A DNA stretch of 51,544 bases, counting the filler, from Actinobacteria bacterium UBA7524 (GTDB lineage Bacteria; Actinomycetota; Coriobacteriia; Anaerosomatales; UBA912), in the NCBI GenBank assembly GCA_002478275.1. It is 5 parts of 5 records of this genome, joined end to end, with 100 filler letters (N's around TTAATTAATTAA, not from the genome) between each part and the next. Parts side by side here need not be neighbours in the genome. Positions count along the whole stretch, not along the records: positions 1 to 8,651 come from DLMY01000011.1; 4 more parts are not named here. One strand, 5' to 3'. The notes under the pieces are model-generated. The model was not told where the DNA came from. It saw nothing but the letters and a program-made list of their open reading frames with translations, and did not search any database. The position numbers were made by a program, and so were the translations under genes. This document shows, piece after piece, positions 1 to 51,544 of the stretch. Position 1 is the first letter of the stretch, and the number at the start of each line of letters is the position of its first letter.

Positions 1-22
1 CACCACTTGACGGGACGTGGCC
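1..22. mobile_element. IS terminal inverted repeat fragment (IS256-like end), left copy
   Basis: CACCACTTGACGGGACGTGGCC matches the reverse complement of 8630-8651 at 21/22 positions and sits at the window/contig start. It resembles actinobacterial IS256-family termini (recalled, not searched). Confidence 0.55.
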
Positions 23-27
23 CAATT

Positions 28-59
28 GTAGCCCGATTTCACTCTCGAAATCGGGCTAC
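28..59. terminator. perfect 13-bp hairpin, probable terminator downstream of the tRNA fragment
   Basis: GTAGCCCGATTTC-actctc-GAAATCGGGCTAC. Confidence 0.6.
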
Positions 60-83
60 TCAGGCCTCTGGCCTGCGAAAACC

Positions 84-107
84 TGGTGCCCCCAAGGGAA
101 TTCGAAT
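84..107 (-). mobile_element. tRNA 3'-end fragment (tRNA-Glu-like), putative att core of an integrated element
   Basis: The minus strand reads ATTCGAATTCCCTTGGGGGCACCA: T-loop TTCGAAT, 3' T-stem, acceptor strand TGGGGGC, then ACCA. No 5' half of a tRNA lies upstream. Confidence 0.65.
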
Positions 108-120
108 ACTGATTGTGCGT

Positions 121-209
121 GTGACTATTGGGACTCGTTGGTACTCGCTGGTGCGGCGGAGCTGCGGTGGGTCCCAATAATAGTCACCAACGAGCACCAA
201 TAGTCACCA
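121..209. repeat. three copies of AATAGTCAC (one inverted), possible integrase arm-type sites
   Basis: GTGACTATTGG at 121-131 (inverted), AATAGTCACCA at 179-189 and 199-209. CCAATAGTCAC at 197-207 is the exact reverse complement of 121-131. Confidence 0.45.
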
Positions 210-351
210 TGTATTTGGGCAACAAATCGGGGGCAGACAAAGCGTGCCGCCGTGAACCGACTACCGTCCGCGACGACATGCCGTCGCTCAATGGTCGGAC
301 CTAGTGGACGCGTCTGCAACTACGCCCAGGACAATCGCACGGACCGAACGA

Positions 352-1287
352 CTAGAGCGACTTGATGACTTCAATCCCCATCTGCCGGGCCTCGATGCCG
401 AGCATCGATGTGTTCTTCACTGCACTATCAGAGTCGAGCGCAAAGACAGCGTCAACTGAAGCCAGTATCTGCGGCATATCCCAAGGTGGTACAAACGGCT
501 CGACTGGCAGGGCAGTCTCAAGGCGCTCGCTAGCCCACCGGACGAAGTCCGACTCCCCCACGCCTTGACCAACTATCCGCAAGATCGTCTTCGACCTATC
601 CTGCTGCGCGTACCAGTCGACGATCTGGTCCAAACCCTTGCGGCGCCAGTGATGATTGATCTTTCCGATATACGCGAACACCCTCCGACTCTCAAGCACA
701 TCACTACCGCTCTCGGCCTCAAACGCGGATTCGTAGACCTCGTAGATGGGCCGACTTTCTGTTCTCGCACCTGTGTCACGGATGACGTGCTCGTGATATT
801 CGTCCGTGATCACCAACTGGGCGTCATGAAGGACGTCATGCAGAATCGCGCCGTACGCGGGGTGGGCTAGGAACTTCGCGATGTCGCTTCCCCCGTGCCG
901 AACGATGTGCGGCACGCCCGTTAGCTTCGAAGCCAGATGCGCAGCGATCCCGTACGGCACGAGGTAGTCGGACTGAATCTGGTCCCAATCGCCCGATCGC
1001 AACACGAGGAGCAGCTCGTTCAGGAGCCTCTCCAAGTAGTCCTGGCTTTGGGGCACGTGCCACGGGGCTGGGCCGGGAATATCGTGAAGGCGCAGTCCGG
1101 CCTGACGGACGAGCCAATCAAGATGCTCATCGCAGCCTGCGATTCTGTACTGCTGCTCGACACTCCCTGAATTCGTGACGAGCGCCACGTCGTGCCCAGC
1201 ATCTAGCAATCGACGCACATGCCAATAGGTGCGTGCGGCGATCCCACCTTCGATCGGTGGGAACTTGCTAACGATACATACGCGCAC
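352..1287 (-). CDS. glycosyltransferase, GT-B fold (GT4-like)
   Basis: N-terminal VRVCIVSKFPPIEGG, YLVPYG..AHLAS..TGVPHIVRHGGSDI, FAYIGK, and C-terminal IEA..MG. The GTG start at 1287 overlaps the asnB end; the ORF track starts it at 1374. Confidence 0.85.
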   Translation of the reverse strand: MRVCIVSKFPPIEGGIAARTYWHVRRLLDAGHDVALVTNSGSVEQQYRIAGCDEHLDWLVRQAGLRLHDIPGPAPWHVPQSQDYLERLLNELLLVLRSGDWDQIQSDYLVPYGIAAHLASKLTGVPHIVRHGGSDIAKFLAHPAYGAILHDVLHDAQLVITDEYHEHVIRDTGARTESRPIYEVYESAFEAESGSDVLESRRVFAYIGKINHHWRRKGLDQIVDWYAQQDRSKTILRIVGQGVGESDFVRWASERLETALPVEPFVPPWDMPQILASVDAVFALDSDSAVKNTSMLGIEARQMGIEVIKSL

Positions 1288-2995
1288 GGTTGCCGCCTCT
1301 GTAGAACTCCTCGACATCGAAACCCGCCGAGAGTGCACCGCGATTCTCCACGAATACGTAGTGGAAGAGGTCAAACATCACGGCGTCCAACGGTGACTTC
1401 ACGAAACACCGGAATGGATGGGAGGAAAGATCAGCATCCGATACAGCCCGAGAAGCGAAGTCCTCGACCTGCAGCGATATCCGATCCACGGCGGCCGGCA
1501 TCCCGGCCTTCTTCCGATGTAATAGGTGCGTCACGCCATAGCTCTCAAACACCGGCATCGCCGCCTCCCTCAGAACGCGCTTTGTATCCCTCCCGAGCAC
1601 CCTGGCTTCGATCGGAAGCGAAAGTGCCAGATCGACGAGATCGTCGTGCAGATACGCAGGACGAACTTCAAATCCGAATGCGGAGCAAGATCGGTCCACG
1701 CTCCAGAGGTGGTAGTTCGACAGGCCGCCGCGGATCAGAAAGTCGAACAGATTTCGCCGATAGACGGATTCATTCTCCGGTCGCGGGAACAGCGCATTGA
1801 CCTGCTCAACTACCGTATCCGGCGACCCGATGGCCTTAAGTCGTCCACGAATTCGGTCGGAGAACCCGAGCGGGTGCGTGTAGGACCAGTAATAGCCGCC
1901 GAAGAGCTCATCCGCGCCTTCTCCGGAAAATGCCACTCGAACGTGCTCGGATATCTTGCGTGACAGCATCTGGTACGCCATGCCTCCGTGGATGTCGAAC
2001 ACCCCACCGGCCACCACGTTCTCATAGTGCTGCACGAAGACAGGGAGTTCCCGCAGATAGTCGTCGATGGTCACACGGAACTCGTGATGGTCGGCACCCA
2101 CCGCTTTCGCGACCTCACGTGCCGCGTACAGGTCTGGGGTGTCGCCACCGTCCGCAAGGGTGAACGTCACCGGCGAACTCGCCTCCAGCTGGTCCGCAAG
2201 CATCACGAGCAGCGACGAATCGAGACCCCCGGACAGGTAGAACGCCTTGTCCAGCGGATCATGCCGCAGCATCTGGTCGAGTCCGTTTCGCAGGCACCCG
2301 AGCACATCATTCGCGGAGTCGGCACAGGATTCTTCTGCGCCGTCGTATCGCGCTGGCTCTGGCTCCCAGTACCTGTGGACTCGCACTCGCCCCCCGGAGA
2401 TCTCGACCACGGTTCCCGGCGGAACCTGCTTGATGTTGGCAAAGGGGGTTCGATCAGGCGAGCTGATATAGCCGAACACGGCGGTCTCATCCATCGCTTG
2501 TTCGTCGAGGGCGGTTGGCACTCTCTTGTCGGCCAGCACCGCCTTGATCTCCGAGCCAAAGACGACTTCATCACCAACAACACTGTAGAAGAGGGGCTTG
2601 ATCCCGAGTCGGTCGCGAGCCAGCAGGATCCTGCGGCCATCAACTGCGGCAACCGCAAACATCCCGTGAAGTCTCGCAAACCCATGCCAATCCTCGCGGC
2701 GGATGAGTACTTGGATCAGGTGAGACTCCGCGTCAAGCGGGTCGAGACTCAGTGACAGGGTGCGTGAGAGCTCCCGGTAGTTGTATATCTCGCCGTTGAA
2801 GAGGACGACGGGGCTACCTGCTCGAGGCATAGGAGCATCACTTGAGCCGATGATCGCCAAACGGCAGCCGCCCAGGGATGCCTCCAGCTCCGTCCTCACG
2901 TCGAACGAGTCGGGCCCGCGATGACTGATGGAGCCGAGCATCCGGCTGACAAGCGCGGAATCCTCTCGGCCGATTACCCCGCAGATCCCACACAT
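1268..2995 (-). CDS. asnB: asparagine synthase (glutamine-hydrolysing)-like amidotransferase
   Basis: N-terminal MCGICG (Ntn Cys), HRGPD, FNGEIYNY, ARDRLGIKPLFY, LSGGLDSS, SGEGADELFGGY. Confidence 0.92.
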   Translation of the reverse strand: MCGICGVIGREDSALVSRMLGSISHRGPDSFDVRTELEASLGGCRLAIIGSSDAPMPRAGSPVVLFNGEIYNYRELSRTLSLSLDPLDAESHLIQVLIRREDWHGFARLHGMFAVAAVDGRRILLARDRLGIKPLFYSVVGDEVVFGSEIKAVLADKRVPTALDEQAMDETAVFGYISSPDRTPFANIKQVPPGTVVEISGGRVRVHRYWEPEPARYDGAEESCADSANDVLGCLRNGLDQMLRHDPLDKAFYLSGGLDSSLLVMLADQLEASSPVTFTLADGGDTPDLYAAREVAKAVGADHHEFRVTIDDYLRELPVFVQHYENVVAGGVFDIHGGMAYQMLSRKISEHVRVAFSGEGADELFGGYYWSYTHPLGFSDRIRGRLKAIGSPDTVVEQVNALFPRPENESVYRRNLFDFLIRGGLSNYHLWSVDRSCSAFGFEVRPAYLHDDLVDLALSLPIEARVLGRDTKRVLREAAMPVFESYGVTHLLHRKKAGMPAAVDRISLQVEDFASRAVSDADLSSHPFRCFVKSPLDAVMFDLFHYVFVENRGALSAGFDVEEFYRGGNRARMYR

Positions 2996-3771
2996 CACAA
3001 GCCCGCAAGAAACGGAGCTGCTTCTGAGAGCCCCCAGAACGCATACACGGTGCCCTCGTCGATGAAGTGATAGCGCCAGTGCCCTGAGTCCAACTGACTC
3101 CGACTAAGCCAGCGAGCAGCGGGCTCGAGCAGAGAGCAATCGGGAAACACAGCGGACAAGCCAACCAGGCACAGCCCCGTCGCCCAAGGATCGCTGCCCA
3201 CCGGGTGGCCCCTCCAGGGCCCGAACCCACCGTCCGTGTTGACGTTCGCTTCGAGAAAGCCGAGTGTCCTCCGCTCAAGCTCATGGTTACGGCATGGATT
3301 CTGCGCCTGGCACATCAAGTACATCGCGCCTTTGTATGTCAGCGCAACGTCTGCCCGTAGGTCATCGGCCCACATGTCCTCGAGCTTCGTCCAGTCCTCC
3401 GGCAGGCCGAGGTCGCCATGCAATCTGAGCACGAGCCCAGTCGTCGGGACGCGCGCAACATCGCGCCGGCTTCGCCCCCAACCTCCACCCGCTGAACGAT
3501 TCGACCCAATCCAAGCGAGTCCGGCCTGCGAACTCGTCGAGTCGACGGGCAGAGCCGCCGCGCACCACGCGGTCTCCTCAATGTCAGTCCAACCGCCATC
3601 CTCTTGCTGCCGATCCACGACAAGATCGTCGAAGCCCTCAGGTCGTGATCCTGCCAAGACCGCTAGTCTAGCCACCCTCGTGCAGTCAGAGAGACGCTCG
3701 GCCATCCCAGTCGCTCTCCCGTCGAGGGCCAACTGAGCGCGATCAAGCACTGCGCTCACAGAGACTGTCAT
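2995..3771 (-). CDS. prenyltransferase/squalene-oxidase (QW) repeat alpha-alpha toroid protein
   Basis: Four QW-type repeats: QQEDGGW, RSAGGGWG, NTDGGFG, SQLDSGHW. Its start overlaps the upstream stop (ATGA) and its stop overlaps the asnB start (TGATG). Confidence 0.8.
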   Translation of the reverse strand: MTVSVSAVLDRAQLALDGRATGMAERLSDCTRVARLAVLAGSRPEGFDDLVVDRQQEDGGWTDIEETAWCAAALPVDSTSSQAGLAWIGSNRSAGGGWGRSRRDVARVPTTGLVLRLHGDLGLPEDWTKLEDMWADDLRADVALTYKGAMYLMCQAQNPCRNHELERRTLGFLEANVNTDGGFGPWRGHPVGSDPWATGLCLVGLSAVFPDCSLLEPAARWLSRSQLDSGHWRYHFIDEGTVYAFWGLSEAAPFLAGL

Positions 3772-5876
3772 GCTGTCACCGGTCGCATGAGTGGCGCCTG
3801 CCGCTGGCGGAAGATACCGCGCTTCTCATCGTCGGCGAGGATCGAATCGCACTCAGCGCACACGTAGAATATCTGCTCGCAATCGCCGAATACCTCGAAG
3901 CGGAAGGGCATCTCCCATGAATAGTAGTCTCCACAGCAGGAGCACTTGATCTTGCGTGCAATGGGGTCAATGACCAGACCTACGTCGCCGGGCGCAACGA
4001 CCACCAGCGGCGACCCGGCTCCGGCTGACTCTTGCATGTGTCGATTGAGTCGGTTGGCTAGGTCGGCCCGAAGCCCGTGGCTCATCTCCTCGCCGAACTC
4101 AGACAACACGACAAGCACGGCCCGCCCATCGCCGGACGTCCGCACCACATCAGCTGCTGCCTCGATGAACCACAAGATTCCCGGCAGGTATAGATGCCAC
4201 CCCTTGTGCACGACATCTCGACCGGTCTTTTCGGTCGAGTAGTACTCAAAGACGCCGAACTTTGACTTCTTCGCCATGGCACCCAAGTGCAAACAGATGA
4301 CATCGGCATATGAGCCGAGCTTCAGATACTGAGCGGCCACCTCATTGCTCCATTGGGTGTCTGAGGGAATCGCGATGCGGGCGGTCTCGCCAGGGACCGA
4401 AACCTCGATAAGTACGCCGATGCTATCGTATCCATGCCTTTGGGGAAGTTCAGATGCGTCCTTGTGTATGGCCAGCATCGCTTCGACGTTCAACGCCGCA
4501 TCAATCGGTTTCCCGTCTACGTCGTGGAAGGCGACTGGGTCTTTGAAGCCGTCCTTCCCCGGGGTCCTCACGAACGTGTCGCGGAAGACGATCCTGGTCG
4601 TCTCAATTGAGGCGTTCAGTCGCTCGAAGGCCCCGCCCGACAAGAGGGCATCGACCTTTCGGCTCCCAGCCGACTGTCCGCCGCCAACCCGATTCTTCTG
4701 GGCCTCGAGAAGCAGGTTCACGAGCGGTTCGAAATCCACCAGGTGGTCCGGATGATCATGGGTCACGATGACACCCGATACATCCCTGACCCCGAAGCCC
4801 TGAGAGAAGAAGTTCCTCAAGAAGCCGTAACCCGGATCTATCACAATGCCAGCGTCGATGGTCTCACCTGTGGACGTCCCCTCATCGTGGGCTTCAGGGA
4901 CCCGGTATAAGAAGTACCCGCCCCCTTCAGATGTCCCAAGTGCCGGCGTGTAGGAGTTCCAGCGTTGGAGAACGCAGAATCGCCAGCCTGTCTCCGAGTG
5001 ACGTCTCTGTTTGTAGAGCCGTTCGGTTAGAAGTCTCTCGTTGCGGCCAATCACAGCGTCGTAGTAGTGATGCAGCGGCCCATCCGGGGGTTGGGTGATC
5101 AGGCCGGCATTGTTGACCGCCAAGCTGCGCGCCACAACGCAATCATCGCTCAGCACCGCACCAGAGGAACCGTCCGCCAACATGCACTGGAAGTCCTCAC
5201 ATGTCTCGCACTTGGCTGCAAGTTCGCCGGGAGACAAACGCTGATGGGCCGGCAACTCAGAAGCAGAGGGCTTGAGGAAGGCTCGCTGGAGAAAGCGCCG
5301 AAGGGCTCGACTCGCCAAGGGCGGCTCGAGGGCTGCTATGGGACCGCCCAATGGAAGCTGGCCCCCAGCGAGCAGATCCTTCCATTCGCACCAGTGTTCC
5401 CTCACGAAGCGGGGTATGCCCTCGTCGCCCCCCAGTCCGCACAACCCTTCTGCGAGCCTCAATGCAAACGCGTTGACTTCCTCAAGCCCGTCGCAAGCAC
5501 GCCCCTCCTCGAGGAGGTGTTCGAGGTTCTCACTTAGCAGCCGTCGAATCTCGACCTTATGCTCGCGGTTGCTTTCGTCAATGCACAGATCGAGCGCGGC
5601 ATCCTTCAGAGACTGAATCGAGGCCCAGACCAGCTCTTCAGGAAGCTCCAGATTCAAGTAGCGGACGATTGCGGCAGCAGCCATATCGACACAGGCCGCG
5701 TGCTTGCACTTCCTAGTGGTGGCCTCTAGTAGGTCGGCACACGCGGACAGGCCCTTGACCCAATCCAAGATGGTCTGATCGAGCTCTGACCTGTCTTCGC
5801 CGACCCAAACGAGCCTCTGCTCCAGAGTTGTTCCGAGACGCTGAAGCTCATCTACGGCTTGATCTACGCAGGACAT
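3768..5876 (-). CDS. MBL-fold metallo-hydrolase with long helical N-terminal region and C-terminal Cys-rich (Zn-ribbon-like) motif
   Basis: RWNSYTP..GGGYFL, GIVIDPG, THDHPDH (HxHxDH), SDT, CLHLG; C-terminal CSCC...CAEC. GGGGGAGA SD precedes the ATG. Confidence 0.8.
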   Translation of the reverse strand: MSCVDQAVDELQRLGTTLEQRLVWVGEDRSELDQTILDWVKGLSACADLLEATTRKCKHAACVDMAAAAIVRYLNLELPEELVWASIQSLKDAALDLCIDESNREHKVEIRRLLSENLEHLLEEGRACDGLEEVNAFALRLAEGLCGLGGDEGIPRFVREHWCEWKDLLAGGQLPLGGPIAALEPPLASRALRRFLQRAFLKPSASELPAHQRLSPGELAAKCETCEDFQCMLADGSSGAVLSDDCVVARSLAVNNAGLITQPPDGPLHHYYDAVIGRNERLLTERLYKQRRHSETGWRFCVLQRWNSYTPALGTSEGGGYFLYRVPEAHDEGTSTGETIDAGIVIDPGYGFLRNFFSQGFGVRDVSGVIVTHDHPDHLVDFEPLVNLLLEAQKNRVGGGQSAGSRKVDALLSGGAFERLNASIETTRIVFRDTFVRTPGKDGFKDPVAFHDVDGKPIDAALNVEAMLAIHKDASELPQRHGYDSIGVLIEVSVPGETARIAIPSDTQWSNEVAAQYLKLGSYADVICLHLGAMAKKSKFGVFEYYSTEKTGRDVVHKGWHLYLPGILWFIEAAADVVRTSGDGRAVLVVLSEFGEEMSHGLRADLANRLNRHMQESAGAGSPLVVVAPGDVGLVIDPIARKIKCSCCGDYYSWEMPFRFEVFGDCEQIFYVCAECDSILADDEKRGIFRQRQAPLMRPVTA

Positions 5877-7057
5877 GATTCTCCCCCGGTAGTCGTGGGC
5901 TCTGCGCTGATCCTCATGGCTAGCTTAGTCACCTGGAGTCCGTGCCTCTCCGCCTCCACACCAAGAGACTGGAGAGCAATCCCCCTCTTGCGGCCGCAGG
6001 CTGAGTCTCGCCATTCTGGGGTGGGCTTCTCGAGCCTAGCCCCGCCAAGATCGTTGGCGATCCTCGCTTGCATGACGTCAACGCGAGCCTGCTGATACTG
6101 CGTCAACTGCAGGCCCTTGAGTTTGCCCAGCTCCCGCTCGGAGTCCGTGGATCTCTGCAGGTTGAGGAGTGTGTCAGCAGCTTGAACGACCGATGGAACC
6201 CGAAGATATGTATCGAAGAGTCTCCGACAGTCCGGCCATGCGTAGGGATTCAGCGCCAGCTGGCAGAAGTACTGGTCGGAATCGGAATCGCCATTCAAGT
6301 ACTCCGAGACCTGTCTGAACCGTCCAAGTGCATCGATGTGGTCTCTGTCGTGCAAGCTGCCTTGGGCCTTGTTGTACAAAGCAACCAACTCGTGCGGAGA
6401 CACTCCCTCTCCCACCTCATCCTTGATGTGATTCAGGCAGTCGTCAGCAAGGGCGATTGAATGGTGACCGTGATAACACGCCGACGCTTCATTCAAGAAC
6501 AGCCAGCGGAGAATCCGCAGCTGGCCAGCCAGCGCGGTCGTATCACGTCGTTCGGGAACCGGAGCCTCTCGGACTAGCGCAAGCCCCACCTGATCGAGCG
6601 CAGCAGCCGCAGCAGTGCTGGATCGCTTCTGGAGCAGCGCTCGCTCTACCTTCGCGACGAGCAGCTTCGTCCAAAGACCATCGACAACTGGATCCTCTCC
6701 GCAGCCTTCAATCCTCGGATCCTGCTGGAGGGGCTCAAGCACAACGGACTTCAGCAGACGCCTCTCGGTATCACCGTGCGGTTCATGAAACGCAATGCGA
6801 ATACCGGATAGACCGTCTGGCACGTGCAGGCTCGGGTCGACACTGAAGTGCTCCCTCTCCCAAGGGGCGACTGACGTGTCGTCGCAGAGCGTACTGTCGA
6901 TCTTGACCAAGTCGTCAAGGTCGAGGTCCCGGAGTGCCTCGCCGGTAATTGAGCACCATGGCCCGTTGTAGTCCTCTTGGTCCACAGCGACGTCGTAGAG
7001 CAGACAGAAATACTCAAGCGCTCGAAACCTTGGGCTTCGAACGCGAGCGGTGGCCAC
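5864..7057 (-). CDS. hypothetical alpha-helical (TPR-like) protein
   Basis: 397-aa ORF coupled to both neighbours. TPR-like segments include ALYNKAQGSLHDRDHIDALGRFRQV and QAADTLLNLQRSTDSEREL. Confidence 0.65.
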   Translation of the reverse strand: MATARVRSPRFRALEYFCLLYDVAVDQEDYNGPWCSITGEALRDLDLDDLVKIDSTLCDDTSVAPWEREHFSVDPSLHVPDGLSGIRIAFHEPHGDTERRLLKSVVLEPLQQDPRIEGCGEDPVVDGLWTKLLVAKVERALLQKRSSTAAAAALDQVGLALVREAPVPERRDTTALAGQLRILRWLFLNEASACYHGHHSIALADDCLNHIKDEVGEGVSPHELVALYNKAQGSLHDRDHIDALGRFRQVSEYLNGDSDSDQYFCQLALNPYAWPDCRRLFDTYLRVPSVVQAADTLLNLQRSTDSERELGKLKGLQLTQYQQARVDVMQARIANDLGGARLEKPTPEWRDSACGRKRGIALQSLGVEAERHGLQVTKLAMRISAEPTTTGGESCPA

Positions 7058-7065
7058 CGGGGAGC

Positions 7066-7206
7066 CTACCTACACCCGTGGCACGAGGAGCACTGCCGGC
7101 AGGCCAGTTCCTTGTTCACGTTCTCCACGCCTCGCAGTGGGAACCGCATCTTGTCCTGCTTCTTGATCGCCGGCTTCTCGTACGTCTTGGCCTTCTTGGC
7201 AGCCAT
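7066..7206 (-). CDS. 46-aa Cys-rich RiPP precursor peptide (not in ORF track)
   Basis: Hand translation: MAAKKAKTYEKPAIKKQDKMRFPLRGVENVNKELACRQCSSCHGCR*. The ATG is 3 nt after the PqqD stop with AAGGGGG upstream; strongly G/C-ending codons; YxxP-type leader motif. Confidence 0.85.
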   Translation of the reverse strand: MAAKKAKTYEKPAIKKQDKMRFPLRGVENVNKELACRQCSSCHGCR

Positions 7207-7209
7207 GCC

Positions 7210-7473
7210 TTACGCCCCCTTTGTCACGAGTCCTTCGCTTGCACATGTTTCAAGCAACTCCGCGACATCCGCCCTGACGGTGTTCACGTCCGTACCAAAC
7301 TCGTCGGCAAGGCCGAGCACGATCGTCTCGAACTCGGCTCCACTCTCGAGCGCTTCCAGCACGGTGAATGCTGTCCCATTCACCTCGTAGTGCTCACCGC
7401 TCTCCAAATCGAATGCCCAGAACGTCTCGGATGGGCCCCTTCGAAGACGCAGGCCCTGTCTCACACGATACAT
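7210..7473 (-). CDS. PqqD-family RiPP recognition element (RRE)
   Basis: 87 aa; SGEHYEVNGTAFTVLEAL...LADEFGTDVNTVRADVAELLETCASEGLV is the typical PqqD winged-helix pattern. Confidence 0.9.
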   Translation of the reverse strand: MYRVRQGLRLRRGPSETFWAFDLESGEHYEVNGTAFTVLEALESGAEFETIVLGLADEFGTDVNTVRADVAELLETCASEGLVTKGA

Positions 7474-8489
7474 TCAACCGGCCTCCAACAATGCGGATCG
7501 GGACCAAAACAGTCGCCCGAAGCGAAGTGCGCCATCGCTCGGCATCCACGACAGACAGCAATCAGATCGCACTTGGCGCAGTCCGCCAGGTTCTCTGGGT
7601 CCCGAATCCTCCAGAGGAGATCCGAGTCGTACCATATCTTGAAGAGCCCGTCTCGCAGCACATGTCCGAGCGAAATCGGCAATCGTCGGCAAGGGTAGAC
7701 AGTCCCATCGTGCATGATGGTGAGTGCGTTGGTTCCCACGGAGCACATCGCCCCGACCGTCGGATCATCCTTATCGACAAGGGCGAAGAGCGGGCGGTAC
7801 ATCAAGACCCTGACGCGGCGTTCCGCCACACCGAGAGCGTGGACCGTCTCGAAGACCTCTCGCGCCTCTTCGGGTGTCAGCATGGCATCGTGAAGTTCTG
7901 CCCCCGAGCCCTCAGGGATGAACCGCTCGACAGCGAAGGTGTCAACTTGATGGTCAGCGAGCACATCGAGCATCTGTGGGATCGAGCCCTTGTTCCGCCT
8001 CGTGACGGTCATCATGACCGCGACCTCCATGCCCTGGGACTTGAGGCGGTCTATCGCCGCAAGCGTTCGCTCGAAGGTGCCGTCGCCCCGGATCGAGTCG
8101 TTGAGAACGGCTGATGGGCCTTCGAGCGAGAGCTGGACACGTCGGAGCTTCGTCGCGGCGCGCATGCGCGCAACGTCTTCATCCGAAATGAGGGCTCCAT
8201 TGGTCAAGATGTCGTAGTAGCCCACGACATGACTGAGGTCGAGCATGCTCATCAGCGCGAACAACTCTTCGCGCCTCGTGAATGGCTCGCCACCCGTGAG
8301 GGAGAATGAGCCGACGCGATTCCACACGCTGAGCGCCCTCTCCATTTCGCCGAAGGCGGCTTGAAGGTCGCTCAGGGTCAGCTCTTCCGATGAGGAGTAC
8401 GACGCGTGGTAGCAGTGGGCGCAGCGCTGGTTGCAGCGTTCAGTCAGGTGCCACTGAAAGTAGAACTCATCCCCTGCCGGAATCTCCAA
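7461..8489 (-). CDS. radical SAM/SPASM domain peptide maturase
   Basis: QWHLTERCNQRCAHC (CxxxCxxC), LTGGEP, SPASM C..GTVYPC..CAKCDLIAVCRGCRA..C; TTG start with GGAG SD. Confidence 0.93.
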   Translation of the reverse strand: MEIPAGDEFYFQWHLTERCNQRCAHCYHASYSSSEELTLSDLQAAFGEMERALSVWNRVGSFSLTGGEPFTRREELFALMSMLDLSHVVGYYDILTNGALISDEDVARMRAATKLRRVQLSLEGPSAVLNDSIRGDGTFERTLAAIDRLKSQGMEVAVMMTVTRRNKGSIPQMLDVLADHQVDTFAVERFIPEGSGAELHDAMLTPEEAREVFETVHALGVAERRVRVLMYRPLFALVDKDDPTVGAMCSVGTNALTIMHDGTVYPCRRLPISLGHVLRDGLFKIWYDSDLLWRIRDPENLADCAKCDLIAVCRGCRAMAHFASGDCFGPDPHCWRPVECIV

Positions 8490-8498
8490 CTGTCACTC

Positions 8499-8526
8499 CA
8501 AGAGTACAGACACAAGAGTACAGACA
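8499..8526. repeat. 14-bp perfect tandem repeat upstream of the rSAM gene
   Basis: CAAGAGTACAGACA x2. Confidence 0.8.
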
Positions 8527-8629
8527 CATTTCGCTATCACTGCGCGCGCGCCCAAGGGCCAAGAGCAGGCAATCGGCGATCTTCGGCGGTCGGAATCGGC
8601 GATCCCATTTCATGAAGAATACAGCGAAA

Positions 8630-8651
8630 GGCCATGTCCCGTCAAGTGGTG
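8630..8651. mobile_element. IS terminal inverted repeat fragment (IS256-like end), right copy
   Basis: GGCCATGTCCCGTCAAGTGGTG at the contig end, inverted relative to 1-22. Confidence 0.55.
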
Positions 8652-8695
8652 NNNNNNNNNNNNNNNNNNNNNNNNNNNNNNNNNNNNNNNNNNNN

Positions 8696-8707
8696 TTAAT
8701 TAATTAA
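8696..8707. other. artificial contig linker
   Basis: TTAATTAATTAA (stops in all frames) between N runs; repeated at 15911-15922, 30016-30027 and 45767-45778. Confidence 0.97.
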
Positions 8708-10023
8708 NNNNNNNNNNNNNNNNNNNNNNNNNNNNNNNNNNNNNNNNNNNNTTTAGAGTCCGGGAGTCAGACTATGTGGGCTAAGCTGTGTAGTCGAGAG
8801 GGAAACAGCCCAGACCGCCCGCTAAGGTCCCTAAATCCATGCTAAGTGGCAAAGGATGTGCGTTTGCTCAGACAACCAGGATGTTGGCTTANNNNNNNNN
8901 NNNNNNNNNNNNNNNNNNNNNNNNNNNNNNNNNNNNNNNNNNNNNNNNNNNNNNNNNNNNNNNNNNNNNNNNNNNNNNNNNNNNNNNNNNNNNNNNNNNN
9001 NNNNNNNNNNNNNNNNNNNNNNNNNNNNNNNNNNNNNNNNNNNNNNNNNNNNNNNNNNNNNNNNNNNNNNNNNNNNNNNNNNAGCTCACTGGTCAAGTGG
9101 ACATGCGCCGATAATTCACGGGGCTCAAGCATGGTACCGAAGCGGCGGACTTCACTATGTGGAGTGGTAGGGGAGCATTCTGTACGGGTCGAAGTCGGCG
9201 GGTGACCGTCGGTGGACTGTACAGAAGAGAGAATGCTGGCATGAGTAACGAGAGAAACGCGAGAAACGTTTCCGCCGTAAGCCTAAGGGTTCCTGGGCAA
9301 CGCTAATCGTCCCAGGGTCAGTCGGGAGCTAAGGCGAGGCCGACAGGCGTAGTCGATGCACAACAGGTGGACATTCCTGTACCACCGATAGCGCGTTATC
9401 ACCGATGGGGTGACGGAGAAGGGTAGCTGGGCCGGGCGTTGGTTGTCCCGGTTTAAGGCTGTAGGGCGTGAGATAGGTAAATCCGTCTCACATGAAGCCT
9501 GAGAGCTGATGACGAGTCGAATGCGGCGAAGTCAGTGATCCCATGCTTTCAAGAAAAACCTCTAGGGAGTTCTATCGGTGCCCGTACCCCAAACCGACAC
9601 AGGTAGGCAGGTAGAGAATACCAAGGCGATCGAGATAACTATGGTTAAGGAACTCGGCAAAATTGCTCCGTAACTTCGGGAGAAGGAGCGCCTCGGCCCG
9701 TGACTATCTTCGCGGTAAGAGCGGACTGAGGCCGCAGTGAAACGGCCCAAGCGACNNNNNNNNNNNNNNNNNNNNNNNNNNNNNNNNNNNNNNNNNNNNN
9801 NNNNNNNNNNNNNNNNNNNNNNNNNNNNNNNNNNNNNNNNNNNNNNNNNNNNNNNNNNNNNNNNNNNNNNNNNNNNNNNNNNNNNNNNNNNNNNNNNNNN
9901 NNNNNNNNNNNNNNNNNNNNNNNNNNNNNNNNNNNNNNNNNNNNNNNNNNNNNNNNNNNNNNNNNNNNNNNNNNNNNNNNNNNNNNNNNNNNNNNNNNNN
10001 ACGGCGGCCGTAACTATAACGGT

Positions 10024-10775
10024 TATTCTGCTACCGGAATGGCCGTTACAAAACCCGGCTATATGCTGGAACACCTGAGTATCCCACGCTACCTCCCAAG
10101 CATGTCAGACCCGTTCTGTATGCTTGACATGGTGAAAATGCGATGGGTGCAGGCAATCAGCAGGAAAGGCCGGTGGGCGCATATGCGACTTCGTCGTGAG
10201 TTGACGCCTGATTACATCTCCGGATTCGTGGACGGTGAAGGATGCTTCTGTGTGAGTATCCGTCGACATCCAAGCGCACCGCACGGTTGGTTCATGCAAC
10301 CGACGTTTCAGGTATACCAGCACGAATGCAACGCTGGGATTCTTGAAGGGCTGCGGGAGTACTTCGGGTGCGGACGCCTGTCCCACAAAGGTCCGAACAG
10401 CTCAGTCATGACGTATTCGATCTACGCGAGGCGTGACCTCGTTGGACGGATCGTTCCATTCTTCGACGAGCACCCGCTCGTCTCGGAGAAGCAAAGAGAC
10501 TTCGAGCGGTTCAGAGAGGTGCTACTGCGTTTGGTTCGCAAGGAGCATCTGGACCCGGAAGGATTCGACGAGATGGTCAGGATCGCGTTCGAGATGAACG
10601 CTCACGGCAAACAGCGCAAATATCGATTGGATGATGTGCTCATCGGAATCCTCAGAGACTGCACGCCGGGCGCGTCACGTAGTGACGTAAAGATACAGTC
10701 CGAGCCCCATGGCGACATGGGGAGCTGGACAGAAATGATCCAGCCGGCGCTTCTATAGCGCTAGTAACAATACTG
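10024..10775 (+). mobile_element. group I intron in 23S rRNA after U1923 (E. coli numbering)
   Basis: Splits ...ATAACGGT^CCTAAGGTAG...; the 5' exon ends in U and the intron ends in G. P1 TAACGGT/GCCGTTA has a U-G pair; P3 CCCGGC/GCCGGG; P TGCTGGAA, Q AATCAGCAGG, R TCAGAGACTGCA, S AAGATACAGTCC. Confidence 0.95.
10183..10758 (+). CDS. single-motif LAGLIDADG homing endonuclease, I-CeuI-like
   Basis: YISGFVDGEGCF motif, PTFQVYQH, YFGCGRLSHK, IVPFFDEHPL; lies inside the intron. Start uncertain (frame open from 10039). Confidence 0.9.
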   Translation: MRLRRELTPDYISGFVDGEGCFCVSIRRHPSAPHGWFMQPTFQVYQHECNAGILEGLREYFGCGRLSHKGPNSSVMTYSIYARRDLVGRIVPFFDEHPLVSEKQRDFERFREVLLRLVRKEHLDPEGFDEMVRIAFEMNAHGKQRKYRLDDVLIGILRDCTPGASRSDVKIQSEPHGDMGSWTEMIQPALL

Positions 10776-11220
10776 CCTAAGGTAGCGAAATTCCTTGNNN
10801 NNNNNNNNNNNNNNNNNNNNNNNNNNNNNNNNNNNNNNNNNNNNNNNNNNNNNNNNNNNNNNNNNNNNNNNNNNNNNNNNNNNNNNNNNNNNNNNNNNNN
10901 NNNNNNNNNNNNNNNNNNNNNNNNNNNNNNNNNNNNNNNNNNNNNNNNNNNNNNNNNNNNNNNNNNNNNNNNNNNNNNNNNNNNNNNNNNNNNNNNNNNN
11001 NNNNNNNNNNNNNNNNNNNNNNNNNNNNNNNGTAGGACGGAAAGACCCCGTGAACCTTTACTACAGCTTGACATTGGTCACTGGTTTGTCGTGTAGAGGA
11101 TAGGTGGGAGGCTTTGAAGCTGGGGCGCCAGCCCTGGTGGAGCCAACCTTGGAATACCACCCTCGTCAGATTGGTGATCTAACCCCGCGCCGTGAATCCG
11201 GGCGGGGGACCGTGTCAGGT

Positions 11221-11252
<32 letters not shown>

Positions 11253-11403
11253 ATGTAACGGAGGCGCGCGTAAGGTCCGCTCAGAACGGTTGGCAATCGT
11301 TCGTAGAGTGCAAGAGCATAAGCGGGCTTGACTGCGAGACCTACAAGTCGAGCAGATAGGAAACTAGGCTCTAGTGATCCGGCGGCTCAGAGTGGAATGG
11401 CCG

Positions 11404-11442
<39 letters not shown>

Positions 11443-11664
11443 NNNNNNNNNNNNNNNNNNNNNNNNNNNNNNNNNNNNNNNNNNNNNNNNNNNNNNNNNN
11501 NNNNNNNNNNNNNNNNNNNNNNNNNNNNNNNNNNNNNNNNNNNNNNNNNNNNNNNNNNNNNNNNNNNNNNNNNNNNNNNNNNNNNNNNNNNNNNNNNNNN
11601 NNNNNNNNNNNNNNNNNNNNNNNNNNNNNNNNNNNNNNNNNNNNNNNNNNNNNNNNNNNNNNNN

Positions 11665-11719
<55 letters not shown>

Positions 11720-11720
11720 T

Positions 11721-11752
<32 letters not shown>

Positions 11753-11779
11753 CCGTGGGCGTAAGAGACTTGAGAGAGG

Positions 11780-11852
<73 letters not shown>

Positions 11853-11869
11853 TTAGCTACGTTCGGTAT

Positions 11870-11902
<33 letters not shown>

Positions 11903-12136
11903 AGTCTCAAGATGAGGTCTCTCACTGGGTTAACCAGGTAAGGCCCCTCGTAGACTACGAGGTTGATAGGCTGCAGGTGTACGCACAGCGATGTGTTCAG
12001 CCGAGCAGTACTAATAGGCCGAGGTCTTGATCTCATTTGCGAGATCTTCAAGCGCTATGCAGCTCTCAGGGTGCGGATGCACTCTAGAGGCTCATTTGAC
12101 AACGGGATATAACCGTTCACCGAGAGCCGGTGGATG

Positions 12137-12254
12137 TGTTCAGTGGTTATGGCGGAGGGGGTACACCCGATCCCATTCCGAACTCGGCAGTTAAGTCCTC
12201 CAGCGCCGATGGTACTGCGGCGTAGGCCGTGGGAGAGTAGGACGCCGCTGAACA
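12137..12254 (+). rRNA. rrf: 5S rRNA
   Basis: CACCCGATCCCATTCCGAACTCGG..GTTAAG..GCGCCGATGGTACTG..GGGAGAGTAGG; flanked by a long inverted processing stem AGAGCCGGTGGATG/CATCCACCGGCTCT. Confidence 0.96.
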
Positions 12255-12315
12255 CATCCACCGGCTCTTGTGATTCTGTAGCCCCGATTGGCACTCTTCT
12301 TGCGCTGTGTGGCTC

Positions 12316-12340
12316 AATGTTGACTGAATCAGTCAGGATT
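12316..12340. promoter_or_regulatory. IscR/Rrf2-type operator-like palindrome upstream of nifU
   Basis: AATGTTGACTGAATCAGTCAGGATT with perfect core TGACTGA-A-TCAGTCA. It overlaps a TTGACT -35-like hexamer, with TGTGGTATCAT -10-like downstream. Confidence 0.55.
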
Positions 12341-12420
12341 GTGGTATCATCCCGCTATCGTCTTGAGGCTGATGCGGGCAACCCCGGCGGGGTGGCCCGA
12401 ACCAAGGGAAGGAGCTCCGC

Positions 12421-12642
12421 ATGCAGGAGCGCGTACAGGCAGCACTGGAGAAGATCCGTCCGGCCCTTCAGGCCGACGGCGGAGACGTCGAACTCGTAGA
12501 AGTGACCGAGGATGGCGTGGTCCGTGTCCGCTTGGTGGGCGCGTGCCGGGGATGCCCCATGTCGCAATTGACGCTGGCCAACGGTGTCGAGCGGGTCATC
12601 AAAGAGGAGATCCCCGAGGTCGTGCGCGTCGAGCCGGTCTAG
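12421..12642 (+). CDS. nifU: NifU/Nfu-type Fe-S cluster carrier
   Basis: IRPALQADGGDVELV..VRLVGACRGCPMS; AAGGAG SD. Confidence 0.93.
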   Translation: MQERVQAALEKIRPALQADGGDVELVEVTEDGVVRVRLVGACRGCPMSQLTLANGVERVIKEEIPEVVRVEPV

Positions 12643-12842
12643 CTCGGCGACACGCAGATCGCGATAGTATCGCTTGGGCGCAGGAAGGACCGCGTGCAAG
12701 CGGATCAGACAATGAACGGCCGCCCGTGCGGATGGGCGGCCGTCTTGCGTCCGCCGCACGATTGTCGCCTCAAGCCGCGTGCTGACGCGCTCGGACCGTC
12801 CGCTCGTAAGGCCGGAGCGACCGTTCGTCTTTCTGCGGTTGA

Positions 12843-12890
12843 ACACTATATGTAGGATGGATTACACTAGCTGAGCGCAATATGTGGTAT
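12843..12890. promoter_or_regulatory. tandem NrdR boxes
   Basis: ACACTATATGTAGGAT (12843-12858) and GCGCAATATGTGGTAT (12875-12890), 32 bp apart, fit acaCwAtATaTwGtgt and lie upstream of the RNR gene. Confidence 0.85.
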
Positions 12891-12953
12891 ATGCGCAGCC
12901 GGGTCACAAGCCCGCTTTTCGCCTGGACGACGAGGTAACGAGAGGGGCTCCCC

Positions 12954-15409
12954 ATGCCCGAGGCCGCACGCAAGACACAGTACTCCCGCGCCATCGACGA
13001 GATTCTGACGCCGAATTCACTCAAGGTGCTTCAGAAGCGCTACTTGCTCAAGGACGCGGAGGGTAATGCGTGCGAGAACCCCAGTGACATGTTCATCCGC
13101 GTCGCGGAGAACATCGCAGGCGCCGAGGCGCTGTTCGGCAACGAGTCAGGTGTGGCGGAGTCGGCGGCGGACTTCTACGACCTGATGACCTCGCTCGAGT
13201 TCTTGCCCAACTCGCCCACACTCATGAACGCCGGCCGCGATCTTCAGCAGCTCTCGGCGTGCTTCGTCCTGCCGGTCGAGGACTCGATGGAGTCCATCTT
13301 CGGAGCCGTGCGCGACACTGCGCTGATCCACAAGTCAGGTGGCGGGACGGGATTCTCATTCTCCCGTCTACGTCCCAGCGGTGATGCGGTGCGCTCCACC
13401 CAGGGTGTGAGTAGCGGTCCGGTGTCGTTCATGCGCGTGTTCAACCAGGCGACCGAGGCGGTCAAGCAAGGCGGTACGCGCCGTGGAGCCAACATGGGTG
13501 TCTTGCGTATCGATCACCCGGACATCCTTCACTTCATCAAGTGCAAGGAGTCAGGCGATTTCTCGAACTTCAACATCTCGGTCGCGCTGACCGAAGCGTT
13601 CATGCAGGCAGTGAAGTCCGGTGACATGTACGACCTGGTCAACCCTCATACCAAAGAGGTCGCCGGCCAGCTCGATGCGCGCGAGGTCTACGATCTCATC
13701 ATCGATATGGCGTGGGCGACGGGTGATCCCGGCATCATCTTCATCGACCGCATGAACCGNNNNNNNNNNNNNNNNNNNNNNNNNNNNNNNNNNNNNNNNN
13801 NNNNNNNNNNNNNNNNNNNNNNNNNNNNNNNNNNNNNNNNNNNNNNNNNNNNNNNNNNNNNNNNNNNNNNNNNNNNNNNNNNNNNNNNNNNNNNNNNNNN
13901 NNNNNNNNNNNNATCTTCATCGACCGCATGAACCGCGACAACCCCACACCCGCGATCGGTGAGATCGAGTCGACGAACCCCTGCGGCGAGCAGCCGCTGC
14001 TTCCGTACGAGGCGTGCAACCTGGGCAGCGTCAACCTGGCGAAGTTCGTCACCGTGCGCGAGGGTGGTCCGGACGTGGACTGGGACCGTCTGGGTGACGT
14101 GGTGCACCGCGCCGTGCGATTCCTCGACAATGTGATCGAAGTCAACGAATACCCGCTGCCCGAGATCGGCGAGTTGGCGCGCGGTAACCGCAAGATCGGT
14201 CTTGGCGTGATGGGCTGGGCTGACATGCTCATCAAGATGGGTATCGCGTACGACTCCGACGCAGCGGTCGCGCTCGGCGAGAAGGTCATGGGCTACATCG
14301 ACGCCGAGGCCAAGGCCGCATCGGCCAAACTCGCCGCGGAACGAGGCACCTTCCCGAACTTCACAGGCTCGATCTACGACACGCCCGACCATGGACCGAT
14401 GCGAAACGCGACCGTCACGACCATCGCGCCGACCGGTACGCTCTCCATCATCGCGAACTGCTCGAGCGGCGTGGAGCCTCTGTTCGCAGTGAGTTACGTG
14501 CGGACGGTCATGGACAACGACCGCCTCGTCGAGGTCAACCCCATCTTCGAAGAGTTCGCTGTCAAGCGCGGGTTCTACTCGTCGGAGCTCATGGCGCTCA
14601 TCGCCGACCACGGCTCGGTCAAGGGTGTCGACGACGTGCCCGAGGACATCCAGGCCCTCTTCGTCACCGCGCACGATATCGCGCCGGAATGGCACATCAG
14701 GATGCAGGCGGCGTTCCAGAAGCACACTGACAACGCGGTTTCCAAGACGGTCAACTTCGCCAACGAGGCGACTGCTGAAGACGTGAGGCACGTCTACGAC
14801 CTCGCCTACGAGGCGGGCGTCAAGGGTGTGACCATCTATCGCGACGGTTCCAAGTCGGGACAGGTGCTCACGACCGGCAAGTCGGGCAAGGTCTCCTCGG
14901 AAGGGGAGGTCATCGGTCGGCCGGGCGAGATCGAGCCCAGGCCTCGTCCGCTGGTGACCCAGGGACGCACCGAGAAGATACTCACCGGTTGCGGCAACCT
15001 CTACGTCACGGTGAACTGGGACGAGCAGGGTATGTGCGAGGTGTTCACGCAGATGGGCAAGTCCGGCGGTTGCGCGTCGAGCCAATCGGAGGCGCTGTCG
15101 CGGATGATCTCGGTCTCGCTGCGTGCGGGGGTCGATCCGGACGCGATCCTGAAGCACCTGCGTGGCATACGGTGCCCGAGCCCGAGCTGGACGGAGGGCG
15201 GCAAGGTGCTCTCGTGCGCCGACGCGGTCGGTATCGTGATGGAGCACGCGCTGACGTACATGGAGACGGGCGAGGCTGGTCGGGGCGTGACGAAGTCCTC
15301 GGAGAAGCTCGACTATCTGTCGGGCGCCTGTCCGGAGTGCGGCGGCTCGCTCGAGCACGAGAGTGGCTGTGCGGTATGCCGTGCGTGCGGCTACAGCAAG
15401 TGCGCGTGA
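12954..15409 (+). CDS. nrdJ: class II (adenosylcobalamin-dependent) ribonucleotide reductase; apparent split is an assembly gap
   Basis: [56 protein letters not shown]-terminal Zn ribbon. The sequence on both sides of the N gap overlaps (ATCTTCATCGACCGCATGAACCG). Confidence 0.95.
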
Positions 15410-15501
15410 CGTTCGCGGAGGCATGAGCGGGGTCGAACGCAAGGAGCACGAGTGACCGAGCCGGTCGCGGATCGAGCGGCCGCAAGTGGACGGGGAGTCC
15501 G

Positions 15502-15866
15502 GTGGTTCTGTCTGACCGCACCATCAAGGAGAAGCTGCTTGCCGGTGACATCCGCATCGAGCCGCTGGATCCGGACGATATCCAGCCCTCGAGTGTGGAT
15601 CTGCACCTCGGGACGACGTTCCAGGTCTTTCGCAACTCGCGTTACCCCTACATCGACCCGGCACGCGAGCAGAAGGGCCTGATGGAGCCGGTGGAGGCTT
15701 CGCGCGAGGAGCCCTTCGTGCTGCATCCCGGCGAGTTCGTTCTGGGCACGACCATCGAACGTATCGTGCTTCCCGACGACATCGTCGCGAGGCTTGAAGG
15801 CAAGAGCTCGCTGGGCCGTCTCGGGCTGCTCATCCACTCGACGGCCGGCTACGTGGACCCGGGCTG
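15502..15866 (+). CDS. dcd: dCTP deaminase, 3'-truncated
   Basis: MVLSDRTI, IQPSSVDLHL, LHPGEFVLG, ARLEGKSSLGRLGLLIHSTAGYVDPG. Confidence 0.93.
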
Positions 15867-15966
15867 NNNNNNNNNNNNNNNNNNNNNNNNNNNNNNNNNN
15901 NNNNNNNNNNTTAATTAATTAANNNNNNNNNNNNNNNNNNNNNNNNNNNNNNNNNNNNNNNNNNNN

Positions 15967-16373
15967 ACCGTGACCTCGAACGCCGTGATCGGTGGCGTCG
16001 TCGGCTCGAAGCTGCGCCAGTACTTCAGTGCGAGCGTGCCGGTGCCTGACTCGGCGGCCCGGAATACCCACGTCTCGACGCCGCCCTGGCCGATCGCAGT
16101 TCCGCCGGCCTCGTACTGCGCCTCGCCGACCTGCTCGAGCTGGGCCGGCAGGTCGCCGTCGACCGCCCACTGGTAGCCCGTCGTCGGGTTGGACTCGAGT
16201 TCGACGTGCAGCTCCTGACCGACCGTGAGCGTGCGCGTCGACCCGTCATCCGCATCCGTGAGCTCGACCGGTGAAGGCGGACCGCTGCACCCCGCGAGGG
16301 CTAGCGCCGTCAAGGCCCCCAGCACTGTCAGCGCGAGCGTCGTCATCCTGTTTCGCATACGTAGCATTCTCAT
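15967..16373 (-). CDS. chagasin/I42 cysteine protease inhibitor lipoprotein, 3'-truncated
   Basis: Lipobox LAGC, NPTTGYQW, GQGG, YWRSFE; start approximate. Confidence 0.88.
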
Positions 16374-16595
16374 CTTCAAGACCTCCCCATGAAGGTTCAT
16401 TCCCCGCCTGCATCGGTGAGACGGCATCGAGGGTCGGATGGTTCTCCTCGGCAGGGATGAGTGCTGTCGGCGGAGGCGATCGGCGGGGGGAGGCGTTAAG
16501 AAAACAAAATATCACTCACAAGCAGGGATATTACAGACGGCGGAGAATCATGGACGGGAGGCGCATGGGTCGGGGGACGGACCCTCGATGCGTGG

Positions 16596-17597
16596 GTGGA
16601 GCTTCAATACCTGCTAGGACCTCTTTGCGCTGCGCTGTGTTGTCTGGGCGTTTCTGGGAGGGTTCATCTGATGTACTCACGTGCCATCGCGCTTGCCGAA
16701 GTCTGCAGCGAGGAGCACCCGGAGCTGAGCGACCGTCTTTCTGTAGCCGTGAGCATCTGGGCCGAACAACGTAGCATCAGAATCGACCCCGTCGAGGTGA
16801 ACTGCGACCCGGAGCTGATCCGGCAGGCGCTCGCCGAGGGCTACCATCTCTTACAGACCGCGAACTTCCGTGTTCCTGCCGAGGAGTTCGAGTACGTACT
16901 CAAACGTATGGTTCTGCGCCTCGGCGAGTGTCGAGCGCTGAGTGCGGACGTGCGCCTTGAACTGTTCGACCTGGCGGTGTCCCTCGAGGTCGGTCGTGAC
17001 ATGGTCGACCTCGCGATCGAGCGCTCGCGCGAATGCAGGATCGTCGACATGGAGCGCCTGGGCGCGAGTCCCGGAGGGGCGCTGAGCCCGGAGATGGTCG
17101 CCTTCGTGTTGGATTCGGCCGCGGTGCCATTCAGGGAGGGGTTCGCGCTTGGAGTTGCCGGGGCGCTGGCAGGATCGTGGGACTCGTGGAGCGACCATCG
17201 TTGTCCGGTCTGTCTGAGCGAAGCCTCGCTAGCACGCGTCGTCAGGACAGATGACGGGGTCACCACCGGGCTGCTGCTGTTCTGCGCTGGCTGTCACACG
17301 GAGTGGGAGTACGAGGAATCTCGGTGTGCCCGGTGTGGAAGTCCCGAACACCGGGGACTGCGCCGCTTGTCGGTCGGCAACGAGTCGGCCCGGCAGCTGC
17401 AGATCTGCGATGCGTGCCTATCCAGCCTACTCGTTGTCGACGAGGGTGAACTGGACGGACCCACCTCTCCCCTGTTCGAGAGCGTTGTGGCAGATTCGCT
17501 TGTTGAGCTGGCCGAACGCTGCGGCTACGAGGGTACACGTCGTATCCCGATGCCCCACGTGCAACCGAGATGTCACACTTTGACTGCGATGCGCTAG
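16596..17597 (+). CDS. FdhE-like accessory protein (divergent)
   Basis: W....CPVC, LFCAGCHTEW....RCARCG, ICDACLS, and a C-terminal L..LAE..GY pattern typical of FdhE; start uncertain. Confidence 0.7.
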   Translation: MELQYLLGPLCAALCCLGVSGRVHLMYSRAIALAEVCSEEHPELSDRLSVAVSIWAEQRSIRIDPVEVNCDPELIRQALAEGYHLLQTANFRVPAEEFEYVLKRMVLRLGECRALSADVRLELFDLAVSLEVGRDMVDLAIERSRECRIVDMERLGASPGGALSPEMVAFVLDSAAVPFREGFALGVAGALAGSWDSWSDHRCPVCLSEASLARVVRTDDGVTTGLLLFCAGCHTEWEYEESRCARCGSPEHRGLRRLSVGNESARQLQICDACLSSLLVVDEGELDGPTSPLFESVVADSLVELAERCGYEGTRRIPMPHVQPRCHTLTAMR

Positions 17598-17647
17598 AAT
17601 ATCCCCCTACCGAACTACCGGGCAATAACGTCTGAAAGGGGTAGAGC

Positions 17648-18841
17648 ATGCAGTTCGAGCGGATTCGCAGGATCCTCGCTCTCGGACTCGTCCTCGTACT
17701 CGCGCTGAGCACCTTCGGTCTCGGCGGTTGTACGCAGGACACCGACGACGGGGCAGACGACGGGGCGACCGGCACCACGGAGACCATCAAGATCGGCGTG
17801 CACACGTCGCTCACCGGAGGCCTGGCCGACTACGGCTTCGCTGCTTCCGAGGCGCTGAAGATCGCCGCCGAGGACTTCACCGGCTTCGAGGTCGACGGCA
17901 CCACCTACGAGATCGAGCTCGTCATCAAAGACGACAAGGGCGAGCCTGCTGAGGCTCCTATCGTCGCCCAGCAGCTCGTGGACGAGGGTGTTGTGGCCGT
18001 CATCGGTACGCTGACCTCTGGCGCGGCCAATGCGGCGCTGCCGATCTACCAGACCGCCGGTATCCCGATGATCTCGGGTTCGGCGACGCGTCCCGACCTC
18101 ACCGAGCTTGGCTTTGAGAACTTCTTCCGCACCTGTCTGCGTGACGACCTGCAGGGCGCGGCCATCGGCGAGTGGGCCCTTGAGCTCGAAGCTGCCAAGG
18201 TCGTCGTCATGGATGACCGTGGCGACTACGCCGTGGCGCTCGGCAACGAGGTTCAGGCGACCGTCGAGGCTGGTGGCGCGGAAGTGCTTCGCCAGGAGGG
18301 CCAGGAGGGCGACCAGGACTTCTCCGCCCAGGTCGCCAACATCATGGGCTTCGATCCTGACGTCGTGATCTTCACCGGTTACCACCGTGAGGCGGGTCTG
18401 CTGTTCAAGCAGCTGCGCGAGGCTGGTTCGGACGCCCAGTTCATGGGTGGCGACGGCATCAAGTCCAACGAGATCGCACAGGGCGCCGGTGGCGCGGCTA
18501 ACGTCGAAGGCGCGTTCTGCACATTCGGTGGCTTCGCCCAGGAGGGCATGCCCGGATACGCTGACTTCGCCGCCAAGTTCCTTGAGGTGACCGGCGTTGA
18601 GGCTGGCCCGTACGCAGAGAACAACTACGACGCCCTCGGCGCCGTGGTCGAGGCCATCAAGGCCTCTGGTTCGACGGTGGGCGCCGACATCATCGAGGCG
18701 CTTCACGACGTGACCTACGAGGGTGTACAGGGCACGCTGCAGTTCGACGAGAACGGTGACGTCACCGTTCCCGGTGGCGGTGGAACCGACCTGATCCCGC
18801 GCTTCGAGTTCAAGGGCGAGGCCTGGGAGTTCCTCGGCTAG
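17648..18841 (+). CDS. livK: branched-chain amino acid ABC transporter substrate-binding lipoprotein
   Basis: Lipobox LGGC, IKIGV..SLTGGLADYG, DDKGEP, AT.PDLT, FRTC.RDD.QG. Confidence 0.9.
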   Translation: MQFERIRRILALGLVLVLALSTFGLGGCTQDTDDGADDGATGTTETIKIGVHTSLTGGLADYGFAASEALKIAAEDFTGFEVDGTTYEIELVIKDDKGEPAEAPIVAQQLVDEGVVAVIGTLTSGAANAALPIYQTAGIPMISGSATRPDLTELGFENFFRTCLRDDLQGAAIGEWALELEAAKVVVMDDRGDYAVALGNEVQATVEAGGAEVLRQEGQEGDQDFSAQVANIMGFDPDVVIFTGYHREAGLLFKQLREAGSDAQFMGGDGIKSNEIAQGAGGAANVEGAFCTFGGFAQEGMPGYADFAAKFLEVTGVEAGPYAENNYDALGAVVEAIKASGSTVGADIIEALHDVTYEGVQGTLQFDENGDVTVPGGGGTDLIPRFEFKGEAWEFLG

Positions 18842-18875
18842 TCTTGGCAGTACTGCTATGAGGTAGAACACAGGG

Positions 18876-18903
18876 GGGCCGGACACGATGTCCGGCCCTT
18901 TCT
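18876..18903 (+). terminator. intrinsic terminator or mRNA-stabilising hairpin after livK
   Basis: GGGCCGGACA-cga-TGTCCGGCCC-TTTCT. Confidence 0.7.
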
Positions 18904-18995
18904 GTGCCCGGCTTCTGGTACAGTGTGTGCGCTGGAGCTGACTCCTAGGTGTGTTAAGGCTACTCTTGTACGCGCGTCGACACGGGAAGGGTCGC

Positions 18996-20216
18996 ATGTC
19001 ACCGGAACACATATTCAGTCTGACCATCTCGGGTATCACGGTAGGGATGATCTACGCGCTGATCGCGCTCGGGTACACGATGGTCTACGGCGTCCTGCAG
19101 CTGATCAACTTCGCCCACGGCGAGGTCTTCACTGTCGGCGGATATATCGCAGCGAGCACGCTGATCTGGGCCGGAGTGGACGGCACTACGCCCCTCGCCG
19201 TGAAGATCGGCTACTTCGGGCTGGCGTTGCTGGTCTCGCTTGTGCTCACGGCTGCGCTGGGCTGGCTGATCGAACGCCTGGCCTACCGCCCGCTGCGCCA
19301 GCAGTCGCGCATCATCGCCCTGCTCGCCGCGATCGGTACATCGATCTTCTTGCAGAACATGCTGGTCATAGTTTTCGGCCCCCAGCCGATCATCATGCCT
19401 ACCGCCATCGTGCCCACCGGCTTCGTCGAGGTCTTCGGCGCCCGCATCCGTGTGCTGCAGGTCATCATCATCGTGGTCTCGCTCGTGCTCATGGCTCTGC
19501 TCACGTGGATCGTGAAGGGCACGAGGATGGGCAAGGCGATGCGGGCCACCTCGCAGGACCGTGAAGCCGCCGAGATGATGGGAATCGAGACCAACCTGAC
19601 GATCTCCTTCACGTTCGTGATGGGTTCGTCCCTGGCCGCTATCGGCGGGTTCCTGGTCGCGATGTACTACGGCTCGCTGCAGTTCAACACCGGTTTCCTC
19701 TACGGCCTCAAGGCGTTCACCGCTGCCGTGCTAGGAGGTATCGGCAACATCCCCGGCGCAGTCGTCGGCTCGCTGATCCTGGGCCTGGCCGAGAACTGGG
19801 GTGTAGGTCTGACACTGGAGCTGCTCGCGTGGCTGTTCGTCCTCGGCGTGCTTGTGGGGCTGTACTTCCAACTGGTAAGGGCTCCTCGGCGTAGAGTCGC
19901 GCATATCGCCGAGGAATTCCGGACACCGGAGTACGAGAGCCGCGTGCGTAACGTCTACCTGTTCGCGCCGGTGCTTGCGGTCAAGACGCTGTTCTCCGAG
20001 CGGACCGACGCGCTCGTGTACGTCTCGGCCCAGCATGCGGTGCGGTTGATGCTCGGTAACGCTATCCTCGCCGCTGTCGCGATCGCGTTCTTCATGGCCG
20101 GCGACATCCAGTTCTCGTCGAAGTGGCAGCACGTGATCTCGTTCGTGGTGCTCATGGCGATCCTCATGTTCAGGCCCTCGGGGATCTTGGGCGAGAACAT
20201 AGTGGAGAAGGTGTAG
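18996..20216 (+). CDS. livH: branched-chain amino acid ABC transporter permease with a ~100-aa insertion
   Basis: YALIALGYTMVYGVLQLINFAHGE, GKAMRA, KAFTAAVLGGIGNIPGA, FRPSGILG. Confidence 0.9.
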   Translation: MSPEHIFSLTISGITVGMIYALIALGYTMVYGVLQLINFAHGEVFTVGGYIAASTLIWAGVDGTTPLAVKIGYFGLALLVSLVLTAALGWLIERLAYRPLRQQSRIIALLAAIGTSIFLQNMLVIVFGPQPIIMPTAIVPTGFVEVFGARIRVLQVIIIVVSLVLMALLTWIVKGTRMGKAMRATSQDREAAEMMGIETNLTISFTFVMGSSLAAIGGFLVAMYYGSLQFNTGFLYGLKAFTAAVLGGIGNIPGAVVGSLILGLAENWGVGLTLELLAWLFVLGVLVGLYFQLVRAPRRRVAHIAEEFRTPEYESRVRNVYLFAPVLAVKTLFSERTDALVYVSAQHAVRLMLGNAILAAVAIAFFMAGDIQFSSKWQHVISFVVLMAILMFRPSGILGENIVEKV

Positions 20217-20218
20217 CC

Positions 20219-21361
20219 ATGGCCGAGATGACTGCAAGGGTCTCCGGGTTCTTCGGCAGGATGCCGCGCTGGGTCTACGTTGTGATCGCGCTCGCGTTGG
20301 CGATTGCGTTCCCGCTGCTCGAGCAGTTCGGGTTGATGCAGACGCTGTGGTTGCGCCTCGGGACCAGAGTGCTCGTGTATGTGCTGCTCGCCGTCGGGCT
20401 GAACCTGGTGCTTGGTGAGACGGGTCTGCTGCACCTGGGATATGTGGCGTTCTTCGCGGTCGGCGCGTACACGACCGCTATCCTCTCTTCGCCGCGATTC
20501 GGGATCCAGTGGAACTTCTGGGTGATCGTGGCGCTTGCGATGGGGCTCTCGATGCTGTTCGGCTTCCTGATCGCGGTGCCGACGTTACGGTTACGCGGGG
20601 ACTATCTCGCCATCGTCACGCTTGCGTTCGGCGAGATAACGCGCATGACGCTCAACAACTGGGAGACGCTCACCAACGGCCCCGGCGGCATTCCGGGCAT
20701 ATACCCGCCGAACATCTTCGGCTGGACGGTGGACTCGCCGCTCGAGTTCTTCTACGTGCTACTGGTCGCGGTCGTGATCGTGATCTACCTGCTTGGCAAC
20801 GTGAAGGACTCACGTATCGGACGCGCCTGGAACGCACTGCGCGAGGACGAGATCGCCGCACATCACTCGGGAGTCCGTCCGATGCGCGCCAAGATGCTCG
20901 CGGTCGTGATGAGCTCGGGGATCGCGGGACTGGCGGGCGCGATATTCGCCTACTACCAGCAGTTCATCAACCCGACGTACTTCCTGTTCATGCAGTCGAC
21001 GATAGTCGTGTGCATGGTCGTGCTCGGCGGCATGGGTTCCATTCCCGGTGCTGTGCTGGGCGCGGTGGTACTCGACGCCACCCCGGAGGTCATCCGCCAG
21101 GCGTTCACCACGTGGCTGCCCGGTGCCTTCGGCAGAGACTTCCTTCCCGGCGTCCAGAGTGCGCTGCAGACCGACTTCGACCGCTACCGCATGGCGATCT
21201 TCGGGCTCGTGATCGTGCTCATGGTCATCTTCCGGCCGGAAGGACTGTTGCCCAACAAACTGTGGAAGCGCGAGGTGCATGAAGAAGACCCGCGTGAACT
21301 CGAGAAGACCCACCAGCACCTCTTCGATTTCGAAGAGGGCAAACAGGACCTGGAGGTGTAG
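20219..21361 (+). CDS. livM: branched-chain amino acid ABC transporter permease
   Basis: GLNLVLG.TGLLHLGY.AFFAVGAY, LRLRGDYLAIVTLAFGEI, GRAW.ALREDE. Confidence 0.92.
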   Translation: MAEMTARVSGFFGRMPRWVYVVIALALAIAFPLLEQFGLMQTLWLRLGTRVLVYVLLAVGLNLVLGETGLLHLGYVAFFAVGAYTTAILSSPRFGIQWNFWVIVALAMGLSMLFGFLIAVPTLRLRGDYLAIVTLAFGEITRMTLNNWETLTNGPGGIPGIYPPNIFGWTVDSPLEFFYVLLVAVVIVIYLLGNVKDSRIGRAWNALREDEIAAHHSGVRPMRAKMLAVVMSSGIAGLAGAIFAYYQQFINPTYFLFMQSTIVVCMVVLGGMGSIPGAVLGAVVLDATPEVIRQAFTTWLPGAFGRDFLPGVQSALQTDFDRYRMAIFGLVIVLMVIFRPEGLLPNKLWKREVHEEDPRELEKTHQHLFDFEEGKQDLEV

Positions 21362-21364
21362 CGG

Positions 21365-22156
21365 ATGCCTGACGTCATTCTGGAGGTCCGTTCCGCCACC
21401 AAGTCCTTCGGCGGACTCAAGGCGGTCAACAACCTTTCGTTCGACATCTACGAGGGGGAGATACTGTCTCTCCTCGGCCCGAACGGAAGCGGGAAGACCA
21501 CCACGTTCAACATCATCACGGGACTCTACGAGCCCGATTCGGGCGACATCCTGATGCAGGGCGAGTCGATCGCAGGACTCGATCCCGGCCAGATCTACGC
21601 GCGGGGGATATCGCGCACCTTCCAGATGCTGCGGCTGTTCTCGAACATGTCCGTGCTTGAGAACGTTCTGGTGGGGATGCACGGGCGTACCAAAGCCAAC
21701 GTGCTGGACTGCATGTTCCGCACGCCGAAGATGCGGCGCGAAGAGGTGCAGTCCGTCGAGCGGGCACGCGAGATCCTTGCGATGTTCCCCGGGCGCTTCC
21801 CGCTTGCCCGGCACATGCAGCCTGCGGCTTCGCTTTCCTACGCGAACCGCAGGCGGCTCGAGATAGCACGGGCGCTCGCTGGCGAGCCCAAGCTCCTGCT
21901 GCTCGACGAGCCGGTCGCGGGGATGAACCCGGCCGAGTCGCTCGAGGTGATGCAGCAGATCAAGGACCTGCGCGACCGCGGCTACACGATCCTGATGATC
22001 GAGCACGATATGAAGGTCATCATGGGCGCGTCGGACCGCGTCATCGCAATGGACCACGGAGTGAAGATCGCCGAAGGCGCGCCGCTCGATGTAGCGAACG
22101 ATCCGGCTGTTGTGGAGGCTTATCTTGGCAGAAGAGGCGCGGACGCCGCTTCTTGA
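21365..22156 (+). CDS. livG: branched-chain amino acid ABC transporter ATP-binding protein
   Basis: FGGLKAV, GPNGSGKTT, LLLDEP.AG, IEHDM, V.EAYLG. Confidence 0.93.
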   Translation: MPDVILEVRSATKSFGGLKAVNNLSFDIYEGEILSLLGPNGSGKTTTFNIITGLYEPDSGDILMQGESIAGLDPGQIYARGISRTFQMLRLFSNMSVLENVLVGMHGRTKANVLDCMFRTPKMRREEVQSVERAREILAMFPGRFPLARHMQPAASLSYANRRRLEIARALAGEPKLLLLDEPVAGMNPAESLEVMQQIKDLRDRGYTILMIEHDMKVIMGASDRVIAMDHGVKIAEGAPLDVANDPAVVEAYLGRRGADAAS

Positions 22157-22853
22157 GTTCCGGGGCGTGAACACGCACTACGGCCGCATCCCGGTGCTCA
22201 AGGACGTCGAATACAAGGTCTACCCGGGCGAGATCGTCTGCTTGCTGGGCGGGAACGCCTCGGGCAAGTCGACGACGATGAAGACCATCCTCGGTATCGT
22301 GAAGCCCACGACCGGCGAAGTCCTCTTCGACGGGCAGGTCATCAACAACGTCCGCACCGCCGAGCGCATCAAGCGCGGGATCGCCACGGTGCCCGAGAAC
22401 AGGCGCCTGTTCCCTCACCTGACCGTGCTCGAGAACCTCGAGATGGGTGCGTACACGCGCCGGGACAGCGAGCAGATCGCGGCCGATCTGGAGCGCGTGT
22501 TCGAGATCTACCCGCGCGTCTACGAGCGCCGTTCGCAGCGCGCGGGGACGCTTTCCGGTGGAGAGCAGCAGATGGTGGCGTTCGGCCGTGCGCTCATGAG
22601 CAGCCCGCGCCTGATCATCATGGACGAGCCGTCCATGGGCCTGGCGCCTGCGCTCGTCGACCAGTCGTTCGACACCATCGCCGAGATCAACAAGCAGGGT
22701 GTGGCGATCTTCGTGGTCGAGCAGAACGCCACCGCCGCACTCTCCATCGCGGACCGTGGCTACGTGTTGCAGAACGGTCGAGTCGTCATGCACGGCGAGG
22801 CGAGCGAGTTGCTCGAGAACGAGGAGCTCAAGAGGGCCTATCTGGGAGGCTGA
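22125..22853 (+). CDS. livF: branched-chain amino acid ABC transporter ATP-binding protein
   Basis: GGNASGKST, LSGGEQQM, DEPSMGLAP, VEQN; TTG start after GGAGG. Confidence 0.93.
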   Translation: MAEEARTPLLEFRGVNTHYGRIPVLKDVEYKVYPGEIVCLLGGNASGKSTTMKTILGIVKPTTGEVLFDGQVINNVRTAERIKRGIATVPENRRLFPHLTVLENLEMGAYTRRDSEQIAADLERVFEIYPRVYERRSQRAGTLSGGEQQMVAFGRALMSSPRLIIMDEPSMGLAPALVDQSFDTIAEINKQGVAIFVVEQNATAALSIADRGYVLQNGRVVMHGEASELLENEELKRAYLGG

Positions 22854-23926
22854 GAGGGCCGCTGCCCTCTGACGTACCTGCCGAGGAGCCCGGGGTCCGA
22901 CCACGGGACATCGGCTAGCGCACCAGGTGTGGTTGCCCACTTCAGGATGCCCGGGACGGAACCGTGACGTGTCCTCATACGTTGCAGCTCCTGCGGGAAC
23001 AGCACCGCCAGGCGCGAGCGGCTGGAGACCCTCTCGACTACGGGGCGCCCTTCGAGTAGCTGGGCCAGCGCCGTTGCCATATCGGCGTCCGCGTGTCTCC
23101 CGGCGTGCAGTTGGGGTACCGGCCTCAGGTTGATCTCGAGCACGACCGGCTCGGTCTCAGCACCAGTCGAGATCCAGTCGAAACTCACGAAGCCGTGGAA
23201 CTCGAACGCTTCGCCCGCCTTGCGGGCGATCTTGAGAAGCCGCCGGTCGAGCGGCATGAGTCGGTTCACCGTGGAGAAGCCGAGCGGACCGAAGGTCCGC
23301 TCCTTCGTGGCCGAGAAGGCGGCACAGAGAGCTCCGCGCTCGTACAGGCACGGCATCATGCCAAGCAGCCCTACTATGTAGTGCTCCACAAGAACCGGTG
23401 TGCCGAGTTCGCATGCAACTTCTGCAGCCTGAGTCGCGCCCTCGACAACGCGCACCGCGTCTCCGGCTTGACCGTGGCGGCCTTTGAGTACCAGCTTGCC
23501 ACCGAGATCCTCCGCGTACCCTCTTGCCTCCGATATGGTGTGCGACACGCGCCAATCCGGCACTCGCAGATCGGCCGCCTCGGCCAGACCCGGGAACACC
23601 GTCTTGTCCATGAGCCCTGCCACCAGGTCGGCTCTCGCTGGGAGCAGGTCACGGGCGCGAGGGTCTCCGGATCTGGCCACCGCCATCAAGACCCGCTCGT
23701 CGCACAGGATGACGCGGTCGTATGCGCCTGCCAGCTCCAGGGCCGCCTTCGCGATGTCCGCAGCGCCCTCTCGGACGATGTGGTGCTGGCGGATCGCGGA
23801 AGAGTACGAGGCCAGCGTGTCTCCCCCGTCGAGTAGGTCGACTTCGATTCCGGCGCGCGTCAACGTGGACGGCAGCCGCGCGGTGCCGACCCAGTCATGC
23901 GAAGCTGCAATGAGCACGCGTGGCAT
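22838..23926 (-). CDS. ATP-grasp domain protein
   Basis: MDK..F...A, LVLKGRHGQAG.AV, LVEHYI, FHGFVSFD, VLEINLR. Confidence 0.75.
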   Translation of the reverse strand: MPRVLIAASHDWVGTARLPSTLTRAGIEVDLLDGGDTLASYSSAIRQHHIVREGAADIAKAALELAGAYDRVILCDERVLMAVARSGDPRARDLLPARADLVAGLMDKTVFPGLAEAADLRVPDWRVSHTISEARGYAEDLGGKLVLKGRHGQAGDAVRVVEGATQAAEVACELGTPVLVEHYIVGLLGMMPCLYERGALCAAFSATKERTFGPLGFSTVNRLMPLDRRLLKIARKAGEAFEFHGFVSFDWISTGAETEPVVLEINLRPVPQLHAGRHADADMATALAQLLEGRPVVERVSSRSRLAVLFPQELQRMRTRHGSVPGILKWATTPGALADVPWSDPGLLGRYVRGQRPSQPPR

Positions 23927-24109
23927 CTCGAGCCTTTCGTGCACGTGGGACGTTTGCACAGGATACCGCGCCGCTCTTCTGTCGTGCGATAGCGATTGGC
24001 CGAGACCGTGTCACTCGGTCATGATAGAGTCTGTGCTCGATGCTGTCTGACCCGGACCAGAGCCGGGCCGGTCATACGTCACGAACCGAGCATCCAGGGA
24101 AGGGGAACG

Positions 24110-24448
24110 GTGAGAACGTCGCTCGCGCTGGTCAGAGGGATCGTCGATGTGGCATTCGGGCCCGAAGGCGTCGAGTGGTCTGCGATGCGACTCGCCGATG
24201 ACTCCTACCAGATCACGCTGCGCGTCGAGACGCCGGCCGGACCGTATCTCCATCCGGGCGCGTCGGCGGCGTACGTCTTGCGTGGCGAGGACATGTCCGC
24301 CGAGGAGAACGCGTCTTTGCAGGGATTCGTGGGCGACGTGATCGAGCAGTTGGCGTCCCAGGCCAGCGATCCGGAGCAGTTCACTACTGCGGTGCGCGAC
24401 AGGCTGGTGCAGGCGATCCACCTCATGCCAGCCGATGAGATCGGGTGA
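24110..24448 (+). CDS. hypothetical protein
   Basis: GTG start after GGAAGGGG; fills the gap between two minus-strand genes; no recognisable motif. Confidence 0.55.
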   Translation: MRTSLALVRGIVDVAFGPEGVEWSAMRLADDSYQITLRVETPAGPYLHPGASAAYVLRGEDMSAEENASLQGFVGDVIEQLASQASDPEQFTTAVRDRLVQAIHLMPADEIG

Positions 24449-24501
24449 TCTGCCAGCCGGACAGTCAGGCTGCATCGGGGGGCCCTTGTCCCGATCGCCA
24501 C

Positions 24502-27123
24502 TCACGTGTGCAGCTGGGGCCGTTCAGGTAGAAGCAGCGTGAACGTGGAGCCCTTGCCCGGTTCGCTTTCCAGGGTGATGGTGCCGCCGAGCAAGCGAGC
24601 CAAACGGCGCGAGATCGCAAGGCCGAGCCCGGTACCCTCCGAGTCGGCGACGTCACGCACGTGCCGGGTGAACTCGCCGAATATGACATCCTGCTCCTCT
24701 GCCGGGATGCCCGGGCCGGTGTCGATGACGCTGAAGCCGAGCATCCCCGGCGCGAGTCTCGCCACAAGCAGTCCCACCGAACCCGAATCCGTGTACTTCA
24801 CCGCGTTCGCGAGCAGGTTGAGCAGGATCTGCTTCACCTTGACAGGATCGGAGATCAGGCGCGGGTCACCGTCGGGGAGCGTGACGGTGAGTTGAAGGCC
24901 CTTCTCGGCAGCCGTGGGCGATACGATCGCGATGGCCGCCTCTACCAGTGCGGGAACGTCGATCGATTCGTGACTGAGCTCGACCTTCCCTGCCTCGATG
25001 CGGGAAAGATCCAGTATGTCGTTGATGAGTTCCAGCAGGTGCTTGCCGGAGTGATTGATCATCTCGAGTTGGCGGCATTGTTCATCGTTGACCTCGCCGG
25101 CGATGCCTTGGAGCATCAGACCGGAGAAGCCGATCACCGAGTTCAGGGGCGTTCTGAGTTCGTGGCTCATCTGCCGCAGGAACTTCGTTTTCGCCTCGCT
25201 GACCTCCAGGAGTTCTGCATTGGCCGCACGTAGCGCCTCTGCGGTCGCTTGCAGCTCCTTCGTGCGCTGCTCGACCTTCTGCTCCAGGGATTCGTTGAGC
25301 TTGCGGATCTGCTCTTCGGCCTCGCGACGCTCAGTGATGTCGGTGTGGGTGCCAAGCATTCGTGACGGCCGCCCATCGGTGTCCCACTCGATGATAGCGC
25401 CGACCGACAGCACCCATATCCACCCGCCACTCGCCGTGCGCAAGCGGAACTCCAGGCGATACTCCTGCGACCCTCCGCCGATGTAGTCCTCGTAGAGTGC
25501 GGTTGCGCGATCTCTGTCTTCCGGATGTAGGCGCTCCGCCCACCGCCGGTCTGTCTCCCGGAACTCAGCAGGGTCGTATCCGAGCATGAGTGCGTACTCG
25601 TCATTCACCTGGGCGACGCCCGTCTTGAGATCGACATCGTAGATGCCCTGGCGCGAAGCCTGGATCGCGAGCCTCAGACGTTCCTCGCTTGCGATCAGGG
25701 CCCTTCGAGCTTCCCGCTCTTCGGTCTGGTTGCGGAACACGAGGACCGCTCCGCTGACCTGACCTTCCTCATCGTGGATCGGTGCGGCACTGTCCGCTAC
25801 CGGACGTTCTATGCCCTCACGGGAAAGAAGCAGCGAGTGGTCGGTGAGGCCGACTGCGGCATCGGTCGTGAGCACGCTGCGGGCGGGCCCCGTGAGAGGT
25901 TTGCGAGTACGCTCGTCGACGACCAGGAAGACGTCGTCGATCGGCCTACCCGAGGCGTCTTGCGCAGACCATCCCGTAAGTTGCTCGGCAACCGGATTCA
26001 TGAACTCGATGCGGCCCTCGGCATCGGTGGAAATGACCGCGTCACCCACGCTGGCCAGCGTGATGCCGTAGCGCTGCTCCGCCTGGAACTTGTCGTGCTC
26101 CTTGTCGAGCATCAAAGCGAGCTGCGACAACCTCGATTGTTGCCAGACGAATGCTGCCGAACCCAGCAAAAGCAGCACAAGACCAGCGCCGATCGCAAGC
26201 AGGTAGCTTGAGCGTACGCTCCACTCCGAAAGCGCTTCCTGCTGGTCGATCTTGGCCACGAGTAGCCAGTCCGAGTCCGGAACGGCGGCCACGTACGCGA
26301 AGACATCCGTTTCGCGGTAGTCCAGGCCTTCTACGATACCCGTTTCTCCCAGGACGGCCTTGGTCTCGACAGCGTCGCGGTTCGCCGTAGGAATACGAAG
26401 CGACAGATCGCGGTTGGCGACGTGCCGGACGTCGTTGAGGAACAGAACGGCATCATCGTCGCGAGTGATCAGCGCAACCTCGGCTGACTCGCTGGGGATG
26501 GGCCAAGACGTCAGGAAGGGATATAGGGATTCCTCGGCACTTATCCTGAGGATCACCGCAGCGATCGGGACTCCCTGTTGGGAGCCTTCATCTCGAAGCA
26601 AGACGGGGGCCACGATGTCGATGTGTGCACCCGGGTCGTCGGGGGTGGAGTGGGGGGCGCCCAGCTGGGGCTCCCCGGTGTTCAGGGCCGCAGCCAGATC
26701 CGCGGGCTCGTGGACTACTTCGTGGCGCGGCGTATCCCCTGCATGAAGGAGAACCTGCCCATCGGTGTCGACCAGCATCGTGCTGGCGTACATCTCGGTG
26801 TAACGCATAGTCTCAAGACGCTTCTTCATGTCCGCGGTCGCCGCGGGGTTCTGGTCTTGCAGCCAGGCGTTCAGGGCTTGTGCGAAGGTCGCACCCGCGG
26901 TGATGCGACGCGCATTGTTCAGGCGCTCCTTGCGCCACGTCTCGACCTGGTCGACCTTGAGCTGGCCGATGGTCGTCAATCGCATCATGGAGTCCTCGTG
27001 CATGATGCGCTGCTGGTCGCGGTAGAGCCAAATACCGCCAGCGACGGTGATGGTGAGCATAAGGGAGACTAGGCCGATCAGCCACGGCTGCAGCGAGGCG
27101 CGTGAGGTCTGGCTGGATCGCAA
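24502..27123 (-). CDS. membrane sensor histidine kinase with extracytoplasmic Cache-like and two PAS/PAC domains
   Basis: Two TM segments, PAS (NPVAEQLTGW; LHPEDR), H-box MSHELRTPLN, N-box NLLANAVKYT, DTGPGI, GTGLGLAI. Confidence 0.93.
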   Translation of the reverse strand: MRSSQTSRASLQPWLIGLVSLMLTITVAGGIWLYRDQQRIMHEDSMMRLTTIGQLKVDQVETWRKERLNNARRITAGATFAQALNAWLQDQNPAATADMKKRLETMRYTEMYASTMLVDTDGQVLLHAGDTPRHEVVHEPADLAAALNTGEPQLGAPHSTPDDPGAHIDIVAPVLLRDEGSQQGVPIAAVILRISAEESLYPFLTSWPIPSESAEVALITRDDDAVLFLNDVRHVANRDLSLRIPTANRDAVETKAVLGETGIVEGLDYRETDVFAYVAAVPDSDWLLVAKIDQQEALSEWSVRSSYLLAIGAGLVLLLLGSAAFVWQQSRLSQLALMLDKEHDKFQAEQRYGITLASVGDAVISTDAEGRIEFMNPVAEQLTGWSAQDASGRPIDDVFLVVDERTRKPLTGPARSVLTTDAAVGLTDHSLLLSREGIERPVADSAAPIHDEEGQVSGAVLVFRNQTEEREARRALIASEERLRLAIQASRQGIYDVDLKTGVAQVNDEYALMLGYDPAEFRETDRRWAERLHPEDRDRATALYEDYIGGGSQEYRLEFRLRTASGGWIWVLSVGAIIEWDTDGRPSRMLGTHTDITERREAEEQIRKLNESLEQKVEQRTKELQATAEALRAANAELLEVSEAKTKFLRQMSHELRTPLNSVIGFSGLMLQGIAGEVNDEQCRQLEMINHSGKHLLELINDILDLSRIEAGKVELSHESIDVPALVEAAIAIVSPTAAEKGLQLTVTLPDGDPRLISDPVKVKQILLNLLANAVKYTDSGSVGLLVARLAPGMLGFSVIDTGPGIPAEEQDVIFGEFTRHVRDVADSEGTGLGLAISRRLARLLGGTITLESEPGKGSTFTLLLPERPQLHT

Positions 27124-27229
27124 GAACGTTCACCCCCGTTGATCCTCCGTGAAGACCACTATAGCAGGGGCGGCGTGTAGCAGCGCGGACGTGTCGCTAC
27201 GCGGCGTCGGGACAGTGCGCAGTCTGTGC

Positions 27230-27925
27230 CTAGCGGAACGAGCTGGACAGCTCCCAGGCGCCATCGCCGTACCGTACGATCCACGTCTCGACGTCGGCAG
27301 GCCGCGACAGCCGGGCGACCGCACCGATGGTGTCCGCGATCTCGGCGTCTGCCGGATCGTTCTGGTCCAGATCGGTACGGATGAGGAGTGCGTTGCGCTC
27401 GGCGTTGCGCTCGGCGCCCTGGATCCGGTCGTACCAGGCCTCACCAACCGGGTCGCCGCTCGCCTGGCCGTATGCGACGTCCAGCCACTCCATGAAGCCA
27501 TCGGCGGAGTCTGGGGAGGGAGGGACCTCCTCGGCGAACTCCATGTACAGAGGCATACCGCCCTGGAGGACCTGCCCGTCGCTGAAGATGAAGCGCACGC
27601 CCAGTTCGGAGCCATACTCGGAATTCGCCCACGAGTTGCCCGGCTCGTTCGTAGTGAAGGCCGGGTCGGATGAGGGCATCGGCAGGAAGACGAGGGCGAA
27701 GGGCTTGCGCAGACGTGTGACCGGCTCGATGGCGGTGATGGCGTCGTGCCACTCCTCGCCCGCGTAGTGCTCTTCGAGCCACGCTTCGAGGGTCTCGACG
27801 GTCGCGGCTGGTTGCGTCTCGCCTTCGGTCGGCTGGGCCACACGATCGTTCTTCACGCATCCCGCCGTGGTCAGCAGGGCGGCGGCGAGTACGAAGAGCA
27901 GTGCCAGAGCTGAAGCGCGCTTCAT
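27230..27925 (-). CDS. hypothetical lipoprotein
   Basis: Signal peptide with TAGC lipobox, GAGAGGG SD; possible internal repeat (WLEEHY.GEEWHDAI / WLDVAY..GEAWYDRI). Confidence 0.7.
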   Translation of the reverse strand: MKRASALALLFVLAAALLTTAGCVKNDRVAQPTEGETQPAATVETLEAWLEEHYAGEEWHDAITAIEPVTRLRKPFALVFLPMPSSDPAFTTNEPGNSWANSEYGSELGVRFIFSDGQVLQGGMPLYMEFAEEVPPSPDSADGFMEWLDVAYGQASGDPVGEAWYDRIQGAERNAERNALLIRTDLDQNDPADAEIADTIGAVARLSRPADVETWIVRYGDGAWELSSSFR

Positions 27926-28049
27926 GGTGGACCCTCTCTGTCGTGCAGATGTCTGCGTTCACTGTAGCCGACGGGCGCTATGCGCGACAGATGGAGTAGC
28001 GTGGGGAATGCATAGGTGACGGGTATGACCGGTCGCGAAGGAGGCCTGC

Positions 28050-29372
28050 ATGATCAAGGTGGCGGTGTGGGGCACGGGGATGATGGGACAAGGACTGCTC
28101 CGGTACCTGCTCGATAGGCCCGGCGACGTCGAACTTGTGGGCGCAATAGTGACGAACCCGGCCAAAGTCGGAATGGCCGTCGGCGAGCTGCTCGGTTGCG
28201 AGTGTGACGTGCGGATGACGACCGACCATGAGGCCGTACTGGCCGAGCGACCCGATGTGGTGTGCATCAACACACAGAGCAATCTGAGGGAGATAACCGC
28301 CCAGGTGGAGCCCTGCGTGATGGCTGGCTCGAACGTCATCTCGATCGCCGAGACGCTCGCGTACCCGTGGGCCAGCGACCCGGCGTGGGCGGAGCGCTTC
28401 GACGCGCTGGCTCGCGAGCAGGGGGTTACCATCCTGGGGACCGGCATCAACCCCGGCTTCGTTCTCGACGCCCTCATCGTGATGTGGACCTCCGTGTGCC
28501 TGAGCGTCGAGCGGATCGAGGCGCAACGTGTCAACGACCTGTCTCCCTTCGGGCCCACCGTCATGGCGAGCCAGGGNNNNNNNNNNNNNNNNNNNNNNNN
28601 NNNNNNNNNNNNNNNNNNNNNNNNNNNNNNNNNNNNNNNNNNNNNNNNNNNNNNNNNNNNNNNNNNNNNNNNNNNNNNNNNNNNNNNNNNNNNNNNNNNN
28701 NNNNNNNNNNNNNNNNNNNNNNNNNNNNNNNNNNNNNNNNNNNNNNNNNNNNNNNNNNNNNNNNNNNNNNNNNCACATCGGCTTTCCCGAGTCCATCCAC
28801 CTGATAGCCCGGGCGCTCGGTTGGCGAATCGCGCGAATCGAAGAGACTCGCGAGCCCATCGTCACGACCGTCCCGCGCGAGACGCCGCACGTACGTGTCG
28901 CCCCCGGCGATGTCGCGGGCTGCCGCCACATCGGCCGCGGCTTCGACGAGGCCGGTGCGCTCAAGGTCGAGCTCGTTCACCCTCAGCAGATACACCCGCA
29001 CCTGGAGGGCATAGACACAGGCGACTACATCCGGGTGATCGGCGACCCGGAGGTGCGCATGGCGAACGTGCCCGAGATCCCTGGAGGTAAGGGCACCTAC
29101 GCCAGCACGGGCAACTACATCCCGCTCGTGCAGGCGGCGCCGTCAGGTCTGCAGACCGTGGTCGACCTGCCGCTGCCNNNNNNNNNNNNNNNNNNNNNNN
29201 NNNNNNNNNNNNNNNNNNNNNNNNNNNNNNNNNNNNNNNNNNNNNNNNNNNNNNNNNNNNNNNNNNNNNNNNNNNNNNNNNNNNNNNNNNNNNNNNNNNN
29301 NNNNNNNNNNNNNNNNNNNNNNNNACCGTGGTCGACCTGCCGCTGCCCCGTTTCTGGACGCCGAGTGAGTAG
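28050..29372 (+). CDS. ord: 2,4-diaminopentanoate dehydrogenase (two N gaps)
   Basis: KVAVWGTGMMGQG, NVISIAE.LAYP, GTGINPGFVLD, RVNDLSPFGPTVM, HIGFPESI, HPQQIHP..EG.DTGDYI, PEIPGGKGT; followed by ortA. Confidence 0.88.
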
Positions 29373-29415
29373 CGACGTCAGACGACAGCCGTGAGCCGTG
29401 AGCGAGGAGATACGA

Positions 29416-29960
29416 ATGGCCGAGGAGAGACCGACTGCCGTGTCGGGTCCTGGCACTCAGGAGCCGGATGGCTGCGTGCCTGGTGACTGGGTGGAAGTCG
29501 AGAGCGTGCTGCTCGAGCCCGCCGACCGTTCGCCGAACGTGCCGCCGGAGACCGCCGGCACCGCGCTGCGCATGTGGGTGAAGGGTTTCGCGCGCGGCGA
29601 TGCCCTGTTGGGCGAAGAGTGCGAGATCGAGACGATGACNNNNNNNNNNNNNNNNNNNNNNNNNNNNNNNNNNNNNNNNNNNNNNNNNNNNNNNNNNNNN
29701 NNNNNNNNNNNNNNNNNNNNNNNNNNNNNNNNNNNNNNNNNNNNNNNNNNNNNNNNNNNNNNNNNNNNNNNNNNNNNNNNNNNNNNNNNNNNNNNGAGTG
29801 CGAGATCGAGACGATGACCGGGCGCGTCGTGCGTGGACGGCTCTCGACCGCCGCGCCGGGCTATACCCACACATTCGGTCCTCAGCCGCCCGAGCTCGCC
29901 GGCATCGGCCGCGACCTGCGCATCCAGCTCGCGCGCTGGCGCGAAGGGGGCGGGCGCTGA
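29416..29960 (+). CDS. ortA: 2-amino-4-ketopentanoate thiolase alpha subunit (N gap with duplicated flanks)
   Basis: GDWVEV..VLLEPADRSPNVPPET...LRMWVKGF, IETMTGR...G, P.YTHTFG...PEL..IG..LR. Confidence 0.88.
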
Positions 29961-30071
29961 TGGGCGGGCGANNNNNNNNNNNNNNNNNNNNNNNNNNNNN
30001 NNNNNNNNNNNNNNNTTAATTAATTAANNNNNNNNNNNNNNNNNNNNNNNNNNNNNNNNNNNNNNNNNNNN

Positions 30072-30258
30072 CCGCACGACCGACGTCACCGGCATCGCGC
30101 ATCTGCCCGAGGGCACCGAGATGGTCATGCCCGGCGACAACGTCGAGCTGCGCGGTGAGCTCATCGCCCCGATCGCGATGGAGGAGGGCCTGCGCTTCGC
30201 TATCCGCGAAGGAGGCCGCACCGTCGGATCGGGCCGTGTGACCAAGATACTGAAGTAG
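30072..30258 (+). CDS. tuf: elongation factor Tu, 3' fragment
   Basis: [21 protein letters not shown]...[26 protein letters not shown]. Confidence 0.96.
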
Positions 30259-30282
30259 GACCGGTCACCGCTGTGTGAATCG

Positions 30283-30315
30283 TACGGGGTCCGGCGGAGG
30301 CGCCGGACCCCGTTT
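30283..30315 (+). terminator. intrinsic terminator after tuf
   Basis: ACGGGGTCCGGCG-gagg-CGCCGGACCCCGT-TT. Confidence 0.75.
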
Positions 30316-30344
30316 CGCCGCCTTCTACGGCGTTGGCGGATCGT

Positions 30345-30374
30345 TTGACAGTGCAGAAAAAGGGGTGCTAGAGT
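30345..30374 (+). promoter_or_regulatory. sigmaA-type promoter for rpmG
   Basis: TTGACA-18 nt-TAGAGT with TGn extension. Confidence 0.6.
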
Positions 30375-30435
30375 ACGCTACCGCATCCCCGAACCCCCGC
30401 GTCTGCTGACTTTGGCGCGGTCGGCAGGAGGACGA

Positions 30436-30585
30436 ATGAGGACTTTGGTCACACTGGCGTGCGCCGAGTGCAAGCGCCGGAACTACACAACCAAGAAGAA
30501 CAAGCAGAACAACCCTGAGCGTATCGAGTTCAAGAAGTACTGTAAGTGGTGTAAGACCCACACGCTCCACAAGGAGACTCGCTAG
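30436..30585 (+). CDS. rpmG: 50S ribosomal protein L33 (Zn-binding form; not in ORF track)
   Basis: [57 protein letters not shown]. Confidence 0.96.
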
Positions 30586-30600
30586 CGGCATTGACAGGAC

Positions 30601-30677
30601 AGGCCAGTAGCTCCAATTGGTAGAGCGCCGGTCTCCAAAACCGGATGTTGGGGGTTCGAGTCCCTCCTGGCCTGCCA
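30601..30677 (+). tRNA. tRNA-Trp(CCA)
   Basis: Cloverleaf with AGGCCAG/CTGGCCT acceptor, anticodon arm CCGGT-CTCCAAA-ACCGG, GGTTCGAG, encoded CCA. Confidence 0.96.
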
Positions 30678-30758
30678 GTGTGAATCATCCGCCGTCTGCG
30701 CTGACGGCGGTAACTGTCCGGCCGGCGGAGCCGCCCGGTGACAAGGAAGAAGTGTGAG

Positions 30759-30989
30759 ATGGCAAAGGCCGACACAAAGGCAAAGAAGCGCAACGTGATC
30801 GCGCGCGTCGCGGATTACTTCCGCAACGTTGTCGCTGAGATGAAGCGTGTCGTCTGGCCGACGCGGCCGGAAGTCCTCAACTCCAGCCTGGTCGTCATCA
30901 CGACGCTGGTGTTCTTCGTTCTGTTCACGTTCGTCGTGGACCAGATTGCCGTGTACGTCATCTCACTCGTAGCCGGGATAGGTGGGTGA
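30759..30989 (+). CDS. secE: preprotein translocase subunit SecE
   Basis: EMKRVVWPTR motif plus one TM helix, between tRNA-Trp and nusG. Confidence 0.95.
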   Translation: MAKADTKAKKRNVIARVADYFRNVVAEMKRVVWPTRPEVLNSSLVVITTLVFFVLFTFVVDQIAVYVISLVAGIGG

Positions 30990-30991
30990 CG

Positions 30992-31522
30992 ATGGCCAAG
31001 CGCTGGTACGTCATTCATACGTACTCTGGCTACGAGAACAAGGTCAAGGCCAATCTCGAGCACCGTATCGAGTCCATGGGTATGGGCGAGAAGATCTTCG
31101 ATGTCTTGATCCCCAGGGAGACCGTTACCGACATCAAAGAGGGCGGTCGCAGGGTCACGAGCGAGAAGAAGGTCTTTCCCGGTTACATCCTGGTCCAGAT
31201 GGAACTTGATGACGACTCCTGGTACGTGGTGCGCAACACGCCCGGAGTCACGGGTTTCGTTGGCTCGCAAGGCAAACCGGTGCCGCTCTCTCGGGATGAG
31301 TTCAAGAGGATATCGAAGCGCACAGAAGCTGGCGTCAAGCCTAAGACCTCGACTGACTACTCGGAAGGGATGTCGGTCAAGGTGACCAGCGGACCTTTGG
31401 CTGAGTTCGATGGCGTCATCGCAGAGGTCAACCTCGATCAGGCCAAGGTCAAAGTCATGGTATCGATCTTCGGTCGCGAGACGCCGGTGGAACTCGGTTT
31501 CGATCAGGTAGCCCGCCTCTAG
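30992..31522 (+). CDS. nusG: transcription factor NusG
   Basis: WYVIHTYSGYENKVK, VFPGYILV, VRNTPGVTGFVG, IFGRETPVEL. Confidence 0.97.
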   Translation: MAKRWYVIHTYSGYENKVKANLEHRIESMGMGEKIFDVLIPRETVTDIKEGGRRVTSEKKVFPGYILVQMELDDDSWYVVRNTPGVTGFVGSQGKPVPLSRDEFKRISKRTEAGVKPKTSTDYSEGMSVKVTSGPLAEFDGVIAEVNLDQAKVKVMVSIFGRETPVELGFDQVARL

Positions 31523-31596
31523 ACTCGGCGGTTCAGGTAGAAGGAGCGGGTCTTGATCCAGGACCCGCAGGAACAGTGAGGACGTGAAGCGAACAG

Positions 31597-32022
31597 ATGG
31601 CCAAGAAGATAGCCGGCTTCATCAAACTGCAGATCCCTGCCGGCCAGGCCAACCCGGCGCCCCCCGTGGGTCCCGCTCTAGGCCAGCACCAGGTGAACAT
31701 CATGCAGTTCTGTCAGGCGTTCAATTCGGCGACGCAGGAGCAGATGGGCACGATCATCCCCGTCGAGATCACGGTCTATGAGGACCGCTCGTTCGACTTC
31801 GTGACCAAGACGCCCCCTGCTGCCGTACTGATCAAGCAGGCAGCGGGTATCGAATCTGGCTCGGGTGTGCCGAATCGAACCAAGGTCGGCACCGTGACCC
31901 GCGCTCAGGTGCGCGAGATCGCCGAGACCAAGATGGTCGATTTGAGCGCGAACGATGTCGATGCGGCGATGAAGATCATCGAAGGTACGGCCCGCTCGAT
32001 GGGCGTGACCGTCGAAGAGTAG
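31597..32022 (+). CDS. rplK: 50S ribosomal protein L11
   Basis: [21 protein letters not shown]. Confidence 0.98.
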
Positions 32023-32052
32023 CGCTCGTTGTGCGCGGTCAGCCGCGCAGAC

Positions 32053-32082
32053 GTGGGAGGGCCTGCCCGGCCCGTTGACCAC
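32053..32082 (+). promoter_or_regulatory. putative L1-binding autoregulatory mRNA element
   Basis: GTGGGAGGG..CCCGTTGACCAC stem directly before the rplA SD, resembling L1 target motifs. Confidence 0.5.
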
Positions 32083-32095
32083 AAGGAGGAGACCT

Positions 32096-32803
32096 ATGAA
32101 GCAGGGCAAGCGTATGCGTGAGGCATCTGCCAAGGTGGATCGTGACCAGTTGTACACTCCACTTCAGGCAGCCCGATTGGCCAAGGAGTTGGCCGTCGCG
32201 AAGTTCGATGAGACGGTGGAGGTTCATTTCCGGTTGGGAGTGGACACCCGCCAGGCCGACCAGCAGGTGCGCGGCAGTGCTTCGCTGCCACACGGAACCG
32301 GCAAGACGGTTCGCGTTGCGGTGTTCGCGGAGGGTGACAAGGCCCGTGAAGCCGAGGCTGCTGGAGCGGATGTCGTGGGAAGTGACGACCTGGTCGAGAA
32401 GATACAGGGCGGTTTTCTGGACTTCGATGCGACCGTGGCTACCCCGGACATGATGAGCAAGGTGGGTCGGCTGGGCAAGATCCTCGGCACTAGAGGACTC
32501 ATGCCCAATCCCAAGCTTGGCACGGTGACCATGGACGTGGGGCGCGTGGTCGGAGAGCTCAAGGCTGGACGCGTCGAGTACCGAGCCGACAAGTTCGGTA
32601 TTGCTCATGTAGGAATCGGGAAGGCCAGCTTCGACGAGTCAGCCATCGTTGAGAACTATGCAGTCATTCTTGACGAAGTACTGCGTGCGCGACCGGCGGC
32701 CACCAAGGGTAAGTACATCAAGTCGATAACGATGACGACCACGATGGGCCCTGGTATCAAGGTCGATCCTGCCAAGACTCGCAACCTCCTCGACGAGGAG
32801 TAG
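32096..32803 (+). CDS. rplA: 50S ribosomal protein L1
   Basis: [28 protein letters not shown]. Confidence 0.98.
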
Positions 32804-32888
32804 CGCACCAGCGACTTGCGCACTGCCGGTTGCATGTGCATACTGGCATGCGCATTCTCAATCGAAAATCGCGTGCAAGACTCCACTG

Positions 32889-33047
32889 CCTAAGACAGCA
32901 GGCGCCCGTGACAGCGGGCTTGATGAGCCGGGACCGGCTCGCCAGCCGAGGTGGATGCCCGTCCTGGCGTTTCACGCTTCGGGACAATGAGCAGGTATAT
33001 CGACTCATGTGGCCTCCGCCGTTTCGATGGCGGAGGCCGTTCGTTTT
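32889..33047 (+). promoter_or_regulatory. L10 leader with downstream attenuator-like hairpin
   Basis: CCTAAGACAGCAGG...CTTGAT...CCAGCCGAGG pattern; hairpin GGCCTCCGCCGT-ttcg-ATGGCGGAGGCC-GTTCGTTTT at 33011-33047. Confidence 0.7.
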
Positions 33048-33146
33048 CTCGAGGAGCATCAGCTTCTCAGATGAACGGCCGCCGCAAGATGAGCTTCAGT
33101 GCTCGTCTTCCGGGGTCGTTGTGCGCCAAAGGAAGGAGGGAAGTGT

Positions 33147-33668
33147 ATGCCGAACCAGGCAAAGGCGGATGTTGTCGCCGAGATCAAGGAGAAGTGGACA
33201 GGATCCGTCGGCGTGATCATGGCCGATTATCGCGGTCTGTCCGTGAAGGACATGGCCGAGCTGCGCGGCCGCGTGCGTGAATCAGGTGGCGAGGTCAAGA
33301 TCTACAAGAACACTTTGACCGAGATCGCCGTTCGCGAACTCGCGCTGCCCAGCATGGGTGACGTTCTGGAGGGCCCGACGGCGTTCGTGTTCGCACACGA
33401 GGACCCCGTGGGCCCGGCCAAGGCGCTTGTCGATTTTGGCAAGTCTCATGACGCACTTGAGCTGAAAGGGGCCCTGGTCCAGAACGCGATCGTTGATGTC
33501 GCAGGTATCAAGGCTCTTGCTGCGCTGCCGTCACGCGAGGAACTGCTCGCGAAGCTCATGGGCACGATGGTCAATCCGGTTCGTGGGTTCATGTCGATGG
33601 CGAACGCTCCGGCGGGTGCTCTGGCCCGCGTGCTTCGAGCCGTCTCCGACCAGAAGGCCGCTGCGTGA
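33147..33668 (+). CDS. rplJ: 50S ribosomal protein L10
   Basis: DYRGLSV, KNTL, LPSREELLAKL. Confidence 0.97.
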   Translation: MPNQAKADVVAEIKEKWTGSVGVIMADYRGLSVKDMAELRGRVRESGGEVKIYKNTLTEIAVRELALPSMGDVLEGPTAFVFAHEDPVGPAKALVDFGKSHDALELKGALVQNAIVDVAGIKALAALPSREELLAKLMGTMVNPVRGFMSMANAPAGALARVLRAVSDQKAAA

Positions 33669-33735
33669 TCTGTTGCCGTTAACGTACGCCGTACCGCAAG
33701 AGGCGGTGCGGATGTGAAGAAGAAGGAGATAGACG

Positions 33736-34125
33736 ATGGCTAACATCACTCGTGAGGAAGTACTTGAGTGGGTAAAGAACGCTCCGGCTCTCGAGCTTGC
33801 TGAGCTCGTCAAGGAGATGGAGGATGTGTTCGGTGTCTCCGCTGCGGCCCCCATGGCCGTTGCCGCCGCTGCGCCTGCCGCAGGTGGCGACGCGGGTGCC
33901 GCCGAGGAGAAGGACAGCTTCGACGTCGTTCTTGCCAACGCTGGTGACAAGAAGATCCAGGTCATCAAGGCCGTTCGGGAGATTGACAGCAGCCTTGGTC
34001 TCAAGGAGGCTAAGGAACTTGTGGATGCAGCTCCCAAGCCCGTACTGAGCGGCGTCAACAAGGAGAGGGCCGACGAAGCCAAGGCCAAGCTCGAAGAGGC
34101 CGGCGCCACGGTTGAGATCGCTTAG
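33736..34125 (+). CDS. rplL: 50S ribosomal protein L7/L12
   Basis: [27 protein letters not shown]. Confidence 0.98.
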
Positions 34126-34352
34126 GACCCCCGCGAGTCTCTGACGGGCCTGCACAAGGTCCGTATCCGGACGAGCGATTTCGAGGCCGGGCCATCGCGC
34201 CCGGCCTCCGTCCCGGGTCTCGGCTCGATCGAGTAGCAGGATCCCAACGAAATACCACACAAGATACCCTTGCACAACAGTGACGGCTCGGGTATTTTGA
34301 TTGTTTGCGACTCTTTGTATCACGCCACATCCCCCGAAGGAGGAATCGCCTG

Positions 34353-37300
34353 GTGCCACGCGTACAAGGTTCCCCCGTCACAACGTCTGGCCTTCGCCAG
34401 CGCCGTACTTTTGCGAAGATTCCCGAGATACTAGAAGTCCCCAATCTCATCGCTATTCAGAGAGACAGTTTCAAGTGGTTCCTCGAAGAGGGCCTACGCG
34501 AGACGTTCTCTGATATATCGCCGATCGAGGACTTCACCGGGACGCTCGCAGTCGAGTTCGGTGGACACGAGTTCGGAGACCCCAAGTACTCCGTCGAGGA
34601 GTGCAAGGACAAGGACATGTCGTATCAGGCGCCCTTGTTCGTTGAGGTCCGCTTCATCAATCGCGAGACTGGTGAGATAAAGGAGCAGCAGGTGTTCATG
34701 GGCGACTTCCCGCTCATGACAGACCGCGGCACCTTCGTCATCAACGGCACGGAACGTGTCGTCGTCTCGCAGCTCGTCCGTTCGCCTGGTGTGTACTACG
34801 CCGACGAGCTCGACAAGACGAGCGACCGCATCATCTACACCGCAAAGGTCATTCCCGCGAGGGGTGCGTGGCTCGAGCTTGAAACCGATCGTCGTGACAT
34901 AGTCTCGGTCAGGGTGGATCGTAAGCGCAAGCAGCCTGTCACCGTCTTGGTGAAGGCACTCGGTATCGCCGAGACACGCGAGGAGATACTCGAGCTGTTC
35001 GGCGATTCGGAGTGTATCCAGCGCACACTCGACCGGGACTTCACAGAGACCCGTGAAGAAGCGTTGATAGAGATATACAAGCGCCTGCGTCCCGGCGAGC
35101 CGCCGACCGTGGAGTCGGCCCGGTCGCTGCTGGAAGGCCTGTTCTTCAACCCGCAGCGCTACGACCTCGCTAAGGTAGGACGTTACAAGGTCAACAAGAA
35201 GCTCGGTGTCGCTCTGCCTGACTCGCAGTCGACGCTGACGAACGAGGACGTACTGGCGGCCATCCGCTACCTCGTGAAGCTTTGGGAGGGTACCGAGGGC
35301 TATGACGTCGACGATATCGACCACTTCGGCAACCGCCGTATCCGCAGTGTCGGTGAGCTGATCCAGAACCAGTTCCGGATCGGCCTCGCGCGCATGGAGC
35401 GGGTCGTACGGGAGCGCATGACGACGCAGGACGTCGATGAGATCACACCGCAGTCGTTGATCAACATCCGCCCCATCGTCGCCTCCATCAAGGAGTTCTT
35501 CGGCTCCTCGCAGCTGTCCCAGTTCATGGACCAGACCAACTCCGTCGCGGGGTTGACGCACAAGCGTCGCCTGTCTGCGCTTGGGCCGGGAGGTCTGAGC
35601 CGCGAGCGTGCGGGCTTCGAAGTCCGTGACGTGCATCCGTCGCACTACGGCCGCATGTGTCCCATCGAGACACCTGAAGGTCCGAACATCGGCCTGATCG
35701 GGTCACTTGCCACATTCGCCAGGATCAACCCGTACGGCTTCATCGAGACGCCGTATCGCAAGGTGGTCAAGGGTAAGGTGACCGACGAGATCGTCTACCT
35801 CACGGCTGATGAGGAAGAGGAATTCATCATCGCCCAGGCCGCGGAACCGATCGATCCTAAGACCGGGAAGTTCCTCAACGACCGCGTGTTGTGTCTGCTC
35901 AAGGGTGGACAGCCCGAGGACATCGAGCCCGCGAGGATCGATCTCATGGATGTCTCTCCTCGGCAGATCGTGTCCGTGGCCACGGCGCTGATCCCGTTCC
36001 TGGAGCACGACGACGCGAACCGTGCACTCATGGGTTCGAACATGCAGCGACAGGCGGTTCCGTTGCTTCGGCCCGCCGCGCCGCTGGTCGGTACCGGCCT
36101 TGAGCACCGCGCTTCCATCGACACCGGGGAGATCGTGCTTGCGCGAAGGCCCGGCGTGGTCGAGTACGTCGATAGCATCAAGGTCATCGTGCGCGTCAAG
36201 GACGGCACCATCGACGAGTACCATCTCCCCAAGTTCCTTCGCTCGAACCAGGGCACGTGCATCAACCATCGCCCGATCGTGGCTGAAGGCCAGAAGGTCA
36301 AGGCCGGTGATGTGCTGGCTGATGGATCTTCGAGCGATATGGGTGACCTTGCGTTGGGGCGCAACCTGCTCGTGGCGTTCATGCCGTGGGAGGGCTACAA
36401 CTACGAGGACGCGATCATCTTGTCGGAACGCCTCGTCAAGGAGGACGTCCTCACCTCGATCCACATCGAGGAGTACGAGGTCGAGGCACGCGACACCAAG
36501 CTGGGTCCCGAGGAGATCACCCGCGAGATTCCGAACGTCGGCGAAGACGTACTCGCCAACCTCGACGAGGACGGCATCATCAGGATCGGCGCCGAGGTGT
36601 TCCCTGGCGACGTGTTGGTGGGCAAGGTCACCCCTAAGGGAGAGACCGAGCTGACCGCCGAGGAGAGACTGCTCAGGGCGATCTTCGGCGAGAAAGCGCG
36701 CGAGGTGCGCGACACGTCGCTCAAGGTACCCCACGGCGAGACCGGCCGCGTCATGGGCGTGCGCAAGTTCAGCCGCGACGCGGGCGACGACCTGTCACCC
36801 GGAGTCAATGAGCTCGTCCGTGTCTACGTGGCACAGAAGCGCAAGGTGTCCGAAGGCGACAAGCTCGCGGGACGCCACGGCAACAAAGGTGTCATCTCGA
36901 AGATCCTGCCTGTGGAGGACATGCCGTTCCTCGCTGACGGGACTCCTGTGGACGTCATCCTCAACCCGCTCGGAGTGCCGAGCCGTATGAACATCGGGCA
37001 GTTGCTCGAGACGCATCTCGGCTGGGCGGCTCACGTGGGTTGGTCGGACGATCCTAAGTCGAAAGAGCCTGTCGAAGGCCCCATGTTCGTTGCCACGCCG
37101 GTGTTCGACGGTGCGACGGAAGGCGAGATATCCGACGTGCTTGACGCCGCCAACCGCAACATGAAGGCCAAGTACACCAAGCGCTTCGGCAAGAAGGTTC
37201 TCGAGGATGCGGTTCCTCAGTTGACTCGTGAAGGCAAGGCGACGCTGTTCGACGGACGCACGGGGGAGCCATTCCGTGAGCCCGTCACTGTCGGCCAGAT

Positions 37301-37826
37301 CTACGTGCTCAAGCTACTGCACCTTGTCGATGACAAGATCCACGCTCGTTCGACGGGCCCGTACTCCCTCATCACCCAGCAGCCGCTTGGTGGTAAGGCG
37401 CAGTTCGGTGGCCAGAGGTTCGGCGAGATGGAAGTCTGGGCGCTGTACGCCTACGGAGCGGCATACGTTCTCCAAGAGATCCTCACCATCAAGTCCGACG
37501 ATGTTCTCGGCCGCGTGAAGGCGTACGAGGCCATCGTCAAGGGTGACAACATTCCCGAGCCGGGCATTCCGGAGTCGTTCAAGGTCCTCGTCAAGGAGAT
37601 GCAGTCGCTGTGCCTCGATGTCGAGATTCTCTCGGAGGACGGCGGGGAGATCGAGCTCAAAGAGGAAGAAGAGGACATCTTCAAGACCGCCGAGGAACTC
37701 GGTCTCGACCTGGGCTCAGGTGAAGGTCTGGGAACCGAGGAAGTCGACACGAACGCCCTGGAAGAGCTTATCGAAAGTGACATCTCGGCACTGGATCTTG
37801 CCGGCGACATCGACGAGGAGGAGTAA
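34353..37826 (+). CDS. rpoB: RNA polymerase beta subunit
   Basis: [44 protein letters not shown]; start placed after AGGAGG. Confidence 0.98.
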
Positions 37827-37829
37827 CAC

Positions 37830-40800
37830 GTGCTCGACGTCGACGTGAACAATTTCGATCGTCTGCGGATCGGTCTGGCATCTTCGGAGCAGATCCGTCA
37901 GTGGTCACGTGGTGAGGTCAAGAAGCCCGAGACCATCAACTACCGCACGCTCAAGCCGGAGAAGGACGGGCTCTTCTGCGAGAAGATCTTCGGTCCCACC
38001 AAGGACTGGGAGTGCTACTGCGGCAAGTACAAGAGGGTGCGCTTCAAGGGCATTGTCTGCGAGCGCTGCGGTGTCGAGGTCACACGGGCAAAGGTCCGCC
38101 GTGACCGCATGGGTCACATCGAGCTGGCCGCCTCCGTGAGCCATATCTGGTACTTCAAGGGTGTTCCGAGCCGGCTCGGCTACCTTCTCGATATCGCCCC
38201 GAAGGATCTTGAGAAGGTACTCTATTTCGCATCCTCCATCATCACGAGCGTCAACGATGAGGACCGCGAGACGGATCTGACCATGCTCAAGGACGAGCTT
38301 GCCGCCGATCTCGATGGACTCGACGCCGAGAAGGCCGAAGAGATCGCTGCGATCACCGAAGAGAGAGATCGGTTGATCGCCGTTGCCAAGGGTGAGATTG
38401 AGCCGGAAGAGGGCGATTTCGTCGACGAGGACGTCTCGGCCGCCGATCGTGTCAAGAAGCTCGACAAGGAAGCCGAGCGCGACATCAAGGACATCGAAGA
38501 GGAGTATGCGGATCGTCGCAGCCTCTATCAGGATGCGTTCGACACCTTCGTGAAGCTCAGCCCCAAGATGCTCATCAACGACGAAACGCTCTATCGTGAG
38601 ATGAAGAGTCGTTATGGAGACTACTTCCGGGGTGGCATGGGAGCCGAAGCGGTCAAGGACCTCCTCCAGCAGGTCGATCTCGATGCTCTGGGCGAGGAGC
38701 TTCGCACCCAGATCCGCGATGGAAAAGGTCAGAAGAAGGCCAAAGCGGTCAAGCGCCTCAAGGTCGTTGCGGCCTTCAAGGGGTCGAAGAACCGGCCTGA
38801 GTGGATGATCCTAGACGCCATCCCTGTGATCCCGCCGGACCTGCGCCCGATGGTGCAGCTCGATGGTGGCCGCTTCGCGACCTCGGACCTCAACGATCTT
38901 TACAGGCGCGTGATCAACAGGAACAACAGGCTCAAGAGGCTGTTGGACCTCGGTGCGCCTGAGATCATCGTCAACAATGAGAAGCGGATGCTGCAGGAAG
39001 CGGTAGATGCGCTGTTCGACAACGGTCGTCGTGGACGCCCGGTCACAGGACCCGGCAACCGCCCGCTCAAGTCGATCTCGGACATGCTCAAGGGCAAGCA
39101 GGGGCGGTTCCGCCAGAACCTGCTTGGAAAGCGAGTCGACTACTCGGGACGTTCGGTCATCGTGGTCGGTCCCGAGCTGAAGCTTCACCAGTGCGGTCTG
39201 CCTAAGACGATGGCACTCGAACTGTTCAAGCCGTTCGTCATGAAGCGGCTCGTCGACCTGGACCAGGCGCAGAACATCAAGAGCGCCAAGCGTATGGTGG
39301 ACCGAGGTCGCGCTATCGTCTGGGACGTACTTGAAGAGGTCATCAGGGAGCACCCGGTCATGCTGAACCGGGCACCCACCCTGCACAGGCTGGGTATACA
39401 GGCCTTCGAACCTGTACTCGTGGAAGGCAAGGCCATCCGCATCCATCCACTCGTGTGCACGGCGTTCAACGCGGACTTCGACGGCGACCAGATGGCGGTT
39501 CACGTACCGCTGTCCGCCGAGGCGCAGGCCGAAGCACGTATCCTGATGCTGTCGACCAACAACATCAAGTCGCCAGCGCACGGACGCCCGTTGACCACCC
39601 CGACCCAGGACATGGTCATCGGTCTGTACTATCTGACCGCCGCCCGTGAAGGGATGCCGGGAGAAGGCAGCGCGTTCGCGTCCTTCGACGAGGCGTTGCT
39701 CGCTTACGACAGTCGTGCCGCCTTCGGGCCTGCGGATTCGGAGCAGCCTTCGCCGACGAGCAGCTTGCTCGATCTTCAGGCACTCATCACCGTGCGGCTC
39801 TCCCAGGACGTCGTCGAGGAGTACCGTGACGACGCCGGACAGATCGTGACGCGTGACCTGAAGGCGGGCGAGCGCATCGATACGACAGTCGGCCGCATCA
39901 CTTTCAACCGCTCTATGCCGGCCGATCATGTGTATATCAACCATGAAGTGGACAAGAAGGGCATCTCTCGCATCGTCGAGGAATGCGCCAACACGTATTC
40001 CACCAACGAGATAGCGAGTATCCTGGACGAACTCAAGAGGCTCGGGTTCCACTATGCTACTCGGGCCGGCCTTACCGTGTCCGTCTACGACGCGGTCATT
40101 CCGGCGAAGAAACCCGAGATCCTTGCCGCTCGCCAGGACGAGGTCGACGGTATCGACCAGCAGTACGACCGGGGTCTCATCACTAAAGATGAGCGTCATC
40201 GACAGATCGTGGAGGTCTGGACTCGGGCGACCGACGAGGTCGGCGAGGCCATGGCCGAGAACTTCCACAAGTTCAACCCCATCTACATGATGGCCAACTC
40301 CGGTGCCCGCGGTAACATCAAGCAGATTCGTCAGCTTGCAGGCATGCGAGGCCTGATGGCGAACCCGAAGGGCGATATCCTGGACAGGCCCATCAAAGCC
40401 AACTTCCGAGAGGGTCTGTCGGTGCTCGAGTATTTCGTCTCGACGCACGGCGCGCGAAAGGGCCTTGCCGACACAGCGTTGCGCACCGCTGACTCCGGGT
40501 ACCTCACCCGTCGTCTGGTGGACGTCGCGCAGGATGTAATCGTCCGAGAGAGTGACTGCGGTACCGATGAAGGCGTGCCCTTCCCGCTGGTGCCGGAGAG
40601 CGGCATGAACGATGTCGACGGCAATCTGGTGGGACGCTGCCTCCTGGAACCTGCCGCCCACCCCAAGACCGGGGAGGTACTCAAAGAAGCGGGCGATTAT
40701 CTGACCAGCGAGGACGATATCCGGCGCCTGCTCAAAGCCGGCCTTGAGTCGGTCGTTGTGAGGACCGTGACCACTTGTCACGCCAAGCACGGCATCTGCC

Positions 40801-42143
40801 AGGCTTGTTACGGCTGGGATCTGGCGAGCCGTAGGCCGGTGGACATCGGGACGGCCGTAGGGATCATCGCCGCGCAGTCGATCGGCGAGCCGGGAACACA
40901 GCTCACCATGCGTACCTTCCATACTGGTGGCGTTGCGGGTGAGGACATCACTCACGGCCTTCCTCGCGTCACCGAGCTCTTCGAGGCCCGCAAGCCCAAG
41001 GGTGAGGCGGTCCTGGCGGACATCTCGGGTGTCTTGACCATCGAGGAGGCGGAGAAGTCCCGCAAGCTCGTCGTCACCGATGACAAGGGTCACGAGAAGG
41101 CGTACACCGTCTCTCGCCGCGCGCGCTTGCGTCGTGGTGTCGAAGAAGGCTGCAAAGTCGCGGTGGGCCAGCAGCTCACCGAAGGGTCGGTCAACCCGCA
41201 CGACCTGCTGCACCTCAAGGGTCCGAGTGACGTTCTGCGCTACATCGTGACGCAGGTCCAGGAGGTCTATCGTTCGCAGGGCGTCGACATCAACGACAAG
41301 CATATCGAGGTCATAGCGCGACAGATGCTGCGCAGGATCCGTGTTGACGAAGCGGGTGACACAGGATTCCTGCCCGGACAGATGGTGGATCGCGCTGGCT
41401 TTGATGAGGCGAACGAGACGGTGATCGCCGAAGCCGGTGAGCCGGGTGTGGGGTCACCCATCCTGCTCGGTATCACGAAGGCTTCGCTTGCGACCGACAG
41501 CTACCTCTCTGCGGCATCGTTCCAGGAAACGACCCGCGTTCTTACCGATGCGGCGATCGCCGGCAAGGAGGACAACCTCCTGGGTCTCAAGGAGAACGTC
41601 ATCATCGGCAAGCTCATACCTGCTGCGACCGGGATGAAGCGCTACCGCAACGTCCGTCTCACCTACAAGGGCAAGGAAGCGGAGTGGGACGCCGAGGCTC
41701 CCGGTCCACTGCCGGAATTCGCTCCCGATGAACTCAGGGAACTTGAAGCCATGCTTCCCGGGCCTGCGATCGCAGATGATGCTGCAGGTCTGACGCCCAG
41801 TGAGGCGGCAGCGTTCTTCGCGGATCTCGAAGCGGGATACGCGGACGACGAAGGCGCGGATGTGTCGGGTTACACCGATACCGTGTTCGAGCCAGAGCCC
41901 GAGCCCGAGGCCGTTCCGGTGTCGGAGACCGAAGGCGGGAACGAGATCACCTCGGACACCTCCTTGACTGAACTGGGCATACCGATCCGCATCGAGAAGG
42001 CTTTGATAGCGGCAGGGTTGACCACGGTAGGCGAGATCGCTGCCAGGTCGGAAAGCGACCTGCTGGCGATAGACGGAATCGGCCCCAAGGCGGTCGTCGA
42101 GGTACATGAGCGTTTGGCGGCAGCGGGAGTAACCATTCCCTGA
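37830..42143 (+). CDS. rpoC: RNA polymerase beta-prime subunit with acidic linker and C-terminal alphaCTD-like HhH domain
   Basis: NADFDGD, Zn-binding motifs, actinobacterial-type N-terminal coiled-coil insertion, extended C-terminus. Confidence 0.98.
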
Positions 42144-42263
42144 AGTACCCTCAGGTAGACACGGTCGGCCGGGTGGCCTTCAAGGTGCCCGGCCGATCTG
42201 CATGTCCCGACCGGGATGCGGGAGAGACTGCGTTATTGATAGATACGCCCGGATGCGTGGCGT

Positions 42264-42292
42264 TTGACATGCTTGGGGAGCCCTGATAGAGT
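42264..42292 (+). promoter_or_regulatory. sigmaA-type promoter of the str operon
   Basis: TTGACA-17 nt-TAGAGT with TGn extension. Confidence 0.7.
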
Positions 42293-42382
42293 TGCAGCTT
42301 GTGGCTCTATCCTCGGCGGCCTGTATTGACAGTCCGGGCTGCCGCGATGAAGTGAAACCGTAGGGGAAAGAAGGAGAGCGCG

Positions 42383-42754
42383 TTGCCCACGATCAATCAA
42401 CTGGTCCGTAAGGGCCGCAAGGCGAAGGCGACCAAGAGCGCGACACCTGCCCTCAAGGGCAACCCGCAGAAGCGGGGAGTGTGTACTCGTGTCTACACGA
42501 CGACCCCGAAGAAGCCGAACTCGGCCCTTCGCAAGGTCGCGCGTGTGAGGTTGACCAACCAGATGGAGGTCACGGCATACATCCCTGGCATCGGCCACAA
42601 CCTGCAGGAGCACTCGATCGTGCTCGTGCGTGGCGGTCGAGTGAAGGATCTGCCGGGCGTGCGGTACAAGGTTATCCGCGGGACTCTCGATGCGGCCGGT
42701 GTCAGCGACCGCAACCAGGCCCGTTCGCGTTACGGTGCAAAGAAGGCCAAGTAG
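42383..42754 (+). CDS. rpsL: 30S ribosomal protein S12
   Basis: [35 protein letters not shown] start. Confidence 0.98.
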
Positions 42755-42821
42755 GGAGTTCAGACACCGCCGTGCCGGACGATACGGCGCGGAGGTCTCG
42801 ATGATGCGAGGAGCGTAGAGA

Positions 42822-43292
42822 ATGCCCAGGCGTGCAGCAGCGACCCGGCGCGAGATCGCGCCAGACCCTGTATACAACAACCGTCTCGTCACGCAGCTGA
42901 TAAACAAGGTGCTCTGGGACGGGAAGCGTTCAATCGCCGAGCGGATCGTCTATGACGCGTTCGCTATCGTCGAGCAGAAGCTCGGCTCGGATCCATTGGC
43001 CGCCTTCAAGAAGGCGATGGACAACGTCCGTCCCACGCTCGAGGTTCGTCCGAAGCGTGTAGGTGGAGCGACGTATCAGGTACCCGTCGAGGTCAACTCC
43101 CGCCGTTCGACGACGCTGGCGATACGCTGGATGGTCGGATTCGCGCGCGGTCGTCGCGAGAAGACGATGGCCGAGAGGCTCGCGGGCGAGATCATGGATG
43201 CCGCGAATGGAACCGGCGCCTCGGTCAAGAAGCGCGAGGACCTGTACAAGATGGCCGAATCCAACAGGGCGTTCAGCCACTACCGCTGGTAG
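42822..43292 (+). CDS. rpsG: 30S ribosomal protein S7
   Basis: [19 protein letters not shown]. Confidence 0.98.
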
Positions 43293-43352
43293 CGGCGGAG
43301 CGTTTTTCACTGAGTCTCAGGACGCGATAGGGAAGCAGAGGACACTACCCGA

Positions 43353-45446
<2,094 letters not shown>

Positions 45447-45459
45447 GGGCTGAGAGAAG

Positions 45460-45722
45460 ATGGCGAAGAAGAAGTTCGAACGCACCAAGCCGCACGTGAA
45501 CATCGGTACCATCGGTCACGTCGACCACGGCAAGACCACCCTTACGGCTGCGATCACACGCACGCTGTCCGAGAAGGGATGGGCAGACTTCACGCCGTTC
45601 GACCAGATCGACAAGGCCCCCGAAGAGCGCGAGCGCGGTATCACGATCGCGATCGCCCACGTCGAGTACGAGACGGAGAACCGTCACTACGCACACGTGG
45701 ACTGCCCGGGTCACGCCGACTA
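45460..45722 (+). CDS. tuf: elongation factor Tu, 5' fragment
   Basis: [34 protein letters not shown]. Confidence 0.97.
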
Positions 45723-45822
45723 NNNNNNNNNNNNNNNNNNNNNNNNNNNNNNNNNNNNNNNNNNNNTTAATTAATTAANNNNNNNNNNNNNNNNNNNNNN
45801 NNNNNNNNNNNNNNNNNNNNNN

Positions 45823-45845
45823 GCCAGTATCCGTGCGCCTGCCAT
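45823..45845 (-). CDS. start of a truncated gene, possibly a response regulator receiver
   Basis: GAGG SD then MAGARILA..., directly downstream of cheR; only about 7 codons visible. Confidence 0.3.
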
Positions 45846-45928
45846 ACCCTCAGTCTCCCTCCCGCTTCCGGCGACTGGCGACCCGCAAGGGAGCCGCACG
45901 CGACCGGACCGTCATTGGTAAGGCCGCC

Positions 45929-47449
45929 TTACGTCGAACCCATCGCCTTTCGACACTCTAGCAGAGAACGCTCGCACGTCTTTGCCAGCAGATCCGCCTG
46001 GAACCCGCCCGAGAACTCGGTCCAATCACCCTCGGGGCTCTTCTTCAGCGCCTTGAGTGCGTTCTCGTATTCCTTGGCCGCCGCCTGCCACTTGCGCTGC
46101 GCCTTGTAGATGTTGGCAAGGTTCAGATGCGCGAGCGCGAAATCTGCATCGATGTAGATCGTCTTCTTAAGCTCGCTGATGGCATGGACCTGATCGCCCT
46201 GGCGCTGGTAGATGATGCCGAGGATGTAGCGGGCCACCGGGAGCAAGGGATTGATCGCAAGCGCACGGTGGCATGCCGCGAGCGCCTCGTCGTACTCACC
46301 GGAGTCCGCGTGGACGTACGCCGACAACAGATGCGCCTCGGCGTTGTTTGGATCGGCCTTCAGGATGCGGGCTACGAGTGCGGTGACCTCGGCAGGCTGT
46401 CCCTCGCGAAGACGCGCCCGCGCGATCTCCAGCAGTTCCGCCGGGGACGACGCCAGGTCCTCGGCCGGCTCCCTCGGAAGGACCGCCGGTACCTCGGCCG
46501 CGTCAACCGCCCGGCCGGTCCGGCTGCGAGCCGCGACAGACCTGGGAGCGGGCGCGGCGGCGCCGGGAGACGGCGACTGGCCGAACGTGAACAGGCGTCG
46601 TGACCGCGGCTTCCGGTAGAGGAACACCCCGCCAGTCTCGATGGCTTCGAAGTCCTCGTTGATCGAGGTGAGCGTCTCGGAGTGGCCAACGAAGAGGTAT
46701 CCCCCCTCGTTGAGGCTGTCGTAGAAGTTGGAGACCACCCGGCGCGTCGATTCCAGGCGGAAGTAGATGGTGACGTTGCGGCAGAAGATGACGTCCCAGT
46801 TGCCCATCAGAGACAGCGGATACGGCTCCTTGATCAGGTTGTGGTACCCGAAGTCCACCAGTGACCGGACGCGGTCGTTGATCCGGTAATCGCCTTTGGG
46901 CGACGGGTCGTAGTGGCGCCTGACGACGTCCGCGGGAACGTTCATCATGGCGCGCTTCCCGTACACGCCGGCCTTCGCGTGTGCAAGCGCCTTGGTCGAG
47001 ACATCGGTGCCCAGGACCTGCGGTTTCCAGCCGGAACCCTGCAGGCCCATGTCGATCAGTGTCATGGCGACGGAGTACGGCTCCTCGCCGGTCGAGCAGC
47101 CGGCCGACCAGCACCGCAGCACGCGGCTGGTTGCCGGCTTGGCCGCCATGATCTCGGGCAGCACGCGCTCCCTGAGCGCGTCGAACTGTTGCGGGAATCG
47201 GAAGAAGCTGGTCTCGTTGATGGTGACCAGGTTCAGCAACTCGTTGAACTCGTGCTCGTCTCGCTCAAGCGCCGAATAGTACTCCGTAAGATTCTTGTAG
47301 CCGAGCCGGGTGGCGCGAGTGACTAACGAGATGCGCAGCGAGTCGAGTTTGGACTCCTCCAGGTAGATGCCCGACTGCCGATGCAGCAGGTCGCGGAAGC
47401 GCCTGAACTCCTCCAGGGTGAGATCTTTTGCGAGACTCTCGTTCAGCAC
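45929..47449 (-). CDS. cheR: CheR-type methyltransferase with C-terminal TPR domain
   Basis: TINETSFFR, WSAGCSTGEEPYS, GTD, DVIFCRNV.IYF, GYLFVGHSE, then TPR repeats; start approximate. Confidence 0.93.
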   Translation of the reverse strand: MLNESLAKDLTLEEFRRFRDLLHRQSGIYLEESKLDSLRISLVTRATRLGYKNLTEYYSALERDEHEFNELLNLVTINETSFFRFPQQFDALRERVLPEIMAAKPATSRVLRCWSAGCSTGEEPYSVAMTLIDMGLQGSGWKPQVLGTDVSTKALAHAKAGVYGKRAMMNVPADVVRRHYDPSPKGDYRINDRVRSLVDFGYHNLIKEPYPLSLMGNWDVIFCRNVTIYFRLESTRRVVSNFYDSLNEGGYLFVGHSETLTSINEDFEAIETGGVFLYRKPRSRRLFTFGQSPSPGAAAPAPRSVAARSRTGRAVDAAEVPAVLPREPAEDLASSPAELLEIARARLREGQPAEVTALVARILKADPNNAEAHLLSAYVHADSGEYDEALAACHRALAINPLLPVARYILGIIYQRQGDQVHAISELKKTIYIDADFALAHLNLANIYKAQRKWQAAAKEYENALKALKKSPEGDWTEFSGGFQADLLAKTCERSLLECRKAMGST

Positions 47450-47471
47450 GACCGCTCCAGCCTCCCGGAGA

Positions 47472-48209
47472 TCACGCCGTGACCTCATCACCGAGGCGCT
47501 CGATCAGTCCGGCGGCGTACATGCCGTACAGAATCTTCGCGGTCTCGAAATCGTTGTAGCCCGTGAGCTCCACGAGCTCGCGCACGGACCGGCCACCGTG
47601 CAGATAGCACAAGAGCATCCACTCTCGAGGCTTGAGGTGAATCTCCATCGACTTGTCGCCGGGCGCCCCCGCCATCACGAACTCGGTATCCAGGGACGGA
47701 ATCTTCTGCCTGATGCGGCTCCACAGTTCGAGACGTCGTGACGCCTCCATGATGATGTTCTCCACTGACACGGCAACGCCGATGTCCTCATCATCACACG
47801 TCTCATCGGGCTCGAAGCGCAGCTCGCCCTCCTCCCAGCGGAAGAGGTCGAACAGCGTGTCGTTGATCTGGTCCTGGATGAACGCCTCGAGCACCCGGCC
47901 ATCGAGATAGCCCTCATCCACGAGGATCTGCCCGAGCCGACGCCCGGCCTTCTCCTTCTTCTGGATCTTCTGCAGACCGAGGGCCTGCCGGAGTTGCTTC
48001 TCGGAGATGACGCCGGCCTTCACCAGCCTGCGCCCGAGCGATTCCCGATGCCAGTTGGAGCTGGCGAAGAAGACGCGCCCCTTCTTGAAGCAGACCTTGC
48101 CCTGCGCATCGGCGCGCTCCAGGTACAGCGTGCCGGTCTTCCGCCCGGACGCAAGCAAGCGGAACATGTCCGCCAGTGAGAAGTCTCTCAGGTTCCCCTC
48201 GAGGGCCAC
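47472..48209 (-). CDS. DUF4388 (PatA N-terminal-like) domain protein
   Basis: ALEGNLRDFSLADMFRLL...KTGTL, LG..LV..G.I...QL..AL..Q, LF.WEEG...FEP. Confidence 0.85.
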   Translation of the reverse strand: MALEGNLRDFSLADMFRLLASGRKTGTLYLERADAQGKVCFKKGRVFFASSNWHRESLGRRLVKAGVISEKQLRQALGLQKIQKKEKAGRRLGQILVDEGYLDGRVLEAFIQDQINDTLFDLFRWEEGELRFEPDETCDDEDIGVAVSVENIIMEASRRLELWSRIRQKIPSLDTEFVMAGAPGDKSMEIHLKPREWMLLCYLHGGRSVRELVELTGYNDFETAKILYGMYAAGLIERLGDEVTA

Positions 48210-48401
48210 GAACGACACTCCCGTGATCGATGCCGCTGGACGGAGCGCGCGAGCGCAGCCCGCATGGGGCTGCGCGCCAATCGTAGCACGCCCGCTGGAG
48301 TGCTCAAACCGCGGTCCCTCACGCCGTTCACCGATAGATGTGACGTTGGCTTGTGAAACCACTTGCTAAAGTCCTTAACCTGTCTTACCGTTATCTCCAG
48401 T

Positions 48402-48421
48402 ACATTCGCATATTCGAATGT
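48402..48421. promoter_or_regulatory. palindromic operator, probably for the adjacent ArsR-family repressor
   Basis: ACATTCG-CATATT-CGAATGT immediately before the SD; contains ATTC-N8-GAAT. Confidence 0.65.
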
Positions 48422-48434
48422 TAGGGAGATGATG

Positions 48435-48764
48435 ATGGAGGACGCCGAGTTCTATTGCCTGCACTCGGAACTGTGCAAGACCCTCGCTAACGCGAAACGC
48501 CAGATGATCCTCGGATCGCTTCGTGCCGACGAGCTGACCGTCTCGGAGTTGCAGGAACGAACGGGAATCCCCCAGGCCACACTCTCCCAGCACCTTTCGA
48601 TCCTCCGCTCGGCCGGAGTGGTGCGAACCCGTCGCGATGGCAATCGCGTGTACTACGCGATCACCAACCCCAAGATCATCCAGGCGTTCGACCTGATCAC
48701 CGAGGTCATGCAAGAGACGCTCGAGCACCGCAAGGGCACGGTTGATGGCGCAACGGAGGTCTGA
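48435..48764 (+). CDS. ArsR/SmtB-family transcriptional regulator
   Basis: KTLANAKRQMIL, LTVSEL, QATLSQHLSILR..GVV..RRDG.RVYY; three consecutive ATG start options (48429-48435). Confidence 0.92.
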   Translation: MEDAEFYCLHSELCKTLANAKRQMILGSLRADELTVSELQERTGIPQATLSQHLSILRSAGVVRTRRDGNRVYYAITNPKIIQAFDLITEVMQETLEHRKGTVDGATEV

Positions 48765-48819
48765 ACGCGACCGGACAACCGGACGCGAGGAACACGAAAC
48801 CGCACACGAGGAGGATGTC

Positions 48820-49457
48820 ATGCCCAACGAGAACGGTCAGAAGAGCCTCGCCATGGTGGTGATGAGCGGCGACATGGACAAGTTGTTCGGCGCTTTCATC
48901 ATCGCGAACGGCGCGGCCGCGATGGGCATGGAGGTGACGATGTTNNNNNNNNNNNNNNNNNNNNNNNNNNNNNNNNNNNNNNNNNNNNNNNNNNNNNNNN
49001 NNNNNNNNNNNNNNNNNNNNNNNNNNNNNNNNNNNNNNNNNNNNNNNNNNNNNNNNNNNNNNNNNNNNNNNNNNNNNNNNNNNNNNNNNNNNNNNNNTTC
49101 ACCTTCTGGGGCCTGCGCGCCATCAAGAAGAACGTGAGCACGGGCAAGACGCTGTTCGGCAGGATGCTGGGCGCACTGTACGGCGGCGACATCACCAAGG
49201 CCAACCCGTCCAAGTTCAGCTTCGGCGGCATGGGCCGCTGGATGTTCGGCAAGATGATGGGCGCCCATAACGTGTCGAAGCTCATCGAACTGCGCGACCT
49301 GGCGCTGCAGCTCGGCGTGAACATGTACGGCTGCCAGATGTCGATGGACGTCATGGAGATCCCGCAGGATGCGTTCATCGATGGCGTGCAGGAGCCGGTG
49401 GGTGTCGGCTTCTTCCTGATGAAGGCGCAGGACGCCGAGATCCAGCTGTTCATCTAA
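48820..49457 (+). CDS. DsrE2/DsrE-family sulfur relay protein (N gap inside)
   Basis: VVMSGDMDK..AFIIANGAAAMG.EVTMF/FTFWGL, SKF.FGGMG, YGCQMSMDVM, VGVG.FL...A....LFI. Confidence 0.9.
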
Positions 49458-49547
49458 GCACGGAAGTACCCGCGGCCATCACTGGCCGCGGTATGCCAAG
49501 GACCGCGCACAGCCGGGTGACGCGGCCAGAAAACGAAGGGAACCACC

Positions 49548-49790
49548 ATGTCTGACGACGTCAAGGTCGACCTCGAACTCGATCTCAAGGGCCTGCTCTG
49601 TCCGCTCCCGATGGTCAAGGTCAGCCAGAACATCACCAGCGTGCCTGTGGGCGGCGTGATCCGCGCTGTCGCAACGGACCCCGGGGCGATGGCCGACATC
49701 CCCGCGTGGGCCAAGAGCACCGGCAACGAGGTCCTCTCGGCCGAGAAGGAAGGCACTGAGTTCGTCTTCCTCGTCAAGCGCGTCAAGTAG
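49548..49790 (+). CDS. tusA: TusA-family sulfurtransferase
   Basis: LDLKGLLCPLP, ATDPGAMADIPAW. Confidence 0.92.
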   Translation: MSDDVKVDLELDLKGLLCPLPMVKVSQNITSVPVGGVIRAVATDPGAMADIPAWAKSTGNEVLSAEKEGTEFVFLVKRVK

Positions 49791-49809
49791 CGAGAGGACA
49801 CCCGATCAG

Positions 49810-50529
49810 ATGGATACCTATCTCCAGATCACCTCGGTGATAGGTGTGTACGTCGCGGGCGTGGTGTTCGTGGCGGGGATGGCGTGGCGCGTCTACCAGT
49901 GGGCGACCACCCCCAAGTCCCCGGTACGGCTCGGCATGTTCCCCAAGCCCGCCACCCGCGGCGGACGCATCGCCAAGATGCTCAAAGACACGTTCATCGC
50001 GCCACAGTCCGCCGCGATCGAGCCGAGGATGTGGCTGTTCGCGATGGTCTTCCACGTTGCCGCTCTCGCCGCATTCATCGGCCACCTGCGGCTCGTACAG
50101 GAGTTCCCCGTGCTGCCGTCACTTCTCGGCGAGGAGGGCATGAACAGCTTCGCCGGCTGGGCAGGCGGGATCGCGGGCGTCCTTATGATGGTCGCAGTCA
50201 TGTACTGGATCGCGCGGCGAACCTTCGGGCCGTTCAAGAACCTTTCGGTGCCCGAGGACTACCTGCTGCTCGCGCTGCTGTTCGGCATCATCATCATGGG
50301 CAACCACATGCGGTTCTTCGGGCATGTGCATGCAGCCGAGTACCGCGAGTGGTTCCAGAGCCTGCTGCTCTTGAAGCCCCACGTACCCGACGCGATCCGC
50401 ACCAGTAACGTGGGCTGGTCGCTCGGCACGCACATGCTGTTCGTGAACCTGTTCCTGATCTACTTCCCGTTCAGCAAGCTCGTGCACGCCGTGGGCTCGC
50501 TGTCGGCCAACTTCGTGAGGAGTGAGTAG
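49810..50529 (+). CDS. DsrM/NarI-like membrane b-type cytochrome
   Basis: Five TM helices, FH......GHLR, HM..V...L.YFPFSKLVH. Confidence 0.88.
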   Translation: MDTYLQITSVIGVYVAGVVFVAGMAWRVYQWATTPKSPVRLGMFPKPATRGGRIAKMLKDTFIAPQSAAIEPRMWLFAMVFHVAALAAFIGHLRLVQEFPVLPSLLGEEGMNSFAGWAGGIAGVLMMVAVMYWIARRTFGPFKNLSVPEDYLLLALLFGIIIMGNHMRFFGHVHAAEYREWFQSLLLLKPHVPDAIRTSNVGWSLGTHMLFVNLFLIYFPFSKLVHAVGSLSANFVRSE

Positions 50530-50531
50530 CC

Positions 50532-51544
50532 GTGGACGCGACGCAGCTCTCCACCCTCACCGGCGTCATCGACAAGAAGATGAACCGGCAGCTCAAGCAG
50601 TACCTCGACATCTGCGCCCGCTGCGCGATCTGCAAGGACGCGTGCCATCAGTACGTGGCAACCGGTGACTTCACGTACCTGCCCGCGCGGCGCGCGGAGC
50701 TCATCCGCCAGGTCTACAAGAAGTACTTCACCAAGAGCGGCGAGTTCGTTCCCGCGCTGTACGAGGCGCGCGATCCGGACGAGAACCTGCTCGACGAGCT
50801 CTACGAGTCCACCTACGCCTGCACCGGTTGCCGACGCTGCATGTACTACTGCCCGTTCTCCATCGACACCGCATGGATCCTGTCGGTCGCCAAGGCGCTT
50901 CTGATCGCGGCCGGACGTGGCAATGAGATGCTCGGTCAGCTCGCGGACGCCGCCATCTTCAAGGCGGACAACTTCGAGATGTTCCGGGACGTGATCGTAA
51001 GCGGCTTCAAGGACATCGAAGCCGAGCTCAAGACGCTCACCGGAGACCCCTCGGCGGAGATCCCGGTGGACAAGCAGGGGGCCGACATCCTCTACGTGGC
51101 CCTCGCCGGCGCACACAGCATCCTGCCCGCCGCGGCGATCTTCCACCAGGCCGGGGCAAGCTGGACGCTGTCGATGTTCGAGTCGGCCAACTACGGCTTC
51201 TTCCTCGGCGATGCCGAGAAAGCCCGCAAGATCGCGGACCGCTTCATGGACGAGGCGTTGCGCCTCGGCGTGAAGGAGGTCGTGATCACCGAGTGCGGCC
51301 ATGCCTACCGGGTGGCCAACATCTTCCACGAGGCGTGGACGGGAGCGAAGCACCCGTTCCGTGTGCGCCACATCCTGGAGGTGATCGACGAGTACCTGAA
51401 GACCGACCGCATCACGCTGAGTCGCCGAATCGATGCTCCCGTCACCTACCACGACCCATGTCAGGTAGGCCGCAACGGCGGCATCTTCGAGCAGCCGCGC
51501 GACATCGTGCGGGCGGTAGCCTCCGACTTCCGCGACATGACGCC
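50532..51544 (+). CDS. DsrK/HdrD-like Fe-S oxidoreductase, 3'-truncated (not in ORF track)
   Basis: Hand translation: LDICARCAICKDACH, CTGCRRCMYYCPFSID, ECGHAYR, VTYHDPCQVGRNGG. Confidence 0.88.
   Translation, partial: MDATQLSTLTGVIDKKMNRQLKQYLDICARCAICKDACHQYVATGDFTYLPARRAELIRQVYKKYFTKSGEFVPALYEARDPDENLLDELYESTYACTGCRRCMYYCPFSIDTAWILSVAKALLIAAGRGNEMLGQLADAAIFKADNFEMFRDVIVSGFKDIEAELKTLTGDPSAEIPVDKQGADILYVALAGAHSILPAAAIFHQAGASWTLSMFESANYGFFLGDAEKARKIADRFMDEALRLGVKEVVITECGHAYRVANIFHEAWTGAKHPFRVRHILEVIDEYLKTDRITLSRRIDAPVTYHDPCQVGRNGGIFEQPRDIVRAVASDFRDMT

Follow-up and report, generated by a model that had tools for sequence, protein, structure and literature searches.

A conserved RiPP-type gene cassette of a coriobacterial genome as an undescribed candidate player in phage–host conflict

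Results and Discussion

Analysis of a 51,544-nucleotide stretch of the genome of Actinobacteria bacterium UBA7524 (assembly GCA_002478275.1; hereafter the window, a chain of contigs linked by N-TTAATTAATTAA-N) revealed an eight-gene cassette that we regard with high confidence as a conserved system of the RiPP type. The cassette looks like an undescribed player in phage–host conflict. A role in phage defence or conflict, argued from guilt by association, has in our judgement slightly better than an even chance; the fuller reading, in which the cassette is a RiPP-type module that is accessory, moves horizontally, acts inside the cell, and takes part in phage–host conflict, most likely as anti-phage defence, we consider evenly balanced.

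Gene organization

Translation of the window gave eight tightly packed minus-strand ORFs between 352 and 8489 (Table 1), confirming the eight close-set genes, their positions and their order as described in the first-pass annotation. The rSAM and PqqD genes overlap by 13 nt, followed by a 3-nt gap to the peptide gene and an 8-nt gap to the gene of the 397-aa protein, which in turn overlaps the MBL gene by 13 nt. The MBL/toroid and toroid/AsnB overlaps are 4 nt each, the latter being 1 nt if AsnB begins at its second Met, and AsnB and GT4 overlap by up to 107 nt with the longest GT4 ORF, the true GT4 start being uncertain. Because the cassette fills one short contig (1–8651), the genomic surroundings of the window's copy are unreadable.

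Table 1. Features located in the window, with the basis of each assignment
Feature	Coordinates	Strand	Basis
Radical SAM/SPASM enzyme (rSAM), 342 aa, predicted peptide maturase	7461..8489	-	PF04055 + PF13186
Stand-alone PqqD-type RRE, 87 aa	7210..7473	-	PF05402, E 1.5e-10
Precursor peptide, 46 aa	7066..7206	-	Translation
Helical TPR-like protein, 397 aa	5864..7057	-	Homology to P0007 residues 6-411
MBL-fold protein, 702 aa	3768..5876	-	PF00753 (Lactamase_B) + PF12706 (Lactamase_B_2)
Single-domain alpha/alpha-toroid ("QW repeat") protein, 258 aa	2995..3771	-	Predicted fold
Glutamine-hydrolysing AsnB-type amidotransferase, 576 aa	1268..2998	-	TIGR01536; GATase_7 + Asn_synthase
GT4-family glycosyltransferase, up to 340 aa, start uncertain	352..1374	-	PF13579 (Glyco_trans_4)
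High-copy repeat downstream of the operon, outside the coding set	26..231		Metagenome contig depth
22-nt sequence with inverted copy at 8630-8651	1..22		Inverted repeat, 21 of 22

Summed contig depths in four metagenome runs were 175–504 over positions 1–289 vs. 5–55 elsewhere, with loose contig ends at 26 and 231; the repeat between these ends had no Rfam match. The 22-nt terminal inverted repeat is most likely a record artefact rather than an element end: all listed long contigs that reached either end, from four independent runs, matched positions 23–8629 only and then diverged.

Maturation enzymes and precursor peptide

The best NCBIfam model for the rSAM was TIGR04340 (ACGX system; 196.6 bits vs. 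a 400-bit cut-off), which was also the top curated model, matched over its full length, for all 27 aligned members of the rSAM family. No NCBIfam rSAM or peptide model reached its cut-off for the cassette's rSAM or peptide. The CxxxCxxC cysteines (C19, C23, and C26) and seven SPASM cysteines were invariant throughout the 27-member alignment. The closest models are those of peptide maturases (ACGX, GeoRSP, SbtM, WgkB, and PapB), while the MftC and PqqE models scored 145 vs. a cut-off of 265 and 76 vs. 381, respectively. The nearest NCBIfam model to the PqqD protein, whose gene lies between the rSAM and peptide genes in relatives, was the lasso-peptide PqqD chaperone NF033530, again under its cut-off. 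AsnB passed TIGR01536 (273 bits vs. 267.1) and scored 109 vs. 525 against the lasso cyclase model; its translation contains an SGGLDS PP-loop, and the protein probably begins at the second Met, so that Cys would be the N-terminal nucleophile. The GT4 gene, the last of the cassette in relatives, matched PF13579 (E 9e-10) and, weakly, PF00534. The initial domain calls of rSAM/SPASM, PqqD, MBL, AsnB, and GT4 were all matched by Pfam/NCBIfam domain models.

The Lys-rich leader of the peptide bears a Y-x-K-P motif; a variable stretch connects it to CRQCSSCHGCR, the C-terminal tail. Family-wide the tail reads CRQCS(S/G)CH(G/N)CR, an invariance partly built in by motif scans that demanded 7 or 8 of its 11 residues, and only the eight copies reached via the MBL gene are free of this bias. 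An alignment of seven copies from three phyla contained no conserved acidic acceptor residue. The peptide had no NCBIfam match and no ACGX repeats; in the protein database it was represented by 380 distinct clusters at 90% identity, named "hypothetical protein" or left blank among the matches listed. Compared with the peptide gene of locus L001, that of the window differed in 16 synonymous and no non-synonymous codons; judged from such codon comparison, the host-encoded copy is under strong purifying selection. Thioether chemistry of the ranthipeptide or sactipeptide kind is only an analogy for this peptide.

The TPR-like/MBL protein and the toroid

In most relatives, the genes of the 397-aa and MBL proteins are fused into one gene encoding approximately 1000–1235 aa, and the 397-aa protein aligned with residues 6–411 of a 1172-aa homologue (P0007; 37% identity, E 7e-66). 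By homology, the two window genes are therefore two halves of what is one protein in most relatives. The "TPR-like" label of the first-pass annotation found weak TPR-type leads only, with no Pfam or NCBIfam match to the 397-aa protein. The MBL protein comprises a helical N-terminal part, a core of the RNase Z/ElaC/PqqB type, and a C-terminal four-Cys zinc ribbon. Across 19 sequences, the HxHxDH motif (H373, H375, D377, and H378), H471, and H530 were invariant, as were C645, C648, C673, and C676. The structural model (pLDDT 79.5) had YhfI, RNase Z, ElaC, Apyc1, and PqqB as best fold matches; the active-site residues are intact in the alignment and the fold is predicted to belong to the RNase Z/Apyc1/PqqB type.

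A search of 5.8 billion clusters gave only 27 homologues of the MBL protein. The arm that it forms with the TPR-like protein diverges far faster than the rest of the cassette. Identity to L001 was 100% for the peptide, 86% for the rSAM, 79% for GT4, and 78% for AsnB vs. 44% for the toroid, 35% for the MBL protein, and 34% for the 397-aa protein; some cassettes have, instead of the TPR-like/MBL protein, an unrelated one of approximately 580 aa. The toroid protein was found in every full cassette. It is modelled (pLDDT 95.1) as one alpha/alpha toroid resembling the domains of class II terpene cyclases, with drimenyl diphosphate synthase, squalene-hopene cyclase, and complement thioester domains as Foldseek matches. 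Of its earlier "QW-repeat" description the predicted toroid fold stood, without a Pfam match behind it, and the label "prenyltransferase" reflects resemblance of the modelled fold only.

Conservation and distribution

The gene order is shared across Actinomycetota and Desulfobacterota genomes and reordered in Bacteroidales. An MBL-profile search gave 63 genome loci, 11 of which (in Actinomycetota, Coriobacteriia, Desulfobacterota, and Bacteroidales) held the cassette or contig-cut parts of it. A scan of metagenomes for the peptide motif confirmed 380 of 567 stretches; in the best 80 of these 380, cassette enzymes accompanied 62 of 81 peptide copies, and 21 loci spanned rSAM through GT4. Each cassette uncut by a contig end encoded its own peptide copy. 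Since the eight-gene arrangement recurs in three phyla, and the codon differences of the peptide gene from L001 are all synonymous, it is more than a chance assembly. This co-occurrence upholds the proposal that the rSAM/RRE/peptide trio and the downstream genes belong together. Of 400 genomes drawn from the class to which one carrier belongs, 4 had the peptide motif, and the cassette is accessory and patchily distributed.

Literature searches returned no published description of the eight-gene set, and together with scores below every NCBIfam cut-off for rSAM and peptide this agrees with the view that the combination is undescribed. No transporter, protease, or immunity gene was conserved with the cassette at the 24 loci with scanned flanks; the reported lack of an exporter and a leader peptidase held for the conserved set, a MatE efflux gene lying directly upstream at one of the 24 loci (L037).

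Defence-gene neighbourhood

The flanks of these 24 non-redundant loci were scanned for PADLOC or Pfam defence matches within approximately 5 kb. Known or candidate defence genes flanked 14 of the 24 (raw count), including genes of BREX (BrxA/B/C at L007; BrxL at L089), Hma (HmaB/C at L003; HmaA/B with AbiEi/Eii at L120), and restriction-modification (type IIG with SIR2 at L071; type II at L074; type III methyltransferase with Abi_C at L124; type I restriction subunit at L087). L005 carried a type I specificity subunit, MazF, HNH, and capP; further neighbours were Upx (L001), HEC-05 (L080), PDC-S60 (L061 and L095), and PDC-S09 (L025). Three more loci had transposase or primase genes only, and the other seven (e.g., L037, L099, and L125) had neither defence nor mobile-element neighbours, L037 and L099 being placed among metabolic genes. 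Searched against PADLOC defence models, the cassette proteins returned only a generic similarity of the rSAM to viperins (E 1.7e-16).

Phage-borne peptide copies

Among 2.9 million viral contigs, 23 were confirmed to encode the peptide, and none of these 23 IMG/VR contigs carried another cassette gene at E ≤ 1e-3; none of 50,697 GenBank phage records encoded it. A Radical_SAM match was absent from all five viral records searched, four of them 100% complete, and the viral collection contained no close relative of the rSAM and no relative of the toroid protein. In a PHROGs neighbour scan, head or packaging genes lay near the peptide in 12 of 16 viral contigs, the peptide gene adjoining or sitting between terminase and portal genes. 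Sixteen metagenome copies were likewise orphans (best 80 of 380 stretches), and for 4 of these phage hallmark genes were clearly present. Phage copies retained the leader motif and tracked host sub-types, with identities outside the tail of 0.39–1.00. One was identical to a Bacteroidales host peptide and would therefore suit a supply or mimic role but not an inhibitor. The presence of an intact gene, with leader and tail, in at least 23 unrelated phage contigs argues for selection in phage. Of the intracellular roles first suggested (cofactor, signal, or defence), defence is best supported, by the defence-island context and these phage-borne orphan precursors.

Proposed function and alternative explanations

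The stand-alone PqqD RRE would, from family knowledge, bind the Lys-rich leader via its Y-x-K-P motif; the rSAM/SPASM enzyme would modify the tail, probably by cross-linking cysteines, while AsnB, GT4, and the toroid may tailor or hold the peptide. As the gene set lacks an exporter and a leader protease, the product is presumed to be kept inside the cell. The TPR-like/RNase Z-type MBL protein would be the output or effector arm. Our preferred specific model is antitoxin-like and, as such, tentative and rather improbable: the matured peptide would silence the MBL phosphodiesterase, infection would cut the peptide supply and free the effector, and phages would respond with their own precursor copy, matured by host enzymes. 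A set of eight genes, with a glycosyltransferase and an amidotransferase among them, would be large for a toxin–antitoxin-like switch and is no less compatible with the biosynthesis of a finished molecule. Many phage counter-defence genes sit among early genes; the location of the phage copies in late structural modules speaks against counter-defence, and a product that helps the phage would explain the identical phage-borne precursor equally well.

Such a product is what a peptide-derived cofactor or metabolite pathway of mycofactocin or PQQ logic would supply, with one precursor spent per product molecule and phage copies serving as auxiliary metabolic genes that aid replication. This we consider unlikely. 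The parts list is the same (rSAM/SPASM, stand-alone PqqD, short peptide), both the cassette and mycofactocin include a glycosyltransferase (MftF in the latter), the MBL-fold protein structurally resembles PqqB, among others, exporter and protease are absent, and the metabolic surroundings of L037 and L099 would fit, as would phage copies that can equal those of the host and so suit a boosting of supply. However, the MftC and PqqE scores fall far under their cut-offs, no obvious partner dehydrogenase is linked, patchy occurrence (4/400) in a defence-island context (14/24) is unusual for a cofactor, and fast divergence or replacement of the MBL arm is unexpected for a biosynthetic enzyme whose substrate does not vary.

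That invariance also bears on the possibility that the cassette makes a conventional secondary-metabolite RiPP, a thioether peptide resembling ranthipeptides or sactipeptides, with antibiotic or signal function, an exporter encoded elsewhere, and phage copies as incidental morons. Antibiotic cores normally diversify, and a core invariant over three phyla and phages would be unusual for one; intact retention in so many unrelated phage contigs and a conserved set devoid of transporter, protease, and immunity gene (MatE being confined to 1 of 24 loci) leave this reading less probable still, despite the classical signature of a Cys-rich C-terminal core beside rSAM/SPASM and RRE, the peptide maturases nearest to the rSAM, and the MatE gene at L037. 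We regard as very unlikely that the peptide is primarily a phage protein, i.e., a small, basic, zinc-binding packaging or head factor, that the cassette inactivates or senses in defence, the host copy being bait or primer. The recurrent position beside terminase and portal genes, a four-Cys/His tail that could bind metal, and the defence islands would agree with this, but the gene is so rare in phages that it is not a core phage function, every uncut cassette has its own copy under strong purifying selection, and a sensor always meeting its own ligand would stay permanently on.

Comparison with known systems

The ACGX system likewise pairs an rSAM/SPASM enzyme with a short Cys-containing peptide, but the rSAM family scores at about half of the cut-off, the cassette peptide lacks ACGX repeats, and the definition of that system, to our knowledge, does not cover the five downstream genes. 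Ranthipeptides/SCIFF (CteB- and PapB-type) share a short peptide whose C-terminus is rich in Cys and an rSAM/SPASM bearing auxiliary clusters, and SCIFF loci, as far as we know, are without dedicated exporter and protease and of unknown intracellular role. In contrast, the PapB model was matched by 10 of 27 rSAM members, weakly, the cassette RRE is a separate protein accompanied by five further conserved genes, and the tail has none of the Asp, Glu, or Thr acceptors that known ranthipeptides use. Neither a defence-island context nor phage orphans were found in those parts of the ranthipeptide literature that were available to us.

Mycofactocin (MftA-F) and PQQ (PqqA-E) resemble the cassette in rSAM/SPASM, stand-alone PqqD, a consumed short peptide, an intracellular product, and a glycosyltransferase (MftF) or MBL-fold protein (PqqB), but differ in model scores, in glycosyltransferase family (GT4 in the cassette), and in the patchy, defence-island-linked distribution of the cassette; the cassette peptide ends in Cys-Arg, unlike the residues these pathways use. 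Lasso peptides have the RREs closest to the cassette PqqD, an Asn-synthase homologue, and leaders with a Y-x-x-P motif, as in the cassette leader; the cassette, however, has no transglutaminase-type leader protease or conserved acidic acceptor, and its AsnB, with a predicted N-terminal Cys intact, passes the true asparagine synthase model and not that of the lasso cyclase. Prokaryotic viperins (pVips) are also radical SAM enzymes of defence islands and gave the only PADLOC match, but the similarity is confined to the generic radical SAM core, and we know of no pVip with a SPASM domain, RRE, or peptide substrate.

Abortive-infection toxin–antitoxin systems are escaped by phage antitoxin mimics, as in ToxIN/pseudo-ToxI and RnlAB/T4 Dmd. 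There is no sequence relationship to these, toxicity and neutralisation are putative for the cassette, and its small factor would need up to five or six maturing enzymes; the proposed logic is nevertheless alike, the host encoding a small labile factor with a nuclease-like protein and the phage carrying the small factor only.

Gene content and contig structure

Reading of the first contig (1–8651), which is taken up by the cassette, returned the eight minus-strand ORFs at exactly the coordinates of the first-pass annotation, and because all eight ORFs and their domain calls hold, the observed gene set was confirmed. The tight packing reported for them was also borne out, the largest overlap being 13 nt and the largest gap 8 nt, the uncertain GT4 start excepted. 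At least five contigs, joined by linkers, make up the window, so that its adjoining regions are not genomic neighbours. Further N runs of 147–245 nt were present inside contigs.

Coordinates of cassette genes, contig features and related loci, with protein identities to the counterparts in loci L001 and L071
Locus	Feature	Position	Strand	Pfam/NCBIfam	Identity, L001	Identity, L071
Window	rSAM	7461–8489	-	Radical_SAM + SPASM	86%	74%
Window	RRE	7210–7473	-	PqqD	79%	52%
Window	46-aa peptide, C-terminal end ACRQCSSCHGCR	7066–7206	-	no family	100%	66%
Window	397-aa protein	5864–7057	-	no family	34%	61%
Window	702-aa MBL protein	3768–5876	-	Lactamase_B, Lactamase_B_2	35%	66%
Window	258-aa toroid protein	2995–3771	-	no family	44%	62%
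Window	AsnB	1268–2998	-	TIGR01536	78%	65%
Window	GT4	352–1374	-	GT4 glycosyltransferase	79%	58%
Window	Linkers, N44-TTAATTAATTAA-N44	8652–8751, 15867–15966, 29972–30071, 45723–45822				
Window	22-nt inverted repeat (21/22)	1–22, 8630–8651				
Window	High-copy repeat	26–231				
Window	Second contig, rRNA region at its start	8752–12253				
L089	570–610-aa substitute, right after peptide gene	2029–3744				
L095	570–610-aa substitute, right after peptide gene	2844–4586				
L124	570–610-aa substitute, right after peptide gene	6661–8394				
L093	570–610-aa substitute, between AsnB and GT4	7901–9736				
L087	NUDIX gene	9893–10366	opposite			
L120	NUDIX gene	16949–17425	opposite			
L123	NUDIX gene	17309–17806	opposite			
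L005	Short AsnB	7365–8171				
L007	Short AsnB	3860–4669				
L102	Peptide, two copies	4214–4348, 6418–6531				
L001	Second rSAM/SPASM gene	20476–21864	opposite			
L185	52-aa phage ORF	5992–6150				
L114	Pentapeptide-repeat or methyltransferase neighbour	8884–9690				
L118	Pentapeptide-repeat or methyltransferase neighbour	252–998				
L135	Pentapeptide-repeat or methyltransferase neighbour	238–1260				
L159	Pentapeptide-repeat or methyltransferase neighbour	6386–7132				

The eight proteins diverged unevenly. Against L001, the 397-aa, MBL and toroid proteins were far more diverged than the other five, whereas against L071 all eight lay between 52 and 74%, indicating that the genes for these three proteins constitute an exchangeable, fast-diverging unit.

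An inverted repeat lies exactly at the contig ends. Its interpretation as the end of a mobile element was rejected, as public contigs match positions 23–8629 only and then diverge; this was checked in every listed long contig reaching either end in four public runs. The repeat is probably an artefact of assembly or of the record rather than a biological feature. Downstream of the GT4 gene, a high-copy repeat reached a depth of 175–504 vs. 5–55 elsewhere, 10–50 times that of the operon (four runs). One contig of run X6 links position 8629 back to 68, and one of run X1 links 104 to 8628 with a short side of 21 nt, so that this repeat may have a second copy on the upstream side of the operon, or there may be a cassette-free form. 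The Rfam scan of the contig gave no match. Near-identical copies of the contig were found in groundwater, biofilm and hydrocarbon metagenomes from several studies, with no RNA runs among its listed public carriers. The second contig begins inside a 23S rRNA gene of bacterial type, with a 5S gene after it. For the 23S gene, 3283 nt of sequence match only 1957 model positions (969–2925), leaving approximately 1.3 kb beyond what masked N runs replace, which may be an intervening sequence or intron.

Recurrence and variants of the cassette

A search with the MBL profile, restricted to one genome per species, gave 63 loci, and tblastn with the eight window proteins placed the cassette at 11 of these, upholding the co-occurrence of the downstream genes with the rSAM–PqqD–peptide trio. 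The window's gene order was kept in Actinomycetota (L001, L002, L003), a Coriobacteriia cassette was split by contig ends (L006 and L004), and four loci belonged to Desulfobacterota (L025, L032, L037, L061). In Bacteroidales (L005, L007) the order was peptide, toroid, short AsnB, MBL and GT4. This conserved gene content also bore out the lack of an exporter or protease in the cassette. The MBL core stood alone at the other 52 loci. Distant relatives of the core without the cassette (within L008–L062, e.g., L008, L010, L011, L013, L018 and L046) shared about 25–40% identity in the best segment, within residues ~190–690, and came from numerous anaerobic bacteria as well as archaea (Altarchaeum, Methanophagales, Halobacteria).

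A metagenome scan for the tail motif, the 11-residue Cys/His C-terminus of the peptide, confirmed 380 of 567 stretches, of which the best 80 loci were analysed. These held 81 peptide copies: 62 beside cassette enzymes, 16 orphans flanked on at least one side by 1.5 kb or more of sequence, and 3 on contigs too short for judgement. Among the same 80 loci, 21 extended from rSAM through GT4, and the MBL was missing in five of these (L089, L093, L095, L124, L126). The MBL-free cassettes instead carried an unrelated protein of ~570–610 aa, placed where the MBL would be or, in L093, further downstream. It had no Pfam or PDB match; its protein-atlas matches were clusters without names and one HD-domain lead, scoring 0.79. 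Together with its invariant H-D pairs, this weak lead hints at an HD-type phosphohydrolase. Three Desulfobacterota-type cassettes have a small NUDIX gene immediately downstream of GT4, which could be an additional component of the system in this clade. The peptide motif was found in 4 of 400 sampled genomes from the class of one carrier, and the cassette is therefore an accessory module.

Precursor peptide and predicted enzymes

Seven aligned peptides from three phyla had Y9, P12, K16, M20 and F22 in common, as well as the whole tail C36–R46, with S or G at one place. As the tail-motif scans required 7 or 8 matches to the 11-residue tail, this invariance is free of bias only in copies found via the MBL gene. 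The peptide gene differed from that of L001 by 16 synonymous and no non-synonymous codons, and is therefore under strong purifying selection. The protein database contained 380 peptide clusters, and wherever names were given among the 120 rows listed, they read "hypothetical protein" or were blank. In the L102 cassette the peptide gene occurs twice, and its second copy precedes the MBL gene.

The rSAM matched PF04055 (73 bits) and PF13186 (38 bits), and across 27 aligned sequences the CxxxCxxC residues (C19/C23/C26) and the SPASM cysteines C249, C267, C304, C307, C313, C316 and C334 were invariant, placing it in the Radical SAM/SPASM superfamily. The adjacent PqqD protein matched PF05402. The order rSAM–PqqD–peptide was kept across genome and metagenome loci, which gives the cassette the generic gene layout of RRE-dependent RiPP pathways.

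The 397-aa protein aligned with residues 6–411 of a 1172-aa homologue (37% identity, E 7e-66) and corresponds to the N-terminal half of the MBL protein, which in most relatives is encoded by a single ORF of 973–1235 aa directly after the peptide gene (family HMM). Because the split recurs in the closest relatives (~700-aa proteins with 54–92% identity, L071 included), it is natural rather than a sequencing error. Protein-atlas leads for the 397-aa protein were of TPR type only, with scores below 0.9, and the MBL profile, searched against PDB sequences, returned weak matches only, to MBL proteins and to the TPR-like YbbN. The MBL family is tiny, comprising 27 proteins at E ≤ 0.001 among 5.8 billion database clusters. 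In the model of the 702-aa protein (mean pLDDT 79.5), the N-terminal part is helical and is followed by an MBL core and, at the C-terminus, a zinc ribbon; HxHxDH, H471, H530 and four Cys were invariant in 19 sequences. Its fold neighbours were YhfI, RNase Z/ElaC, PhnP-type diesterases, the anti-Pycsar nuclease Apyc1 and PqqB. The protein is thus predicted to be of phosphodiesterase type with intact active-site residues. A role as leader peptidase was rejected, the fold relatives being phosphodiesterases and PqqB, not peptidases.

The 258-aa protein was modelled as one alpha/alpha toroid (pLDDT 95) resembling drimenyl diphosphate synthase, squalene-hopene cyclase domains and complement thioester domains, while a PDB sequence search with it returned nothing. 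Class II terpene cyclases carry a catalytic DxDD, and prenyltransferase beta subunits a Zn site of Asp, Cys and His. No DxDD motif was visible in the translation; D104, D180, H189 and H235 are invariant and could form a site. The complex prediction of the toroid protein with the peptide scored 0.00 and gave no verdict.

AsnB is a true asparagine synthase of the glutamine-hydrolysing type, with 273 bits against TIGR01536 (cut-off 267), an N-terminal Met-Cys and an SGGLDS loop. A lasso-peptide reading had been prompted by the PqqD type, the Y-x-x-P leader and AsnB. This was rejected because a leader protease is lacking (no transglutaminase-type protease was found among the eight cassette proteins), the glutaminase Cys is intact and the peptide has no conserved acceptor residue; AsnB scored 109.5 bits against the lasso cyclase model NF033535 (cut-off 525). 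The Bacteroidales AsnB is short (268 aa), consisting of the synthetase (PP-loop) half and lacking a glutaminase domain; what the cassettes share is therefore carboxylate adenylation rather than glutamine hydrolysis.

Defence-gene neighbourhood

For each of 24 loci judged non-redundant, about 5 kb of flank on either side was searched with PADLOC and Pfam, after dropping L002, L064 and L065 (copies of L001), L072, L073 and loci without flanks. Defence matches adjoined 14 of the 24 by raw count, a putative enrichment. BrxA, BrxB and BrxC lay directly downstream of the cassette in L007, and BrxL was found in L089. HmaB and HmaC occurred in L003, and HmaA and HmaB with AbiEi and AbiEii in L120. Restriction-related neighbours comprised a type IIG enzyme with a SIR2 protein (L071), a type II methylase and endonuclease (L074), a type III methylase with Abi_C (L124), a type I restriction subunit (L087), and a type I specificity subunit with MazF, HNH and capP (L005). 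The other matches were Upx (L001), HEC-05 (L080), PDC-S60 (L061, L095) and PDC-S09 (L025). Three loci had transposase or primase genes only (L032, L103, L112), and seven had neither defence nor mobile-element neighbours (L037, L077, L093, L099, L102, L123, L125), with weak matches only in L123. Siting beside known defence genes, one operational criterion of an anti-phage defence system, was frequent. In L001, a second, unrelated rSAM/SPASM gene (462 aa) lies ~5 kb downstream of the cassette, past the Upx-like gene.

Phage-borne precursor genes

Phage genes (portal, terminase, Mu F-like and prohead protease) adjoined the orphan peptides of four metagenome loci (L114, L139, L140, L143); four further orphan loci had weak phage matches and five had none. 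A peptide scan of IMG/VR confirmed 23 contigs out of 74 pattern matches, and in the DNA examined around the peptide, none of the 23 held another cassette gene at E ≤ 1e-3. PHROGs identified head or packaging genes among the neighbours of the peptide in 12 of 16 viral contigs scanned. The positions of the peptide gene recur: it lies between the small and large terminase genes in L145 and L166, after the large terminase in L146, L148 and L159, and beside the portal gene in L156 and L162. Five whole viral records, four of which had terminal repeats and 100% estimated completeness, gave no Radical_SAM match. Within the viral collection, rSAM matches longer than 150 residues never exceeded 29% identity and the toroid protein had no relative, and tblastn of the peptide against the GenBank phage collection gave no match.

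The phage peptides retained the leader motif and followed the host sub-types. Outside the tail, their identity to the best host peptide ranged from 0.39 to 1.00, and one viral peptide was identical to a Bacteroidales host copy. In viral locus L185, a 52-aa ORF resembles the N-terminus of the cassette rSAM (75% identity over 24 residues, CxxxCxxC included) and stops after this stretch, being a truncated remnant or else a fragment that the phage has retained. At several phage and orphan loci the peptide adjoins genes for pentapeptide-repeat proteins or methyltransferases, with a DNA methyltransferase call only in L118. Genes of these two kinds often counter restriction.

Proposed role

The RRE would bind the leader of the peptide and the rSAM would cross-link or otherwise alter its Cys/His tail, with AsnB, GT4 and the toroid protein tailoring a product that would work within the cell. 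A phage precursor identical to a cassette-encoded one cannot inhibit maturation and can only add to the pool. One way to account for this is that the matured peptide restrains the MBL effector, so that a phage supplying peptide would keep the system silent. This specific antitoxin-like mechanism is considered improbable. Against it, the pathway is large for a switch, and the phage copies lie in late modules. Alternatively, the product might benefit the phage, with extra precursor adding to the supply, and the identical phage-borne precursor fits this explanation too. The defence context and the variable effector arm nevertheless favour a system kept silent by the phage, which we prefer for these reasons over a benefit to the phage.

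More broadly, the cassette might be a new form of peptide-based anti-phage immunity, in which an intracellular peptide, matured by the rSAM and glycosylated or amidated, controls an RNase Z-type effector that is disarmed by the bare precursor of phages. We propose this only tentatively and consider it somewhat unlikely. Tailed phages of several lineages would carry the bare precursor in the head or packaging module, possibly delivering it with the virion, and host enzymes would then disarm the system. If so, this would be the first defence system based on an RRE and rSAM and the first RiPP precursor to serve as a counter-defence gene, and peptide maturation chemistry would join bacterial immunity. 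If the pathway is instead exploited by phages, the precursor would be a rare auxiliary gene supplying a RiPP or cofactor pathway of the host. For tests of a defence role, the cassette together with the precursor gene of the phages constitutes a ready-made pair.

Comparison with known systems

In full-text searches, with subscription journals and supplements outside their coverage, neither this gene set nor the carriage of such a precursor by phages was found described. Among curated families, TIGR04340 of the ACGX system was the best NCBIfam match for all 27 rSAM relatives. The window's rSAM reached 196.6 bits vs. a cut-off of 400, and the best member (E 4e-63) is taken to lie below it as well. 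The 46-aa peptide has no ACGX repeats and no NCBIfam match, which together with the rSAM score sets the cassette apart from that system. The comparison with NCBIfam rSAM and peptide models that had been proposed at first pass thus ended with no cut-off reached by either protein. Scores of the window's rSAM were likewise below the cut-offs for GeoRSP (128 vs. 400 bits) and StsB (80.6 vs. 625 bits). Ranthipeptides and sactipeptides are defined by Cys sulfur-to-carbon thioether cross-links that an rSAM installs; of their maturase models, StsB weakly matched 22 of the 27 members and PapB 10, also weakly. At 144.7 bits against the MftC model (cut-off 265), the rSAM differs from the maturase of mycofactocin. 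In PADLOC-DB 2.0 it matched pVip by generic radical SAM similarity and the other seven cassette proteins had no match, so the cassette fits the models of no defence system listed there. It also differs from the PQQ pathway, with 75.7 bits against the PqqE model (cut-off 381) and no PqqC in the cassette, and the MBL resembles PqqB at the level of fold only. RiPP pathways are usually taken as sources of exported antibiotics or cofactors. Here, a complete but exporter-free pathway is conserved from Actinomycetota to Bacteroidales, is found in defence islands and has its substrate gene in at least two dozen phages. Whether it serves defence or is exploited by phages, undescribed chemistry is suggested by the peptide's invariant Cys/His tail of 11 residues and by the toroid and MBL proteins, both unassigned.

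Follow-up and report, generated by a model that had tools for sequence, protein, structure and literature searches.

A short Cys/His-tailed peptide family encoded beside radical SAM/SPASM and PqqD-family genes, with stand-alone copies in viral and cellular genomes

Peptide maturation by radical SAM (rSAM)/SPASM enzymes together with an RRE is known from several systems. The precursor of PQQ is modified at a Glu/Tyr pair, and mycofactocin combines an invariant core at the C-terminus of its precursor with an RRE, a SPASM rSAM enzyme, and a glycosyltransferase encoded in the same cluster. The maturase CrpC is described as installing ranthionine links (PMC13692751), and the leaders of actinobacterial lasso peptides are documented to carry a YxxPxL motif (PMC6784204).

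The window analysed here, a stretch of 51,544 nucleotides from the genome of Actinobacteria bacterium UBA7524 (GCA_002478275.1), carries on its minus strand an operon in the order rSAM/SPASM enzyme, PqqD-family protein, peptide, 397-aa protein, 702-aa MBL-fold protein, 258-aa protein, AsnB-type amidotransferase, and GT4-family glycosyltransferase:

8616..8645, minus strand: promoter-like site upstream of the rSAM gene, by consensus match only
7461..8489, minus strand: radical SAM/SPASM enzyme, 342 aa (Pfam Radical_SAM and SPASM)
7210..7473, minus strand: PqqD-family protein, 87 aa, presumed RRE/peptide chaperone (Pfam PqqD, 41.7 bits, cutoff 23.4)
7066..7206, minus strand: probable precursor peptide, 46 aa (translation, homologues, profile, synonymous divergence)
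5864..7057, minus strand: helical-repeat protein, 397 aa, N-terminal part of the ~1050-aa F2, variable module (neighbour clustering, AF2)
3768..5876, minus strand: 702-aa protein, C-terminal part of F2, variable module (metallo-beta-lactamase motif)
2995..3771, minus strand: F3 alpha/alpha-toroid protein, 258 aa, QxxDGGW repeats, variable module (alignment, AF2, Foldseek)
1268..2998, minus strand: AsnB-type glutamine-dependent amidotransferase (TIGR01536, 273 bits, cutoff 267.1)
352..1374, minus strand: GT4-family glycosyltransferase, last gene of the cassette (Pfam; conserved in cassettes)

The rSAM protein carries CNxRCxHC and seven SPASM Cys, all kept in 15/15 aligned orthologues (invariant Cys 19, 23, 26, 249, 267, 304, 307, 313, 316, and 334). 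The PqqD HMM detects a match in every rSAM-bearing locus except L041, and the two proteins are fused in L033. The AF2 model of the 397-aa protein is helical with a pLDDT of 70 and has no Foldseek match at E<0.001, its top rows being TPR proteins. The 702-aa protein has an intact HxHxDH at 373–378 and a C-terminal CxxC...C with invariant C645, C648, and C673, and a profile of its MBL domain matches the PDB through the generic HxHxDH motif only. An assembly frameshift as the origin of the 397/702 split was considered and rejected, since an independent contig with 11 SNPs spans the junction gap-free and F2 is split likewise in L003. F3 was modelled with a pLDDT of 94.6; its best Foldseek match is drimenyl diphosphate synthase (E 3e-8, TMq 0.72), and its best structural matches comprise class II terpene cyclases, complement thioester domains, and farnesyltransferase beta, so that the predicted fold is of the terpene-cyclase/prenyltransferase-beta/thioester-domain type. 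Sequence searches against the PDB returned nothing for the 258-aa and 397-aa proteins. The AsnB homologue keeps the N-terminal Cys (MCGICG) and a PP-loop (SGGLDS). The window cassette shows neither a leader peptidase nor an exporter, and no protease family was matched in it.

The ACGX system (TIGR04340) is the best-scoring curated family for the window rSAM and its orthologues, with full-length alignment, but the scores of 177–197 bits (196.6 for the window enzyme, its best NCBIfam match) lie below the cutoff of 400, and the window peptide is without ACGX repeats. All top family matches of the rSAM are peptide or cofactor maturases, and the curated models SbtM, MftC, PqqE, PapB, and others all fall below their cutoffs, the SbtM model of the thio(seleno)oxazole Sbt system reaching 138–154 against 350. 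The PQQ operon likewise unites a small precursor with invariant modified residues, a PqqD chaperone, a SPASM rSAM, and an MBL-fold protein; the PqqE and PqqD models, however, score only 75.7 against 381.35 and 25.2 against 46, the window cassette adds AsnB, GT4, and the toroid protein, its MBL domain is generic, and its core is Cys-rich rather than built around a Glu/Tyr pair. Mycofactocin resembles the locus in the invariant core at the extreme C-terminus, the RRE and SPASM rSAM, and the glycosyltransferase in the cluster, but differs in its core chemistry, in the MftC score (144.7 against 265), and in a peptidase and a dehydrogenase that the window cassette does not have.

Ranthipeptides/SCIFF and the CrpC–CrpA pair share with the locus a Cys-rich C-terminal region and a three-cluster SPASM rSAM. 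In contrast, the PapB and ScfB-related models reach 80.9 against 340 and 62 against 855 on the L027 orthologue, CrpC is a member of TIGR04463, and the window peptide holds four Cys at i+3 within an 11-residue tail, whereas SCIFF has a six-Cys pattern and Crp has repeats. The sequence-only reading had already set the peptide apart from SCIFF and ACGX, a distinction upheld by the spacing of the four Cys, the lack of ACGX, and the absence of any NCBIfam model match. The likeness to lasso systems lies in the YxxP-type leader motif (PMC6784204), in a lasso-type chaperone as the best NCBIfam match of PqqD (lasso_PqqD_Strm), and in an Asn-synthetase homologue. The chaperone match, however, scores 40.8 against a cutoff of 70 and the lasso cyclase model 109.5 against 525 on the window AsnB, which keeps its Cys nucleophile and passes the true AsnB cutoff; moreover, the window cassette is without a B2 protease and includes an rSAM enzyme.

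A hidden gene for a 46-aa peptide with YEKPAI in its leader, four evenly spaced Cys, and a length that nearly fills the gap behind PqqD had been proposed from the sequence, and each of these points was confirmed. Translation of 7066–7206 on the minus strand yields exactly the 46 residues quoted, with YEKPAI at residues 9–14 and Cys at positions 36, 39, 42, and 45. The leader bears Y9-x-x-P12 and M20-x-F22, and the core is C36-R-Q-C-S-S-C-H-G-C-R46. The operon is tight: the PqqD stop (7210–7212) is separated by 3 nt from the peptide ATG (7206–7204), the peptide stop lies at 7066–7068, and the ORF ends 8 nt before the downstream GTG at 7057. A Shine-Dalgarno-like G-rich run (7215–7219) stands 8–12 nt ahead of the ATG. 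Compared with the closest relative, L001, the peptide gene differs at 18 of 141 nt, and all changed codons are synonymous (16/16). The exact CRQCSSCHGCR followed by a stop occurs at 66 loci in 58 distinct nucleotide versions, which use both Ser codon families, six of the six Arg codons, and all three stops. The synonymous-only changes, the many DNA versions of the core, and the 261 clusters described below place the ORF far beyond chance, and by these sequence criteria the 46-codon ORF is a real gene.

A word-indexed search recovered 17 homologues of 45–76 aa, and Y9, P12, M20, F22, and the entire C-terminal CRQCSSCHGCR are common to 17/17. A profile built from 52 sequences and searched against 1.84 billion representatives detected 261 clusters at 50% identity with E<=1e-3, including 158 at E<=1e-10. 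In the best 150 clusters the core consensus is C-[RK]-Q-C-S-[SGTAN]-C-H-[GSNA]-C-[RK], CxxCxxCxxCx forms the exact C-terminal end in 143, and the distance to the core is 25–29 residues from Y..P (mode 27) and 14–18 residues from M.F (mode 16). In the profile alignment Y9 and P12 are invariant and M20 and F22 are conserved in at least 90%. Leader motifs held at fixed distances in this way fit the pattern that recognition by an RRE would predict. The archaeal cassettes (Thermoplasmatota, Bathyarchaeia, Methanophagales, and Methanoperedens) have the core variant C-[LV]-Q. The family is unannotated: the window peptide matched no family among the Pfam, NCBIfam, PADLOC, and PHROGs models, its members are named “hypothetical protein” or, wrongly, “EzrA” in public records, and searches for the core string or its substrings, as well as keyword searches of the literature, retrieved no paper on it. 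With the low-complexity filter on, tblastn gave no match for the window peptide and one viral copy in GenBank phage records, nor for the window peptide in plasmids. The peptide and its neighbours represent a precursor family without a curated model and a cassette of eight genes, spread over more than 10 bacterial phyla and several archaeal lineages. While rSAM/SPASM and RRE peptide maturation is itself known, the ecology of this family is unusual, and its core is conserved at a level otherwise seen in cofactor precursors such as PqqA and MftA.

The linkage of the peptide to rSAM and PqqD was examined from both sides, the absence of a conserved short ORF beside related rSAM/PqqD genes having been named beforehand as grounds for abandoning the proposal. 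From the peptide side, one genome per species was kept, giving 44 peptide loci in which cassette genes were sought by tblastn and HMM. The cassette is present at 25/44; at 24 of these loci rSAM and/or PqqD lies directly upstream of the peptide, and L019 begins at the peptide with the downstream genes present. Of the other 19 loci, four have <600 nt upstream and cannot be judged, and 15 have at least 2 kb upstream and no cassette gene. From the rSAM side, the best 80 of 97 rSAM relatives were kept, and at 66 loci the downstream flank measured 600 nt or more. A short reading frame with CxxCxxCxxC at its end is found in 59/66 of these orthologue loci, 55 times downstream (317–692 nt past the rSAM match) and four times ~1 kb upstream, and the seven loci without it belong to the most distant enzymes, all at most 42% identical to the window rSAM. 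Among five cassette genomes searched, four contain one peptide copy each, and the fifth has a core variant outside the pattern. Some CPR genomes, such as Levybacteria L098, also hold the full rSAM/peptide pair. Neither search refuted the proposal; the peptide gene is real, has a family of homologues, and shows linkage to the rSAM and PqqD genes. The predicted complex of PqqD and peptide scored 0.49 with one control at 0.33, so the score is not specific.

The two-way linkage and the fixed leader motifs support the reading of the peptide as the rSAM substrate, and two features of RRE-dependent precursors are seen here, namely a short ORF beside an RRE/PqqD and an enzyme across taxa and a leader motif at a fixed distance. 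We consider it probable that the peptide is a translated RiPP-type precursor and the substrate of the upstream PqqD and rSAM/SPASM proteins. PqqD would dock the leader through Y-x-x-P and M-x-F, ~27 and ~16 residues ahead of the core, and present the eleven C-terminal residues, C-[RK]-Q-C-S-x-C-H-x-C-[RK], to the rSAM/SPASM enzyme with its three clusters. This enzyme would most likely form Cys-derived crosslinks, and by analogy with SPASM maturases of Cys-rich substrates such as CrpC, the simplest guess is thioethers to Q38, S40, or H43. Since the core has neither Asp nor Glu and is kept at the end of the chain, its sole carboxylate is the C-terminal alpha-carboxylate, which may be the target of the AsnB-type amidotransferase, and the remaining cassette genes (GT4, the alpha/alpha-toroid protein, and the large MBL or HD hydrolase) may then tailor or handle the product. 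Several observations count against the substrate reading: a constant core behind a variable leader is more the mark of cofactor precursors than of antibiotics, lone copies occur without rSAM/PqqD nearby, and neither a leader peptidase nor an exporter can be recognised in the window cassette.

The first of these observations leads to a cofactor similar to PQQ or mycofactocin, in which the leader would be a scaffold and the C-terminal residues would be crosslinked, excised, and amidated or glycosylated into a redox- or metal-active molecule. The invariance of the core over bacteria, archaea, and phages, while the rest of the peptide varies, speaks for such a product, as do the parallels of peptide, PqqD, SPASM rSAM, and MBL-fold protein with PqqA/D/E/B, of the glycosyltransferase with mycofactocin tailoring, and the appearance of the MftC and PqqE models among the rSAM matches. 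However, the PQQ and mycofactocin models all score far under their cutoffs, the MBL domain matches through its motif with no PqqB-specific similarity, no dependent oxidoreductase was seen in the cassette, and phages or tiny genomes with a lone copy could not make a cofactor by themselves. Weighing both sides, we regard a cofactor as unlikely.

At peptide loci the general cassette order is rSAM/SPASM, PqqD, peptide, large hydrolase, alpha/alpha-toroid protein, AsnB-type amidotransferase, and GT4, and neighbour clustering resolved two architectures. Type A, found in the window, Actinomycetota, Desulfobacterota, Chloroflexota, Calditrichota, and Syntrophorhabdus, has the order rSAM, PqqD, peptide, a DNA methylase in three loci, F2, F3, AsnB, and GT4; its F2 is ~1050 aa long and is divided into 397 and 702 aa in the window and L003. 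Type B, found in Syntrophaceae, Ignavibacteriales, Bacteroidales, Desulfobacteraceae, and Acididesulfobacter, continues past the peptide with F3, GT4, a second rSAM, a P-loop kinase, a PHP phosphoesterase, an HD protein, and AsnB; the ~900-aa HD protein resembles a dGTPase, its score with the dGTPase model of PADLOC being 180 bits. In the window, PADLOC models gave only generic viperin-like rSAM matches, and the MTase_II models match the methylase inserted in cassettes. ABC exporter genes adjoin the peptide or the cassette at L044:3856-5879, L016:574-4219, and L032:5974-7776, assigned by Pfam (ABC_membrane and ABC_tran) in L016 and L032 and by clustering with these in L044, where the exporter ORF overlaps the peptide stop.

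Between the window and L001 the peptide is 100% identical, rSAM 86%, PqqD 79%, AsnB 78%, and GT4 79%, whereas F2 and F3 are only 34–35% and 44% identical. DNA homology between the window and L001 covers 7073–8488 and 349–3080, ending at the peptide stop and at the rSAM start codon. A second, more abundant contig from one metagenome is ~86% identical over 7073–7500 and then unlike just past the peptide stop. To judge from these alignments, the hydrolase/toroid middle of F2 and F3 (window 3080–7073) is a module exchanged between strains, and the homology boundaries and the diverging contig indicate that the cassette is a discrete unit in differing contexts. These contexts include an apparently truncated 23S rRNA in the window, which lies beyond 8651 in the part from another record, and, in L001, a gene for a type IV secretion coupling protein. 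The latter, a T4SS-DNA_transf coupling-protein gene at L001:5047-6219, adjoins the cassette and hints at a mobile element. The cassette of L033 belongs to a Desulfovibrio sp. genome that may be from an isolate, which may make the system amenable to experiment.

A scan of viral contigs detected 27 contigs or loci carrying the peptide, and rSAM, PqqD, F2, F3, and GT4 are absent from 27/27. In 11 of the 18 phage loci examined, the peptide lies at most three genes from terminase, portal, or head genes. When leaders were compared with the core excluded, the viral leader of L055 was 93% identical to that of a deltaproteobacterial cassette peptide, L059 reached 78%, and L058 and L070 reached 70% with cassette leaders. 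Altogether 13/28 viral leaders exceed the 90th percentile (0.56) of cassette–cassette pairs, the median of which is 0.37, and rare leader variants are matched in viruses too (L067 with L111, L065b with the archaeal type). DNA homology between viral and cellular loci is confined to the peptide ORF and, in few cases, the neighbouring phrog_17560-type gene, at 67–94% identity; recent wholesale transfer of flanks between viral and cellular loci was not seen. Given this confinement at 67–94%, the phage copies are genes that have been maintained and not recent debris. That phages have repeatedly taken up the substrate gene by itself is unusual among RiPP-type systems and raises the question whether a host enzyme matures the phage peptide and to whose benefit.

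Several genes recur beside the lone copies. In several phage and prophage loci, a ~110-aa phrog_17560 protein with a “DGWHR” motif lies directly 3' of the lone peptide (L042:8120-8458, L035:8349-8696, L074:6158-6490, and L070:6844-7179 and 4391-4726); these copies are 61–73% identical, and searches of Pfam and the PDB gave no match for the phrog_17560-like neighbour. Also recurrent beside the phage peptide is a class I SAM methyltransferase, Methyltransf_11/25 (L053:12-620, L062:4101-4763, L064:3888-5777, and L066), forming the C-terminal part of a portal fusion in L064 and adjoining a GT1-type glycosyltransferase in L062. On a 316-kb viral contig (L065:5200-6352), two adjacent peptide copies, one with extra Cys and the other with an archaeal-type leader, directly follow a 262-aa AsnB-like ORF.

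The swapped module and the viral copies bear on another alternative, in which the cassette would be an anti-phage conflict system, the modified peptide a signal or labile safeguard, and the hydrolase a swappable effector, subverted by phages with host-matched precursors. The large hydrolase does differ by type, MBL in type A and the dGTPase-like HD protein in type B; a DNA methylase is inserted in three loci; F2 and F3 are 34–44% identical while the flanking genes are 78–100% identical, with breakpoints at 7073 and 3080; a co-occurring strain diverges directly past the peptide stop; all 27 viral loci carry the peptide alone; and nearly half of the viral leaders (13/28) are nearer to a cassette leader than nine-tenths of cassette–cassette pairs are to each other. 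On the other hand, the cassette in its entirety fits no system model of PADLOC, AsnB and GT4 also suit ordinary natural-product tailoring, and the phage copies keep the identical core, and hence the same product, rather than being dead decoys. We consider an anti-phage system of this kind improbable. A broader and speculative scheme, to which we assign a low probability, is that the Cys/His-tail peptide is the central currency of phage–host conflict, with the cassette maturing it and coupling it to swappable MBL/HD effectors, and with phages and some episymbionts capturing only the host-matched precursor, in phages within head/packaging modules, to feed, jam, or exploit the pathway.

Stand-alone copies also occur in cellular genomes. 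At the 15 genome loci with at least 2 kb upstream, the peptide is present with no cassette gene nearby:

Patescibacteria: L025, L028, L031, L036, and L044
Pacearchaeota: L026, L029 (two tandem copies), and L037, each adjoining a divergent TrmB gene
Another archaeon: L032
Others: Muribaculaceae L015, Planctomycetota L021, Stahlbacteria L035, Elusimicrobiota L039, a Bacillota prophage L042, and L038

PqqD and F3 were not found in five orphan-bearing CPR/DPANN genomes, which may be incomplete, while as a positive control the F3 profile found 5/5 cassette genomes. Of the same five genomes, one has no rSAM match, two have weak matches only (E>=1.8e-8), and two encode a 31%-identical rSAM/SPASM protein 55–75 kb away from the peptide. 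With the 15 genome and 27 viral loci alone and the enzymes missing or weak in the five genomes, the peptide can evidently persist without its presumed maturase. Such orphan copies are rare, and among 401 Patescibacteria genomes searched the core pattern was found in the query genome only. Small P-loop NTPases/kinases adjoin orphan peptides in CPR, DPANN, and Elusimicrobiota (L029:8289-8861, L039:3775-4320, L044:3207-3803, and L025:9112-9657), and another lies near a type B cassette (L027:4006-4491). The L025 protein matches the HMM of the type B cassette kinase with an E of 9e-71; a role as a peptide or nucleotide kinase partner is possible.

The lone copies in phages, CPR, and DPANN, which retain the core and the leader motifs without nearby enzymes, can also be read as an unmodified metal-binding mini-protein, whose four Cys and His would bind Zn or Fe-S and which rSAM and PqqD would merely use or load. 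The CxxCxxC spacing is like that of cluster-binding motifs, and CSSCH fits CXXCH. Haem peptides of the c-type cytochrome kind combine CXXCH with an export signal; in the window peptide CSSCH is present, but the N-terminus is short and basic, without a hydrophobic segment, and the signal peptide that attachment of c-type haem would need is lacking. A free metal binder is further opposed by the near-obligate linkage to PqqD and rSAM from the rSAM side (59/66 loci), by leader motifs at fixed spacing as in RRE-dependent precursors, and by the rarity of orphans, with the query genome alone among the 401 Patescibacteria. We hold this reading to be distinctly improbable. A spurious ORF within the GC-rich intergenic gap, which the short length below gene-caller cutoffs and the overlapping antisense ORFs might suggest, is refuted with near certainty by synonymous-only divergence, hundreds of homologues, and a conserved position.

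With the RiPP-type precursor retained as the preferred reading of the cassette, the rest of the window calls for brief description. On the plus strand, pieces of 23S rRNA occur at 8812–9165, 9241–10139, and 11019–12022, followed by 5S rRNA at 12139–12253, and the ORFs earlier read in this stretch are rRNA. Model position 1029 is the first that the 23S match covers, and the match sets in ~320 nt from the start codon of the rSAM gene on the other side of the record junction, which indicates either truncation of the rRNA gene or a joint in the assembly. At the break of the 23S match between model positions 2043 and 2047 sits a LAGLIDADG endonuclease ORF (10039–10758), an intron-like arrangement. 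A ribonucleotide reductase on the plus strand is read as overlapping ORFs at 12954–13931 and 13928–15409, the second ending in a TSCPD domain, which could be a split gene or a frameshift. One tRNA gene was detected by Rfam at 30601–30674 on the plus strand.
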